Assembly (NCBI RefSeq): GCF_006345805.1 | Contig: NC_043000.1 | Location: 64,170,001-64,234,000, forward strand | Source of the DNA: Octopus sinensis | Lineage: Eukaryota | Length of the DNA stretch: 64,000 nt | Direction: 5' to 3' | Shown: positions 1 to 64,000 of the stretch, piece after piece | Layout: the number at the start of each line of letters is the position of its first letter | Numbering within the stretch: the stretch's first letter is position 1 | The notes under the pieces: generated by a model | What the model was told of the DNA's origin: nothing | Database searches by the model: none | Seen by the model: the letters and a program-made list of their open reading frames with translations, nothing else | Position numbers and translations under genes: made by a program

Positions 1-245
1 GTTGCTGTGTAGTCTGAGAATCAGCCTTGATCAAAGTATTCTCACAATGACCCTGCCATGTTTTTGTGGGGAAACTCTTAGGACTACATTTTAAGTGAAT
101 CCTTTCTTTTCAAAGGTGGTAGGGTGTGATCTGAGAAAGATTTAACTGCTGTTTCTGATAGTTTGAGCAACTACTTAGAGGCTCTCTCATAATCTCAATG
201 TTTAGCATGTTTGCTGGAGCTGTAGATTTGAATCTAAAGTTGTAA

Positions 246-246
<1 letters not shown>

Positions 247-315
<69 letters not shown>
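247..315. repeat. Compound (TC)n(TA)n microsatellite
   Basis: Direct reading. Confidence 0.97.
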
Positions 316-2057
316 ATAATTATTTGAGGGAATATAAATCCAAACTTAGAGGGGAAAAAAATTCAATTTAGAAATACTAAATCAAATTTCATACAATATA
401 ATATATATATATATATATATAAAATTAGGAAAAACCCCACCTTTTATCAATTCAAAAGGAACGATTAAATTACACCATCTAGAAAATTACATATAATAGA
501 AGTATTAAAATTAAAATAACGATAAAATATCAATGGTTAAGTAAATTGCAAAAAACATAATAAAAACGTATATAATTGGTAGAATATATATATATATTGA
601 GACAACAAAAAGCAGGAAAAACAACAAAAATCAAAGGACATACATAGTGAATGTATTAGGTCAACAGAGAAAGTTTAAGATGGAGAAAATAGCGGGTGTG
701 ATGTTTCAAGTATGGCTCTTTGTTGGATAGAGGTAAACGTCTGGAGAGAAGGGAAAAGAATAGTCTGAGAAGAGCATTGAATTTTATTTCTCTTTCTGTT
801 CAGCTTGTATATATGTTCTTGTTTATATTTTTATTGATATGGTCTTTTCATTCCCTGTAATGAGCAATGACTTTCAGTAGCGGGGATAAATTGCTATATA
901 AAATTAGCTCTTTAATTTCAAGTTTCATTAGGAGGTCTGTTAGTGCATTATACACCCTTTATTCCATATTATTATAATTATTCCATAATTATATTTTATG
1001 ATGATCAGAGGGATGGTTCCTGTTATTGCCCATAGATAAACATGGACAAAACTGTGAGCGTATAGTTAAGTAGTTTAGGTTTGTCATCAGCTATGTGTAT
1101 TAATTTTAAGCAAAGTATACTTTGTCTAACTTTTACTTGTTTCAGTCATTGGACTGCAGCCATGGGTTTAATTGAACAAATTGACCACAGTACTTTTAAA
1201 TCTGCCACTTATTCTATCAGTGAGACTGAACTCAAGACAGCATTCCTGTGTCTATATTATTATTTATTATTTTTAAAAATAGAGTACCTTGGGTTAATTT
1301 GAGTGGTTCTGAGACTAACAAAGATCAGTTCCCCCACCCCAAAAATTAGTAAAATTTTTGCCCCCAAGCTTTTTGTTAATGAGAAAACAAAATAATTTGC
1401 ATTCATATTATTCCTTTTTCATGATGGTTTTATTACTTTTATTAAATATTGCAATTTTTTCCTTACTTTTTTCAACCATCACTGCAACCCTCCCTATGAG
1501 AAACAATACCCCTCTTTCTCCTCCCCTACAAAAGATTGTAGCCCTTAGCCAGTCTTAGAAATTATTCTTATTGATGACATTGTAGTGTAGTGTGAAACCT
1601 TCATCAAATCAAGTTGATATCCATTCACAGCCTTATTCATTCACTCATTTGAGAAAACCATGTATCTCTCATAATCTCATTTCAACATTCTTATAAATAT
1701 GAGCCTTTATATCTGTGTAAGAAATTTTTGTGGCAATAGATTCCCTGTAAACCAAGTTTACAATCCAGTTTTAATATAGGAACAGCATAATGGTCACAAT
1801 TTCTTTCTCCTCTCCCTCCCCACCTGTCTAAACAGTTATTTCATTCTAGTATAAGAAAACATTTAAGTTATTGTGTTTTGCATTTCAGCTATAAAGTATC
1901 AGCCTTTTCCTTATCAGTCCGCTAGTAATCTATTAAACACAATAAAATTTAAACTTTAATGGTTTTATTAAAATATCAGACATACTTGTCTATTGAAGCC
2001 TGATCACATAATTGAGTTGACAGAAGCTAAAGTTTTGGGGTTTCTTTTTATCAACAG

Positions 2058-2124
2058 GATATAAAGACTATTACTCGAACGGAAACTAAATCTTTGGAGA
2101 AAAAAATATTAAAAGAAGTTGATG
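2058..2124 (+). CDS. PROM1: Prominin exon 1 in window ([22 protein letters not shown]), phase 0-1
   Basis: tttcttttttatcaacag|GAT...GATG|gtaaga; 67 nt, open; phase joins exon 2. Confidence 0.85.
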
Positions 2125-4778
2125 GTAAGAAACGTTTTTAATTTTTATATGACAACTACAAATGCTGAAGGTTTTGTTCATTTCATTAATAGCCAGACAT
2201 TAATAACTTATGTAGTGTTGGATTACATGTTACTTTAATCCTTTCATAATTTTTTCAAAATGTCTCCCATTTATGCTATCAAAATCAAGTTCCTATATCC
2301 TGGACTTCTGGCATTTCCTCATTATTTTACCATACACTTTACCATGTTTAATTTTAAAACATTTTTACTCTTTAAAGTAAATACTGGAGCATCAAATTAA
2401 GTGTCTAAAGTTTTGTACCCTTTGGGTATAAATTTCATGCTTATAGGAGGGCCAATAAAATAATTGCCAGCAAAGTACAAAGTTCACTTCAAAGGTAAGG
2501 TGTATCTGCTATTTTCTGCAGGTCAAACTACTACATAGAGGTTCTTATAGTCATCATCATCATCATCGTTTAACGTTCGCTTTCGATGGTGATGATGAAT
2601 ATAAGAACTTAGTTTGTTTAATGATCTAGTCATTTATATATGAGAGCACTGCTGAATATTTTGTCATCATGTAGTGTATCTGGTATAAGTAACCTTGGTA
2701 GAAATCATCCTTTTATCATCTTGTTTATATGAACTTGAAAGAGAAGTATCCATATTGAAAATGTCTTAGCTCACATATAGGGGAGCTAACTGACATATCT
2801 GTCTTAGTTTGATAACCATTAAGAAATTGCTGAAACGAGTTATCTTCAGACTAGATATCAGTCCTAGTGCTTCTAATGATCTGGACTCCAATAGAGATAA
2901 TCTGAGCCAAGTACTGTTGGTTAAACTGGCTGATGGATTAAATCTATGTATTTTAGTTATAGCCTGGTGAAATGATTGTGAAGTTCACTTTCACGATCAC
3001 TAAGTACTGGCATCTTGGGTAAGTGTCTTTTACCATTGCCTCAGATTCTCCCAAACTTTCTGAGTGAAATTGGACAGCCAGAAATTGTGTGGAAGACTGT
3101 TACATAGATTGTACATGTAATGAATTTGTCCAGCTTTGTCACATTGTGCCCTAGTAATTCCCCCTGAGAATTACATTAGCCCTTTAGCACTTTGATTACT
3201 CAGTCAAGCATAATGCTTATTTATTCACATTGTTTTTAATTAATTACGGATTTCTTCATAGCTTCAGAAAATTGGTGATGTGATAGTTTAATTTTAGAAT
3301 GACATTGTAGAGTAGGTGTGAGAGGCCAGACCTAGTCGATTTGAACATAAAATGGGTAGAATATTGGAGCTGGATATGGCCAGTTTAAATGCTAAATGGT
3401 TAGGAGTACACATGTCTATGAAATGTTCAGCCACTTAAATGCTAATTCATTGATTAGGTAGTTCACTTGATTAAACAATTGAAATGTTATTTGTTGAAAC
3501 CAACAGAAGTCTATTTATTTAACTTATATATTGTATATAGAATATATATATAATCTTGGTATAAAATTCAGAAAATGTTTTAAGTTGTCAGAGTAAGTCC
3601 AAAATTGCAATAATTTCATTACTAATGCCATCTTTGAAACACACCATAAGTTTTGTATAGCAAAAACTATATTTTAGTTATACAGCCTAACATTAAACAT
3701 GTTTTTTTATATAAATGTCAAAATTCTAGGGGAAAATATCCCGTCTGTGTCTGTATGAGAAAATGGTTGTAATGCAATAAAAGATATACAGGTTTGCTTC
3801 ATAGCCATGTGGTTTGGGGCTGTACCCCACTAGGGTACCTTAGACAAGTGTCATGTAGCCTCTATCTGGCTACATGACACTTGTAAGGGAAAATACTAGA
3901 TGGAAACTATGTGGAAACTTGTTATGTATATGCATAAATGTTTATAGTCTATGTGTCTATGCATGAAATCATTTGTGTGAATCCTCCACCCTCCTCAAAA
4001 ACAGTGTTGTTACATTTGCATCCCCTGTATACAATACATTCTGAGTTTCTGTGCCCTTTCAATTTAACTTGTGATGATTGGAATAAAAAAAACAGTTCAT
4101 TACTTGAAAAACAAGTGATGATTAGCAACAAGAAAGTGTCATCATTTAATGTCCACCCCTTGTGCTTGCAAGGGTTGGCTAGTTTGACAGGATAAGATTA
4201 GCTGCAGGGCTTCATTATGCTCCATATCTGCTTTGGCATGGTTTTCTCTTGCTGGATGCCCTTTCTAAATGCACTTTACTGGGTGCTTTGTGGCACTGGC
4301 ACTAGTGGGGTTGCCAACCAACTTGCAAGTCTGGAAAGAACAAGAAGAGAGGAAAAAACCCTCATGACTTAGTAAGGTCATTGATTATTTGAGAGGGTGA
4401 GGAGGTGATTTTATTCCAGGGACAAGCACAGGTATCTTGATGTGGAGAAGATACATGGTTACTCTGCTACTATGTGTGTAGGTGAGAGGATCTGGGAAGA
4501 AGGTAGGATGGTTGTTATGGGGTGCCAGAGCAAAACCCTTAAGCAAGAGCTCTGGCCATAAAATTTTCATCCAGCCCATTTTAACATGAAAAAAAAAAAC
4601 CTGTGTGAAAGAAACAATCATATTCAACCTTATTGAAAATCTCACTTGAGCTGCCTTTAACTCTTATTATTTCAGCTCACTGATTATTCAACACCTTGTT
4701 ATCTTCATATTTTGTCATAGTGATCATTCCACTATTTTAACTACTTATTCAATCTATTATTTATTGCTTCAGTGTTTT

Positions 4779-4820
<42 letters not shown>

Positions 4821-5937
4821 GAAAGAGAGAGAGGTGACACCTTTATAATTGTTAAAATTAATTTAAATCTGAAATTATACATTTAAATTATTTTTTAAAA
4901 TATGAATATCTAATATTTAGTAAACATACCTTTTGCATTTTTCAATATAAGGACCCTATTAAGCATACTACTAATCAGATTACAAATATTCTCTTGGGGA
5001 ATTTCTTGCCAAGTTTCATGTAGTAATCTCAAAAGATCTGGCTTTGAGGATGCTTTCTTGTTCTTTTTATGAAGTGACCTGGCCATTGAAACTTTTTAAT
5101 GCCATTCTCTTCTAACCAATATTGAGTCTTTTTCGTCATATGACAAGGAATCCTATCTTCCATAAATAAAGAGTCTTTTTTAATCATTTCACTGCTGGAA
5201 GAGTTTGGAAGGAATCCTTTCTTCAATATGGACACCTATTTATCTGAGTTTGTGTTTCCCTCACACTCCACCAGCTCTGATTGACCATTGCTCTAAATTG
5301 CTCCCCAGACCATCACAGAATATTTGTTGTGTTTCATCGATGGCTGTAACCTTTTCACATCAAATTCTTGATCACAGAGACTCCATACCCACTTTCAACC
5401 ACTGTCAGAAAATACAGCAAATCTGGACTCATCAGAGAATATGACAGTGTCCCAAAAAGCTTGTTGCCTCTCCACCACCTCACTGGCCCAATCTTTTCTC
5501 CACTTGATATTGGCTGGTCAAAGAAGTTACTTCATTCTTACTGCTCTGTCATAATAGCCAAGTTTATGGAGATACCTGACAACTGTTCTGGGACTGACAT
5601 CAATTTGTTCTGCTATGTCAGTGGCCTTGCAACGAGGATTATCCTCCAAGTAAAGGGTCTTGTCAGAGGGCTCCAGTCGACCTAGGTGAGGTGGACTCCT
5701 TCCCTTTTCTGATGAATTGCACAATCACCCTATTAACTGTAAAATGTGGGATCCCAAGGTTTTCTGCAATTTTATGCTATGTTCACCTTCAGTTCACCAC
5801 AATACAGCTTCTTTCAGATTTGGACAGTCCCAAGGCCTCTTTTCTATGTGGCATGATTAAACTCACATATAGAACCTGAAACATAAAAATGTTAGTTAAT
5901 AAAACAAACCTTTTCAAGTTAAAATAAACATAAAACG

Positions 5938-5979
<42 letters not shown>

Positions 5980-8900
5980 GCATAATTGTCCTTATTATTT
6001 ATCTCTAGATCAGGCTCAGTTGAGTGCACTTAAGATTAATGGTATTTCAGCTGGGACCAATCTGGCTTTTTGTATGTCCAAGACTACATTGGGAAAGGTT
6101 TTAGATATACATATTTTCTGTTTCTCAAGATGGTAGGGTATGATTGGCGAAGATTTGGTTGCTACTTTTAGCAAATCAAACGCCTGTGTAGTGGCTCCCA
6201 GATATCTACCTAGTATTTCATGCTATACAAAGTAGTCTCCCTTAGTTATTCTTCGTAGCATCTAAGCCAATAATACTCTGTTCTTTAGTACTGGAAACAA
6301 TATTTCGTATTTCACTAATGTTACAGTTAACTTTTCAAAATTATTTTCTTATGTAATTGCTTTTCTCTAGTAAGTTTGGTTTTGCATGTCTAAAACCTGT
6401 CTTGATGATTTTATAAAAATGTTTTTTTATGTAGTCCAGAGACAAATGAAAAGTTATACAAATTTTTAGTACTTAAATATAAATTGAAAGTACATCAAAA
6501 TACAATTTAGAATAAATGGTATTGAGAAATGAAAACATTTTATATTCATTCATTTATTTAACAGGACCCTACTTAAACTTTATCTTTTTCATTATCAGAT
6601 GCTGGTAACCGTACTTTAGAATTGCTTGATAAGAGTGTTAATGCTACTTCATTACTGAATAAAGTAGAAGTGTTTGGAGAAGGTAAGTGCTTGCCATGTT
6701 ACTAGATATTTTTGAGATAACACAGTAACCATACTTACTTCCATGTACTCATTTCTGCTGTTGAGTAGCTGGAAGATAAATTTTGCAATTATCTTTTATT
6801 GTTTATCTTACATTTGTTTTGGTCATTGGACTGTGGCCATGCTGTGGCACTGCCTTGAAGGGCTTTAGTCAAATGAATCATTCCCAGAATTTTATTTCTC
6901 TTTTTTTTTAAGCCTGGTACTTATTCTATCATCTGTTTCACCAAACTGCTAAGTTACATGAACACAAACAAACCAGCACCAGTTGTCAAGCAGTGGTAGA
7001 GTATAAACACATATACACACATGCACATTCACAAAACCGGGCTTCTTTCAGTTTCCATCTACCAGATCCATTTAGAAGGCTTTGGATGGCCAGGGGCTAT
7101 AGCAGAAGACACTTGCCTAAGATTCCATGCAGTGGGATTGAGCCTGGAATTATCTGGTTGAGAAGCAGACTTCTTACCACACATCCATGACCTGTGTCTG
7201 TAATTAAGATAAATAACATATAGATAAACACATATAAACACAATTTAGTTTTCTGTGAAGCTGTTTTGAATTATAACCAATCTATGACACTAGATTATAG
7301 CACAGTAACTCATTCACATTAAAATTTTAATATGTCTACATCTACTCTAAGCAGTGAACTAGCAGAATCATTAGCACACTTGATAAAATGATCAGCAGTA
7401 TTTTGCTTGTCTTTACATTCTGAGTTCAACTTTGCCTTTCATCCTTTTAGGGTCAATAAGTACCAGTTGAGCCCTGGGGTTGATGTAATCAACTTACCTT
7501 CTCCCCCGAAATTGCTAACATTGTGCCAAAATTTGAAACCAAAATGTCTGCATCTGCTGATTTAAGTTTATGTGAAGGGTTGTGCTTCCTGGAATTCATA
7601 GCACTGTGTAACATGATTTTTGTTCTTGGGTAGCAACTGTTATTTTTTTATTTGCTTACCTCTTCAAAGTATGAAAAATGGCTAATATTTCCTTCAAACT
7701 TTGATCTTGTTACTTTTATTCAAATTCCAAAGAATCCCTCTCAACACATGGCTATGATGTTCCTCTACTATTCCTGCTCATGATCAGAGACACTCACATT
7801 GTCAGCCACTAAGGGCCATGCTCAAGTGGTTCAGGTGAAGCAATTGACAAGCAAATTTGTGGTATTGAGCAGAATATTTGCTATAACAATATTTCTACTT
7901 CAGCAACTCTGTGCTGAATCTGTCTGAAATGTAATGGATTTCAGATCACTAAAGCAAAGTTTGAAGGGAATAGTAGTTATTTCCTTTGATTTTTAGGTAG
8001 ATGCAAATAGGGTGGGGATTAACATTTACTGACCAAAGAAAAATAAAAATTTTGTTACACATTGTAGTTCATAGTGTTTTCAACAAAAACAAGAGAGGAT
8101 ATGATGCCTGTGCTAATTGTGTTTATTAATTTTAATGATTATAACTGTTGAGGTATTAACCCCATCTTTAGAAATGAAGTTTCATTTTTGGATTTGTATG
8201 TGCACATTTTGATCAAGTGTCTTATTCCTGTGTATGTACATTAAAGCAGACTTGATTCAAACTTGGAATGTTTATTTCTAAAATCAAGATTATAACACCA
8301 TTACTTTCTACAAGTGATTGCAATACCATGCTAGGAATCTGTCCCCCTTTAACTTCAATATGTGTCCTACTTTCTACAAAAGCCCTTAATTCCTGCTGTC
8401 AGTATTGAGAAAAGTACTAAGTAACTGCATTGGGAAACACAGCAACTGCTGTTCTCTGCTGCAGCAGCCTGATCAATCGACTAGAAGTAGTTGTTGAACA
8501 ATTTTAGCAGGAATTATTTAGCACAATCAGTGTATTCAGGCACATGATCATCTCTTAACTGTTGAGGATTTTAAAGCTTAGTCAGGGCCTACAGATTCAC
8601 TCTCTTTGCTTTTACCAAAAACACCAAAGCTATTCTTACCCCTGATTCATTAACACAAATGGTAGTTTCTCAAGTGTGAGAAAGAAGTTCTGCAATTTCT
8701 TATAAACAACCTACATAGATGATGTGTTTATAGTGATCATATGTTTGCATTGCACATTAACTCACTCTCTCCATCAAATCAACATTGCCTGACAGGTGCA
8801 TGATGTGCCATACGTCAGATGTTGAAGTGATCGCACAGCAATATGAGATGAAAACTTTTTGCTCAAGAACACAAGCACTGCCTGGTCTGGGAATTAAACC

Positions 8901-11900
8901 CAGGATTTTATGATCATGAATGCAACACCTCAACCAATAGGTTATGTGTTGTCATTACTAACACATATAGTTTAGCAATAAAGGTTTCCAGCTTGAAACA
9001 AGTCTGATATTTGTATTTTTATATGTTGTTTAGCCAGGAGAGGAAGAGTAGTACCTATGACCTTTTTTAGATTCAAGACTTGCAAAAGAAAGTTAGCTTC
9101 AGACTAAAGATTTAATTTGAAAGTTTGCAACAGAGTGGACTCTGCAAAAAGCATCTGAGTTGGTTGTATTAAACAGGGTTATAGATTTAAGTCTGCCAAC
9201 CAAAAATAGAACCGGTCCATCCAATAGGAGCTTTTACAGTTTCCATCTATCAAATTTCACTCATGGCTTTGGTTGACCCAGGAGGATTATATTAGAAGAC
9301 ACTAACCCATGGTGCCACACAGTAAAATTGAATTTGAAACCATGTAGTTACCAAGTAGAACTTCTTGACCTTTATCAGGAATGGGACACTTGTTGACAAT
9401 CAACAATCAAACTGATTAAAATATAGTGTAGATGTAAATATTTAGAAATATGTTTCATCATAATTAAAATGAGGTTAATAATTTGAAAAATTATAATCTT
9501 ATTATCTCCTCTTAGATTTTTGGGTAAAGATAAAATCTTTTGTTAGAATCACATTAAAGAGGAAAACTCTTCCTATTATGAAAGTTTGATAGAATAAATG
9601 TCTGTCTAAATATTAAACTGTTATCGTATTGATTAATTCTCCTATTTAATTTTTAATGTGCTTGAGAAGACAGGTCAAGCTTAATGAAATTGTAATCATT
9701 GCCAGTGCCGGTGACCTGTACTGGTGACACATAAAAAGCACCCAGTACATTCTGGGGAATGGTTGGCATTAGGAAGGACATCTAGCCATAGAAACTATGC
9801 TAAAACAGACTGGAACCAAGCTTACCAGTTATAGTGAAACCATCTAACCCATGCCAGCATGGAAAACAGACAGTAAATGATGATGATTAGAGTATCTGGT
9901 GAGCCAGATACTTTCAATAAATTCTTGATAAAATAGGAATCACAAAAAGAATTTACTTTTGCCTTTATCATTTACAAATTGGTTAGAATTCTGATACTCT
10001 ATGGCATATTGTATTGTTTAAGATTAATTTGTGTTATTTTTTTCAGAAATAAAAGACCTAAGAAACTCAGTGAGCAATCTGAGCCACTCACTGAATAATT
10101 TAACTGTGCTTGGCCAAACACTAGAATCTAATTTGACTAATATAAAACAACAAATTCAACTGCAAAATTGCACCAATTGTAATGAAATCAAAAATTATGT
10201 TAAAAACACGGAAGTGGTTGCAAATTTTAGCAAGGTAAGATTTTGAAACTCCTAATTACATTTTAATTGTTCATGGTTCTAGATGATTGATCACCATTTT
10301 ATAACTTTTACATCATTGAAACAATGCTGGACCACTACGTAGTCATTTGACCTGCTGGGAAGAGTTGCAAAATCTCTCATACCATACACCTAACTATCTT
10401 AAAAAAAAGGGAACTACACATTGGATAATATAGTTCTTGATTCTCTCTGTCTAAAAAGTAGACAGGATGATCACAGCTGAAATGCCTTTGATCAGATATT
10501 TGCTCAATCAGGGCTTGTTTTGGCTAAACAGTAATTTTTTCCCCCTATCATGTGTCAATGTCATATTTTCAACAGATTTTTGTTCAACATTTAATGTAGG
10601 AAATCGATGTGTATTGTAATTTATATGAGGAGCTTCTAAAATATTTTATGCACTTGTCTCCACGCCAACCGCTATGGAGTTTGAAAATCTTGGATAGCTT
10701 ATTTTTAGAGCATGTGTGTTTCCTGTCACTATCCAAATGTATAGGTTTGGTGCTATTTAAAGATGGTGCCCTTACCTAGTGTAACTATATGACAGTATAG
10801 CAAGATTTGAACTTAGAATCTTGCTATTAATACTCCACTGCATTAACCTGCCTTTGAAAATAATCTTGGAAAAGCAAGATCTTTGCTTATTGAGCCATCT
10901 TTATCAATATCACCAACATAGTCAATATCAAACCAATGTGGAACCTCTGTATGGATTTATCGTCTGCTAGAAATAGCAGCCAAATCTTCCCCAAATCATA
11001 CTCTGGCAGTTGCAAAAATAGAAGACGCAGTTGGATAATATACTCTTATACATTATTTAAAAAAGGAAAGATGGGCAAGGCTGGAACATCTTCATCATAG
11101 GTCTGTCTGTTCAGTTAGGATTGACCTAGGCTAAACAACATGTCTCTTTGAAATTAAAATGTAGATATAATTGTTTTCTTGTTTACTAATATCTTTTCCC
11201 CCACTTCGTTAAAAATTAATTATAACCACCATCTTCCACTTTTTTTCAGCTGGATTCCCAAAAAGCAATGTTGACAAAATTAGACAAAGCCTTGAATATT
11301 TCCCATCTTGCTGTTGAAGTAAGTTATATGTATTTCAAATTTATATTTCTGATTTTCTAATGGATGCGGACTTGGTTGTTTGGATGTTTGGTTTAGAAGT
11401 TTGCTTCTCAATCATCTGGATGCAGATTTGATCCTCAGGCAAAGGTCTTCTACCCATAGTCTTGGGTTCGCTTATCACTGTTCTATGAATGGGATTTAGT
11501 AGAAAGAATTTGCACTAGTATGACGTGTGTGTTTGTCATTCACCAATATATGTCAGCAAAGGATGTTTACACCTGTGAGAAAAATGATAAACTGGGCTTT
11601 CACACCATATAAAATACCTTTTTGCCTTAGTTCTCCCTAGTTTGCTCAGACTATCTTCTCATTCTTGCTATTGGAAATGCAATAAATCAACAATGTTTGG
11701 TTCATTGGAAACCTGTACTTAACAATGCAATATAGCAGTAATATTTATATGAATATCAATTAATATTAATGTTTTCATCCTCTTAATTCCATTTAAAACT
11801 TGTAAACTACTATGATCTTCGAAGACATCCATTTCAGAAAAGTTAGTTCTCTTATAAAAACTGGTGTTTGTAGACTTACATAATTATGAATTTATATTTT

Positions 11901-14900
11901 GGCCCATCAGGAATCACGGCTGAGATGCTTAAAATATCTGGTGGTGTGGGTTATGGTCTAGTCACCAGTATTGTAAACCAGGTAGTTCATGAAGGAGTCA
12001 TACCCAACGACTGGCATAGCAGCACCATAGTCAACTGCTACAAAGTCAAATAAATCAAAATCAACTCAAATCACAGCCAAATGGAAATTGTAGTTGTGTC
12101 CGTTACTAGTACTGGTGGCATGCAATAAGCACCATTTATGCATGGGTCATTGCCAGTGCTGCCTGACTGGCTCCCTGTGCCAATGGCACTTAAAAAGCAC
12201 CGTCCGAACATGGTTGATGCCAACCCCCCATCCCGACTGGCTCCTGTGCCGGTAGCATGGAAAAAGCACCGTCTGAATGTGGCCAATCCCATTGCTGCCT
12301 AACTGGTTCCCATGCCTGTGGCACATAAAAAGCACTCACTACACTCTGAGTAATTGGGTTTAGGAAGGGCATCCAGCTGTAGAAACATTGCCAAATCAGA
12401 TTGGAACCTGGTGTGGTCTCCATGGCTTGCTAGTACCCAGTCAAACCGTCAAACCCATGCCAGCATGGAAAACAGATGTTAAATGATGATGATGATAGTG
12501 ATGACTAAAATGCTTTTACCTATAAGTCTGCTATTTTTATTGAGTGCTTTATAAAGAAACTGGTTTAACTCAATTTTGCATGGTTATTTTTCTGTAAATA
12601 TATCAACTCTTGCTTTGTGTTTAGCAAATGCAGAGGTATGAGTGCAATATCAATTTTCATTCATTATCACTTATCTTCTTTATCCATTTTCTAATCAAAT
12701 GGACATCAAATTTTTGCTCAGGGAGCTTCTATGTATTTGCTTAACTTGCAAGAAATAGTAGCCAAATCTCTCAAATCACACTTTGCTGTCTTACAAAATT
12801 GTGTTGGATATGTGGTTCTGAATTTAGAATGCTCTGGGACAAAATATGATGGTCCAAAGCTGGACATTATCAGTTTGTTTGATGAGAGCTTAACAACAAT
12901 AATAAGTACTAATCACTGCCTTAAATCTTTTGTATGCAATTTCTCTCTGAAATTTCCACTATATTTGAAAACTTTATTCATGCTTTTCTCAGAATTGCTT
13001 GTATTTCACTGCAATGTAACTTCACCTGTGTTTTTTTATCATACAATTTATCTATTGTGAGTCAAAGTTTGCTTTCTTTGTCCCTTGATATACTATGCAA
13101 ATCATATTGGCTCCAATCTCAGCACTAATTCTGTCACTTAAATAACACTATAACTACTTCCTGTAGATTATTGTCAGTTTATGGTCTCAAGTTTTTAAAT
13201 ACACAATACGAATTGTGTTTGTAAAGTAACACATTTGAAATATTGTATCTTTGTTGATCTACTTTTTATCCTGCTTACACCTCCTACACAACAGTCAGTT
13301 TTTTTTCACTTAACCTACTGTAGCCTAAATAATAATCTGTTTTAAACCTCTTATCTACTACAGCCTTAGAAATAATCTGTGGTTACCTACTTCATTCCTA
13401 TATATTACTCAAGGCTAGACAGTGTGGCAAGAGGTTTGCTTCCCAACCACATGGTTCTGAGCTCAGTCCCATTATGTGGCACCTTGAGTAAGTGTCTTCT
13501 GCTATAGCCCTGAGTTGACCAAAGCCTGTGAGTGGATTTGGTAGGTAGAAACTGAAAGAAGCATGTTATATATGCAGACATATGTATATATATATATATG
13601 TATCTGTGAGTGTATGTCTTTGTGATTGTCTCACCACCACAACTTGACTTGTTTATGTCCCTGTAACTTAGTAGTTTGGCAACAGAGACTGATAGAATAA
13701 GTCCCAGGCTTTAAAATTTATAGGTTTGTTGTAGTAAGACAGACTTGAAGGCATAAAGCACAGTCACCAGAAACAAGGAGCTAATCATTTTCAGACCTCT
13801 AAAGCTTGGAATAGGAAACATTTTAAACTTCTGCTGGGCTGGTTTTGCTGTAAGAACCTTATTGCTTAGAAAGGAGGTTCTTTCAGTACTTGGTCTTGAA
13901 TGTCATTATTTTCACTTCAAAAGTGGAGGCGACACAAAGTGAAAGCAAATTACCTTTATTGTAAATACTTGACACCCACACAACCTTAAATTATCTACTG
14001 GATTGATTACTAATCTTGAACCTATTTTTAATCCTTTAATTTATGACCTGAACAGCTCTCTCACATGCAACTAGGCCATAACCTATCTTTTCTCTCAATA
14101 CAGCTTTTGTTAGATCCCTTTTTACTAAAGAATTGTAGGACTTTTTCTCTAGCATTGCTAGAGTTTTTAATTCATTTACTTATTTACTTTTTTTTTTGTT
14201 CAATAATTTTGGCCAATTTGGTTTGTTAAGGGTATTTATACAACAAATACACAACTTAAAATTTATAATAATAATAATGAAATTATTGTATACAGTGCTC
14301 AGGTGCACCACAACTTGTCAGAAAGTGCATATAAAGTACATGCAGTAATGTAGAAATGTCTGGAAAGTGAACATGCTTGTGTGTGTATGGAGGGGAGAAA
14401 ATCAAGTGTAGTGTTGGCGAATCTCGGGAAGTCTTGAAGGATGCAGTGCTCCGACAACTAACAACCGATGCCGGCAGTTTGTTCCACACTTCAGCAACTC
14501 TCAGCGTGAAAAAATGTTTCCTGAAGTCATGGGAGCTGTAGAAGAAAAAAAGTCATAAGCTCTGAAATAAAGAAGATTTCACCCCTTAGGTTCTTGTATG
14601 TTGATAGTTTAGTTGTTAGCTATAGAGGAAAATATTTAGTTATTTAACAAAATCCTTCACCTTGATATCAAAGAAAAAGTTGTATTATGGTAAAAGATAG
14701 TTATAAACTACAGAGTGACCACGAAGTCGAGATGAATGAATGAGCTCAAATTGCATCGTGTTCATAGAAATCTCACAAAGTACATCACTGATGGTAGAAA
14801 ACATGTTGAAAATGTTATTCATTAATTTGACTTAGTGGTTCTCAATTGGGATCCATATGGCCCTTGGGGTTCCATATAAGATTTTGTTGTTAAAATTTAT

Positions 14901-17900
14901 ATGCAAAAATATTGATTATACTTCTACAATTCACAAAATATTTTAGCAATTTTTTTAATGCAATTCCTAATAGTATTTAATTATAAAAATATGATGGGAT
15001 TGCTTTAAAACTGCAAATGGCTACAGGGGTCTAGTTAAAGAAAAAGAGGAATCAAAAGAATTCACAGGCAAAAAATGGTTGAGAATTATTATCTACCTCA
15101 ATAAAATTATTGCAAGTATGCATTTTCATATATATATCCGGACTTTGCCCTATATAGTAACTAGTAGCAGACTAAAAGTAGCAGAAGTTGATATAGTAAC
15201 ATTCTTTTTGAATTCTCATTGCAGGCTAGAGAAAAGTTTGCAGATATTTCCACTAATATTTCTTCAATTATGGAAAAAAATAAAAAAAGTAAGTTATTGT
15301 TGATATTTATTATTTTAATGTAGTCAGTATCCCATTATTTTTCGTAACTGGCTCAAAGTGTATTTTGTTCCATATTCTACTTTTTCCTGTTTGCATACAC
15401 TAGATGGATTTGCAAATTTGAATATTTCAGTAGATTTATGTTGAATTATGAACTTGTTCATAATTCAACAGAGATTGACATGAACTTGTTATATTCACTG
15501 TATGTGCTTTATTTTTTATTTCCTCGGAAATTTTATTTTTAGCTTCTTTTATGACTTAAAATTTGGTGGCATAAGTAATAAGGTGCCTTACTGTAAATTA
15601 ATACCACAATGTTATTAAGAGATACAGAAGATAAATTGAAAGGCTGACATGCTGCAGGACCAAGGATTGACAGCTTGTAGCCAGCCACCAACATTTTGTT
15701 ATCTAAAGAGCTAAAATATTTTACTCTCACCGATGCCTGTCAAACACATAATGTAAGTAGGTAGAACACACTGTTGAAAAAAATGAATGCTCTAATGTCA
15801 GCATGTGTTGTTAGCTTACAGTGCCAAGTTCAAAGCTTTTCATTAGCAAAACCTGTGACCAGATGTTCTATCTAATAGATGAAATGCCTCTTAACTGCTT
15901 GAAAGTTGATGAAAAATATTATGTTATTTCTCTTAGCTATAGAATAACTAGAGTAAAGAAGGTGCTAAGACAAAGATTGATTCAGTGTGTTATAAAAGGT
16001 TTCTGTAATTATCTTCCAGTTAAATTCCCCATTGCATTTTGTTAATTCCAATGTTGGTACTTGAAATGTATCTCTCTTTAGCTAATGTTTTTTTAAATTT
16101 TATTTAGATGTTCAAAAACGTCTCACCGAAGTAACGGACAATGTTGATAGTGCATTGAAAAAACTTGATAAATCAAAAGAAGTAAGTATTATTTCTTCCT
16201 TTGCCTTCATGTATCTCAAAGTCAGCAGAAGTAAATCTTGATGGGAAATACTGACTATAAAACTAAAGAAAATACCTAATAACCTTGGCTTATTAGAGCA
16301 TAATTAACACAACATATCACCATCACTACTAAATTTAACAGCTGATGGTCCATCAACATAGCTGCCTCCTTTCAATGTTTTTCATTCACTGTTCTGGTCA
16401 CACTTGGGTTATTTTAGTTCATTCTTTTAACTCCTATACTTAATTTAATAATCTGTTTATCTCTGTTGAATGGTTGAGTTCACTTAAGCCACATTACTCC
16501 CAAGACCTGATTTACTTAGGTTAATTACAATTTGCATACACATCGTTTTCTTTATCCAGTTTTCCATGGTAGCATGGGTTAGTTGAATATATTATTGAGA
16601 CATTGCTTTACTGCTGGGTGCCTTTCCTATCACTAACCATTAACTTGTTTTCAAGTAAATGATCTCCTATTTCACATTTTTGAAGGTGCAAAACACACTA
16701 TATAAAAAAAAAAACAAGGTCCCAGATTTGAAGTCAGTTTGATAAGTGTTATGCACAAAATTCTCAGACCTTGAATCACTTTCGTAACTTTCTGTTAATT
16801 AAAAGTTTAATAAAAGTGTGTTTGTGTACCTGCATGTCTTTCTGTCTGTCTGTCTGCATGCATGTATCTATATCTACAAAAAAATTACTTTCATGAAAGC
16901 TAACATGCAAATGAGATAAAGAAGCAAAAAAATAAAACACTAATATAGGGTGACCCAAAAGTAGGTTTACAATTATCATGCAGGCACTTTAAATTTCTTT
17001 TAAAACATTTTATTACATTTAAGTTACTATCTTACAAATAACTGAATTAGCATAGAATAATGGTTTCATATATTTTTATAATTAAGATCTAAACTGTTAG
17101 TATATGAATGTGGAAGAGATAGTTGAGTAACTGTAAACCTACTTTTGGGCCACCCTGTACATGCATGGATATAGTGAAGAATTTACATGGTGGACCAGAA
17201 TGACATGCATCGCTCAATTTGAAAGAGCTTTCTTGTTTCAATATCCTGTGTGGAGCATTCTTTCAAGAAAAAGAAAACTTGAAGAGACAGGTTCTGGTTA
17301 TACTTTCTTTTATAAAGTAAAAAGTGAAAAGCATCAGGATTGAGACCATCAACAAGATAAAAAATATATCCTCTTTTCCAGAACAGAACCGAGTGCTGAT
17401 GACTTGGCTCAACTGATCACTGTCTCATCATCATACACATAAAAATCATCATTTTGTTAAATCATAAAACTAACAGTCATTATCATTTTGAAGAAAACAT
17501 AACATTTCAAAGCTTGAAAATTAGAGACACATTTCAAACAGATCTTCATCTAGAACTGATTTCAAACCCTACATTAATCACTCTCTTGATGAAAAATAGT
17601 CATCAATTTGAAATATCATCACTGAGATAGCATATGCTGTCGTATTTCATTAAAGCGGAGCCAAACCTGGTTTGACTATAAAAACTATGAAATCAAGCAA
17701 CTCATTAATGGAAGTGAAATGCTTGGATGTCACACAAACAAAACTTAAGATCAATTTTTTTTTTTTTTTACTTCATCTCATTTGCATTTCACCTTTCATT
17801 TAAGTTAACACTTGCTCCACTCATCTATTTCTGGTCTTCATTGATCTTCCATGTTCAATGATCATGTCTTATTATTATTCATAACATCACAGTTACACAT

Positions 17901-20900
17901 ATTTTAGTCTTACATTTGGAAGGAGAAAGAAACATTTTATTGCTTACAGAGTTACCAACTGTCTGCACTTTCACCCCTTTCTTACTCTAATCACTATACT
18001 GTCACTACAACAACCCTAGTAACTTATTTAGATCATTTCGGTGTGGAAACTTATTGGAGGGACAAATTCTGTTACTGGATGATATGTTTAATTTGGCCTG
18101 GTTTATACCATCACTTTGTGCTTGTGTGTTTTTGCTGAATCCACTCTATTGCTGGCATTCAGACAACCTGAAAAAGGTTGAACACTGCTCTTCCTCCTCT
18201 TAGTAACAGTAGATCGAGCACAGCCATCTATCTGAAGGGGTTTGTGATTTGTTCGCCCTCCTACTTACTAGGACTTTGGTTTCTGCAACATTGACTCTAA
18301 GGCCCTTTGATTCTAAAACTTGCTTCCACACCTGGAATTTCTTCTAGTTCTGGTAGTGATTCCTCTATGAGAGCAAGGTCATCAGCATAGAGGAGCTCCC
18401 AAGGGCAGCCTGTCTTCAATTCCTCTGTTGTTGCCTGGAGAACTATGATGAATAAGAGGACGCTGAGGGCTGATTCTTGGTGAACCCCTACTTCTATTTG
18501 GAATTTTTCGCTATACTCATTGCTGACCCTTACCTTACTGACAGCATCCCTGTACAGCTCTTATTAACCACTCATCAATCCCCAGTTTCCCCATCACCCA
18601 CCAGATAAGGGATGAGGAGACCCTGTCAAATGCTTTCTTAAAGTCAACAAGAGCCAAGTATAGGGGTTTATCTTTGCCTAGGTATTTCTCCTCCAGTTGC
18701 CATACCAGGAATATAGCATCAGTGGTGCTTTTACCTGGTACAAAACCAAACTGCATCTCATCTAAGCAGACTCTCTCCCTAATTAGTTGGGCTATGACCA
18801 TCTCTATGACCTTCATTGCCTGATCCAGCAGTTTGATACCCCTGTAGTTATTTCTATCTAAAGCATCCCCTTTACCTTTATAGCAGTTGACTATGGTGCT
18901 GCTATGCCAGTCATTGGGTATGACTCCTTTGTGAACTACCTGGTTTACAATACAGGTGACTAGGCCATGACCCACACCACCAGATATTAGTAAATAAATA
19001 ATACATAAATAAATAAATGTACTTACACTAATTATACAGCACTGAGTTCCCATACAAATTGAGCAAGCTCACTTCACAGATATCACTGAATTGAAATGAA
19101 TGCATAAACCCAATCATTAATTACAATTGGACATTTAGAGAAAGTAAATGTTTGACATCTAGTCAAGCTATATCAACATAGTCAATAAGGAAACCCCTGT
19201 GTAGTCACTTAACTATCTAGAAATAGAGCCAAACTTCCTTTAAAATCACACTCAACCTTCTTAAGGAATGACACATTGGATAATGTAGTTCTAGATATAC
19301 TATGCCTGAAGAAAAGAAAATGGGATAGTCATGACTGAGGTACCTGTATTCATCAGTCTACTTGATTAGAACTGACTTAGTGTTAAGCAACATAAAAACA
19401 AATAAAACAGCAAAATAATTTTTCATTTCCACACTTTAAAACTTCAGCATAGCAAACATAATTTGTACCTGAAAAGGATTGACATGTAGACATTTTTTAA
19501 AGTCAAACAATATTTCTTGGCTGTAACTATTCTAGGATTGTCAGAGATGATTTGATTTTAAAAATGTCTTGTTTTACATATACAATTTTTCTGTCTTTAA
19601 ACAGGATATTCCACTTGACCAGCTCACTAACATAATAAATGATGCTGAAGAATATCGCCGTGCACATGTAGACTATGTTAACATTCCGTGAGTCACTCTT
19701 TCTTATTGAATTTTGTTGAGAATAATTTAAAATTTATTGTATTTTTTTTTTGAAAAATTTATGATTTTTTTAATGTCATATATGATACTTTCATTTATTA
19801 ATATTTTACAATTGTTTTCTTTTTTGTTTTGTTTTTCATTTAGATGGTACATTGGTTTAGGTGCAGCATCTATACTCCTATTAATTGTCATATTCATTTA
19901 TCTTGGGATCCTTTTTGGATTGTGTGGAGAACGACATGGTGAAAATAGTAATTGTTGTAACAAAAATGTTGCTGCTAACTTTCTTCTAACGTGAGTGAAA
20001 CTAATAATGTTGTTTTTCTTTGCATTGGTATTTTTAGATGTCTTAAATTTATAAATTATCTCTTATAAATCAGTTGGAATATTTAAAAAAAAAAAGTTTT
20101 ATTAAAAATACTACTGGAAAATCTACTAAAAGTAAAGACAGAGATATGTGTAAGTGTTATTTAAATACCACCGTAATTTTTTTATACCATGCAAGCAGAT
20201 ATAAAACTTCCCCTCCAAGAAGTACTAAGAATATTTTGAGTTGTCTAGAAAATTAAATGTGATAGTGATTTTTTTTTTTTATTTCAGTGCTGTTGGATTC
20301 TTCTTCCTATTTTCTTGGATACTGATGATACTTGTAATTGTCTACTTTGTCCTTGGTGGTGTTCTCTACACTGAAGGCTGCCGTTACATTGATCGTTCAC
20401 ATCCACAACGTCTTCAGGTAACAATCTTCTGACTTCATCTTTAAACATTTATAGACATAAACAGATTACAAATTTTAGGAGGCAGGGGTCAGTGAAACAA
20501 TTATGTAAATCCTCTTGATGTTGCTTTTCCAGATGTCTTGCCATCTGTTTCCTTTAAACTTTAGGATTTGTCATCCTCTCTTGACAATCATAGTTAACCA
20601 ATTTGGTGCCCTAGCCTGCTGTTCATAGCTGCTGTCTTTTCCAGGACACGATACAGTGACAGTGATGGAATATGAACATAACTATTCAACCGAGATGCTG
20701 AAACTTTTTCCTTTTGACCATTGCAGTGTCTGTATAAACTATTCAAACCCCTTCATATGAGATGTGTTAAAAAAGTATCTGACCTTTGGGCATAAAAAGA
20801 TAATTTTGTATACTTCACAAATTTTATTTAATCACCTTCAAAATACTTTCCTTCAGAGTTCACACACTTCTTCCAGCAGTTCTGCCACTAATGGTAACAT

Positions 20901-23900
20901 CTCTGGAATATAGAGATCCACTGTCGCTTTTCTCATAATTTCATCTCATGACTTGAATCACTTGTCTTTCAGTGTGGCTTCAGTTTAGGGAAAAACCAGA
21001 AGTCACACAGTGCCAGGTAAGGAGAGTAGGGAACCTGTCAAACAAGTGGTGTGTTATTCTTGACCAGGAAAGCTTGAATTACGAGGTGTGTTCAAAAGTA
21101 TCCAACTTTACTTTCTTACCGGCACTCTCTCCATGCACAAATCCACCATTAAAATGGAATGTACTGATCCTTCATGAGTAATTTCTTGGATTGTTACACA
21201 ATGGTCTTCTATGACTATTCACCAAGTCTTTACAATCAGCTCCTTGTTTCATCTTGTGAATGACCTACCTGAACAATCTTTGCTCTCCACTGAGGTGTAG
21301 CCATGTTTGAAGCAGTTGTACTACTCCTTGATCTGAGTTTTGACCATTGCATCATTACCAAAGACCTGTTGAATCTTCTGGATGGTTTGAGCTTGAGTAT
21401 CACCAAGCTTTTTGCAAAACTTGATACAATGACTCTACTTGGTGTGTTAGGTCATCTTGCTTGAAAGCAAAAATCCAACAAGTGCACATCTATACTCAAG
21501 GCATAGTAGTTCAAAATTGAAGTGGTCTACTAGCAGATGTATGAAATTGTTCATGCATGTGCAGGAAAGGTAAGGTCACCTCCCATCCAAAGGATTTTGC
21601 CTGTGTGACATTGGTTTTAGTGGGGAAAAAAATAAAGTTCAATATTTTTTGAATGCACTTCATAGATTACCATTTCATTTGTCAATTTTCTCTTAGGAAT
21701 CTTGCATAGTTTTACTTCAAGATGTCAACTGGTCAGCTCTTCACTTTGATTTAATATATTAAGCATGAGTTTAAAATTAAAAAAATGCAGGCACAATCTT
21801 TAATGATTTAGCAGCAATTTACATTAAAAGAAAAGTTATTTAGAATGTCTTTTTGGGTCAAAATCTCTAAAGATTCTAGTTAAATATAGGGACTTCAAGG
21901 TGTAGATGGCTTCTGCCAAAGCAGTGTTTTGGCATTATTCCTGTACATCTATGTTCATGAAAACCTCCTTGAGATTTTAATACTAGTTGGATCAACTGTG
22001 TTGTCCCTCAAATAAAATGCAGTGTTGGAATATACTCTGTTATAAACTATTTACATACCTTCATTGATTGCTTTTCCATTCATTTTACTGTTAATCTTTA
22101 TTTGGGGAACATGCATAGATATACACATTTTGTATGAAAATCATAGTTTTTCTGTAACTGAAGTGACGTTGAACTTAGTTCTTGCTAACCTTATTCTGTA
22201 TAACTGAAATGCCCAGAAAGAAATATCAATATTCATGTCAACTGTAAATCTCCAGCTAACAACATCCATCTGAGAATTCTCCCATTGAAACAGAGTTACT
22301 TAAACTATCTCCAAGTTAGTCAGTTTATCACAAGTTTTCTGTATAATATCAAACCACACTATTGATTAGACAAGAATTTGTCAAGTAAAACAACAAACCA
22401 TGGATTTCTTGATTCAGAGTTCATTGTTGCAACAGTCTTTCACTATTAATAATGTGGGAATATATGAAGGCAAGAGCTGCCAAAAACCCCCCACTTGAAA
22501 TGCTTTTAGGTTTGAGGTGATGAGTCTCGTTTGTTATTAATCACTTCAGTAAATGAACATAAACTAAGATTTGCCATTTAATGTTGCTTTATTAATTACA
22601 GCTGATAGATAGTTTATCTTAATTTGGATTTTCTAATTATTTGTAGCCATTTTTGTCACCCTTCAATACCTCTTATACTTTTGAGAACCAAGTCGTGGGC
22701 ATCCGAGCTTACCAAATTCTGGAGTAAGTATTATGTTCTCAAATATTATAATCTTCTTACCACATAGCCACACCTGTGTCTATATGTATTGATTTTTAAA
22801 AACAAATTTTCATACTATCAATCTTTTGTTCAGTGCAGTTTAATTTTTTGTTTTCCCTTTTACTTTAATTCCTACATATTGAATGCAACATTCAGATGTA
22901 AGTCACATGAATTTCTGTGCTACTAATTAAAAGTCTGCTACTATTTAAATGAAACTCTCTTTGATGTGTTTATAAAATGTTTAATGATTGTCAACTGATA
23001 TCTCATTTTATTGAATGCTTTCTCAGTATTAAAATACTATGGAACCCATTTATTTTATCTTTTATTTTTTACTTGTTCCAGTCATTTGACTGTGGCTATA
23101 TCATGGCATCCCCTTGAAATGCTTAGTCAATCAGATTGACCCTAGAACTTTTTTTTTTAAAAACCTAGTATTCTATCGCTCTCTTTTGCAAACCACTAAG
23201 ATACAGAGATGTAAACACACCGACACTGGTAATCAAGCAATGGTAGGGGACAAACACACACACACATATAAATACAATGGGCTTCTTTCAGTTTCCATCT
23301 ACCAAATCCACTTTGGTTAGCTCAAGACTATAGTAGAAGACACTTGCCTAAAGTGCCATGCAATGAGACTGAACCTGGAACCATGTGGCTTGGATGCTAA
23401 AAATTATTGAACAAAAGATTCTAGTTAAATGTTTTCTTTCACTGTCTCTAATGCCTGTTTTTCATCTTCTTTCAGAAACTGTGGAAAAAATTATTCATTA
23501 TTCAATGCTATAGGGCTGGACCGAAATATCACTAACTCAGTCATTGATATAAATGTGAGTTCAAAATCAAATCGTTTATTTGCAGAAATGTAAAATTTCA
23601 TTAAAATTTGTTAAATTGTCATCATTTAACATCCGTTTTCCATGCTGGTGTCGGTTGGATGGTTTGACAGAAGATAGCAAGCCAGGAAACTGCATCAGGC
23701 TTCACTGTTTTGGCATGATTTTTACAGCTGGATGCCCTTCCTAACACCAACCACCTTACAAAATAGACTGAGGGTTTTTTCATGTGGTACTAGCATGACA
23801 TGGTTTTTATGGCTGGATGCCCTTCCGATTGCCACCCACTTTACCATATGGACTGGAAATGTTTTTACATGGCATCAGCACCAGCAGGGTTACTAAGTAA

Positions 23901-26900
23901 CTTGCAAAACAAAGATCCTTTGAGAGGTGGGATATTGGAGGAGGTTGCCTTGTAGCAGGCAATGAGAGGTTAGTGTGACAAAGGGACAGAAACAGGTACC
24001 TAGCTATAGAAGAGATACATGGTTACCCTGTCTGGGGGAGAGAGATTGATCAAGAATGAGAGAGAGATATAGAGAGATGGTAGCAATGTGTCACAGCATC
24101 CTCTCAAGGTATGGGCATGAGAATACAAATGGGATGGTAGAGAATTGCTAAAGGTGCATGTGTAGAGAGTAGGGAATTCACATGAATGCAAAGAGGGGAG
24201 AGAGAGTGCAGTGACTGGTGAAACCTGGGTATATAGAGGAGTGGGGAACAACAGGATAACAATGATACAGTGGGCGGGGCACGAAAGACGGAATTGGGCT
24301 GCAAGAATGGGGAAGGAGAGATGTAAAAATACATTTGTGAGGGGGCAGGGTTCTCATCAAAAAATAATTTTTGTCATAAAAAGATAAGTCATTATTTTTC
24401 TTGTGAACTGCGTCAGATAAAAGGCAAGTTTTGTAATTATTGGTGATTAATTTTTGATTCATTGTCACATCTTAATATGCAAGTAACTAGGCAATTTTTC
24501 AATAGATGTATTGTTAGACCAACCATTTAACTTTGACATGAGACTAATATGCTGTTTAATTTGACAAACATGAAATAGTGGTTGAAACTCTAGGAAACGA
24601 AGTTGTTGTTTCATTTGTTTGAACTTTTAGCATTCAGATTACTCTGTCAAAAGTAATACATGTTCATTCACATTGATTTTAATTAATCATCAATTATCTC
24701 ATAGCTTTGAGATTTCAGTGATGTGATTGTTGATTTTTACAATGATCTTGTTAAGTAGGTGTGAGAGACCAGATCTGGCCAGTTTGAACATTAAGCAGGT
24801 AGGGAATTTTGTGCTGGATATAGCCAGTTTCATTGATAAAGGGTTAAACCTTGTTTTTCAATTATGTGGCTCTATTCAGCTACAAAACAAGAACAGATTA
24901 TGCAATCATTGCATTATACCTTAGGCAAGGCAAACTGGCTTACCTCAGTCGAGTGTACTGAAAATAGGCACTGCCTCTCTTACTTCATGCTTAATTATAT
25001 TTAAGACTGTATATACAAATTAAGCATATACTCTAGCAACCTCTATACAAATTATCATTATTTTACATCCATTTTTTCATGTTGGCATGAGGCAGACAGG
25101 TTTTTTCAGGCAGCATTTTACAGCTGGATGCTCTTTCTGTGGCCAAATCTTATAGTTGTCTCTTATGACTTGCAGGGACATGGTGTGTCTGTTCTAATGC
25201 TGGGATACATGTCTATTATTTTGAGAATTATAATAGACTAAACATCTAGTTCGATTCTGAATGCCTTCATTCAATCACATTAGTAGCTGTCTAGCTGATC
25301 AGTTATAGCTCTTGAACTGATTTGGTTAAAAGAAATGACAACAGTAATAATAAGAAAACAACATACTTAAATAAAACTGAAGTACTGTATTATCTAAATT
25401 ATTACTCATTGGAATCTTAAAAGCATGCCTAAACAAAAGAAATCCATTCCATTATTGCTGATATGAAAAAAATAGATCTAAAATAGTTTTGAAAGAAGGG
25501 AAAACACCTCTAGAGATGATTTATCTTTGGGAGATATATATATCTATATTTAACAGCAATAATATAACAACCAGTTAATGATGTAGATTAATAAATACAA
25601 ACAAGTTGCAGAATGTAGGTACGCCTGGCAAGAACTCAACTGTCAGTTAAACATATTTGAAATCTGATGAGTACACTATGCATGAAAGTGCTAATTTTGT
25701 TAAAATGCCATAATAAAAAAAAACATGAAAACCAGACTATGTTTTAACTTTATTCAACTGATATATTATTCTATACACATTTACACAAATTTGAAACAAA
25801 ATATATATATACACACATGCATGCACACACACACACACTTCACTTCATCATCATCATTGTTTTAATGTCCACTTCCCCATGCTTGTATGGAGCAGACTGA
25901 ACTTGTTGGAGTAGATTTTCTCTGGCTGGATGCCATTGGAAATCTTCCCTGTCTATCTTGTAGCAAAGTAACATTTCTTCATGGCTAGACATGTTTTCAC
26001 AGAAAATTGAAAATGGACATCACTTATTTGACGGTGACACTCATTAAATATTACCATGTGATGTCAAGACTAGGTGACACACACACACACCTATACCAAG
26101 CCATGCCTGATGATTGCTAATTTACCTTTCCACACTCCGAGGTTTCTTCAGTTTGAAGCCATTTGGCAGCGTGCATTGACTAGTATGAGACTAAATGTTT
26201 AATATTGTGTAAATCACAGAGAGAGAGGGCTTTCAGTTTCTGTCTACCAGATCCACTTTAAAAGCTTTGGTCAATCCAGGGCTATAGTAGATCAAGTTTC
26301 TGTGCAGTGGGACTGAACCTGAAACCACATGAGATGAGAGAAGAGAGAAATAATTATGTACTTTATTCATATGTAATATTTATTCATTTAATTTTTCAGG
26401 AACTAAATAAAGCGCTAAAGAACTTATCAAATAAGGAAATTAAAATTGATAAAGTCTCTTTAATCACTCCTGAACTACAAAATAAACTGGATATATTCAA
26501 AGACCCTAAGAGTTTCCATATTAATATATCTGAGTATGAAGAAGAGGTAAGTTGGCAGTTAACATTTACCATTAATTTCATGTGGCCAAAATAAATATAA
26601 AACACATTGTTAGGAAAGATTATTTTCTTCACATTCCTTGTTTATGGTTTTGTTATTAATTATACCAATTTGAGGTGCTAAATCTGTATTTTGAAGGTAT
26701 TCTCCAATAATTGAAATGAGTTAAAGATTAATATAATCGTTTATGTTGTTTGAATATTTTATAAATTTGTTATAACCTATAATACCTGTAATTTTTTTTA
26801 GAAAAATTAGCAGAATTAAATCAAGAATTTGAAAAGCTAGAATTTGTTGATTGATGCTGAAAATAATAGTTCATGACAAATTAGATATTTAACCAGCTCG

Positions 26901-28438
26901 GACATATATTAAAAAACTAATGACTTCCAAAAACCCTAGGAGAGAAAGAGGGAAGCGAGTTCTGTTAGAACTCTCTGTCCCTTTGGAGAGTTGCATCAAA
27001 GAGGATAGCAAGAGTAAAGGAAAGAAATATGCTGAGCTAGTGGAGTTGTGCCAAAGCAATGGGTAGTGAACAGGATGTGATCCCATTGAGATGGTATGCA
27101 GAGGGTTTGCAAGCCAGTCCTGCTACAGAGCACATAACATAGTTGACATAGGGACCAGAAGGCCTTCAAGTTGGCTGTGGAGGCAACAAAGTTTGCCTCA
27201 AAGTGGTTGTGAATCAGAAAGTGCAAGCCTTTAAAAGTGTAATGCTACCAGGGGTAGTGCTAACTGGATGCAAGCTTGATCAACCCTGGCTAGGTCATCT
27301 AAGTGAATGTGCCTGATAATGAGAGAGCTGAAACATCACTGCTGATGTGCCCTGGTGCATCACAGGAAGATGTATGGAAAAATATCTATTGCACATATTT
27401 ATTTAGAAATACAAATTAACCTAATTTTTCAACTGCTGGTGATTTTGATATGTCTGTAACTATATTTCCAATGTTTATAATTTTCAATTAGTCTCCAGCA
27501 TAATCAAGAATTTGAAGAAATTTTATTAATTTTTCATTCTTATGCTTTCATTTGGAATATAATAAAATGTTCAATTATAAAATTATGATGGATGGTTTTA
27601 AACTGGAAGATCTCTGTCATAAAACTAGAGGAAGTTTCATACAGATTGTTGTTAAAAGATTAAAGTAACCTTAGTCAACTTTGTTTGAACTAAGATACAA
27701 GAATAGTCAATTGAATACTTAGAAAATAATCTGAGTTTAGCAATCCAGACATACAAATGTAACATCTTTATCATGTTACTATCAGTTGGCCTTTGATATT
27801 TTAACTAGCCATTTTAAACTTGTGATCTTCATTTTAAAGACTGTAAAGGCTATATTTCACCAACTCCTCTATTGACTGATGTTTAGCCCGGTGTTGGAGA
27901 GAGTTTGTCATATAATTCAAATATTTTTAATGTTTCTTCTTTTCTATTCTCAAGCTTCATAAGGTGAGTTCAAATATTTGACCATTGTGATAGCTTGCCA
28001 CACCATCACAATGCATGGAGCACTTGTTTTCATCATTTAGCTTAGTACAAATTATTAAATGGAATCTGCTATGTTTTATAAATTTGTATGTTTATTACAG
28101 CTAAACCATAATTCTGTTAATGTTTTTTTTCTACTTTATTAATATCTAGGCTCATTAACTCCAATTTTAATTTTATTTTTTTAACATATATTGTGTTAAA
28201 AGATTCTTAAATCATTTAAATTAATAAGAGTTATTTTCTGGACATTTTGATAATATATACAAAAAAATCAACTTGTTAATTCATAAAAGTTAAGAATAGT
28301 ATTTTGTGCATGTATAAGAATTTTCACTGCATGTGTATAATATTATATATTTTATGCTGTATTAAAAAATTTAAGTGTTGTATCAAGTTTGCTTTTACGA
28401 TTTTAATTTGCACCATAATTAATATGTTTGTGTATACA

Positions 28439-28477
<39 letters not shown>

Positions 28478-31400
28478 TTATATATAGAAATAAATGTACC
28501 TATGTTGGTATAACGTTAGCTCTCTTATCACGGAAATATAAAGGTGTGGGTTTGAGTCCCGAATATACACAGTGATCACTTATAAGCTTTAAAGCTTGTA
28601 AAATATTGTTATTATTTACAGAATTATCACTTGTCACTGCTTCTCAAATCCTCACAAATATATATATATATATATATATTGTATACATGCACACCTCACA
28701 TTGAGTACCTTTACTAATATGATTGTTAGATGCTATTTTTATAATGAACATTTTGCTTTGTAGATATCAAATGAGAAGGTTTGTGCTTATGTTGTACATG
28801 ATTGCTTGCTTGCAAAACAATAAAGAACTTGTTGAATGTATGACTTCATGACAATTTATCATTACTTACAGCATGTCTTTTGTGGAATCCATATGAATAT
28901 TTTTATGTTATGTTTAATAAGATTATCATGAGCATTATTAATTCACTTTCTTACATTCACTTACTACCATCTTATTTTGTCAATGGGCATGAATATGTAA
29001 AATCACTCTTGAAGCATCATCATCATCATCATCATTGCTTAATGTCCTCCTCCTATGCAGGCATGGGTTACATGATTTGACAGGAGCTGGCCAGGTAGAA
29101 GACTGCATCATACTTCTGTGTCTGTTTTGGCATGATTTTAACAGCTGGATGCCCTTCCTAACACCATCCACCCTGCAGAGTGGGTTGAGTGCCTTTTATG
29201 TGGCACCATCACAGATGAGGTCAGTTTTGGTATGGTTTTTACAGCTGGATGCCCTTCCAAATGCCAGCCACTTCACAGTGTGGACTGGATGCATTTTAAG
29301 TGGAACCAGCACTGGCAGGGTCACCAAGTAACTTGCAGGATAAGGGATCGTTGAGAGTGGGTATTGGAGGAGGTGATCTTGTGACAGATGATGAAATGTT
29401 AGAGTGTGACAGAGAGACAGAAATAGATGCCTTGTTGTTGAGGAGGTACATGGTTACCCAGCCAGAGAAAGAGTTCATAAGAAAGAGGGCAGAAACAGGT
29501 GTACTGCTGTAGAGGAGATACATGGTTATCCAGCCAGAGGGAAGAGTAATGGAGAGAGAGAGAGAGACAGAGTGAGAAATAGCAAGAGTGTAAGAGAGAG
29601 CAGGAGAGAGAGGTTGGCGAAGTGCCATAGCATACTCACAAGGTATAGGTATCAGAGCATAAATGGAATGGTAGAGTAAGGAAGAGAGAGATAAATGATG
29701 GCTGATACCAGGACATACCCTCAAGGTATGGAGGTTATATATGCGGCAGGGTATTGCCAAGAAGCCATGAGTAAGGAGTAGAGGTAGGAAATATTGTGAA
29801 TGATGAGAACCTGGGTTTATAAAGGGGTGGGGAAAGCAGTGATGCAGTGAGCACAGGATTGGGGAGTGGGAGATAATTGTAGTATATGAAGAGGAAATGT
29901 GGTGGAGAGAAGAGATACAGTTTGAAAGAGATGTAGTTTGGTTTGTTGGGGCAGGGTGTGTGAAAATTTTATTATTTGTGGGTGGAACACAATGCTTCTA
30001 GAACTCAGTTTTGTTTGATGTGGGCAGGTCTACTCTAGAAGCTCATGTCACCAGTCATCTCAGTTCATTGTCATTTCTTCCATGAGCCTCAACATCCCAT
30101 GTCTTCCTGGGTCTCCCTCTTCTGCAGGTGTCATCCACTTGTAGTGACTGACACTTCTTTATACAGCTGTCTTCATTCATATGCATCACATGTTTAACCA
30201 ATACAGTCTCCTCTCTTGCACACTGCATTTGATTCTCCTTATGCCCAACTTTTGCTCTTTGTTGTTTATACACATTGATGCTGCACATCCAGTGGAGCAT
30301 ACACATGTCCCCTGTGTCCAGAGCCCATGTCTCACTACCATGGAGTATAGCTGTTCATTCACAAGCATCATGCAATCTACCTTTCACTCTGAAAGATAGT
30401 CCTTTTGTTGCCAATAGAGGTAGTAGCTCTCTGAACTTTCTCCATTTTATTCTTATTCTAGAAACAATTCTTTCAGAGCATCCACTGTCATTGCTAATTT
30501 GGTCACCTAAGTAACAGAAACTACTACCTCAAGAGAGCCTCCTGAGCATTTGAGAGAGTCTAAGTCCTGTGGGCTCTTAGTGCTTATTGTTCCTGCTCAT
30601 CTGCCACACATAAAGGCGACCTTATCTATTAATCTATTTGTGATTCCACTGCATCTATTATGGTGTCTATAACTTACACTGGGTGCAGTGAATGGAATTA
30701 CTTCGCACTCCTTTCCAAAATATTGAGCAGGGCTATTTACCTGACAGAAAGAGTCTTATCTGCTTTTTTGCTAACAACAACTTTGGTCTTTGCTAGGTTA
30801 ACTCTGAGGCCCTTTGATTCCAGGTTTTGCTTCCATACCTGGAATTTCTTCTCTAATTCTGCTCTAGATAATGCAATAAGATTGAGGTCATCATATAGTA
30901 GTTCCCATGGGCATCCAGTTTTGAATTCCTTGGTTATGGCCTGGAGGACTATGATGAATAGGAGTGAACTAAGAACTGAGCCCTGGTAAACACCTACCTG
31001 TATGCTAAATTCATCACTGTATTTATGGCTGACTCTCATCTTACTGACATCACAGTTGTACATGGCTTGTACAGCTCTAACAAGCTATTCCTCTAATCCT
31101 AGCTTCCTTAGAGACCACCAGATAAGAGAACAGGGGACTCTGCCAAAAGCTTTCTCCAAGTTGGCAAAAGCTAAGTACAATGGTTTACTTTTGACCAAAT
31201 ACTTTTCTTGCAGCTGTCTCACTAGAAAGATGGCAACTGTGGTACTCCTCCCAGGTACAAAACCAAACTGTGTCTTATCTAGTTTAATTTTATTCCTCAT
31301 CAATTGAGCTTATATCTCTTAATTTGTATTGTGACAGAAACAATTGAGGAATGCCTCTCTGTGTGTGTGTGTGTGTGTTGTGTGTGTGTGTGTGTGTGCT

Positions 31401-34400
31401 ACAACATACATGCAGTGTAACTGCTTGTGAAGGTGAAAATACACTGAGTAGATTGCTATCAAACATTCAGTTTTCCATCTTAAATGGATTAGAAGTGAAT
31501 CATTGTTTTCAATGGTAACTATTGTAGATTTGGTGAAACTCCTGCTAATTTACAGGCTCAAGTTAAGTAGAATGATGTGAGGCATGTTACCTTGTTTGGT
31601 AGTGGTTAGATTATCTCATGTCTAAAGACTGATTTAAAATTAAGAAAGCTGTATAACTTGATACAGAATTTAAAAAAAATTTATTGAGTGTATATATTTT
31701 TTTTCTAATATTTTAAAAAATAAAGATGCTGTTGCTAAGAATAGATTTTAAATTTTAAATATTTTGCTGATTTTTGAAGTACTCAGTGTTTCAACTAAAG
31801 TTGATTAATGTTTCAACTAATTTACTGTTTGACTACCAAAGTGTGAGAAACATGATCGTTTTAGTGAAACAGTAATTGTCTTATTATATATATTTCTAGT
31901 ACTGTTGTCAGAATACAAAGTATAATTATACGAGTTTATCCATATTTTTTTTCTTTGTGTTCTAATGTGTTGCTTTTTGAACCAGCAGTATTTAAAATGG
32001 ATCATATTTTTTTGTCTCTCATTTGTTAGTCTGAAGAGGAGACAAGATTGTGCTTGTAGTTAAATGCATTTGTTTAACTTGACTTTATCAAGAGAAACAA
32101 TGATCTTCAAGGATTCACTTCTTGAGTGGAAGGAATGGAGAACTTGCTTAGTATTAAATGTAACTATTAAGACACTCTAGAGGGGTGAGGCTTAAAAGAG
32201 GTAGGTCCTACCAGTAGATTGGTCTAGGACTTGGAGAGGCATGGAGGGACTTGTGACTATTGTGACTAGTTGCAAGGCCCCCATCCTTACAAAAATTTAA
32301 ATCTCCAATCCCTCTTGAATTTTGAGAGCATCCCCACCTACCAAATGCCATACATCTTGGGTCCCTAAAGCAGTCTTGTTCTGCTTTACTAAATTAATCT
32401 CAGAGGCCCTACTAGAGGTACATAGGTAGGTATATGAGCTAGACACAGTTGATAAATTCTGAGGCAGAAACCATTGTAGTTGTAGTAGGAGACAAACAGA
32501 AGGAAGACATAGTGTGCCTGTAGTAACTTGAGGTTGTGATGGTATTGACGGATAAAGGTTTGCCTTACACATGTATTATTTATTGGTTTGGGCTTCTTTA
32601 TGCTTGTTCCATCTGCATACCTCCTTTCCAATTTAATATCTATGTGTCACTTTTATGCTCTATTGTCATTGTTTAGTTTACTTTATTGTACCACCATTTT
32701 TAAAATTGTTTACTGCAATTCTTGTTCTATCTTCAGACCTAGTTCATTCTACTTCTGATTGACTGAATGACAATTCTAATCAATGAGATACCTGAATTTT
32801 TTAAATGATTCTCCACTCTGTAAAATTATTGTTCCTTATTGGCTGTTTCCAAAGCTTTCATTCTTTCCTCTGAACCATTTACTTCTTTCTGCTTCTCCCT
32901 TGTTGAAGGATATTGGAAATGCAGCAATGTGAGTCAAGTAACAATTCTGTCTTACATCAAGGCATGTTGTAATAGGAAAAAAATCTACTAAAGAAAATTA
33001 GTAGATAGAAAAGTGTTCTAAGCTTTTAATGAAACTTCCATTATCAGTTTTCAGAATCATTTAATATTTGAGTTAATTTCTTTATATATATTTGAAATAT
33101 TTATATTTACACTAATACATAAGTTTAGAAGTAATTAACAATCATAAGTGTAACTAACTTTCAATACAATATTTTACTCTGCAAGAATAGAGAATGACCT
33201 GAATAGGTGGAGTGATGAACAAAATATCTTGCAGTATTTACTTGCGTAACATTTGTTCAGAGTTCAAATGTTACTAAGGTTGATTTTTACCTTTCCTCCT
33301 TAGGTGGGAAAAGGGGATAAAATACATTACCAGTCACATACTAGGTCAATAACATTGACATATACTCCTCCTCTAAATCTGAGGCCTTGTACCTTTATTA
33401 GAATTTAATGTTACAATATTTTACTCTAAATAAGAACAATGGATTTTCAGAATTGATAGAATGATGAACAGAATGCCTTATGGTGTTTATTTCTGTCTTA
33501 TTACTTTCTAAGTTTGTATCTCACTAAAATTGACTTTGCCATAAATCCTCAGAGGTTAATAGAGTAAATAGTTATGTACCATTGTTAGAAAATGAGGAAT
33601 TGGTAGTCATTAGTGTCAGATAAAATACTTGGGGGTTTTGGTTATTTTCTCTACACTTTGAGTTCAAATCCTGCCAATGTCAACTTTGCCTTTCATCCTT
33701 TCAGGTTTGGTAAAATGCCAGTCTTGGACATTGGATTGACAAAATTGTTAGAATATTGGATGAGATACCTTGCAGCTGCTAGGTACCTTGATGAGGTACC
33801 TTGCAGCTCTTTGGGTTTTGAGCCAAAATATTACCTAAGTAATGAGATCCCACTGATGGCTTCAGCTAATTACTTCCATAAACCACAACTGATTACAAAA
33901 GCTGAAATGGTTAGAAGTCCTTTGTGGCATTTGCTATGACAGTTGATGATACCAATATTCAAAATTAATAGTTTACTCTACATGTTCCAACTTTCTATGC
34001 ATCTTAAAACTGTTTTACTTGTTCATAACTTCTTGTTTGTGTTGCTCTAATTTTTCTGTTTTCAGAGATATAGTTAACAGGTGATTTTAATCCAACACCA
34101 TGTGTTGAAACTGAATCAATTACATAATGAAAGTTCCATTTCAGCCATCTAAAACCACATAAAAACCTTGATTTTGTTTTTTTATATCATGTGGTGGCTT
34201 TTCCATTATATAATTGCTAATTTTATGTTACGAAAAAGAAATTCTGCTATTCTGTTAACCAATTTTGTATGATTGTATGTTTTGAATTGTGTTTTATTAG
34301 ATGGTGTAGTACAGTAATAATTTTGCAGTCTAGTTTCTAACTATTTGTTTATTAATTTTATGGAAAGCATAACATGTTACAAGTATTTTTTTTTCCTTTC

Positions 34401-37400
34401 TCCTAACTCTAACATTTTACATTTAATTATAAAAAGAAGAAATGTTAGCAACAAGTATTTGGTTGAATGAATCCCTGTTCAATTTCATCTATTTTAACAG
34501 TTACTCTGGAAAATATTAAATATAACTTGTTTGTTTTATTTTCCACTAGTTCTTCACATTCTCATGCTACTTTTAAACATTTCTTTTTACAGCTGGGAAA
34601 AAAGATTCTACAAAATGATTTACAAGTCTTGGCTCATAATTTATCTTTAGTTTCTAATGTAAGTACTTTTGTTTATATCCTTTGTTTCATTTTCTAATCT
34701 GTGTTTTATGTACTATGTCTGGAAGAAAGGGGTAGTGCCTATGCTGTTCACCAACACCCACAGGCCAATAATGTTGATGCCTGTAACATTTTGCTTAAAT
34801 TGGTGCAAGTTGACAACTGTAGAAAAGATATTAAGCAGGTAGAGTAATCTAGAGGGATGGTTTTCTATGAAAGAAGAACTTAGTGTAGTCATCATCATTC
34901 ATTGTTCGACCGTGGTCGAGACAATGGAATTTACCATGTTGCGCCAGACTTCACGGTCCATCATAGCATTACGGAGGTCCTGTTGCTGGATGCCTGTATC
35001 CCTGGAGATTACATCAGGGTAGGAGATTGTGCGCCCTCTGGTGTTGCAAGTAGATGGCTTCCAGAGGAGAAGAGTAGAAATTACTTCTTTTTCAGCTCTA
35101 CAACAATGTCCAGCAAACTGGACTCTCCTACCTTTCACAAGAGATGACACAGGTGGTAATTTCCCATATATTTGCATTTTAGTTGGATGGCGCCTCCACG
35201 AGAGATTTTGAGCTCTCATAAGGAGGCGAGTGTAGGTTCCATCCAACCGCCTCTCAAGCTTCTTTGATAACGTCCAGGTTTCTGAGCCATATAGTAGGAT
35301 TGGTTCGACTGTGGCTTTGAATATTTCAAGTTTGAATATTTCAACTTAGTGTAGTAATTAGCTAGATTCTTGGCAGGGTTTGATATATATCATCATCATT
35401 TAACATCTGCTTTCCATTCTGACATGAGGTAGATGGTTTGACTGGAGATTGTAAACTGAAGAGCTGCATCAGGCTCATTCTGTTTTGGTTTGGTTTCTAT
35501 GGCTGGATGCCCTTCATAACTCCAGCCACTCCACAGAGTAGGTTGGATGTCTATTACAATTCACTGGTACGAGTACCTTTCATGTGTCACCAGCACTGAC
35601 CAGAATATATATATATATGAAATTAAAAATATTGCATTTCTAAATCTCTCAGAGAGAGTTATACAGTAGCAGCACGATAAAGTGATGGTTTGTTGCCAAC
35701 TTAATGTGGCAGTCCCAGGAAAGGGAAGAATGCTACTGCTATTTAGCCCCAAGAAACACCATTTCCAGTTGGCTACATGATGCGAGGGAATGCAGTGTAA
35801 ATAACGGACAGTCAAGACTATTGAAAAGGTTGTAAGATGCAACGAAAATTTTAGGAGAATAAAAATAAGAAATAAGTGAAAATTTTACCGGTGAGTGTGT
35901 TACATTATAAGGCACAAAAAGAAAATGACTCTCCCCAGAAACAACAGAATATGCTTCAACACACGAACTCATATAAAGAATCTTGCAAACCAAATCCAAA
36001 AACGAAACCTCTGTAACATTTTGCTAAAAAATTTTTTTTGATTAATTGAATCATAAAATCAGATTCAGCCTAAAAAAAGTACATCAATGTACCAAATTTG
36101 AAAGTTTTCACTTAATTGTAAAATTTCAAAATCTGACAGCAACAGAAAGTATCTCCCTTTCTTTATGTCCATCTCTTTCATTTTTCACTTTTCTCATTGT
36201 AAACCTTCCCCCTCTATTTATATATTTACCACACTCACTTTCGGTATATGCACATCGCTCATGCTGGGTGTGTTTGTGTGTGTGTATGCATGTTTGTAAG
36301 GAGTTTCATTTGGGCAACAGAGTGATTTAGAAAAGGCATGTAAAAGATAATTTAATATCATACTTTTCTGTTAGTAAATACACTTTTTCTTACACACACA
36401 CATACACACCTGGATTAAAAATTTAAACTACAAAATTTTTTTCTGTTGTTGCTTAAATCCCAGCAATGGACCAACCATGGGTTAAACAAATCCTTGAAGA
36501 GGATGGTACCAGGTGGTTGTGAAAATTACCCAGCAATGACAGGATACTCAGCTAGTATAATATAAAATTGTGTATTTGTGAACTATACTCAAAATAATAT
36601 TACATTTTTTTTTGTATAGGGTGCCCTGAATGACACAGCTAAAGTTTTGATGCAAATCCATGATGTGACCTATCTTGCCATGGTAGAAGAAAAGGTATTT
36701 ACTTTGACAGTTTTCACTTCTACATATATTATGCTATTTCCTACAATTTTATTACTATTACATAAACTCATAGTTTGTGCCACATCATAGCACGATGTCA
36801 CTATATGCTCTACTAATTCAAAAGTATTTCATTCAATTCCAGTTAATATTAATTCTAATTTAGCTCCAGATAGCACATATCTACAAGCAAAAGCATTGTA
36901 GCTTTTTGTAACCATTCCTTTTTTTTTCTTTTTTTTCCCCCCTCAGACTATGTTATTAAATGTGTCCTTTAAGACAACATAGGGCGCTATTTGAATACTA
37001 TATCTGAAAAATTGAGCAGCTCTGTAGAGGCTCTCCCTTTGTGACTATTGCAGCTAATTTAGCCTATTTATCTGTACAATACATTTCTAATACTTATAAC
37101 TAATTACCATGTGTTAGATTAGCTACACAGTCATACATTTGTTTCACTATTATTGATGTTGGGTGTCTAGACTGTTCTGCTCAAGTGTGTGAGTATTTTG
37201 AAAATACATCATGGAGTGAAGACTGTGTCCTGCATAGTTATGGGCTGGCTTTTGGCTAGGCATAGCACCTGTTCAGCCACCCTGCCAGGAATACAACAAA
37301 GTCATGAGACTTAGCATGGTGGATTATAAAGAGGTAGTGGAAGAGCTTGACTCAGCCAATGATGCTTCTTACACTGATGCTGAGCAGAGGAATCCTAGAA

Positions 37401-40400
37401 GATCAACGGTCAGGACCACCAAGCTCTATCAAGAGAGTAATTGCAATGCTTCTATAGGGGTAACAGCCATGGTTGTGTAATCAGCAAATGAAAGATTCAC
37501 TGTAACTCAGGCTCCCAATTCAAATTCAAATAATGGCGTTGAATGGTGAAAGCAGAGAAAAGTAAAATACATCTCACAAACACAGGTTAACAAAATTAAC
37601 AAAGCAAATGTGATCCTTTTGTCTCCACCACAGACTGTTTATTGTACATTAGTTATTATTTTACTGATTCAAATAGATAAAAATTTAAGTGAACTTTCAT
37701 AGTAACTTACTGATCCTCTTACCACTCATGCTGTCTACTTTGGTATTTTAACACTGAACTGTTAATCAGTTTACTTCTACTGTTTCTTGGAATTCCGGTA
37801 GAACCACTTATTATTCTCTTTGCTGTACAATTCTTAATGTTTTCAACTGAATAAAATATACTGGTTCTGTGATATTTCATTCATATCTGATATTTAACTG
37901 TTTGACTTATTTCAGAATCGACTAAAGAAGAGTCTTGATGAAGTCAATCAAAAAATGAATATCACGGTAAATAAATTTAATTTGATACTCTTGAAGTGAG
38001 AACCAAAAATGCAATGCATTATTGATGTTTCATTTCATCTTCCATTTTTTTTTTACATGTCTTATTGTCAAAGCCATATTCCCAAATTCTAATGATATTT
38101 AGTAATTTCCTGTCTTTTTTTTTCTGTTTATGTAGACCAGTGGCTCTCAACCATGTTTTACTTGTGAACCCTTTTGATTCCTATTTTAACTCTACTGGAC
38201 CTCCATAGCCATTTGATGTATAAATTTTAAAAATCCTGTATTTTTATAATTAAATATTATTAGGAATTGTATAAGAAATTTATTGTAGAAGTATAAGCAC
38301 ATCAATTTTAACCACAAAATTTTATAAGGACCCTGGTTGGGAACCACTGATGTAGACTTTCAATTTTGTGTTTTCCTTTACATTATTGTACTGTAAACAT
38401 TATAAATTCGATGTATATAACAAAGTGACATCAATTTATGGTATTAATTCAATTAAATTCCTTTAAATGATTTTTAAACTCAATGCAACCATTACTTTAA
38501 GTACGTTATACATATCCATACTGTAATTTTGGGAAATCATAACGGGATACCACTTTTGGGTCTATTATATTGACTCTAAGTTATCTTTTATCATCTCGGA
38601 GGAGGGCAAAAGGAATTTTATTGTACCATCAGTACTAGAGAGGTTGTTCTGATTATTGTAAGTGAGGAGAGCCTTAGCTACCAATTAGAGATGTGAGTAT
38701 GGCAGTGATCTAACTTAACTTAGCATACAGATTGCCTCCATTTTGTAGAAATAGGGAGACAGTTGCAAAAATATCCTGGGTAGCTGGGAGTAACTCTGCA
38801 TTTGCAGTAAATTTCTATCCTATTTCCAGCTACTAAATTACTCCTGCCATGATCTTACTCTGATCTACCTTGGACTTAAAACTGGAACCACATGATTGCA
38901 AAGCAAACTTCATAACCACACAGCCATATATGTGTGTGTGTCCAGTGTGTTTGAGTGGAGTGATTTTTCAGTTAGGATATGAAACTTGAAACATGTTTAG
39001 CATTAACGAGCAACCTCACCCCTCTTAAATGTTAACTTTAGTAATAAATGTGTATGGAATGGTCAATGTTATTGTACCAATGAAAGCATACAAGGACTTA
39101 CTTTATTATATGTAGTATTCTGACATCTATCTTAATAGATATTCAATTTGCTTTTGATCTCACTTTCAAATTTCTCCTAATAGCATATCTTTTTTTTTTA
39201 AATATGCATGAGCAGACTATTTATTTTAATTATATTGTTTTTCAGGAACATCTTGATGATTTAATTAGAGACATTAATGAAACTGAAAATGAAATTAACA
39301 AAAATGGTACCAAAATAATCTCTGTGGTAAATATTTTTATTATTATTTAGTCTGAAGTCAGTTCTTATCGACAAGACCTATGATCAGTTATTCTAGCTGT
39401 GAATATCACATCTTTTTTTTCTCCCTACACACCAATGCATCTTGGATTACTTCATCCAAAGTGTCCTTCCCTTTCTAAGACTGTCGGATATGATTTGTGT
39501 GGGATTTAACCACAATTTCCAGCAAATCCAGTGACCACAAAGAGGCTCTCTCTATCATTCGTCATTTAGTGATGTCAACGCACATTTGTTTTGGGCATGA
39601 TTGCAGACATGTCACATAGCCCCTTTCTGTTATTGGTGACCATTGTCTCATTTTAAAAAAGAAATAAGCTTACTGATGTGATCCCAACTACTTATCTATC
39701 ACTTACAGGGTGACTGTGTTACCAATTACACTGTGGATCACCTGCGTGTTGTGTGAGGCTTAAGGAAGCAACTTCAGTATGAATAGTAAGAAACAGTAAA
39801 GAAGTACAAAATATAGATCATATCTTCTTTGTTGCTGCTTTTCAGCAATTTTCTGTCATCAATTATTTATCTCTTTATTTTACTTTTTTATGGCCATTAC
39901 ACACCATTTTTATGGCCATTACACACCATTTATGGCCATTACACACCATTTTATTCGTGAAAGTAGTTGCCTATTGTTTATAGGATCACATTTGACTTCT
40001 AGCGGCCTCTTCCCCCACTTTTTTTGCACCTGACTACAATCCATGTTAGCATAGAAAATTGATGTTTTACCAATTCTGATAACCCTACTAAATATACATT
40101 TTCAATGATAATTTTTTTTTTTATGAGTGTAATATATTTATTTATTTTCATTTATACAGGTGCTGAAAATTGTTATCAAAAATATTAGCACTATAGTTGT
40201 GGATTCCATAGAAATGGTAGCCAATAAGGTAATTAAGCATTTATTCTCAGACTCACCCTTTATATTGTTGGATAGTTCAAGACCTCACCTCTGCTTATGC
40301 AATTATCACATTATCACCTTTTCAACTCTATCCGTCTCTTTTTTTCAATCTTATCATAAATCCCTTTCATCTCCCCTGTTCCTTGCCATTACACCCTCAG

Positions 40401-43400
40401 CCTCCCCTCTTACATACCATTTCCTTTTGCCTATCATCATTGCCAATTCTCTCAATAAAACATAGTACTAGTATAGCTGGTGTTGATAAAATCAACTAAT
40501 CAACTGGTCCTTCCACCTGACCATCCACCACCCTCTGTTTCAGCACAACTATCTAGTCATCCTAGAGATGGCTGATGATTTGCATTGTGATTTTGTTTAT
40601 AGTAAAGAATCTCTTGTCCATGACTACCTCCAATCTAATGACAAGACCAGGTCAAGATGACTACTGGATGGAGATGGATGCAGTGGATGACTAAGATGTC
40701 TTTTTTCCTCATTTTGTTCTCTGCACTCCACATAGTGTTGCTGCAGCTGTTTTCTTCCCTATTAAACCATGAAGCTTTCTTCCACGATCTGCCTGATCCA
40801 GTCTTTAGCATACACAGGTAGGCAATCCCTAACTCATCATGAGTTACATAACCATTGGCTACTCTTACTGATTTAGCCAACCAGTTGAAGCAGTTTTTAC
40901 TTTTTTAAGGTTGTGGCTGCTGTTGCATGCAAACAACTCCTTGGTGCCACAAGTAAGAGTCAGCTGCTAGGTGGAGTCCAAAGTGGATGAACTATTCAAG
41001 TGCAAGTTGTCCCTTGTCAAAAGTGCTATGCCCCCCCCCTCAACACGCCATACCCAAATTCCTTACATTCATAGATATAGAGCAGATTGTAAAAATGGTA
41101 AAGTGCTGAACAAAATATCTTTCAACATATAATTAGTTATTTACATTGTTGGTTCAAACTGTTGGTTCAAACTTGGTTCAAAATTCAAAATTGAATTTAC
41201 TTTCATTCTTCAAATATCAATAAATTAATCACAAGTACTGGAGTTGATTACAATGTGGAGCCCTTTCCTCTACTGTAACAAATAAGTATTTATAATTGAC
41301 CATATAATAATGGTTTCAAATTTTTGTACAAGGCTAGCTTTTTCAGGGAACGGTGCTCTACTGGTACTTATTTTATTGATCCCGAAAGGATGAAAGGCAA
41401 AGTTGACCCTAGCGGAATTTGAACTCGGAGCATAAAGATGGATGAAATGCCAATAAGCATTTCACTCGGTGTGCTAATGATTCTGCCAGTTCACCACTTT
41501 GATTATCCATGTGATAATGATTTCAAATTTTGGCACAAGGCCAGCAATTTTGGGAGAGGCGTAAGTTGATTACATCAACCCCAGTACTAAACTGGAAGTT
41601 ATTTCATCAAACCCAAAAGGCAAAAATCAACCTCAGTGGAATTTAAACTCAGAATGTAAAGCATTTTGCCTGGTGTGCTGACAATTCTGTCAGCTCACTG
41701 CCTTGATTGACCATATGATAATGATGATGATTATAATAATAATAATAATAATTTCATATATTTTGATTTTCAGTTAATGGATAATGTTGGTCATTGTGAA
41801 CCTCTCTATCGGTCAGTTTTTGATATCTCTGACACAGTGTGTATTACATTCTTGAACCCATTAGTAAGTTGATCTTTTATATTTTCTTTTATATTTTACT
41901 CGTTTTAGTCATTAGACTGTGGCCATGCTGGGGCACCGTCTTGAAGAATATTAGTTGAATGAATCGACCCAGTACCCCAGTACTAATTTTTTTTCTTTTT
42001 AATCCTGGTACTTACTCTATTTGTCTCTTTTGCTGAACTGTAAAGTTACAGGAATGTAAACACACCAACAGCAGTTGTCAAATGGTGGTGGAGACAAATA
42101 TAGACACAAAGGCACACACATACACAATGGGTTTTTTTCAGTTTCTATCTACCAAATCCACTCACAAGGATTTGGTTGGCCTAAGGCTATAGTAGAAGAC
42201 ACTTGCCCAAGGTGTCATGCAGTGGGACTGAACACACACACACAAACAAACAAAACAAATAAGAGGTAGTGGTAGAAGCATGTGGATGGGCAACAAGCTT
42301 CTTACCACACAAAAATTCTAATATATAAAAATTTAGGTGCAGGTATAACCAACTGGTTAATAATTTCATTTCATTCAATCATACTGTGTGGGGACTTGGA
42401 CAAGTTTCTTCAACTGTTGCTTTGAGGTGGCTAATACCCTATGGATGGAATTGCATATACTGTCCTGATGTCTTATGGGCCACATATCTTTTGCATTTTT
42501 TCGGAGAGGCCTTTCATATAGGGTAGACAGACTGTGGACAGTTTATTGGTTTCATCCCCTCTTTTCTTCATAATTGGAGTGAATAGTATGTTTTTGGGGT
42601 AGTTGATGCTTAATAGATTGTTATTGAGCTTGATCATTTCTCGTGGTGTGCATATTTGATAATCTAAATGTTAAAGGGTTATATTGTAGTTTTACCTCTT
42701 TTTTTTTATATAACAATTGAGCCTCTGTGTGTGTGTACAACTGTGTATTGAGTTGCATAGTTTTTTGTCAAAAGGTAACTTAACATTTTCATAAAAATAT
42801 TTTGATACAAGACGTACTCTTGTTAATATGATTAACAAAAAATTTTTGATGGTTGGTGCATGGTCACAGCAAATAAGTTTATGACAACTTTTTATATCTT
42901 TACCTTATTCTTAAAACTATTAGACAGGAACATCAAAGAATATTTTGTTTTGAATTTCAACATAGTTGTATGCACAGTTGTGTGGTTAAGAAGTTGCTTC
43001 ACAACCACAGTTTTGCTCCACATTTGTTTGTGTAAATGCATTATTGTAGTTAAGTCTGAGAAGGACGAAACTTTGTAAATGGATGCAACTCTGGTGAACT
43101 TAACAGTGCAATAATCAATCATCATCTTCATTTAATGTCTATTTTCTATGCTGGCATAGGTTGGATGGTTTGACTGAAAATTGGGGAGCTGTACCAGGTC
43201 CCAATCTGATTTGGCATGATTTCTACAGCTGGATGCCCTTCCTAATGCTAACCACTCCAAGAATGTAGTGGGTGCATTTTACATACTACCAGTACTGGTG
43301 CCAGTTACACTGCACCAGCATTGGCCATGACTACAATCTTACTCAGCTTAACAAGTTTTCTCAAGCACAGTATATTGCCAGAGGTCTCAATCACTTGATA

Positions 43401-46400
43401 AAATGAGTACTGAATTAAGCCATGGGGTTCATGTAATTAATTAAAACCTTGAAGGCAATGCCTCAATATTGTTGCAGTCAAACAACTAAAATGAGTAAAA
43501 GCTCATGTATATTTCCGTATCTAAAACCTAACTTATGGATTATTATTATTCACATATGTTTAATTTTGTTTTCTAGAATGGTTTTTGGTTCAGTTTAGGC
43601 TGGGCAGTGATTTTCTTTTTGCCAACTATAATTTTTGCAACAAAACTTGCTTCCCTTTATCGATGTCAGTATAAACGAGATCCGGCCCATGAGTAAGTAC
43701 TGTCATATCATTTTTATTTATGTTTCATAATATATGTATAATGAACTTACTGTATAGTGCTCAGGTGCACTACAACCCATCAGAAAATGTTTCCAAAACC
43801 GCATGTACAATCTTTTGAACTTGTTTCAACCATGTTCTCAGAAAGAAAGATATGGGTTGCATATTTGATAATTTTACATAAAATGTTTCTAATCATGTTA
43901 TGCATAGGCAAGAGACTTGTTCTCTAATGTCATAGTTTAGTTTTGATATTTAAGAATATTGGGTTTATCATCCATGGCTTAAAGGTCCTTTATTTTATAC
44001 CTGATGGAGAAAACTATGTTTTATCTCATACAATGTGTTATAACTGTTTGAGGATTCTGAAATGTCCCTATTAGATATCAAATCTACTATTTTTCAAAGA
44101 CAAATATTTGTTGAACAATTTATCTTTATATATAAAGCACATACACAATTATTTGATTGATTTGCAGAGCTGTAACTGTTCAGATAATTTATAGAACCCA
44201 AAGCAATGGTCAAATTATGCTTTTTAATTCTTTCCCTATCTATCCATCTGGGTCAGGTAACTTCCCCTGTCCATTGTAACCCTTCCATGACAGATACCCC
44301 AATCAAGTGATGAGGCCTGGGTTTTAGTCATATTGGTATTTTGCTAACTGAAATATCTATCTGCACACACTATGACTGCAGATGGTAGTGGTAGTTTGCT
44401 AACTGAACTAGTTGATTGTGGCCATTGACAGTTTGTTATCTGTTCATCTGCTCAGCATTTAGTGATACTCTCCATTGATTCAATAAGATTCATTTGCTGA
44501 AATAGTTCACATTCACCAAGCTGCATCTCCTGATTTCAGTGAACACTGTCTTGGGTAGTATAACGCTATTTAATCCATAGCTGGGACCCTGACAGGTGCT
44601 ACTTTTCTGGGTCAACATGAATTTGGGAATGATAGTAGCAAAGAGGAACTCCTCAACCAGGGTCCTGCTAGTTGATGCAGTTTAAAGTTATGCTCAGGAT
44701 TATTAAAACTTGCCTCATACTGAATTTTGTTTGTCTCTAAATATAATACACTATTAGAAGTTTGTCAACATTAGTGGAGGTTATATTAATGACCATTGCT
44801 GATATTAAATATGTGAAAGTAAAAATCAGTCAGAGAAATCAATAAATTTGTTATTTTGATAATGTAACTAAAAATTATTATTTAGAATATTATTTATTCA
44901 AGAATCTGTTGTACTTCTTTATAGGCTTCATCGTGGTGTTACTTCTGATAAGTCTCATCGTGATGTTACTTCTGATAAGTCTCATCATGTTGTTACTTCA
45001 GATAAGTCTCAGCAACATAGTGTTGTTACTTCAGATAAGTCTCAGCAACATCGTGTTGCTACTTCAGATAAGTCTCAGCAACAGCGTGTTGCTACTTCAG
45101 ATAAGTCTCAGCAAACCGATATCCCTGATAGGTTTGTTTTCCATTATGGAGTAATGTATTCCATAAATGTTAATGTCTTTTTAAATCTCACAATGTTGTA
45201 TTACAGAGTTCTGTTCAAATTTCAGTTGATGTTTTGTTTATTGTTTACTTATTCCCAGTATCATTAATTATATTCTAAATCAACTTATTGTGACAACTAT
45301 ATTTAAGGCAAGAGAAGTTTTCTTTGACATTTGGTTTGTCTGCATAACCTTGAACATTTAAAATAATAAAACTGTTTTCCATTACAGTTTCCTTGTGGTT
45401 GTCACCATAATTAATTTGGAACATAATTCAAGCTATATAGAATATTAAAATAAAAGTTCTTTTCTATGGAAATAAAGACTAACCTAAACTGTTTTAAGTT
45501 TTTTTTTTTTTTTATTATATTGCACTTGAGTTCAGTTCCCCAATTAACCCTTCTTTTTCAATTTTTTTTATTATCCCTAAACCCTTTTTCTCATTTGAAC
45601 CTAATTCTGGTTTCTTTTCTAACCAACAGCCCATGTTCCCCACTCTTTGCTCATCTGTTTTGTTTTCTAATTCTGTTTTCCAACTAACTTCTAAGCTAAA
45701 GGAAAAATGTCTTAGTACCAATTTACCAACCTATGCAAGATAATGCTGAATTCATCTATTTCGAAATATTTACTAAAATGAATGTAGCTAATAAAATTTG
45801 TTCCCATTTCACTTCTAAATATTTTATATCATGCTGCTCTGCTCTTAAAAAGTATAGATATTATACAAATTTGTCATAGTTTAGATGAGTAGTTATTCAT
45901 ATCTCTGCAGTGATGAAAGTTATTCTGATGGGGAAAATTATAATCATATACCTCTGTCTAGGTAAGTACCTGTCTTCTGAGATCCTCAATCACATTGCTT
46001 ACAAACCAGAAATCTCCTCCCAATTTTTGCTGGCATTACAATGGATTATAAAATCTGTTGTAGTATTTTACTTGACTGTCAAAAAAAAAGTATTGTCATA
46101 TGTTCCATTTGATAAGCAATTACAAATGTAAGTTTTAAATTGAAACCAATGCCAGTAAGTATCATTATTGTAATGATCTCCTGCTCCTTGATTTTCTATT
46201 GTATTGCCTGTCAATACAGTTGAGTTTTACTACTAATATAAGAATGTACTTACTTGTAATTTTACATGAGCTTATTTGATGTGATTACATTGATTTAAGG
46301 TTTGATTGTAGATAAGATTTAAATTATATTTTGTTACTATTTGAAAATGACAATGAAAATTGACATAATAATGAATTTGCTATAACTAATTTGAAGAAAA

Positions 46401-49400
46401 TGTGTACTTATTGCTCAGAAATTTACAACTTTCATCTGCTTCACAAAATACTACTTGCATAACTTATGTAATCAATAATTTGTAATATGAAGAGTGTCAG
46501 TTACTTATTCTCATGAAATTAACTTCTGGAGTAAGATTTTGGTACTTAAAATAGTTTTTGTTTTCTTCCTCCCAAACTGGATCCTTCTGTACTTAAAACT
46601 AAATTGTTGCTCTATTAAGTTTGCCTAAATATTAGTTAACTCTGATTGCACATTTTCAACTAATTTTTCTGTTCAAAGTTTGTTTTCTCTTTTCTATCAA
46701 AATTTCTGCAGAATTTTCAGTTCTGTTCAAAACACAATACTTCTGTGTAGATGTTATGTAGTTAATATCCTATTTTATAACAAATCTTCAAGATTAAAAC
46801 CATTTTTTTTTTTTTGCCAAGGGGATTAACTTTAGATCAGCCTTGATTGAGCAGATCAATAACCAAAACCATTCCAATCTATGACTATTCTGTCTTTTTA
46901 TGTACATTTATTTATTTTTTTAATGGTATGATTTGATTTGAGAGACTTTTAACTTCAATAGTATTTCTAGCAGACTGACCTCGTACAGATTTCTTCTTTG
47001 GTTCATTTAGTAAATGTTGTTGTTGCTTATTCCAGATCATTTCTGATTGCATTGGCTTATGATCAAAAACATTCCAACCACAACATACTATCTTTTGTTT
47101 TTAGACATGCATCTAAATTCAATGTGTTCTTTATTTTTAAGATGGTGATACATTTGTTTTTAATGACCATCTAGAAAACAATGGTTCTTAACTGGGGTCC
47201 ATATGACCCTTAGGGGTCCATTTAAGATTTTATAGCTAAAATTTATATGCAGTAAATTGGTTATACTTCTATAATACACAAAATATTTTACCAATTTTTT
47301 TAATGCAATTCCTAATAATATTTAATTAAAAAAATATAAAAGTATTTTTAAAGCATTGAATGGCTAGGAATCAAAGGAGTCCGCAGGTAAAAAATGGTTG
47401 AGAACCACCGATCTAGAGTCCTGCTAGATAAGACAGTATTGATTAGATCAGAACTAATTGCTTCAAAGAAAATATTCAACTGGAAAAGATTTTACTACTT
47501 AAATAATTCCTGTTGTTTTCTTTCTTTCTAACTAAAACCTTTATATCTGACCATATATGAGAATGCACTTTTCTTGGTTGGTCTACATTTATCTGCTGTG
47601 CATGATTTGCACCTCTGCATGCCCACTAGTCAAAGCATTGTTCAATTAAACTTTTCAGACTCATTCGTTTTCTCATTTCTAATCTTTGTATATGCTTCTA
47701 CAAAATCCTACTCATTTCTATTACTGATCTTACTAGAACGTTTCTCTCTTATAATCACCAGTCATTCAGAAATAACTGTATTAATAGTCTTGCTTACTCT
47801 CTCTCTCTCTCTCTCATTTCTTTGTTTTGTTTTGTTTTCTTTACAGTTTTTCTACCTCTTCTTTCTGTGCCCAATATGTCCTCCCACCCCCTTCAATACA
47901 AATATTCTTTTATATTATACTCAACTCAGTGTAATGTTGCATTTAGAAGTTTTTTTCTAATTTTTCACTTTATTGTTGAAATGTTTTTTCTCCCTTTCCA
48001 GAATTTTCTTAAATTGGTTGATATCATATTTAATATTTTATAAAAGAAAAGAAAAAAGAAAAATCTATCTCACTGTCATGTTTAAATGTACAATTGATAT
48101 GTATACATAAATGTTTTTCTTCTGCAGAATTCAGACCAATTACTAACAAAGTGACAAATTATTTTTATTATTTTTAAAGCTAAGGTGGCAAGCTGGCAGA
48201 ATTGTTAGCACGCTGGGCAAAATGCTTAGCAGCATTTCGTCCGTCTTTACATTCTGAGTTCAAATGCTACCGAGGTCAACCTTGCCTTTCAGGGTCGATA
48301 AAATGAGTACCAGTCGAGTACTGGGGTCGATGTAATTGACTATTGCCCTCCCCCAAATTTCAGGCTTTATGCCTATAGTAGAAAGGATTGGTTTTTTTTT
48401 AAATCCCTTTTCAATTATGCGAATATGTCAGTGGGGTAACTATATATATATAGGTATGTGTGTATTTGATTACTTTTCATGTGTATGATATTTATAGTGT
48501 TTGTTTGTAGGCTTGTAATTATTAAGGGCTTAATTAGGAAGGTGGAGAGCAGCACTTACTACCCTTTTTAGGGTTTCCAAGATTGGTAGGAGAATGGAGG
48601 AATCATCCCTACATTGAATACCTATCTTGAAGGCTTGCAGCAGAGTTGACTCTGCTGAAAGTATGCAAGGGCCAGGTGGTAGTGTTAAACTAGGCCACAG
48701 ATTGGTTCTAATATCTAAGGTTTGTTATTATGGTTTTTATACACTTAATGTATGTGTGTATATTTGGCCCCTTAAATCATTTCTGATTAAGCAAACTTAT
48801 GATCAAAGGTATTCAAACCATAGCCATTTCATCTTATTTTCAGTACATTGCCCAATGCACTCTGACTTTTTTCTTTTTCTTTATAAGATGGCAATGTATA
48901 GGCGTCAGGGAAATTTGGCTACTTTTTCTAGTGGGTTGGGTAACTTTATGTAGGCCTTGTATTAGCTTGAATGCTTGTGAGCTTGTTGTGATAGTTATGT
49001 TATCCCAACATATTTACATGTGTGTGTGAATGAATTTAGAAAATAATTTTGTCATTATTGAGCTGATATTTGGAACATAAATTAAAATGAAATTTTGATG
49101 AACAGTTTTAATTTAGATCACTTTAAACAGGAAGTTTGTATCATAAAACCAGGGCCAGTCTTAGATCCATATCGAAAGGGTTAAAGCAATGTCGTAACAC
49201 TAAACTGACTTCAATAAGCCCCCTCTAATTCTTTAACTCTTTAGATATCAACCTGAGACTACTCTCAGGTTCTAAGATAGAAATTCCCTGTTTTAAAGTG
49301 ATCTAAATTAAATGTTAATTTGTTCCAAATATCAGTTTAATAATTAAGTTATTTTTATGAATTTTCAAACTTAATTGAAAAAAAGGTATTAACAGGAAAT

Positions 49401-52400
49401 ATTGTGATAGTTGATATACTTTTAGTGAGTGTGTGAATGCTGTAATAGTTATCATGCTCTTAATGTATGCACTTGTATTTTGACAGTTGTATGTATGTGT
49501 GTGTGTGCATGCACATGTGTGTGTTATGATAGTTGGTGTATACTTAATGAGTTATGTATGTTTGTGTGTGTGTGAACATTTGCTGTAATGATGGTTTATG
49601 TATTGTGTGTGTATGTGTGTGTTGACTATCGATATAATCTTGGTAAATAAATGTTGTGCTCTGATAATTATTGTACTCTTGATGAACGAATGAATGAATG
49701 AATGCATTCATGTATTACGATAGAAGAGTATAGTTTGTTTGAAGCATTGTGATACAGAGGTAAAATAATAAATAACGAGGGAGGGCTTCAAACAATGCAA
49801 AAAGGGGAACTCACATTTCTAAATCATTCCGTTCTGATGCCTTTATGCCTGAAATATATAAAGGTTACTCACCTTTCCCTCTCTGCATTGTTAGAAGTTC
49901 TCCTTCTTCATTATTTGTTATTAACATGGGTGCTACCATGAATATTAATATTCATTAATTAATAAATATTAATATGGTGCTGCTGTAATATGAATTTTTG
50001 GCTTGGGCACATACCAAAAATGTGTCAGTTTCATTTTACACCAACATTTCTACTGCAGCATAAAATTATATTCATTTTTTTCTCTCAATCACTTAATGTC
50101 ATTGCTAATCAATGTGATCTTTGCATGTTTAATGTAAAATTTCATTTCAGCCTGTATTCTCATTATTCACTTGTATTTCAAATTATTATTAGCAATGTCA
50201 TTAATGACAATTGCCAGCAAAATTTCATTATGTGCTTGTTGTTGTGTTTATTTTCTTTAGCTCTGGATTATCCCTGGTTGAGCAGACCAATGATTGGACA
50301 TTTTAGCTTTGAGCATTCCATTTTTGTGACCAGGACTGTTTAATGCATTGTTTTTCATGATAGTATAATCTGAGGAAAATTTGACTGCTGTTTCTAGCAG
50401 GTCAAGCAGTGATATAGGACCTACCCACATTGGCTTGTTCATTCAATTTGGTATGGAATAATCTAGAAGTTGCACTAATTCACAACCTACTCTTAAGTAG
50501 ACTATCACATGCAACCTGATATGCATTAATCTCTATGGACACTCATATGTTTCCACAATCCAAGTCATATCTATAAAGGCATCTGAAAGACAGTAGTTGT
50601 TTTGTATGTGTGTGAAACTTGTGGATTATTAGTAGTTGATATATATATATAATGACAAAGGTAGCACAGAAGTACAGCAAAACAGTTTATGGTAAAAAAT
50701 GGTAGTACAGCCTAAATATGCTCAACCTTTCCTCATTTGTCAGCCAAATAAATAGCATTACAATTTCAACACCTTCTCACAATATTATTTGGTCTGGTGG
50801 TGTTGGTAATATGGAAGTTGCCAGAGTGTAGATGAATTGACTAAAAAAGTGAATGGAAATGTTTATACAAGGATGGTAGCTGAAAAAAAACCAAGTAGTC
50901 TTTCAAGTAAATAAGTTAAGACAAGCAAAGAATGAGAAAAATACAAAATGAAACACACATGTATGTATAAGATCTTCAGATGTAAATGACAAAATTAAGA
51001 CAAGCTGTGTGAAGTAACACTTAAAGGAAATTAACTGGGTATACTTGTACACACTTTATGGTCTCCGTAATGTATATCTGCATGTACTTTTCCATTATGT
51101 GGATTTTTGATTGGATTCATAGTCTATACTGATTGTAAGATTGCAATAAAATCATCCAAGGAACCAAGGAAAGTAATTATTGAGAGAGGGTGAAGTATGA
51201 TGAGCGCCAGAAGATTATTAAAATAATGTCATTCTAGAATATTCTGAATAAGAAGCAACTTAAAATTGTTCAGTGTTCCCTCTAAATTTTAATAGTTTTT
51301 GTCCAACAGAAACTTAAATTGTGCAAATTTTCTTCCATTAGCAAAAGTACAATCACAAACATAAGCAGCTGAAATGGGGTTCTTCTGAGGAATCTGTAGA
51401 GAGGGGTTACTCAACAGGGTGCATAGCTCAAAGATCTAGGAGTCGCAGCTTTGGTACTGCGGACATGTGATTAGAATATTACAGGAAAGAATTGTAAGAA
51501 AGCTTCTTCAAGCTAAGCCACTTGGCAAGAGACTGTGTGTATTCATATATGTGTGTGTGTATGAGGAATCCAATGTAGTTTGCAAAAAAGGGAACTGTCC
51601 TGATATAGACATTATAGATATGTGATGCCTATGAAGGGTTAACATGTTAGTGAATAACTTGCAAGCAATCAAAGTGGAAGGAACCTGCAGGAAACGAAGA
51701 CATGGGGAGAAATGGTAGAAGCTGATCTCAGACTGCTAAACCTCACAAAAGAGATAAATGACTGCATGAGAAGTGTTAAGATGCTGTGCTGGAGAAGTTC
51801 CATTGAACCCATGCTAGCACAAAGAAGCAGATTTAAAATTTACATTTATTTTTTAAAATATCTTTGTTATTAACTATATATCGATGTCATAAATACAACA
51901 ATCAGGTGATGTACCAATTTTGAAAGATATGAATTGCAATTAGCAATGCTAATTGGATATACAGGAAATAGAAATGTCTTGAAATGACGTATGGAAACTT
52001 ATGCATAATATTCATAGTTTTCTTGTTTCTAACTATCCTCTGTTAACTGCCCCACCTTTGTGTTTTTGCTTCTTAAACTTCATTGCTACCCATGTTAACC
52101 ACCCAACTTCATCTCTGTTTATGTTGACCACTCCTAATTCATCTCTACCTGTGTTAACCATCCCAAATTCATACCTACCTGTGTTAACCATACCAAAGTC
52201 ATCTCTACCCCTGTTAACCACCCCAAATTCATCTCTACCTCTGTTAACCATCCCAAATTCATCTCTACTTGTGTTAACTGCCCCAAATTCGTTTCTATCT
52301 CTTTACTCCACTTTTGTTATTACCTATGTTAACCACACCAAATTCATTTAAACCTGTGTTACTGCCCCAACGTTACATTTCTACCTATGTTAATTTTCCC

Positions 52401-55400
52401 AGTCTACAGAATTGTGAAATTATAAAACAACCCCCTTATACTTAAAGGTGAAGATCAAGTTTGCCAAACTCTCAAAGTCATCTTTGATGAGACTTGTAAA
52501 GCTTTTATCTATATCAGGCAAAACATTCAGGATAATTTTTGAATTTTAGTTATATTCACAGCTGCATGTTTTAAAACTCAGTTTTACCTTATAATCTCAT
52601 CTATTTAAGGCTCTCTTTATGTTTTATGTGTGTATCTTTTACCATCTCTTATTTGAATTTATCACTATAATTTCCTGCATGAATAGCCTTAAATCTAATT
52701 TACATTCCATTCCATCATTTTATATTGCAATTAATATAGAAAATCTCTATTCACAAATTGTGATACCCTTTTATTGTTACTATTATCATCATCAGCATTG
52801 ATGTGTACAAAAGACTAGATTCCTGGATTCTTTTGTACTACATTTCTCCGCCAATGTTTAGAAGTTCACTTTCTGTGTCTGTATTTGCAATAGCTTCAGC
52901 AAGTCACAAAATCTTTGTTGTGCTTTTAGCTCCAGATTAGTTCTGATCAAGCAGGCCTTTGATCAAATAGCAATCCAGCTATGACCACTTCCCATCTTTT
53001 AGACAGTGTATCTAACCTGTGTTATCCAATGTATCCTTCTTTGTTAAGATGTAGTTTGAGAAGAATTTAGTAGCTATATTTAATAGATAAAGCAACCATG
53101 GAGAGCACCTCTTATTGATGAAAATACCTTTGTAAAATGGTAAGGTAAAAACTTATTTGGTTTAGGTTTTGTATCAGAACTTACAGAAGACATTCTCAGT
53201 GCCTCAACCAATTTAATGACACAGATAAAGAAATAATTAAAATATCTAAATGTAATCTTGTAAGAATTGATAGAAATAAATTACTTTCATGCAGCAGGGA
53301 TGCTCTAGTAGAACTAATCAGAGCTATTCAACAACAAATATTCCTGTCATTTACTAGCTATATACAGTTTGATCTAGCATGTTACTTTTCTTCTTTCTTT
53401 TAATGTAATGTGTTAAAGCTGTCATTTGCTCTTTTATATCCTACTTGAGATAATTAGTATGTTCACCATGATTCAATTGTCAGTCACAAACTTTAAAATA
53501 CATCTGCATGATTGTGTCACGAGACTCTCAGGTAATGTCAATAAGTTTCTGAAATTACTCCTCACTTACAGGTTATCATTAAAGCCGTATAATAAGAATG
53601 GTCATTTTAATGTTGAACATGTAACCTCACAAATTGGTTTTCATTAATAATAAATGTATTTCTATTCTTTTTATGCTATGACTGGTTTAATGAAAATAAT
53701 GTAAAAATAGAACAGCTATTATCTGAAGGACAAAAGTTTCATCAAGCTGGATGGAGTACACTGCAAGCTACTGGCTGATTCAAAGGTGTGAACGGCTTGC
53801 TACAAATGGAGCTGCAGCCTCTGAAACACTGATGGTAGGACAAAAAGGCAGACAAAAAATTCAAACCTTTGCTAATTATCATGATGCGAAGATCTTTCTG
53901 TGCTAGTGTGAAAGAAGTGTACAGTCTGCAGAAAAGTGATAACACACAAGTGAGGAATAAAGATGGTTCATACATCTACACTGAGAAAAGTGACTTCATG
54001 AAATGTTGGCAGGAACATCTTAGGAGCTGTTAAATGGCCCTTAGAGTCTTAAGAAGCACTGGAATGTACCCAACAAATTTGACAAGATACCAGATTGGAT
54101 CTGTTTCTGAATATAAAGGAGATGGCAACTGCCAAAATTAGGGAAAGCTCCTAGTGTCATAAAAGTCTATAACTATGAGGAATTACACTATAGACTTTTC
54201 AAATTCTTCAGAGAATGCTGGAACTACAGTAAGCTCTCTCAACAATTCAAGATCACTTAGTCACCACATACAAGTGAAACATTTACCAGCTGGACTGGAA
54301 ACTTTTGAGGGATTTCCTTTCAATTGCAGGAAAAATTCTACAGTCAAACCAGATGAAATAACTGGAAGAAAAAAAAAACAAACAATCTTGAGCAAGATTC
54401 ACTTTGCCAGGACTACCATAGTTTTCTGTATTATCTACAGACAGAGTAGTCTCAACACCTTTGCTCTATAATCATATAAAAGAGCAAAACATCATTAAAG
54501 TTCCCTCATGAGAAAAAAATAAAAACCTCTTTTGCGTCTAAGTCATACTCAGTTAAGGGTGACAGCCAAAACGAATTCTCTCCTGTAGTAACTATATCAT
54601 TCAGTATTCTATTTCAGCATTTTGGAGTTATATTGTCTAGTTTGTTCTTCAAAATTCTGAAGATTGTTTTTTCTTTGGTGTTTTCCTTTCTTGTATTTCA
54701 AATGCAGATTCAAGCTTATATGGCAATTACATGATCTCAGTTCAGAGAAGAGATCAGTCTTATTGATCATAATTCTTCATCATTATCATTTAACTTCTGT
54801 CTTCCATGCTGGGATATGTTATCTAGTTCAACAGGATCTTGTTGAGTTGAAGAACTTTGTCATGTTTCAATGTCTGTCTTGGCTGGATGCCCTTCCTAAC
54901 ACCAACCACTTTACAGAATATACCAGAGGGAGGCTACTTTATGCTAAGTGTTGAAAGGTTAAAGTATGAAAAAGGGACTGGTTCCTTGCTGCAGTGGAAA
55001 TATATGGCAACTTTACTTCGTATGAGTGGGTAGGAATAATCACGATAAACTGTGCCCCCCAAGGTACAAGAATGTGAATGGAAGAGAAAGTAAGGACAGA
55101 AGGTTGAGAAAAGTGAGGCAGTAAATGTTGCAAGAGTGTATGGGGAGAGTGAGGGATTGTTAAAGATGGTACAAACAACTGTGTGAAATCCAAAATAACA
55201 ATGTTAATGGAAAGTACAATCTTTGATTAAATGAAATCTAATGTATTATTGTTTAATGGTTTTAGCTCTATATCTGTTTCATATAATCCACCTTCAATTA
55301 GAATACAGATACCTACAAAATGATTACATTTTTATTTCACTCATTCAAAATCATTTTTATTCTACTGGTAGCTGTAGATGAATGTGTCAATAAGGTACTG

Positions 55401-56188
55401 CACAGCCAATCAAAGATTACTAGTTTATGTCCTGTCTGTGATACTGTATTGAATCCATGGCCAAGACTTTCTCAAGAGCAGTCTACTTAGCTCTAAGTTG
55501 GATTGAGGTGATATAATTCAGTGTTGTAAAATAATAGTGGTCTCACTGGAATTTGTATCTGGAGAGAACTGTCTCTCATTTACTTAATTCTGTTGTAAAC
55601 CATAGAGAAAAACCAATCCTATGAAGGCAAAATTCCCACTTTTTAGCAACCTAATTCAATTCCTATTTATAATTAGCAACAATAAAATGAGAATTTACAT
55701 ATTAATTAAACATACCAATATTATTTACACTATTAAATACTTACTAATATGGCTTTGTTTTAAAAGTTTAAAAATGAAGAGTTTAAGAATGTAAATCCTG
55801 CTCAGCACTATTTGATTTTAAAGTCTGCTCCAGGTCATGTTCCTGACTTCACTTCTTAATTTCACATTCTTGATCTCTTTGCCTTCAAACACTGAGCCAT
55901 ATATAATGACACCGTGCAAAAATTCTCTTCGTTTTGCTGATTCTGCTGCTTATTCCTGAAAGCTTTGTGTAAACAATATTGTTGCTCTTTGCCTCAACAG
56001 GGTGCTACATGACAGTACATGTTGCTCTTCTTCCTCATGGGATCTACCTCAGGCTTCATCATCTCTCCTCCCTGCTTATTTTTCTCTGCTAAGTATACAC
56101 TCTAGGGGTGTTTGAAATGGTTATATAGCACTACTTTTCAGACTCATATATATATATACATACATACACACACACACATATATATATA

Positions 56189-56230
<42 letters not shown>

Positions 56231-59200
56231 ATACCAGTTTTTATCTGAATAAAATGATAAATTGTGAAAGATAAAAAAAGACTGATGCTGATCTGCATCA
56301 CTAAAAAAATTGTATTTATTAGTATAAAAGTAAGATGATTTAAGTTGATATGCTACCAATATGAAAAGTTTCCAACATTTTGGACAGAGTTCTTTGGAGA
56401 AAAAGTTTGGTATGTGTTTTCTGAATGAGATATGAGACTTCAAAGATTTCATTTTACATTTTAAGACATGATTAATGGGAATTTGGCTGTATCAAATAGA
56501 TATGAGAATATTTGATAATTAAAATAAAATTCTGTAACAAACACACTTTTCAGCACATCTCACTGTTAACATTGCTCTGCAAAATTTCTAATTTTTTATT
56601 TTTATTTTCAGTTTATCTAACTTTTTTTTTACTACACTTTTTGCTTTGCTTTAAAATTGTTAATATATAGAATGCTTTTTATTTATTTGTTGCTAAATTG
56701 TTTGCTATTCTGAGTAGTGAATACTATGATTTTCTTGTATCCGTTGTAGAGTGAGTCTGGGGAAGTCAGGCCCTCAAGGAATGTCCAAAAGTACCTATGA
56801 TGATCCCCCAAGTAACAAGTATCATCCACTACCCCATTCACACTATAGTTATGGTGTTCCTGCCAACCAAAGCAACCATTATCCAGTATACCCTCCCCCT
56901 TCCTATCCAGAGAGTAAGTTTTGATATCTCCATTTTCCTGCCTATCTGTTCGTCTGTGTGTCTTTGTGTATCTTAAATTTTATGTTTGCAATGATACATT
57001 TTTGTACTGCCTTGCAATATTACCTCAAATATTGATGTTGAACAACATTGCAATTTAGAATGATTTCTTACACTTTCATTTTTAGTTTAGCATGGTGTTT
57101 CAATGCTAAGACCAGACAGCTTCAGTAATGACCTAAATTGTCTGCTCTATGTGTTAGAATTCATTATCCGTCAGCCTTTCTAAAATGCTAATATTTAATA
57201 TAACTACATTATATGTTCTTTAAATATTTATCAACTTGAAATCTTTAACAGCCAAAGCCTTAGACTGCTGTATACTTCTTAAGAACCTTGTAGTGAATTT
57301 CATGATCTCTAAATTTCTGAAAAGGTCTCTAATCAGTAAGCCATACTTTATGCTAACATTGGTGATTTAAGAATGTTTGAAGCATTTACATACCATCATA
57401 AGTAAAGAAACACTTTCTGCTGTGCACAATGTCAAGCTACCAAATTTTACTTTCAAAGCATTAGTCAACCTAGGGCTACAGTCAAAGATATTTGTCCAAG
57501 GTGCTACACAGTGATATCAAACCCTGAACATGTTTGTAAAGCAAATTTAATCACATGACTATGCTAGCTTTTTTAAATTTTTTTCTTTTGTTTTTGCTTC
57601 TTGCCAGATAGTTCTACTTTCAAAGTAATTTATAGATTAATAGAAATGCAATTTACTGAGGAATTATCTTGTATTTTATTTCAATGTATGTCTTCTAAAC
57701 AGTACTTTAAGTATGCTAAGTTTCTTACCTTTTAAGCTGTTTTTTCTTAGTATTCACACTTACGTTTCCCAGAGTACTTTAATTTCATTTAGCTTACTTT
57801 CATGCCTCATTATAATCACAGCTACATTTTTCTTTCTGGAAACTTACCAATATTTCTTATGTCTAATATACAGCTGTTCTACATATTTTATTTGAAACAA
57901 TTTTTAGAGTTACGTCCTTCCAGGATTGACTAATAGTTATACTTGATAATTTTTTTCATTTATTGCTAATTATACTAGAAGTTTGCTTAAGTTAATATAA
58001 ATGTTTTCTGCTACTTTTCAAGCTACCTACATTTATCTTTTGCTTTCTCTGGTTTTACACCTAAACTATATAGCTTTGTTGCAATTGAATAAAGATTGCA
58101 GATTATGGTGGTGTTTGTAAAAGATACTCTGTGTTTATTTAAATTACATATATAACTAACCTTTAGATGGTCACTTTTGGATGAGCTTCTTCCAAATATG
58201 TGTGCATTTTAAAAACTGAATATGACCTGTATCTAGTGATTACTTCACAATATAAGGGTCATAAAATGAGATGTTTTTATCACCTGCTGGTGTGGTAAAT
58301 CATTTCATAAGGCTAAAAGGAATATATTTTTAAACTAATAAAGCTATTCCTGAAACATGTGTTGACTACTTGATGACAAAATTAAATGAGTTATAAATAG
58401 TATTGGTTCTTTTTTCTTCTTTCTCTACTTTCAATTAAATTTTGGAAAGATTATGTAATTTATAATTCTCAAGTTCAGTAGAGTAAGCCTTAATAATTAG
58501 TGTACCACTATTTCATATCAGATAATACTTATCCGCATTTAAAATTAACTGTTTGGGAAACTGAAGACTCACGAGCTCGCCGCAGGTAATTAAAGTATAT
58601 ATTTTCTAATTCATCTATCATTTCCTACATCCATTTGGATCAATTAAAGCCAGAAGTTAGGACCAAGTATTTGGAGGTAAAAAAAAAAAAAACTGTATAT
58701 AAAATAGATTTAGTCATACTAGTAGGTGAAGTAATGTATAGTAAGTAGATTTATAGACATTTCGTGGTATCAGTAAATAAATGTATAAAAAGACCTGTAG
58801 TTATTTGAAGGTGAAGATATATCAGCAAGTGAATAATGTATACAAAGTAAATTTATAGGTATTTGAAGGCGAAGAACTGTATATAGATATAGATTAGTTG
58901 GTGAAGAAATTCTAATATTGTATAGGAAATTTCTTAGAATGTGTGATTCAATGATAAGTGTGAGTGGCTTACATTGTGACATTTAGAGGTGTTTTCATAA
59001 GTAAAATCCTAGCATTGATAAAAGACGGGGGAGTGGTATGTGAATAAAAATAAACTAGAAATACATTTACACTTTATATATATATAACACATCATTCATC
59101 ATTGCTGCATCCAGTTTGAGTTGTCTCCTAAAGTCGTTTTTGTTCATGTTTATCCTATAATTTTATATTTTGAATTTTTTTGTGTGTTTGTCACATATTG

Positions 59201-59947
59201 TAAAATACCAAGTTTTGAATCTGAAATTGCTGAATTGTTTTTCTTTCTTTCTTTTTCTTTTCAAATTGTGGTTCTATTGTTTCCTAGTTGTATATTTGCC
59301 TGGCAAGTTACTTGATCTTAGATTGTGTTGAAACTAAAATCCTTACATGTAGTAGCAATATAATAGCCATCTAATCCATATATACACTATTATACTCATT
59401 TTTGTTATTTTCTTGATAGTGCTGTATATTTAGACATGTCTGTGTTTTCTCATGGAACTGAACCAGGCAGATGTCCCAAAAGAATTTCTTTTTATACTTC
59501 ATACTATCACAAAATAAAACAAAATGTTAATATAACAGTGTTTCCAATGGCTATCATAATTCCTTCACAATGTAATTAGTTTCTATGCTGCCATTTTAAA
59601 AACAAACTGAGTTACATTCCTAAACAAACTGTATCATTCGAGAGCTATTTCTGACATAGAACTGAGAAACTCATTTTCTTTTAACAGTGAGTTTTCCAGA
59701 TATGTACAACTCAGTTTTGTACTCAGTCTGAAGACTTTTCATACTTTTTCCAAATTACCCCCAACACACACACACACCAAAAAAAAAAAAAAAAACAATG
59801 TATTCAAAATTGTTTACTTATCCAGTTTCTCTTTCATTTAAAGCACTTCAGTGCTTAGCCATAAATAGTGCCATTGAAATTTTTCCACTTTCTTATTGCA
59901 GCAAGAATGAACCCGAACCGTTACTGAGTCCCAACTCTGATGTTTGA
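2058..59947 (+). CDS. PROM1: Prominin-family (CD133-like) pentaspan membrane glycoprotein, 5'-partial, 24-exon model
   Basis: Join of 2058-2124, 6599-6682, 10047-10234, 11250-11318, 15225-15288, 16108-16181, 19605-19687, 19844-19990, 20288-20417, 22647-22723, 23476-23554, 26400-26546, 34593-34658, 36620-36694, 37916-37966, 39246-39326, 40160-40228, 41774-41863, 43577-43692, 44925-45131, 45911-45961, 56750-56913, 58522-58585, 59902-59947 = 2289 nt, in frame, all introns GT-AG. Prominin hallmarks: [68 protein letters not shown]. Several exon lengths and phases (64, 81, 69, 116 nt) match my recollection of human PROM1. The symbol denotes the family; the gene is probably co-orthologous to vertebrate PROM1/PROM2. 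Confidence 0.95.
4782..4818. repeat. (TA)n microsatellite
   Basis: Direct reading. Confidence 0.95.
4910..5854 (-). mobile_element. Decayed Tc1-family transposase (pseudogene)
   Basis: Minus-strand pieces [43 protein letters not shown] (HTH), [36 protein letters not shown] and C-terminal [19 protein letters not shown]; frameshifts and stops; TIRs not identified. Confidence 0.9.
5939..5974. repeat. (TG)18 microsatellite
   Basis: Direct reading. Confidence 0.97.
6005..6200. repeat. Interspersed repeat family D, ~200 bp, degenerate (copies about 1-190, 10320-10540, 10940-11140, 19195-19390, 39350-39550, 46820-47160, 50270-50420, 52920-53110)
   Basis: Shared motifs gacctatgatcaaag, tccagct.tgacca and gatttggctgctatttctagcagg in both orientations. 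Confidence 0.7.
6599..6682 (+). CDS. PROM1: Prominin exon 2 ([28 protein letters not shown]), phase 1-1
   Basis: tctttttcattatcag|AT...GAAG|gtaagt; 84 nt, open. Confidence 0.88.
6808..7190 (-). mobile_element. tRNA-derived SINE family A (other copies about 13417-13715 +, 23070-23393 -, 41895-42235 -, 63435-63785 -; fragments near 1130, 3780, 9240, 26220, 57440)
   Basis: Shared core gcttctttcagtttcc.tctaccaaatccactcacaaggctttgg..ggctatagtagaagacacttgcccaagg; tRNA-like head with B-box-like ggttc..gtccc on the sense strand. Confidence 0.85.
10047..10234 (+). CDS. PROM1: Prominin exon 3 ([16 protein letters not shown]...NCTNCNEIK...ANFSK), phase 1-0
   Basis: ttttttcag|AA...AAG|gtaaga; 188 nt; coiled-coil-like with the Cys pair of extracellular loop 1; overlaps ORF 10031-10246. 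Confidence 0.92.
11250..11318 (+). CDS. PROM1: Prominin exon 4 ([23 protein letters not shown]), phase 0-0
   Basis: cttttttttcag|CTG...GAA|gtaagt; 69 nt, open. Confidence 0.88.
11903..12046 (+). mobile_element. RTE-clade LINE RT fragment
   Basis: [48 protein letters not shown]. Confidence 0.85.
12070..12498 (+). mobile_element. SINE/non-autonomous family B with (GAT)n tail and an internal ~64-bp tandem unit (other copies about 4130-4560, 9705-9888, 23620-24350, 25045-25140, 29004-29960, 35388-35600, 43120-43330, 54778-55190)
   Basis: Shared core ggcattaggaagggcatccagctgtagaaac and tail aacccatgccagcatggaaaac.gacgttaaatgatgatg. Confidence 0.85.
14283..14527 (-). mobile_element. CR1/L2-type LINE 3' end
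   Basis: [30 protein letters not shown] matches the CR1 C-terminal motif; (TAA)n-like run next to the 3' end; a short copy of the same 3' end lies near 43750-43790. Confidence 0.8.
14833..15091 (+). mobile_element. hAT-type MITE copy 1 (degenerate TIRs)
   Basis: tagtggttctcaatt...ggttgagaattatta; internal sequence shared with 38138 (inverted) and 47179. Confidence 0.75.
15225..15288 (+). CDS. PROM1: Prominin exon 5 ([21 protein letters not shown]), phase 0-1
   Basis: ttctcattgcag|GCT...AAAA|gtaagt; 64 nt; required to bridge phase 0 to phase 1. Confidence 0.88.
16108..16181 (+). CDS. PROM1: Prominin exon 6 ([25 protein letters not shown]), phase 1-0
   Basis: ttttatttag|AT...GAA|gtaagt; 74 nt; open only in phase 1. 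Confidence 0.88.
16946..17157. mobile_element. Tc1/mariner-type MITE
   Basis: 26-bp TIRs tagggtgacccaaaagtaggtttaca / tgtaaacctacttttgggccaccctg (24/26 match), flanked by TA. Confidence 0.9.
18100..18985 (-). mobile_element. RTE-clade LINE reverse transcriptase fragment
   Basis: ORF 18535-19053 ([37 protein letters not shown]...[15 protein letters not shown]...[12 protein letters not shown]), continuing to [12 protein letters not shown]. Confidence 0.95.
19605..19687 (+). CDS. PROM1: Prominin exon 7 ([28 protein letters not shown]), phase 0-2
   Basis: ctgtctttaaacag|GAT...TCC|gtgagt; 83 nt. Confidence 0.9.
19844..19990 (+). CDS. PROM1: Prominin exon 8, TM3 and Cys-rich intracellular loop ([48 protein letters not shown]), phase 2-2
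   Basis: gtttttcatttag|A...AC|gtgagt; 147 nt; strong prominin motif. Confidence 0.96.
20288..20417 (+). CDS. PROM1: Prominin exon 9, TM4 ([43 protein letters not shown]), phase 2-0
   Basis: ttttatttcag|T...CAG|gtaaca; 130 nt; strong prominin motif. Confidence 0.96.
20757..21663. mobile_element. Mariner-like non-autonomous remnant with an internal TIR-like copy
   Basis: Ends tatgagatgtgttaaaaaagtatctgacc and ttttttgaatgcacttcata resemble inverted mariner TIRs; a similar motif tacgaggtgtgttcaaaagtatcc lies near 21080. Confidence 0.6.
22647..22723 (+). CDS. PROM1: Prominin exon 10 ([26 protein letters not shown]), phase 0-2
   Basis: ttatttgtag|CCA...GGA|gtaagt; 77 nt. Confidence 0.88.
23476..23554 (+). 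CDS. PROM1: Prominin exon 11 ([26 protein letters not shown]), phase 2-0
   Basis: catcttctttcag|A...AAT|gtgagt; 79 nt; matches the prominin C..N...Y..L.L pattern. Confidence 0.92.
26400..26546 (+). CDS. PROM1: Prominin exon 12 ([49 protein letters not shown]), phase 0-0
   Basis: aatttttcag|GAA...GAG|gtaagt; 147 nt; overlaps ORF 26307-26594. Confidence 0.92.
26950..27375 (+). mobile_element. 3' fragment of an RLE-endonuclease non-LTR retrotransposon (HERO-like)
   Basis: [52 protein letters not shown] and [19 protein letters not shown] match the ELTVPWE..KY.ELV..C..GW..PIEVGCRGF..WLW.KR signature as recalled; followed by a 3' UTR-like tract. Confidence 0.8.
27955..27963 (+). CDS. Candidate microexon m1, 9 nt (LHK), phase 0-0
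   Basis: tttcttcttttctattctcaag|CTTCATAAG|gtgagt: long pyrimidine tract and consensus donor. Confidence 0.6.
28441..28486. repeat. (TG)n followed by TA-rich microsatellite
   Basis: Direct reading. Confidence 0.93.
28764..28778 (+). CDS. Candidate microexon m2, 15 nt (ISNEK), phase 0-0
   Basis: ttttgctttgtag|ATATCAAATGAGAAG|gtttgt. Confidence 0.5.
30054..31310 (-). mobile_element. Decayed RTE-clade LINE (RT to C-terminus, internally deleted)
   Basis: Minus ORFs [62 protein letters not shown] and [19 protein letters not shown]. Confidence 0.93.
31358..31398. repeat. Interrupted (TG)n microsatellite
   Basis: Direct reading. Confidence 0.93.
32909..32928 (+). CDS. Candidate microexon m3, 20 nt (DIGNAA+AT), phase 0-2
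   Basis: About 55-nt pyrimidine-rich tract ending ttctttctgcttctcccttgttgaag|GATATTGGAAATGCAGCAAT|gtgagt. Confidence 0.6.
34066..34080 (+). CDS. Candidate microexon m4, 15 nt (A+DIVN+AG), phase 2-2
   Basis: ctctaatttttctgttttcag|AGATATAGTTAACAG|gtgatt; open only in phase 2, the phase left by m3. Confidence 0.55.
34301..34313 (+). CDS. Candidate microexon m5, 13 nt (A+WCST), phase 2-0
   Basis: gtgttttattag|ATGGTGTAGTACA|gtaata; restores phase 0 after m3/m4; weakest member of the chain. Confidence 0.35.
34593..34658 (+). CDS. PROM1: Prominin exon 13 ([22 protein letters not shown]), phase 0-0
   Basis: ttctttttacag|CTG...AAT|gtaagt; 66 nt; pattern .GK.....DL...A.NL fits the expected prominin segment. 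Confidence 0.88.
34764..34838 (+). CDS. Candidate cassette exon 13b ([25 protein letters not shown]), phase 0-0
   Basis: caacacccacag|GCC...CAG|gtagag; 75 nt, open, symmetric, 105-nt intron after exon 13; acceptor tract only moderate. Confidence 0.45.
34890..35342 (-). mobile_element. Young 5'-truncated RTE/RTE-X-type LINE insertion with 13-bp TSD
   Basis: Uninterrupted frame [60 protein letters not shown]; (TGA)n tail; CpGs retained; AACTTAGTGTAGT at 34877-34889 and 35343-35355. Confidence 0.93.
36620..36694 (+). CDS. PROM1: Prominin exon 14 ([25 protein letters not shown]), phase 0-0
   Basis: tttttttgtatag|GGT...AAG|gtattt; 75 nt. Confidence 0.88.
37916..37966 (+). CDS. PROM1: Prominin exon 15 ([17 protein letters not shown]), phase 0-0
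   Basis: gacttatttcag|AAT...ACG|gtaaat; 51 nt. Confidence 0.87.
38138..38349 (-). mobile_element. hAT-type MITE copy 2 with 8-bp TSD
   Basis: TIRs CAGTGGCTCTCAACC / GGTTGGGAACCACTG; direct repeat ATGTAGAC at 38130-38137 and 38350-38357. Confidence 0.92.
39246..39326 (+). CDS. PROM1: Prominin exon 16 ([27 protein letters not shown]), phase 0-0
   Basis: ttgtttttcag|GAA...GTG|gtaaat; 81 nt. Confidence 0.9.
39887..39952. repeat. Three tandem copies of tttatggccattacacaccat(t)
   Basis: Directly visible 21-22-bp triplication. Confidence 0.95.
40160..40228 (+). CDS. PROM1: Prominin exon 17 ([23 protein letters not shown]), phase 0-0
   Basis: ttcatttatacag|GTG...AAG|gtaatt; 69 nt. Confidence 0.88.
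41774..41863 (+). CDS. PROM1: Prominin exon 18 ([30 protein letters not shown]), phase 0-0
   Basis: ttgattttcag|TTA...TTA|gtaagt; 90 nt; conserved C.P....C....PL motif. Confidence 0.95.
43577..43692 (+). CDS. PROM1: Prominin exon 19, TM5 ([38 protein letters not shown]), phase 0-2
   Basis: ttgttttctag|AAT...TGA|gtaagt; 116 nt; hallmark TM5 motif. Confidence 0.97.
44925..45131 (+). CDS. PROM1: Prominin exon 20, tandem-repeat cytoplasmic exon ([68 protein letters not shown]), phase 2-2
   Basis: tacttctttatag|G...ATAG|gtttgt; 207 nt; the repeat array is bounded exactly by splice sites and is open in the phase left by exon 19. Confidence 0.8.
45911..45961 (+). CDS. PROM1: Prominin exon 21 ([16 protein letters not shown]), phase 2-2
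   Basis: atatctctgcag|T...TAG|gtaagt; 51 nt; acidic/Tyr plus HIPL resembles the prominin tail D..YD...IP(M/L) segment. Confidence 0.85.
47179..47410 (+). mobile_element. hAT-type MITE copy 3
   Basis: caatggttcttaact...ggttgagaaccaccg; same internal sequence as copy 1. Confidence 0.8.
48180..48385 (+). mobile_element. SINE family C (other copies about 7350-7545 +, 33610-33715 +, and a tandem pair at 41330-41715 -)
   Basis: ggcaagctggcagaattgttagcacgctgggcaaaatgcttagc...ttctgagttcaaat...gcctttc...gtcgataaaat.agtaccagt. Confidence 0.85.
51380..51840 (+). mobile_element. Two decayed RTE C-terminal/3' fragments
   Basis: [31 protein letters not shown] (about 51430-51535) and QAIKVEGTC...[12 protein letters not shown]-like piece with a 3' tail (about 51650-51840). 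Confidence 0.7.
52090..52390. repeat. 30-bp minisatellite, about 9-10 degenerate units (atctctacctgtgttaaccatcccaaattc)
   Basis: Visible 30-bp periodicity; the best units are at 52141-52290. Confidence 0.9.
53720..54330 (+). mobile_element. Decayed RTE (BovB-like) LINE fragment, pre-RT linker and RT N-terminus
   Basis: Frameshifted pieces [21 protein letters not shown] and [31 protein letters not shown]. Confidence 0.65.
56146..56226. repeat. Compound (TA)/(CA) microsatellite
   Basis: Direct reading. Confidence 0.95.
56750..56913 (+). CDS. PROM1: Prominin exon 22 ([54 protein letters not shown]), phase 2-1
   Basis: tttcttgtatccgttgtag|A...GAGA|gtaagt; 164 nt; GC-richer than its flanks, open, Pro/Tyr/His-rich. 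Confidence 0.85.
58522..58585 (+). CDS. PROM1: Prominin exon 23 ([21 protein letters not shown]), phase 1-2
   Basis: tttcatatcag|AT...GCAG|gtaatt; 64 nt; open in the required phase; CpG-rich in CpG-poor surroundings. Confidence 0.72.
59902..59947 (+). CDS. PROM1: Prominin terminal coding exon 24 ([15 protein letters not shown]), phase 2
   Basis: ttttccactttcttattgcag|C AAG ... GAT GTT TGA; phase matches exon 23; ends in a class-I PDZ-type -SDV. Confidence 0.72.
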
Positions 59948-62400
59948 ACATGAAGGATCATAAGTCACTTTACTTGAAACCATATCTTCATTGGAATTAA
60001 ACAGGATGATATCAGTGTTATACACTAAGTCCAGTGCATCTAATATTCGATTCTTTTCAAGCTCTTCATCCTTCATATTTTATTCCTCTAGGTTTTTAGA
60101 CTAATATATTATTGTTGCCAAAGAAAAGTGCAAGGTTATTTAAATTTGTTTTCTAGTGCCAATTCTGATTTGTTGGACTAAAAACTTTGTAAATCATCAT
60201 TTCAAAAAATGTTTTGTTTGCTTTTTTTTTTTTCTTTCAACGAAACATTCCAATTTTCACGAGTTTTTTCATATCACAATAAATTCTTTACTTGGAATTT
60301 TTCTCCCTGCTCTTGGCTCAAACCCAACCCAAGTTTAGATTCTCTCTTCCATGTCATTTACTTCTGTTGACCACTCACAGGAAGTCTAGTTATTTTAATA
60401 TGTTATAAAGATAATCAGTAAATAATTCATCTGACAAAAACTGAATGAAATCTGATGATCTCGTTGATGATTGTTTTATAATAAAATTCCTTAGGTCTCA
60501 GTAATCACAATCGTGACATATTACTTAAATTATGAAGATATGTTTAACTAGTGATTGTTTCTGGGAATCTATAGCCTGTGATAAGTGTATCAGTTACATT
60601 GAAATATTGATTTCTTTTAGCTGTTTACTGATTAAACTTTAGTTTAATTTATCCACCATCATTCTCGTTAAGATTCAGTAAGAAAATATTTAATTCCCCT
60701 CAAAATTTTTTGGTTTCATATTTCATCTGGAGTTGGTATAAAAACTTCTATTTGCTGCAGGAGGAAAAAAATACAAAACATACATTTTAATAACTTGACA
60801 ATAAAATATATTTTTTCATTTACCTTTGAATAAATTTATCTTTAATAAAACAATATTTTAAGCATCAAGTAATACATGGCTTACATTGTACAAAGAAAAA
60901 AAAAATGTATTTCTTTTTATGCTTCCAATCAGTGAATTTTTCTTGTTGGTTAGATTATTGAAAATCTATTCTACCAAAGTTGACTTGAATGAAAGAGATC
61001 TTGATCTAATCACTCAACTGGACTTTTGTCAGAAAATTGGAACTTTTAATTGTTATCAAACCTTTTTGATAACAGATTTAAATTACATAAAATGTATAAA
61101 ATGATCAACTTTGCTCAAGATGAGCTTTTATTTCTCTAATTTTTTAAAATCTTCTTAAACTTATATTTAAGTATTTGAACATTTTTGGAATTTGTTGCAA
61201 TATCGACCAGTTCCCTTTGCTCAAACTATTTATATATACAAGGATTTCTATATATTTCCATTTTCTTGATTGTAGTTTATCAACAAATCCCTTTGTAAAA
61301 CAGATTCTCAATTTCACCTCCATCATCACGCCTCTCTTTTTTTTAGCATCAAGCTGGCATTTGTAACAAATGATCATAGTTGCCCAAATTTTACTCTCAC
61401 AGATCAATAAATTCAATTTCCCATTGGCCTTTTTTTAACTCAAAACATTAAAAAAAAACTCTAATAGTTTCATACACAGCAAAGTATCCTTATACATTAG
61501 TAAGTCTTAGCTTAAATTTGGGAGGGAGAGGGGCTTTTAAGTGATATTTAAATGCTTTTTCAATTTTCAAAGCATAAAATCTTTTATTTATTATTTTCCA
61601 TTTGAAGTTAATTTCTTACCAGTCAGACCATTTTATTTCAGATGGTTTCATTTTATTTTATATCTAAATGTATGACTGTGATAATCTTAATTATTTGAGT
61701 TCTGGCCATTTAACTTTTTTTCTTTTCATTTAAACATCTATATATATGGATTAACATACATGACTGCTGAACAACTGTCTTATGACATGTGCTGAATAAA
61801 TCAAGATTATACTTACACATTTCTGTTCAATTGACTTGTGTTTAACTTACAAATATTGTTAGCATTTTGAAACTAACTTTTAAATTTATTTTTATGAAAA
61901 TTTCATTTCATATTTTTGACTATCCACAGTAGTTGAGAGCTATTTACATGTCATCCCTGTACTTTTTCTACTGGAATTTTCGTTGTTGTCAACAACTGGG
62001 CTAGTTGATTTAATTTTATATTGTCAGCATATGACAGTCTCTACCACATATTCCTTCTATGATTTCATAGCCAACTGCTGTTGTCAACTTGTCTCTTCCC
62101 AATTTCATTATTGGTAGATATTTCAAGTGCCTTAAAATAGTATGGCTTTTTCTATAACATGACATTAGTAAGTATGCTATTTTAACATTCATTTTGATAA
62201 GATATTAAAGGAAAAAGAAACCAACATTTTATTTATGTGTTTTGTTGTTACTGAAAAAAAAATGGTTACAATCATTTTGGTGGTCTTCATTAAGTATAAG
62301 ACATGAATAAAGTCTTACTGTTATCTCCTAGACAATTCTTCATTAATATAGTATATCAACATTTTACCAAATTACATTTAACCTTTTAGTATTCACATTA
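59948..62400 (+). other. Probable long 3' UTR of prominin (end not determined)
   Basis: AT-rich, no recognisable TE copies, several AATAAA hexamers (near 60280, 60800, 60845, 61405, 61795 and 62305). Confidence 0.4.
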
Positions 62401-64000
62401 TTCTGTCAGAAGTAATGCTTATTTATCCTCATTGCTTTGTATTAATCATGCATTATGTTGTAGCTTTGAGATTTTGAAAAGGTAACTTAATTTCCAGAAT
62501 GATATTGTAGGGTTGGTGTGAGAGGCCAGACCTGGCCAGTTTGATAATAAAACAGAATATTTTAGCTGGATATGGTTGTTTTAAATGCTAATGGATTAAA
62601 TAAAAGAAAAACTATTTCACTATAAAAAAAAGGGGAGCAAATTAGAGGAAAATTGTTTTAAATATTTCAAGTTAATCATTTAAATGTCAGTACAATAATT
62701 TTAAAAACCGTTCTATGTAGAAAAAGTTTGAAGCTGTGATTCTCCTCATTCTTGGTACCATCTACAATTGCTGAAGAGCCAAAAGCATAAATCTGAATTG
62801 TTAAATAATTTCCTCAGATAGACAAAATGTGAGATGGGAGTGGCATGTACAGAAAGTAAAGATGTAACTTTTTCCAAAGTTGTTAGCTAAATAACCAAAA
62901 TCAAATGTCAAAATTAGACTTGGTTTGCAGGATTTAGGTTTCTATCTCAGTGTTCAACATGTTAATATAGTAGTTTTTTTTCCATTTAAATAGATTAACA
63001 GTAAGCCAAAATCCTAAACTGTCTATGGTTTGATATCTGGAGATTTTGCTAAAACAAAACCGTAATTTTATTTCATCAATTTCAGTAAAATCATTTTGTT
63101 TTTAAGATAGTTTTTTAATATGAAAAGTTTTAGAAAAATATCATGCAAGCAAATAAGAGATTAGCTCCTCTCCAAAACAAAAAAAGCCTATCCTTACAGC
63201 TTGTAGGTAGTTGGCAAAACAGTTAAATGCAATCAAAAGTTCTGGATAATCTATACTTCTGTCTCTTTGAAGACCAGGCTGTCCATTCCAACATGTAGTT
63301 TCATATATGTGCTACAGTGAAGACTTCCTTACTGTCTAGTCTGTAGATTCTGGTGACGGCTATTTCATCACACTGTAGTATAAGGCTAATAACATGCTGC
63401 TATTTTTATGTATTTTTTGAAATCTCGTATCTTTTACCATTACTTGTTTCAGTCATTTTACTGTGGCCTTGCTGGGGCACTGCATTGAAGGGTTTTAGTT
63501 GAACAAAGCCACCCAAAGACTTTTTTTTCTCAAGTCTAGTACTTATTCTATTAGTCTCTTTTGCCAAACTGTTAAGTTATAAGAATGCAAACACACCAAC
63601 ACCAGTTGCCAAGCAGTGGTGGCAGACAGACACAAAGGCATAAACACACACACATATATATATATGGTGGGCTTTTTTCATTTTTCTATCTACAAAATCC
63701 ACTCACAAGGATTTGGTTGGCCCAAGATACTTGTCTAAGGTGTCACACAGTGAAACAACCCGTAACCATATGGTTGGAAATGTTTCTGAACTGAATAGAG
63801 ATGTGTCAGTGTTTTGGAGTGAATGTACATACAGTGACAAGGACTGGGGGTTGTACAGACTACTAAAATATAAACTGCCCTTTTTGTGTCTAAGTAGTCT
63901 TTTTGGTATTTCATGTTTAAACATGTTTCATTGTGCAGGTGGTTTGTGACAGCCTGTGATAATACAATTGTAGTTTGATTTCTTATAGAGAAATTGTAGC

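What the first reader, a model, noticed from the sequence alone, without database searches (positions are those of the whole stretch)
27955..34313. A chain of five microexons appears to spell out a second, paralogous version of prominin exon 13
Seen: five tiny AG..GT-bounded segments in the 8-kb exon 12-13 intron (27955-27963, 28764-28778, 32909-32928, 34066-34080, 34301-34313; 9+15+20+15+13 = 72 nt). Their phases chain as 0-0, 0-0, 0-2, 2-2, 2-0 and give an open 24-aa peptide, LHKISNEKDIGNAAIDIVNRWCST. Two have the consensus gtgagt donor after long pyrimidine tracts, and m4 is open only in the phase left by m3. The peptide aligns without gaps to exon 13 ([22 protein letters not shown]) at L1, K3, D9, I/L10, A14, D/N16 and I/L17. 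K3, 9, 10, A14, D16 and 17 are also the conserved positions of the human PROM1 segment as I recall it ([24 protein letters not shown], 24 aa). Inference: an exon duplicate was broken into microexons and is used either instead of exon 13 or in tandem with it, allowing combinatorial variation of one extracellular helix. This recalls schistosome micro-exon genes. Established: in bilaterians the Srrm234 eMIC domain promotes neural microexons via UGC motifs near the 3' splice site. TGC is present upstream of m2, m3 and m4, although it is a common trimer. I know of no description of this in prominins.
Basis: partly seen in the sequence, partly recalled or inferred. Interest (0 to 1): 0.92.

Follow-up and report, generated by a model that had tools for sequence, protein, structure and literature searches.

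The report
Two conserved microexons in octopus prominin
Of the five tiny "exons" proposed in one intron of an octopod prominin gene, two (9 and 15 bases) are conserved with their splice sites and reading frame in a distant octopod and are probably real alternative microexons, while the other three, and the idea that the five spell a second copy of exon 13, look like chance.

Summary
All five AG..GT segments exist as described, and the chain translates to LHKISNEKDIGNAAIDIVNRWCST. As a chain it is not special. The intron offers 1.55e10 open in-frame five-member 72-nt chains, and 2e8 of them match exon 13 at least as well. Pfam and a 59-homolog profile score the chain like random chains. All 60 prominin homologs join exon 12 directly to exon 13. 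m3+m4 keep the frame only through m5, whose splice sites are weaker than those of all 22 real exons.

The orthologous intron of Argonauta hians changes the verdict for two members. m1 (27955-27963) and m2 (28764-28778) keep AG, GT, exact length and open frame (LHK/LDK, ISNEK/MSKKK). They sit on the two most conserved islands of the only large conserved intronic block in the gene. That block also holds all three UGCAUG motifs of the intron, each conserved. m3 and m5 have no counterpart, and m4 loses its donor.

Best reading: two independent, frame-preserving alternative cassette microexons insert 3 and/or 5 residues into the second large extracellular loop. No transcript containing them was available, so inclusion is inferred. 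A transcript from another octopus also reveals an unlisted exon at 26802 with an immediate stop.

The parts
26400..26546 (+). Exon 12 of the prominin-1-like gene. It ends in phase 0 (...SEYEEE).
   Evidence: Matches transcript contig L001 of another octopus. Part of the 22-exon single-ORF model. Pfam Prominin.
27675..28841 (+). Conserved intronic block containing m1, m2 and their putative regulatory elements. It is interrupted by a (TG)n/insertion stretch at about 28486-28660.
   Evidence: Collinear blastn blocks to the Argonauta intron (62% over 866 nt, E 4e-53; 72% over 187 nt, E 3e-24). It is the only large non-exonic, non-repeat conserved block in the gene.
27955..27963 (+). m1: 9-nt frame-preserving microexon candidate CTTCATAAG (LHK). 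Acceptor ttctattctcaag|, donor |gtgagt.
   Evidence: Best acceptor+donor pair in the window (5.4/8.5). Argonauta has attctcaag|CTTGATAAG|gtgagtt (LDK) at L003 52913-52921. Local alignment score 44 against a null of 14 +/- 1.7. The island is 96% identical over 25 nt.
28012..28017 (+). UGCAUG (Rbfox-type motif) 49 nt downstream of the m1 donor, conserved in Argonauta.
28307..28333 (+). Two further UGCAUG motifs (28307-28312 and 28328-33) between m1 and m2, both conserved. With 28012 they are the only three TGCATG in the 8-kb intron.
28754..28756 (+). UGC 10 nt upstream of m2, within tgctttgtag|, conserved in Argonauta.
28764..28778 (+). m2: 15-nt frame-preserving microexon candidate ATATCAAATGAGAAG (ISNEK). 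Acceptor tgctttgtag|, donor |gtttgtgctt.
   Evidence: Argonauta has tgctttgtag|ATGTCGAAGAAGAAG|gtttgtgctt (MSKKK) at L003 53517-53531. Both 10-nt splice flanks are identical and there is no indel in the exon. Three of four substitutions are at codon position 3. Alignment score 49 against a null of 14. Generic PWM scores are weak (-2.6/0.6) in both species.
28803..28813 (+). UGCUUGCUUGC repeat 25-35 nt downstream of the m2 donor, conserved in Argonauta.
32909..32928 (+). m3: 20-nt AG..GT segment with strong sites. Not supported as an exon.
   Evidence: PWM 6.5/4.0, but there is no counterpart in the Argonauta intron (score 14 against a null of 12.9 +/- 1.4). It shifts the frame.
34066..34080 (+). 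m4: 15-nt AG..GT segment with strong sites. Not supported as an exon.
   Evidence: PWM 5.8/4.6. In Argonauta only the pyrimidine tract and AG align, and the body and GT donor are lost. It lies in window 33995-34592, which has no counterpart in octopus contig L002. m3+m4 alone run into a stop in exon 13.
34301..34313 (+). m5: 13-nt AG..GT segment. Not supported as an exon.
   Evidence: Acceptor -2.3 and donor -4.6, below all 22 real exons. No Argonauta counterpart. It is the only segment that restores the frame after m3+m4.
34593..34658 (+). Exon 13 ([22 protein letters not shown]).
   Evidence: It scores +20.2 bits on the family profile.
26802..27064 (+). Exon '12b', not in the finding. In another octopus's transcript it is spliced directly to exon 12 and gives ...SEYEEE-KN-stop in both species. 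It is an alternative terminal or poison exon that runs into a degenerate transposon-like ORF.
   Evidence: L001 nt 1919-2173 aligns to window 26800-27064 at 78%. Acceptor ttttttttag|AAAAATTAG. No strong donor up to 27700.

Best explanation
The window holds 22 exons of a prominin-1-like gene of an octopod. The canonical mRNA joins exon 12 directly to exon 13.

Inside the 8-kb intron lie two independent alternative cassette microexons, m1 (9 nt, LHK) and m2 (15 nt, ISNEK). Each starts and ends in phase 0, so including either or both inserts 3, 5 or 8 residues (...EYEEE[LHK][ISNEK]LGKKIL...). The insertion site is in the second large extracellular loop, about 110 residues after TM4, at a point where no other prominin has an insertion.

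Their use is probably tissue-regulated through the conserved flanking intron. That includes three conserved UGCAUG (Rbfox-type) sites downstream of m1 and upstream of m2, plus conserved UGC motifs hugging m2 (Srrm/eMIC-type or other UGC-binding factors).

m3, m4 and m5 are chance pseudo-exons. The resemblance of the five-part peptide to exon 13 results from choosing among a vast number of possible chains.

Shown: anatomy, frame, cross-species conservation and motifs. Inferred: actual inclusion in mRNA, the regulators, and the effect on the protein.
For: - The gene model is a single 665-aa ORF, Pfam Prominin to the end of the profile.
- m1 and m2 keep AG, GT, exact length and open frame in Argonauta hians. 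There are no indels inside them although indels are frequent around them. Five substitutions fall at codon positions 3,3,3,1,1 and none at position 2.
- They occupy the two most conserved islands (96% over 25 nt) of a stretch that is 56% identical overall.
- Alignment scores are 44 and 49, against a shuffle null of 14 +/- 1.7.
- Gene-wide, every other collinear conserved block is an exon, apart from a transposon-like block and a 108-nt piece.
- Only 20 of 954 AG..GT segments keep both sites and length in Argonauta, and 11 of those are variants of m1/m2. P(at least 2 of 5 random picks) is 0.001-0.004.
- All three TGCATG in the intron lie in the block and are conserved. UGC at -10 of m2 and UGCUUGCUUGC downstream are conserved.
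- Positive control: exon 20 (51 nt) is transcript-verified in another octopus but omitted from the Argonauta annotation. It shows the same pattern, with flanks more conserved than the body and an in-frame indel only.
- No Rfam family or ORF explains the block.
- Vertebrate PROM1 is a known microexon-containing gene (PMC11445533).
Against: - No transcript containing m1 or m2 was seen. The octopus total-RNA contigs go exon 12->12b and intron->exon 13. The Argonauta annotated protein and six transcript-derived proteins of another cephalopod (the P0005 cluster) join the exons directly.
- m2's splice sites are weak on a generic matrix (-2.6/0.6). Its donor gtttgt is unlike the 21 real donors, and m1 uses an AAG acceptor.
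- Only one other genome could be compared.
- Pfam scores fall when the residues are inserted. That is expected for an alternative insertion, but it shows the residues are not part of the conserved fold.
Confidence: 0.68

Rival explanations
1. The 27675-28841 block is a conserved intronic regulatory element, for example an enhancer or a splicing or polyadenylation control region for exon 12b or exon 13. Under this reading the AG..GT pairs at m1 and m2 are never used as exons.
For: No transcript with m1/m2 was found. The block contains other conserved islands without AG..GT, such as 28388-28424. m2's sites are weak on a generic matrix.
Against: The conservation peaks fall exactly on the pyrimidine tract+AG and the GT(GAGT) of both segments. 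Exact length and open frame are kept while the flanks carry indels. Substitutions inside m2 favour codon position 3. The pattern mirrors the verified alternative exon 20.
Confidence: 0.2
2. One reading: all five microexons are spliced in series, or combinatorially, to encode a 24-aa paralogue of exon 13 that replaces or duplicates that helix.
For: The chain is open and in frame. m1, m3 and m4 have unusually strong site pairs, 3 observed against 0.4-0.7 expected per 8 kb (P 0.009-0.03). The chain matches family-conserved positions L1, K3, D9 and A14, and lies in the top 2.5% of alternative chains on the family profile.
Against: - The family profile score is negative (-8.8 against +20.2 for exon 13), and 3,554 alternatives score as well.
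- On Pfam it is indistinguishable from random chains.
- m3 and m5 are absent and m4's donor is lost in Argonauta.
- The m4-m5 stretch is missing from octopus contig L002.
- The frame depends on m5, whose sites are weaker than those of every real exon.
- The length is 72 nt against 66 nt for exon 13.
- No homolog has any insertion or replacement there.
Confidence: 0.03
3. Everything is chance: none of the five segments is an exon, and the Argonauta match at m1/m2 is coincidental within a slowly evolving intron stretch.
For: The number of possible AG..GT segments and chains is enormous.
Against: The coordinates were fixed before Argonauta was examined. The two best islands in the intron coincide with m1 and m2. 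The empirical P is 0.001-0.004. The rest of the intron is essentially unalignable.
Confidence: 0.07

Closest known systems
Vertebrate PROM1 retina-enriched microexon (exon 4), part of the Srrm3/Musashi-dependent photoreceptor splicing programme (PMC11445533 and the Ciampi et al. 2022 paper cited there)
   Same: Same gene family. It is a short, frame-preserving alternative exon that adds a few residues to an extracellular part of prominin. The proposed regulation is tissue-specific.
   Different: The position in the protein differs: N-terminal extracellular domain in vertebrates, against the second large extracellular loop (exon 12/13 junction) here. The two are not orthologous, and here there are two microexons side by side. 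Inclusion and tissue specificity were not shown here.
   Same: Sizes of 9 and 15 nt are multiples of 3. The flanking intron is strongly conserved. A conserved UGC lies 10 nt upstream of m2.
   Different: m1 has no UGC within 30 nt upstream. Neural or retinal inclusion and Srrm dependence are untested.
Rbfox-regulated alternative exons (conserved intronic UGCAUG); established knowledge
   Same: Three conserved UGCAUG sit in the flanking intron, at +49, +344 and +365 from m1. They are the only three in 8 kb.
   Different: No binding or expression data. The motif count is small.
Schistosome micro-exon genes
   Same: Symmetric (phase 0-0) very short exons in series.
   Different: In those genes most of the coding sequence is a long run of microexons. 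Here there are two optional microexons in an otherwise ordinary 22-exon stretch. The analogy does not hold.

Membership tests
Prominin (Pfam PF05478) | Significant match to the family profile along the protein | tested here: met
   Upstream exons E 7e-48 (profile positions 227-501). Exons 11-19 score 120-130 bits over positions 541-799/799. 681 homologs at E <= 0.001.
Alternative cassette microexon | Length of about 30 nt or less, bounded by AG and GT | tested here: met
   m1 is 9 nt and m2 is 15 nt.
Alternative cassette microexon | Frame-preserving and open on its own | tested here: met
   Both are phase 0-0 and stop-free in the window and in Argonauta. m3, m4 and m5 are not frame-preserving individually.
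Alternative cassette microexon | Exon and flanking intron conserved across species, with splice sites and length kept | tested here: met
   Met for m1 and m2 against Argonauta hians. Not met for m3, m4 and m5.
Alternative cassette microexon | Observed in spliced transcripts | tested here: inconclusive
   Not present in the few transcripts reachable: L001/L002 from one octopus total-RNA sample, the Argonauta annotated isoform, and six proteins of the P0005 cluster. No read-level data were available.
eMIC/Srrm-dependent neural or retinal microexon | UGC motif close upstream of the 3' splice site | tested here: inconclusive
   m2 has a conserved TGC at -10. m1 has none within 30 nt.
eMIC/Srrm-dependent neural or retinal microexon | Neural or retinal-specific inclusion that depends on Srrm | not testable with these tools
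   No tissue RNA-seq was accessible.
Rbfox-regulated exon | Conserved UGCAUG in the proximal flanking intron | tested here: met
   28012, 28307 and 28328 are all conserved in Argonauta.
Tandem exon duplicate / paralogue of exon 13 | Sequence similarity to exon 13 above what selection among alternative chains gives | tested here: not met
   BLOSUM62 sum -7. Pfam gain +2.2 bits against +12.7, with random chains at 11.1-17.2 against 14.2. Family profile -8.8 against +20.2, with 3,554 of 139,773 alternatives at least as good.
Tandem exon duplicate / paralogue of exon 13 | All parts conserved together | tested here: not met
   m3 and m5 have no Argonauta counterpart, and m4's donor is lost.
Schistosome-type micro-exon gene | Most of the coding sequence built from a long run of symmetric microexons | tested here: not met
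   The window holds 22 ordinary exons of 26-188 nt. Only two microexon candidates are conserved.

The most novel reading that the evidence does not exclude
In this species the two conserved microexons are joined by lineage-specific m3-m5.

A milder version is that m1/m2 are photoreceptor- or neuron-specific. That would be an independent, convergent origin of a prominin microexon programme in cephalopods and vertebrates.
Probability: 0.04. Interest if true: 0.8.

Novelty: new member of a known kind. Interest (0 to 1): 0.45.

Why it matters
Prominin organises photoreceptor and ciliary or microvillar membranes, and vertebrate PROM1 carries a retina-specific microexon linked to disease. Finding conserved microexons at a different site of a cephalopod prominin would be a clean case of microexons evolving recurrently in the same ancestral gene. 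That theme is currently under study across bilaterians (bioRxiv 10.64898/2026.09.05.749416, which includes Octopus bimaculoides but does not mention prominin). It also yields a directly testable prediction: +9, +15 and +24 nt isoforms, possibly in the retina or optic lobe, governed by conserved UGCAUG/UGC elements.

The case also carries a methodological lesson. Splice-matrix strength pointed the wrong way. The weak-looking m2 is conserved, while the strong-looking m3 and m4 are not.

Tried and rejected
1. I first concluded that the whole finding was chance, from the chain counts, the weak m2/m5 sites and the Pfam/profile nulls. The Argonauta intron overturned this for m1 and m2.

2. SINE-derived donors. 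The 'gtgagttcaaat' of m1 resembles the GAGTTCAAAT box of the local SINE-like repeats. But the real exon 11 donor has the same string, the m1 flanks match no repeat, and sensitive self-blast found nothing.

3. Recursive-splicing sites. m1 and m2 do not start with GT, so no 5' splice site is regenerated at the exon 12 junction.

4. An alternative acceptor for m4 (34068). m3 plus the 13-nt m4' is in frame but contains TAA.

5. My provisional exon at 37289-37408 gained 10 Pfam bits, but the octopus transcript uses 37916-37966 instead and Argonauta shows no conservation at 37289. This shows that Pfam rewards any filler where the profile expects residues.

6. The family alignment does confirm that L1, K3, D9/L10, A14 and L17 are the conserved positions.

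7. The first protein search, with exon 12 + chain + exon 13, returned nothing. That was a sensitivity limit of the word index, not evidence.

9. ncRNA or nested-gene explanations for the conserved block. There is only a sub-threshold mir-297 hit on (TG)n and no ORF of 70 aa or more.
Full report
**What is in the sequence.** The 72-nt concatenation translates to LHKISNEKDIGNAAIDIVNRWCST. Exon 12 is 26400-26546 and ends in phase 0. Exon 13 is 34593-34658 ([22 protein letters not shown]). The intron is 8046 nt.

**The gene.** Spliced exons match Pfam Prominin: E 7e-48 for the upstream part, and 120-130 bits to the last profile position for exons 11-19.

Two Logan contigs, L001 and L002 (proteins P0001 and P0003), come from run SRR3401912. 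A paper describes that run as an octopus meta-transcriptome from the datasets of Shi et al. (PMC11662614). The protein is 67-74% identical to the window's. The contigs map exon by exon onto the window.

With them I built a 22-exon model that reads as one 665-aa ORF ending in a single stop. The direct 12->13 splice is therefore in frame and sufficient.

**The chain as a whole is what chance gives.**
- The intron contains 954 AG-(3..30)-GT segments.
They give 7,125 such chains, 87 of them equally similar.
- At the same floor the comparable intron 20-21 yields 126,327 open in-frame five-chains.
- For a single pre-specified peptide the similarity is marginal: 4 identities, BLOSUM62 sum -7, shuffle P 0.02-0.15.
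- In place of exon 13 the chain adds 2.2 Pfam bits, against 12.7 for the true exon.
- A position-specific profile of the exon 13 segment from 59 homologs gives exon 13 +20.2 bits and the chain -8.8 bits. That is the top 2.5% of alternatives, but 3,554 alternatives do as well and the best reaches +10.
- All 60 aligned prominins, from cephalopods to distant animals, join the two exons with no insertion. So do six transcript-derived proteins of the P0005 cluster.

**Splice sites.** On a generic weight matrix the 22 real exons have acceptors of -0.9 to 8.3 and donors of -0.4 to 7.7.

| Segment | Acceptor | Donor |
|---|---|---|
| m1 | 5.4 | 8.5 |
| m2 | -2.6 | 0.6 |
| m3 | 6.5 | 4.0 |
| m4 | 5.8 | 4.6 |
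| m5 | -2.3 | -4.6 |

Pairs as strong as m1, m3 and m4 are rare. Six occur on the + strand and one on the - strand of the window.

m3+m4 shift the frame, and every chain containing them needs m5. At this stage I regarded only m1 as a weak candidate.

**Evidence from another octopus.**
- L001 runs from exon 12 into window 26802-27064. This is an unlisted exon ('12b') behind a T-rich acceptor, giving ...SEYEEE-KN-stop in both species.
- In L002, exon 13 is preceded by 274 nt that align collinearly to window 33663-33994 and then abut exon 13. Window 33995-34592, which holds m4 and m5, has no counterpart.
- The library is total RNA, so this is probably unspliced pre-mRNA with a deletion, or a splice. 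Either way m4 and m5 are not in that transcript.
- No contig joins exon 12 to exon 13 or shows any microexon. Contigs cannot exclude minor isoforms.

**The decisive comparison.** The exhaustive search with P0001 returned P0004, annotated as prominin-1-A-like isoform X4 of Argonauta hians. Its genomic locus could be fetched (L003).

The orthologous intron is 6779 nt. Most of it does not align, but window 27675-28485 and 28661-28841 align collinearly (62% and 72%; E 4e-53 and 3e-24).
- At base level m1 reads attctcaag|CTTCATAAG|gtgagtt, against attctcaag|CTTGATAAG|gtgagtt in Argonauta.
- m2 reads tgctttgtag|ATATCAAATGAGAAG|gtttgtgctt, against tgctttgtag|ATGTCGAAGAAGAAG|gtttgtgctt.
- Splice dinucleotides, exact lengths and open frames are kept (LHK/LDK, ISNEK/MSKKK).
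- Indels occur just outside the segments but not within them.
- Three of the four changes in m2 are at codon position 3.

In the 1.5-kb stretch, which is 56% identical overall, the two best islands (96% over 25 nt) are m1 with its sites and m2's acceptor. m2's donor flank follows at 92%.

Targeted local alignment gives scores of 44 and 49, against a shuffle null of 14 +/- 1.7. m3 (14) and m5 (13) are at null level. m4 (20) aligns only through its pyrimidine tract and AG, and its body and donor are gone.

Across the gene, collinear conserved blocks are exons, with three exceptions: this block, a transposon-like block and a 108-nt piece.

Of all 954 AG..GT segments only 20 keep AG, GT and length in Argonauta, and 11 of those are overlapping variants of m1/m2. 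The chance that 2 of 5 random picks would be conserved is 0.001-0.004.

**Regulatory signature and control.**
- The only three TGCATG hexamers in the 8-kb intron (28012, 28307, 28328) lie between m1 and m2, and all are conserved. So are a TGC 10 nt upstream of m2 and a TGCTTGCTTGC downstream of it.
- Constitutive exons of this gene have conserved flanks of about 90 nt or less.
- Exon 20 (51 nt) is present in the octopus transcript but omitted from the Argonauta annotation. It has conserved flanks of 157 and 383 nt, flanks more conserved than its body, and only an in-frame indel. This is the same pattern as m1/m2, and it shows that the Argonauta annotation does not list every conserved exon.
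- No Rfam family or ORF explains the block.

**Interpretation.** m1 and m2 are most likely two independent alternative cassette microexons. They would add 3, 5 or 8 residues at the exon 12/13 boundary of the second large extracellular loop. Conserved UGCAUG and UGC elements would control them.

Inclusion in mRNA is inferred, not shown. m3-m5 are best explained as chance pseudo-exons, and the 'second exon 13' reading is not supported.

Single alternative microexons are already known in vertebrate PROM1 (exon 4, PMC11445533). This is therefore a new member of a known kind at a new position, not a new kind.

**Caveats.**
- Only one other genome and very few transcripts could be examined.
- The splice matrix is generic and written from memory of metazoan consensus frequencies.
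- The species of the window and of SRR3401912 are not known to me.

Noticed in passing
window 26802-27064 (and beyond): Unlisted exon '12b'. In the other octopus's transcript (L001), exon 12 is spliced to this site and the frame stops at once (KN*), in the window as well. That would give a truncated prominin (TM1-TM4 plus part of the second large extracellular loop) or a poison exon. In frame 3 both species read a similar short ORF ([16 protein letters not shown] against KLTKLNQEFEYLEIR*), out of frame with exon 12. There is no clear counterpart in Argonauta.
   Followed up: partly
window 26930-27330: Degenerate, stop-interrupted transposon-like ORF (..[28 protein letters not shown]..) immediately inside or after exon 12b. 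It is also present in the octopus transcript contig.
   Followed up: no
L002 nt 1-274; window 33663-33994 and 33995-34592: The octopus contig carrying exons 13-22 starts with intron-like sequence collinear with window 33663-33994 and then abuts exon 13. About 600 nt of the window have no counterpart there, although Argonauta does align to part of it (33919-34190). Neither octopus contig joins exon 12 to exon 13, so in that sample the 12->12b and unspliced forms seem to dominate.
   Followed up: partly
window 45911-45961 (exon 20) and 45754-46344: A 51-nt exon ([18 protein letters not shown]) used in the octopus transcript but absent from the Argonauta annotated isoform. It is conserved in Argonauta DNA with a 3-nt in-frame indel and long conserved flanks. 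It is probably an alternative exon of the cytoplasmic tail.
   Followed up: yes
window 37289-37408: A 120-nt open, phase 0-0 segment with good splice sites (5.0/3.1) that raises the Pfam Prominin score by 10 bits. The octopus transcript does not use it (the real exon 15 is 37916-37966) and it is not conserved in Argonauta. It is probably a pseudo-exon.
   Followed up: partly
window 7997-8011 and 25176-25182: Two other microexon-sized AG..GT pairs with strong sites. The first would introduce an in-frame TAG. Neither lies in a block conserved with Argonauta. They are examples of strong-looking chance pairs.
   Followed up: partly
window 33260, 33660, 48256 (+) and 41426 (-): Copies of a SINE-like repeat with a tRNA-like GAGTTCAAAT box followed by gtcaac(t/c)ttgcctttca. 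Further repeat copies cover 28993-29577 and 30780-31281.
   Followed up: partly
window 59875-61934: About 2 kb after the stop codon (last exon and presumed 3' UTR) aligns to Argonauta at 69%. This is the longest conserved block in the locus.
   Followed up: no
window 28388-28424: Conserved island (92% over 25 nt) between m1 and m2 with no AG..GT pair (tttgcttttacgattttaatttgcaccataattaata). Its function is unknown, and it may be a splicing regulatory element.
   Followed up: no
L003 57941-57952: Argonauta's exon 13 uses an AAG acceptor (ctttaaag|CTTGGAAAAC). AAG acceptors, as in m1, are therefore used by real exons of this gene family, although none of the 22 exons in the window has one.
   Followed up: no

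What the first reader, a model, noticed from the sequence alone, without database searches (positions are those of the whole stretch)
44925..45131. Minisatellite-encoded cytoplasmic exon: six V(T/AT)SDKS repeats just after TM5
Seen: three 27-bp units ([27 protein letters not shown]) and three 33-bp units ([33 protein letters not shown]) fill a 207-nt phase 2-2 exon almost exactly from splice site to splice site. The unit grew from 27 to 33 bp partway along the array, which records a stepwise expansion. Established: vertebrate PROM1 has a short tail of about 50-60 aa with no such repeat. Inference: a recently expanded, skippable Ser/Thr-rich disordered spacer or multisite phosphorylation array. 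It may be copy-number polymorphic and would change the distance from the membrane to the downstream Tyr, PY and PDZ motifs.
Basis: partly seen in the sequence, partly recalled or inferred. Interest (0 to 1): 0.7.

Follow-up and report, generated by a model that had tools for sequence, protein, structure and literature searches.

The report
Young minisatellite in octopus prominin intron
A real 27/33-bp tandem repeat lies in the intron just after the last membrane-spanning exon of an octopus prominin gene; it could be spliced in as an exon, but no available evidence shows that it is, so it is most likely an ordinary young intronic repeat.

Summary
The repeat is real. It spans 44928-45114 as 27-bp and 33-bp units, 92-94% alike, bounded by AG|...|GT at 44925-45131. 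That stretch is 207 nt and open in the phase left by the upstream exon. The gene call is also right: the window carries Octopus "vulgaris" LOC115210705, prominin-1-A (Pfam Prominin E=4e-92). The TM5 exon is 43577-43692 and the first tail exon is 45911-45961.

No evidence I could reach supports exon status:
- An octopus transcript from another species joins the TM5 exon directly to the tail exon.
- The orthologous intron of Argonauta hians has no repeat and no unit-like sequence, while the neighbouring 51-nt tail exon and its flanking intron are conserved.
- The donor is GTTTGT; all 21 verified donors of this gene have A or G at +3.
- Differences between units are 6 non-synonymous to 1 synonymous.
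- Ten other frame-preserving pseudo-exons pass the same splice thresholds in this gene's introns.

Against pure chance: both periods are multiples of 3, and only about 0.4% of random flank placements give an equally good frame-preserving exon. RefSeq isoforms X1-X3 could not be inspected.

Verdict: intronic minisatellite about 0.65; genuine lineage-specific cassette exon about 0.25. RNA-seq junction reads would settle it.

The parts
44928..45114 (+). Minisatellite core: 27-bp units followed by 33-bp units (2x27 + 4x33, or 3x27 + 3x33 + CAGCAA, depending on register)
   Evidence: TRF; core motif found 6 times against 0.02 expected; sequence read
44903..44927 (+). Decayed 'copy 0' of the unit (two 1-nt gaps); it forms the tract just upstream of the putative acceptor AG (44923-44924)
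   Evidence: Local alignment to the unit; acceptor PWM 4.9, in the lowest 3 of 22 verified acceptors; 5% of intronic AGs score as high
45115..45133 (+). Partial, decayed 3' copy (ACCGATATCCCTGATAG|GT) carrying the putative donor GT at 45132-45133 (GTTTGT)
   Evidence: CTGATAGGT against the unit's CTGATAAGT; donor PWM 2.2; 16% of intronic GTs score as high; 21/21 verified donors have A/G at +3, this one has T
44925..45131 (+).
   Evidence: Translation; the only frame-preserving AG..GT pair at these thresholds around the array; no transcript or protein evidence found
43577..43692 (+). Verified exon encoding TM5 and the juxtamembrane segment ([38 protein letters not shown]), donor CATGA|GTAAGT
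   Evidence: tblastn and blastn to transcript-derived P0002/L001 (92-94% identity) and to A. hians; end of the Pfam Prominin match
43693..45910 (+). Intron between the TM5 exon and the first tail exon (phase 2) that contains the array; no other dispersed repeat found
   Evidence: Gene model; self-blast; interior not alignable with the A. hians intron L003 69441-71180
45911..45961 (+). Verified 51-nt tail mini-exon ([17 protein letters not shown]); a conserved alternative cassette
   Evidence: Present in P0002 and P0004, skipped in A. hians isoform X4; exon plus about 150 nt of intron on each side conserved with A. hians
56750..56913 (+). Verified tail exon ([11 protein letters not shown]...[11 protein letters not shown]), carries the PPPSY motif
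   Evidence: tblastn and blastn to P0002/L001 and A. hians
59902..59931 (+). Coding part of the last exon (TRMNPNRY + stop)
   Evidence: Assembled CDS; blastn to L001 and A. hians

Best explanation
The feature is a young, lineage-specific minisatellite in the 2.2-kb intron between the TM5 exon and the first cytoplasmic-tail exon of the octopus prominin-1-A gene.

It most likely arose by replication slippage or unequal exchange in two rounds. First a 27-bp unit was duplicated. Then a 33-bp unit was duplicated, made of the 27-bp unit plus 6 bp of the original 3' flank. Decayed copies remain at both ends. The expansion order is inferred from shared substitutions: TCT>TCA in units 3-6 and GTT>GCT in units 5-6.

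In the main mRNA the array is removed with the intron, and the TM5 exon is joined to the conserved 51-nt mini-exon. This is shown for a related octopus and for cephalopod relatives; it is inferred for this species.

Because its periods are multiples of 3 and the tract is bounded by AG and AG|GT, the tract is a ready-made proto-exon. At most it is included as a minor, species-specific isoform.
For: 1. An ortholog mRNA from another octopus (Logan contig of SRR3401912, described as an octopus metatranscriptome in PMC11662614) reads ...CCCAAGA|CGATGAA..., that is TM5 exon joined directly to the mini-exon, with no insert.
2. The Argonauta hians genomic locus (L003) has the TM5 exon and the mini-exon. 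Its orthologous intron has no array with a matching unit (TRF finds only a 25-bp AT-rich 10-bp/7-bp mini-repeat at 70801-70827), and no unit-like sequence occurs anywhere in the 83 kb. The mini-exon and its flanks, by contrast, are 67-82% identical.
3. The window's 871-aa 'skip' protein is collinear, without gaps, with four cephalopod relatives. The distance from the NPxxGxW motif to the IP[LM] motif is 53-63 residues in all 12 relatives that carry both motifs. It is 54 in the skip form and would be 123 with the array.
4. The donor is GTTTGT. All 21 verified donors of this gene have A/G at +3. The score-density likelihood ratio for the donor is 0.4-0.55.
5. Ten other frame-preserving pseudo-exons pass the same thresholds in this gene's introns.
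6. A second 3n-period minisatellite (30 bp x7.3, 52079-52297) with long open frames sits in the next intron. A. hians has a 31-bp x17 array in its corresponding downstream intron. Minisatellites are therefore common in these introns.
7. Seven inferred substitutions between units are 6 non-synonymous to 1 synonymous in the proposed frame (read directly), which gives no sign of coding constraint.
8. Neither open frame of the array finds any protein among 5.8 billion clusters. This evidence is weak; see the Against line.
9. The one annotated isoform whose size is known (X4, 890 aa) cannot be the skip form plus the 69-aa exon, which would be 940 aa.
Against: 1. Both periods (27 and 33) and the whole AG-to-GT tract (207) are multiples of 3.
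2. When the array is placed at random intronic positions of this window, only 0.4% of placements give a frame-preserving exon with splice scores at least as good. With decayed-unit flanks the figure is 0.15-0.3%.
3. The acceptor score favours a real site (density likelihood ratio 2.3-4.7).
4. The encoded peptide is hydrophilic and plausible as a disordered linker.
5. Alternative small exons in the cytoplasmic tail are typical of prominins (PMC10967083).
6. RefSeq isoforms X1-X3 of LOC115210705 and RNA-seq from this species could not be examined.
7. The protein word-index search is incomplete: it missed the A. hians protein despite a 33-residue exact match. Its negative results therefore carry little weight.
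8. A young exon would not be expected in Argonauta in any case.
Confidence: 0.65

Rival explanations
1. The tract is a genuine, recently born alternative cassette exon, an exonised minisatellite. It is included in some isoforms or tissues and inserts 69 disordered Ser/Thr/Asp/Lys/His/Gln-rich residues between the juxtamembrane segment after TM5 and the conserved acidic mini-exon and PPPSY tail. This would lengthen the tether and possibly add phosphorylation sites.
For: The tract has AG|...|GT boundaries, is 207 nt (69x3) and is open in the required phase. Both unit lengths are multiples of 3. The chance of an equally good frame-preserving exon around the array is about 0.4%. The acceptor likelihood ratio is 2.3-4.7. 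The prominin tail is a known hotspot of alternative small exons (PMC10967083, PMC2924886), and the neighbouring 51-nt exon is itself an alternative cassette. At least four predicted isoforms exist and only X4 was seen.
Against: No transcript or protein evidence was found. The array is absent from A. hians. The donor has T at +3, unlike 21/21 verified donors. Unit differences are 6 non-synonymous to 1 synonymous. Inclusion would double a spacing that is conserved in 12 relatives. Pseudo-exons of the same quality are common in this gene. A rough Bayes estimate gives a likelihood ratio of about 45 from frame and splice features. That is built from 1/0.29 for a frame-preserving AG..GT pair, about 1.5 for the splice scores, and 9 for both periods being multiples of 3. 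With a prior of about 1% and about 0.3-0.5 from the other evidence, the posterior is about 0.15-0.25 (the prior is my own assumption).
Confidence: 0.25
2. The array is a non-coding intronic element with a function in RNA processing. For example, it could be a repeated binding platform about 780 nt upstream of the conserved alternative 51-nt mini-exon that tunes its inclusion, with copy number as a modifier.
For: The array lies next to a regulated-looking cassette exon whose flanking intron is conserved. The 3' half of the unit (ACTTC.GATAAGTCT) shows only one variable position, TCT/TCA, across the six copies.
Against: The conservation around the mini-exon stops at about 45754 and does not reach the array. 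The array is absent in A. hians, where the mini-exon is still alternatively used. No known RNA family matches. The near-invariance of the 3' half is expected for young copies (with 7 changes, the chance that all fall within the first 18 of the 27 positions is about 0.06, own arithmetic).
Confidence: 0.06
3. The copy number or the unit structure is an assembly artefact, that is a collapsed or expanded repeat in the reference.
For: Tandem repeats are error-prone in assemblies, and only one haplotype is visible here.
Against: The array is only 187 bp, well within single reads. Its units carry ordered, nested substitutions that are unlikely to come from misassembly.
Confidence: 0.03

Closest known systems
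Alternative small exons in the cytoplasmic C-terminal domain (IC3) of vertebrate prominin-1/CD133 (exons 26-29; at least 10 alternative C-termini)
   Same: It is the same protein family (Pfam Prominin) and the same region, just after TM5. The exon lengths are frame-preserving and skippable. The neighbouring 51-nt octopus exon behaves this way. Sources: PMC10967083, PMC2924886.
   Different: The vertebrate tail exons are not tandem-repeat arrays and are supported by cDNA. Here there is no transcript evidence, and the sequence is a young minisatellite absent from the nearest available relatives.
Coding VNTRs in cytoplasmic regions of membrane or signalling proteins (e.g. DRD4 exon-3 48-bp repeat, PER3 54-bp repeat; own knowledge)
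   Same: The units are 3n-bp minisatellites that would encode a repeated, disordered cytoplasmic peptide. Copy-number polymorphism is plausible.
   Different: Those repeats lie inside constitutive, expressed exons. This array would have to be an entire cassette exon, with a weak donor and no evidence of expression.
Ordinary intronic minisatellites/VNTRs and pseudo-exons (e.g. SLC6A4 intron-2 VNTR; exonisation of intronic repeats such as Alu; own knowledge)
   Same: It is located in an intron and is lineage-specific, with decayed terminal copies and neutral-looking unit divergence. Splice-like sites occur by mutation of repeat sequence. Other minisatellites sit in neighbouring introns.
   Different: It is unusually exon-like: 3n periods, a 3n total length, an open frame in the correct phase, and AG/GT at both ends (about 0.4% by simulation).

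Membership tests
Prominin family (Pfam PF05478), host gene | Significant match to the Prominin profile through the last transmembrane segment | tested here: met
   The assembled window protein matches at E=3.7e-92 and 310 bits (cut-off 34.3), profile positions 197-799 of 799. It is 100% identical to residues 207-399 of O. vulgaris prominin-1-A isoform X4.
Minisatellite / VNTR | Head-to-tail tandem units of about 10-100 bp, at least 3 copies, high identity | tested here: met
   TRF finds 27 bp x3.1 (92%) and 33 bp x4.0 (94%).
Minisatellite / VNTR | Copy number varies between individuals or closely related species | not testable with these tools
   No second individual or congeneric genome was reachable. 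The array is absent from Argonauta hians, which shows lineage specificity only.
Protein-coding cassette exon | Canonical AG/GT boundaries of usable strength | tested here: inconclusive
   AG and GT are present. The acceptor PWM of 4.9 is within but low in the range of 22 verified sites. The donor GTTTGT scores 2.2 (only one of the 21 verified donors scores lower) and has T at +3, against A/G in 21/21 verified donors.
Protein-coding cassette exon | Frame preserved on inclusion and on skipping, with no stop codon | tested here: met
   The tract is 207 nt (69 codons) and open in phase 2. The skip and inclusion products both read through to the same stop.
Protein-coding cassette exon | Present in spliced transcripts or annotated proteins | tested here: not met
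   The ortholog transcript L001 lacks it. No protein contains the peptide. The 940-aa and 923-aa inclusion products are not in the collection. Isoform X4 (890 aa) is incompatible with simple inclusion. Caveat: no RNA-seq of this species and no view of isoforms X1-X3, so this is absence of evidence.
Protein-coding cassette exon | Sequence conservation or coding-type substitution pattern | tested here: not met
   There is no homologous sequence in the A. hians intron. Unit differences are 6 non-synonymous to 1 synonymous (read).
Multisite phosphorylation array | Match to a defined kinase consensus and detected phosphopeptides | not tested
   No tool here addresses this. TSDKS does not match any kinase consensus I know of (own knowledge).

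The most novel reading that the evidence does not exclude
The minisatellite is a newly born exon caught early. An intronic 27/33-bp array expanded in frame, acquired AG and AG|GT boundaries at or within its own decayed terminal copies, and is now spliced into some prominin-1-A mRNAs of Octopus vulgaris/sinensis. This more than doubles the distance between TM5 and the conserved PPPSY tail, possibly with copy-number polymorphism.
Probability: 0.22. Interest if true: 0.5.

Novelty: new member of a known kind. Interest (0 to 1): 0.28.

Why it matters
If the array is intronic, it is one more minisatellite in a repeat-rich cephalopod genome. Its use would be as a warning for exon prediction from sequence alone, and possibly as a polymorphic marker.

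If it is spliced in, it would be a clean example of de novo exon birth from a minisatellite in a conserved membrane-organising protein. Its age is bracketed by the absence of the array in Argonauta. It would also be a natural experiment on tail length in prominin function.

Either way, the work establishes that the octopus prominin tail has a conserved alternative 51-nt cassette exon, as vertebrate PROM1 tails do.

Tried and rejected
- **Pfam scan of joined stop-free segments, 36-52 kb.** Nothing found, because the exons are too short. They were found instead with a simple AG...GTRAGT exon enumerator.
- **Amino-acid-composition exon finder.** It found only transposon reverse-transcriptase fragments.
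- **Exact look-ups.** Ten ORFs around the array and five full-length isoform models were tried; none is in the collection.
- **Protein search with the second open frame of the array.** No hits. It was meant to catch ORFs called on genomic or pre-mRNA contigs.
- **Placing the extra 19 aa of isoform X4.** I used length, molecular weight and pI, after calibrating the pK set on five proteins of the same table. No convincing exon emerged. The stretch 27969-28025 fits the length, mass and pI, but its splice scores are about -11 at both ends. The combination 'inclusion minus exons 16+17' is rejected by pI (8.07 against 7.83).
- **Hypothesis that decayed repeat flanks make splice-like sites more likely.** Rejected by simulation: 0.15-0.3% against 0.4% for random flanks.
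- **Rfam.** No family matches anywhere in the window.
- **Supplements of two octopus proteome papers.** No tail peptides were found. The stored protein sequences are cut at about 400 residues.

Full report
**Observation.** Tandem Repeats Finder reports a 27-bp period (44928-45011, 3.1 copies, 92% matches) running into a 33-bp period (44983-45114, 4.0 copies, 94%). A 20-nt core of the unit occurs six times with at most one mismatch, all inside the array, against 0.02 expected by chance. The tract is bounded by ...ttctttatAG| and |GTttgt and is 207 nt long. In the phase left by the upstream exon it reads [68 protein letters not shown].

Three refinements apply.
- A second forward frame is also open.
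- The 33-bp unit is the 27-bp unit plus CAGCAA, which is also the first 6 nt of the 3' flank. The change of period is therefore best read as a second duplication round with a shifted boundary.
- The array is flanked by decayed copies of itself: 44903-44918 upstream, and CTGATAGGT against the unit's CTGATAAGT downstream. The upstream copy lies in the tract just before the putative acceptor AG, and the putative donor lies within the downstream copy.

**Gene context.** A simple AG...GTRAGT exon enumeration gave prominin-like exons. A protein search with these exons joined returned two transcript-derived proteins, P0001 and P0002, both carrying Pfam Prominin. With tblastn and blastn they define 22 exons on the + strand from 2058 to about 59931. 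The assembled protein matches Pfam Prominin at E=3.7e-92, and the match ends at the TM5 exon.

A supplementary table of an octopus ink proteome paper prints the first 399 residues of UniProt A0A7E6ESL5, 'prominin-1-A isoform X4', Octopus vulgaris, LOC115210705. Residues 207-399 are identical to the window's exons 1-7. The window is therefore that gene. The TM5 exon is 43577-43692 (...RDPAH, CATGA|GTAAGT). The next verified exon is a 51-nt mini-exon, 45911-45961 ([17 protein letters not shown]). The array lies in the 2.2-kb phase-2 intron between them.

**Is it an exon? Transcript and protein evidence.**
- P0002/L001 come from SRR3401912, which is described as an octopus metatranscriptome (PMC11662614). 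Exon identity to the window is about 80-94% at the nucleotide level. This transcript joins the TM5 exon directly to the mini-exon (...CCCAAGA|CGATGAA...).
- Neither open frame of the array finds any protein among 5.8 billion clusters. Full-length inclusion models are not in the collection. These negatives are weak: the word-index search also missed the Argonauta protein despite a 33-residue exact match, and no protein of the window's own species was returned.
- Isoform X4 is 890 aa. My canonical 'skip' model is 871 aa and the inclusion model is 940 aa, so X4 is not skip plus array. I could not place its extra 19 residues.

**Is it an exon? Comparative evidence.** The representative search returned GAB1600674.1, the Argonauta hians prominin-1-A-like isoform X4, and its 83-kb genomic locus L003.
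- The TM5 exon and the mini-exon are both present in A. hians.
- The mini-exon plus about 150 nt of intron on each side is 67-82% identical to the window.
- The orthologous intron (L003 69441-71180) has no matching array; TRF reports only a 25-bp AT-rich mini-repeat there. No unit-like sequence occurs anywhere in L003, and the interior of the intron is not alignable.
- The skip protein is collinear with four cephalopod relatives.
- The distance from the NPxxGxW motif to the IP[LM] motif is 53-63 residues in the 12 relatives that have both. It is 54 in the skip form and 123 with the array.

**Is it an exon? Intrinsic signals.** I built a position weight matrix from the gene's own 21 donors and 22 acceptors.
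- The candidate donor scores 2.2; verified donors range from 1.7 to 12.8. 16% of intronic GTs score as high.
- The candidate acceptor scores 4.9; verified acceptors range from 2.6 to 13.5. 5% of intronic AGs score as high.
- All 21 verified donors have A or G at +3. The candidate has T.
- Ten other frame-preserving pseudo-exons pass the same thresholds in this gene's introns.
- Unit differences amount to about 7 substitutions, 6 non-synonymous and 1 synonymous in the proposed frame (read).
- A second minisatellite with a 3n period and long open frames lies in the next intron (52079-52297).

The coincidence is nevertheless not trivial. With the array dropped at random intronic positions, some frame-preserving AG..GT pair encloses it in 29% of trials. 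A pair with scores at least as good as observed encloses it in only 0.4% of trials, or 0.15-0.3% with decayed-unit flanks. Both periods are also multiples of 3.

**Weighing.** Using score densities rather than tails gives a likelihood ratio of 0.4-0.55 for the donor and 2.3-4.7 for the acceptor. Together with 1/0.29 for a frame-preserving pair and 1/9 for the two 3n periods, the features favour 'exon' by roughly 45-fold. Against that I set a prior of about 1% that a non-conserved intronic minisatellite is coding (my assumption). The transcript, conservation and substitution evidence then counts further against it. I estimate about 0.25 for a genuine, probably minor and lineage-specific cassette exon, and about 0.65 for a plain intronic minisatellite that is a proto-exon at most.

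**Mechanism.**
- Shown: tandem structure, nested substitutions, decayed ends, and intronic position relative to verified exons.
- Inferred: origin by slippage or unequal exchange in two rounds after the split from the Argonauta lineage, and removal with the intron in the main mRNA.
- Speculative: any role of the encoded peptide. TSDKS matches no kinase consensus that I know of, and the C-terminus ...NPNRY does not look like a typical PDZ ligand (own knowledge, not tested here).

**Comparison with what is known.** Vertebrate PROM1 is noted for alternative small exons in its cytoplasmic tail and at least 10 alternative C-termini (PMC10967083; PMC2924886). A skippable tail exon would therefore be a variant of a known theme, not a new kind of feature. 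What would be new is an exon made entirely of a young minisatellite. The closest analogues, from my own knowledge, are coding VNTRs such as DRD4 exon 3 and PER3. Ordinary intronic VNTRs and pseudo-exons are the null model.

**Verdict.** Junction reads from RNA-seq of this species would settle the question in one step.

Noticed in passing
window 45911-45961 with flanks 45754-46186; L003 71043-71336: The 51-nt tail mini-exon and about 150 nt of intron on each side are conserved between the window and Argonauta hians; the flanks are as conserved as the exon. The A. hians isoform X4 skips it. It looks like a conserved, regulated alternative cassette in the prominin tail, paralleling vertebrate PROM1.
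   Followed up: partly
window 27955-27963 (within conserved block 27912-28030); L003 about 53870-53985: Candidate 9-nt microexon CTTCATAAG (Leu-His-Lys). It has a pyrimidine-rich acceptor and a strong donor, AAG|GTGAGT (PWM 11.6), conserved in A. hians, in the 8-kb intron after exon 12. Further syntenic conserved blocks lie at 28290-28473, 28679-28841 and 30327-30384.
   Followed up: partly
window 26547-26860; L002 1900-2173: The other octopus's transcript L002 splices exon 12 (...EYEEE, ends at 26546) to an acceptor at about 26801 (tttttttttag|AAAAATTAG). This gives EYEEEKN-stop, a truncated prominin isoform or poison exon lacking the rest of extracellular loop 2, TM5 and the tail. The acceptor and the stop codon are present in the window too.
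   Followed up: partly
window 52079-52297: A second minisatellite (30 bp x7.3, 79% matches) in the next intron. It is open in + frame 0 and in - frame 1 and has no splice-like flanks. I used it as an internal control showing that 3n-period open arrays occur in this gene's introns.
   Followed up: yes
L003 74860-75386: Argonauta hians carries an unrelated 31-bp x17 minisatellite (93% matches) in the intron just upstream of its tail exon.
   Followed up: no
whole gene; UniProt A0A7E6ESL5: The annotated isoform X4 is 890 aa (101.2 kDa, pI 7.83). This is 19 residues longer than the 871-aa model that is collinear with four cephalopod relatives. The extra segment could not be located in the window.
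   Followed up: partly
window 18300-18876 (-), 34941-35315 (-), 29300-29619 (+): Reverse-transcriptase-like and other transposon-derived open frames lie inside prominin introns, along with a 100-bp x1.9 repeat at 29120-29312.
   Followed up: no
window 59889-62260; L003 80171-82433: The last exon and 3' UTR are alignable with A. hians over 2.4 kb at 70% identity. About 230 nt upstream and 160 nt downstream of exon 56750-56913 are 80% identical. This is unusually strong non-coding conservation around the tail exons.
   Followed up: no
window 56750-56913 and 59902-59931: The tail motif YPVYPPPSY (a PPxY motif) is conserved in the four cephalopod tails, and a C-terminal Tyr is conserved in all six cephalopod and mollusc prominins read. 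The extreme C-terminus (-NRY) does not look like a canonical PDZ ligand.
   Followed up: partly
tool behaviour: The word-indexed protein search did not return the A. hians prominin even though it shares a 33-residue exact stretch with the query.
   Followed up: yes
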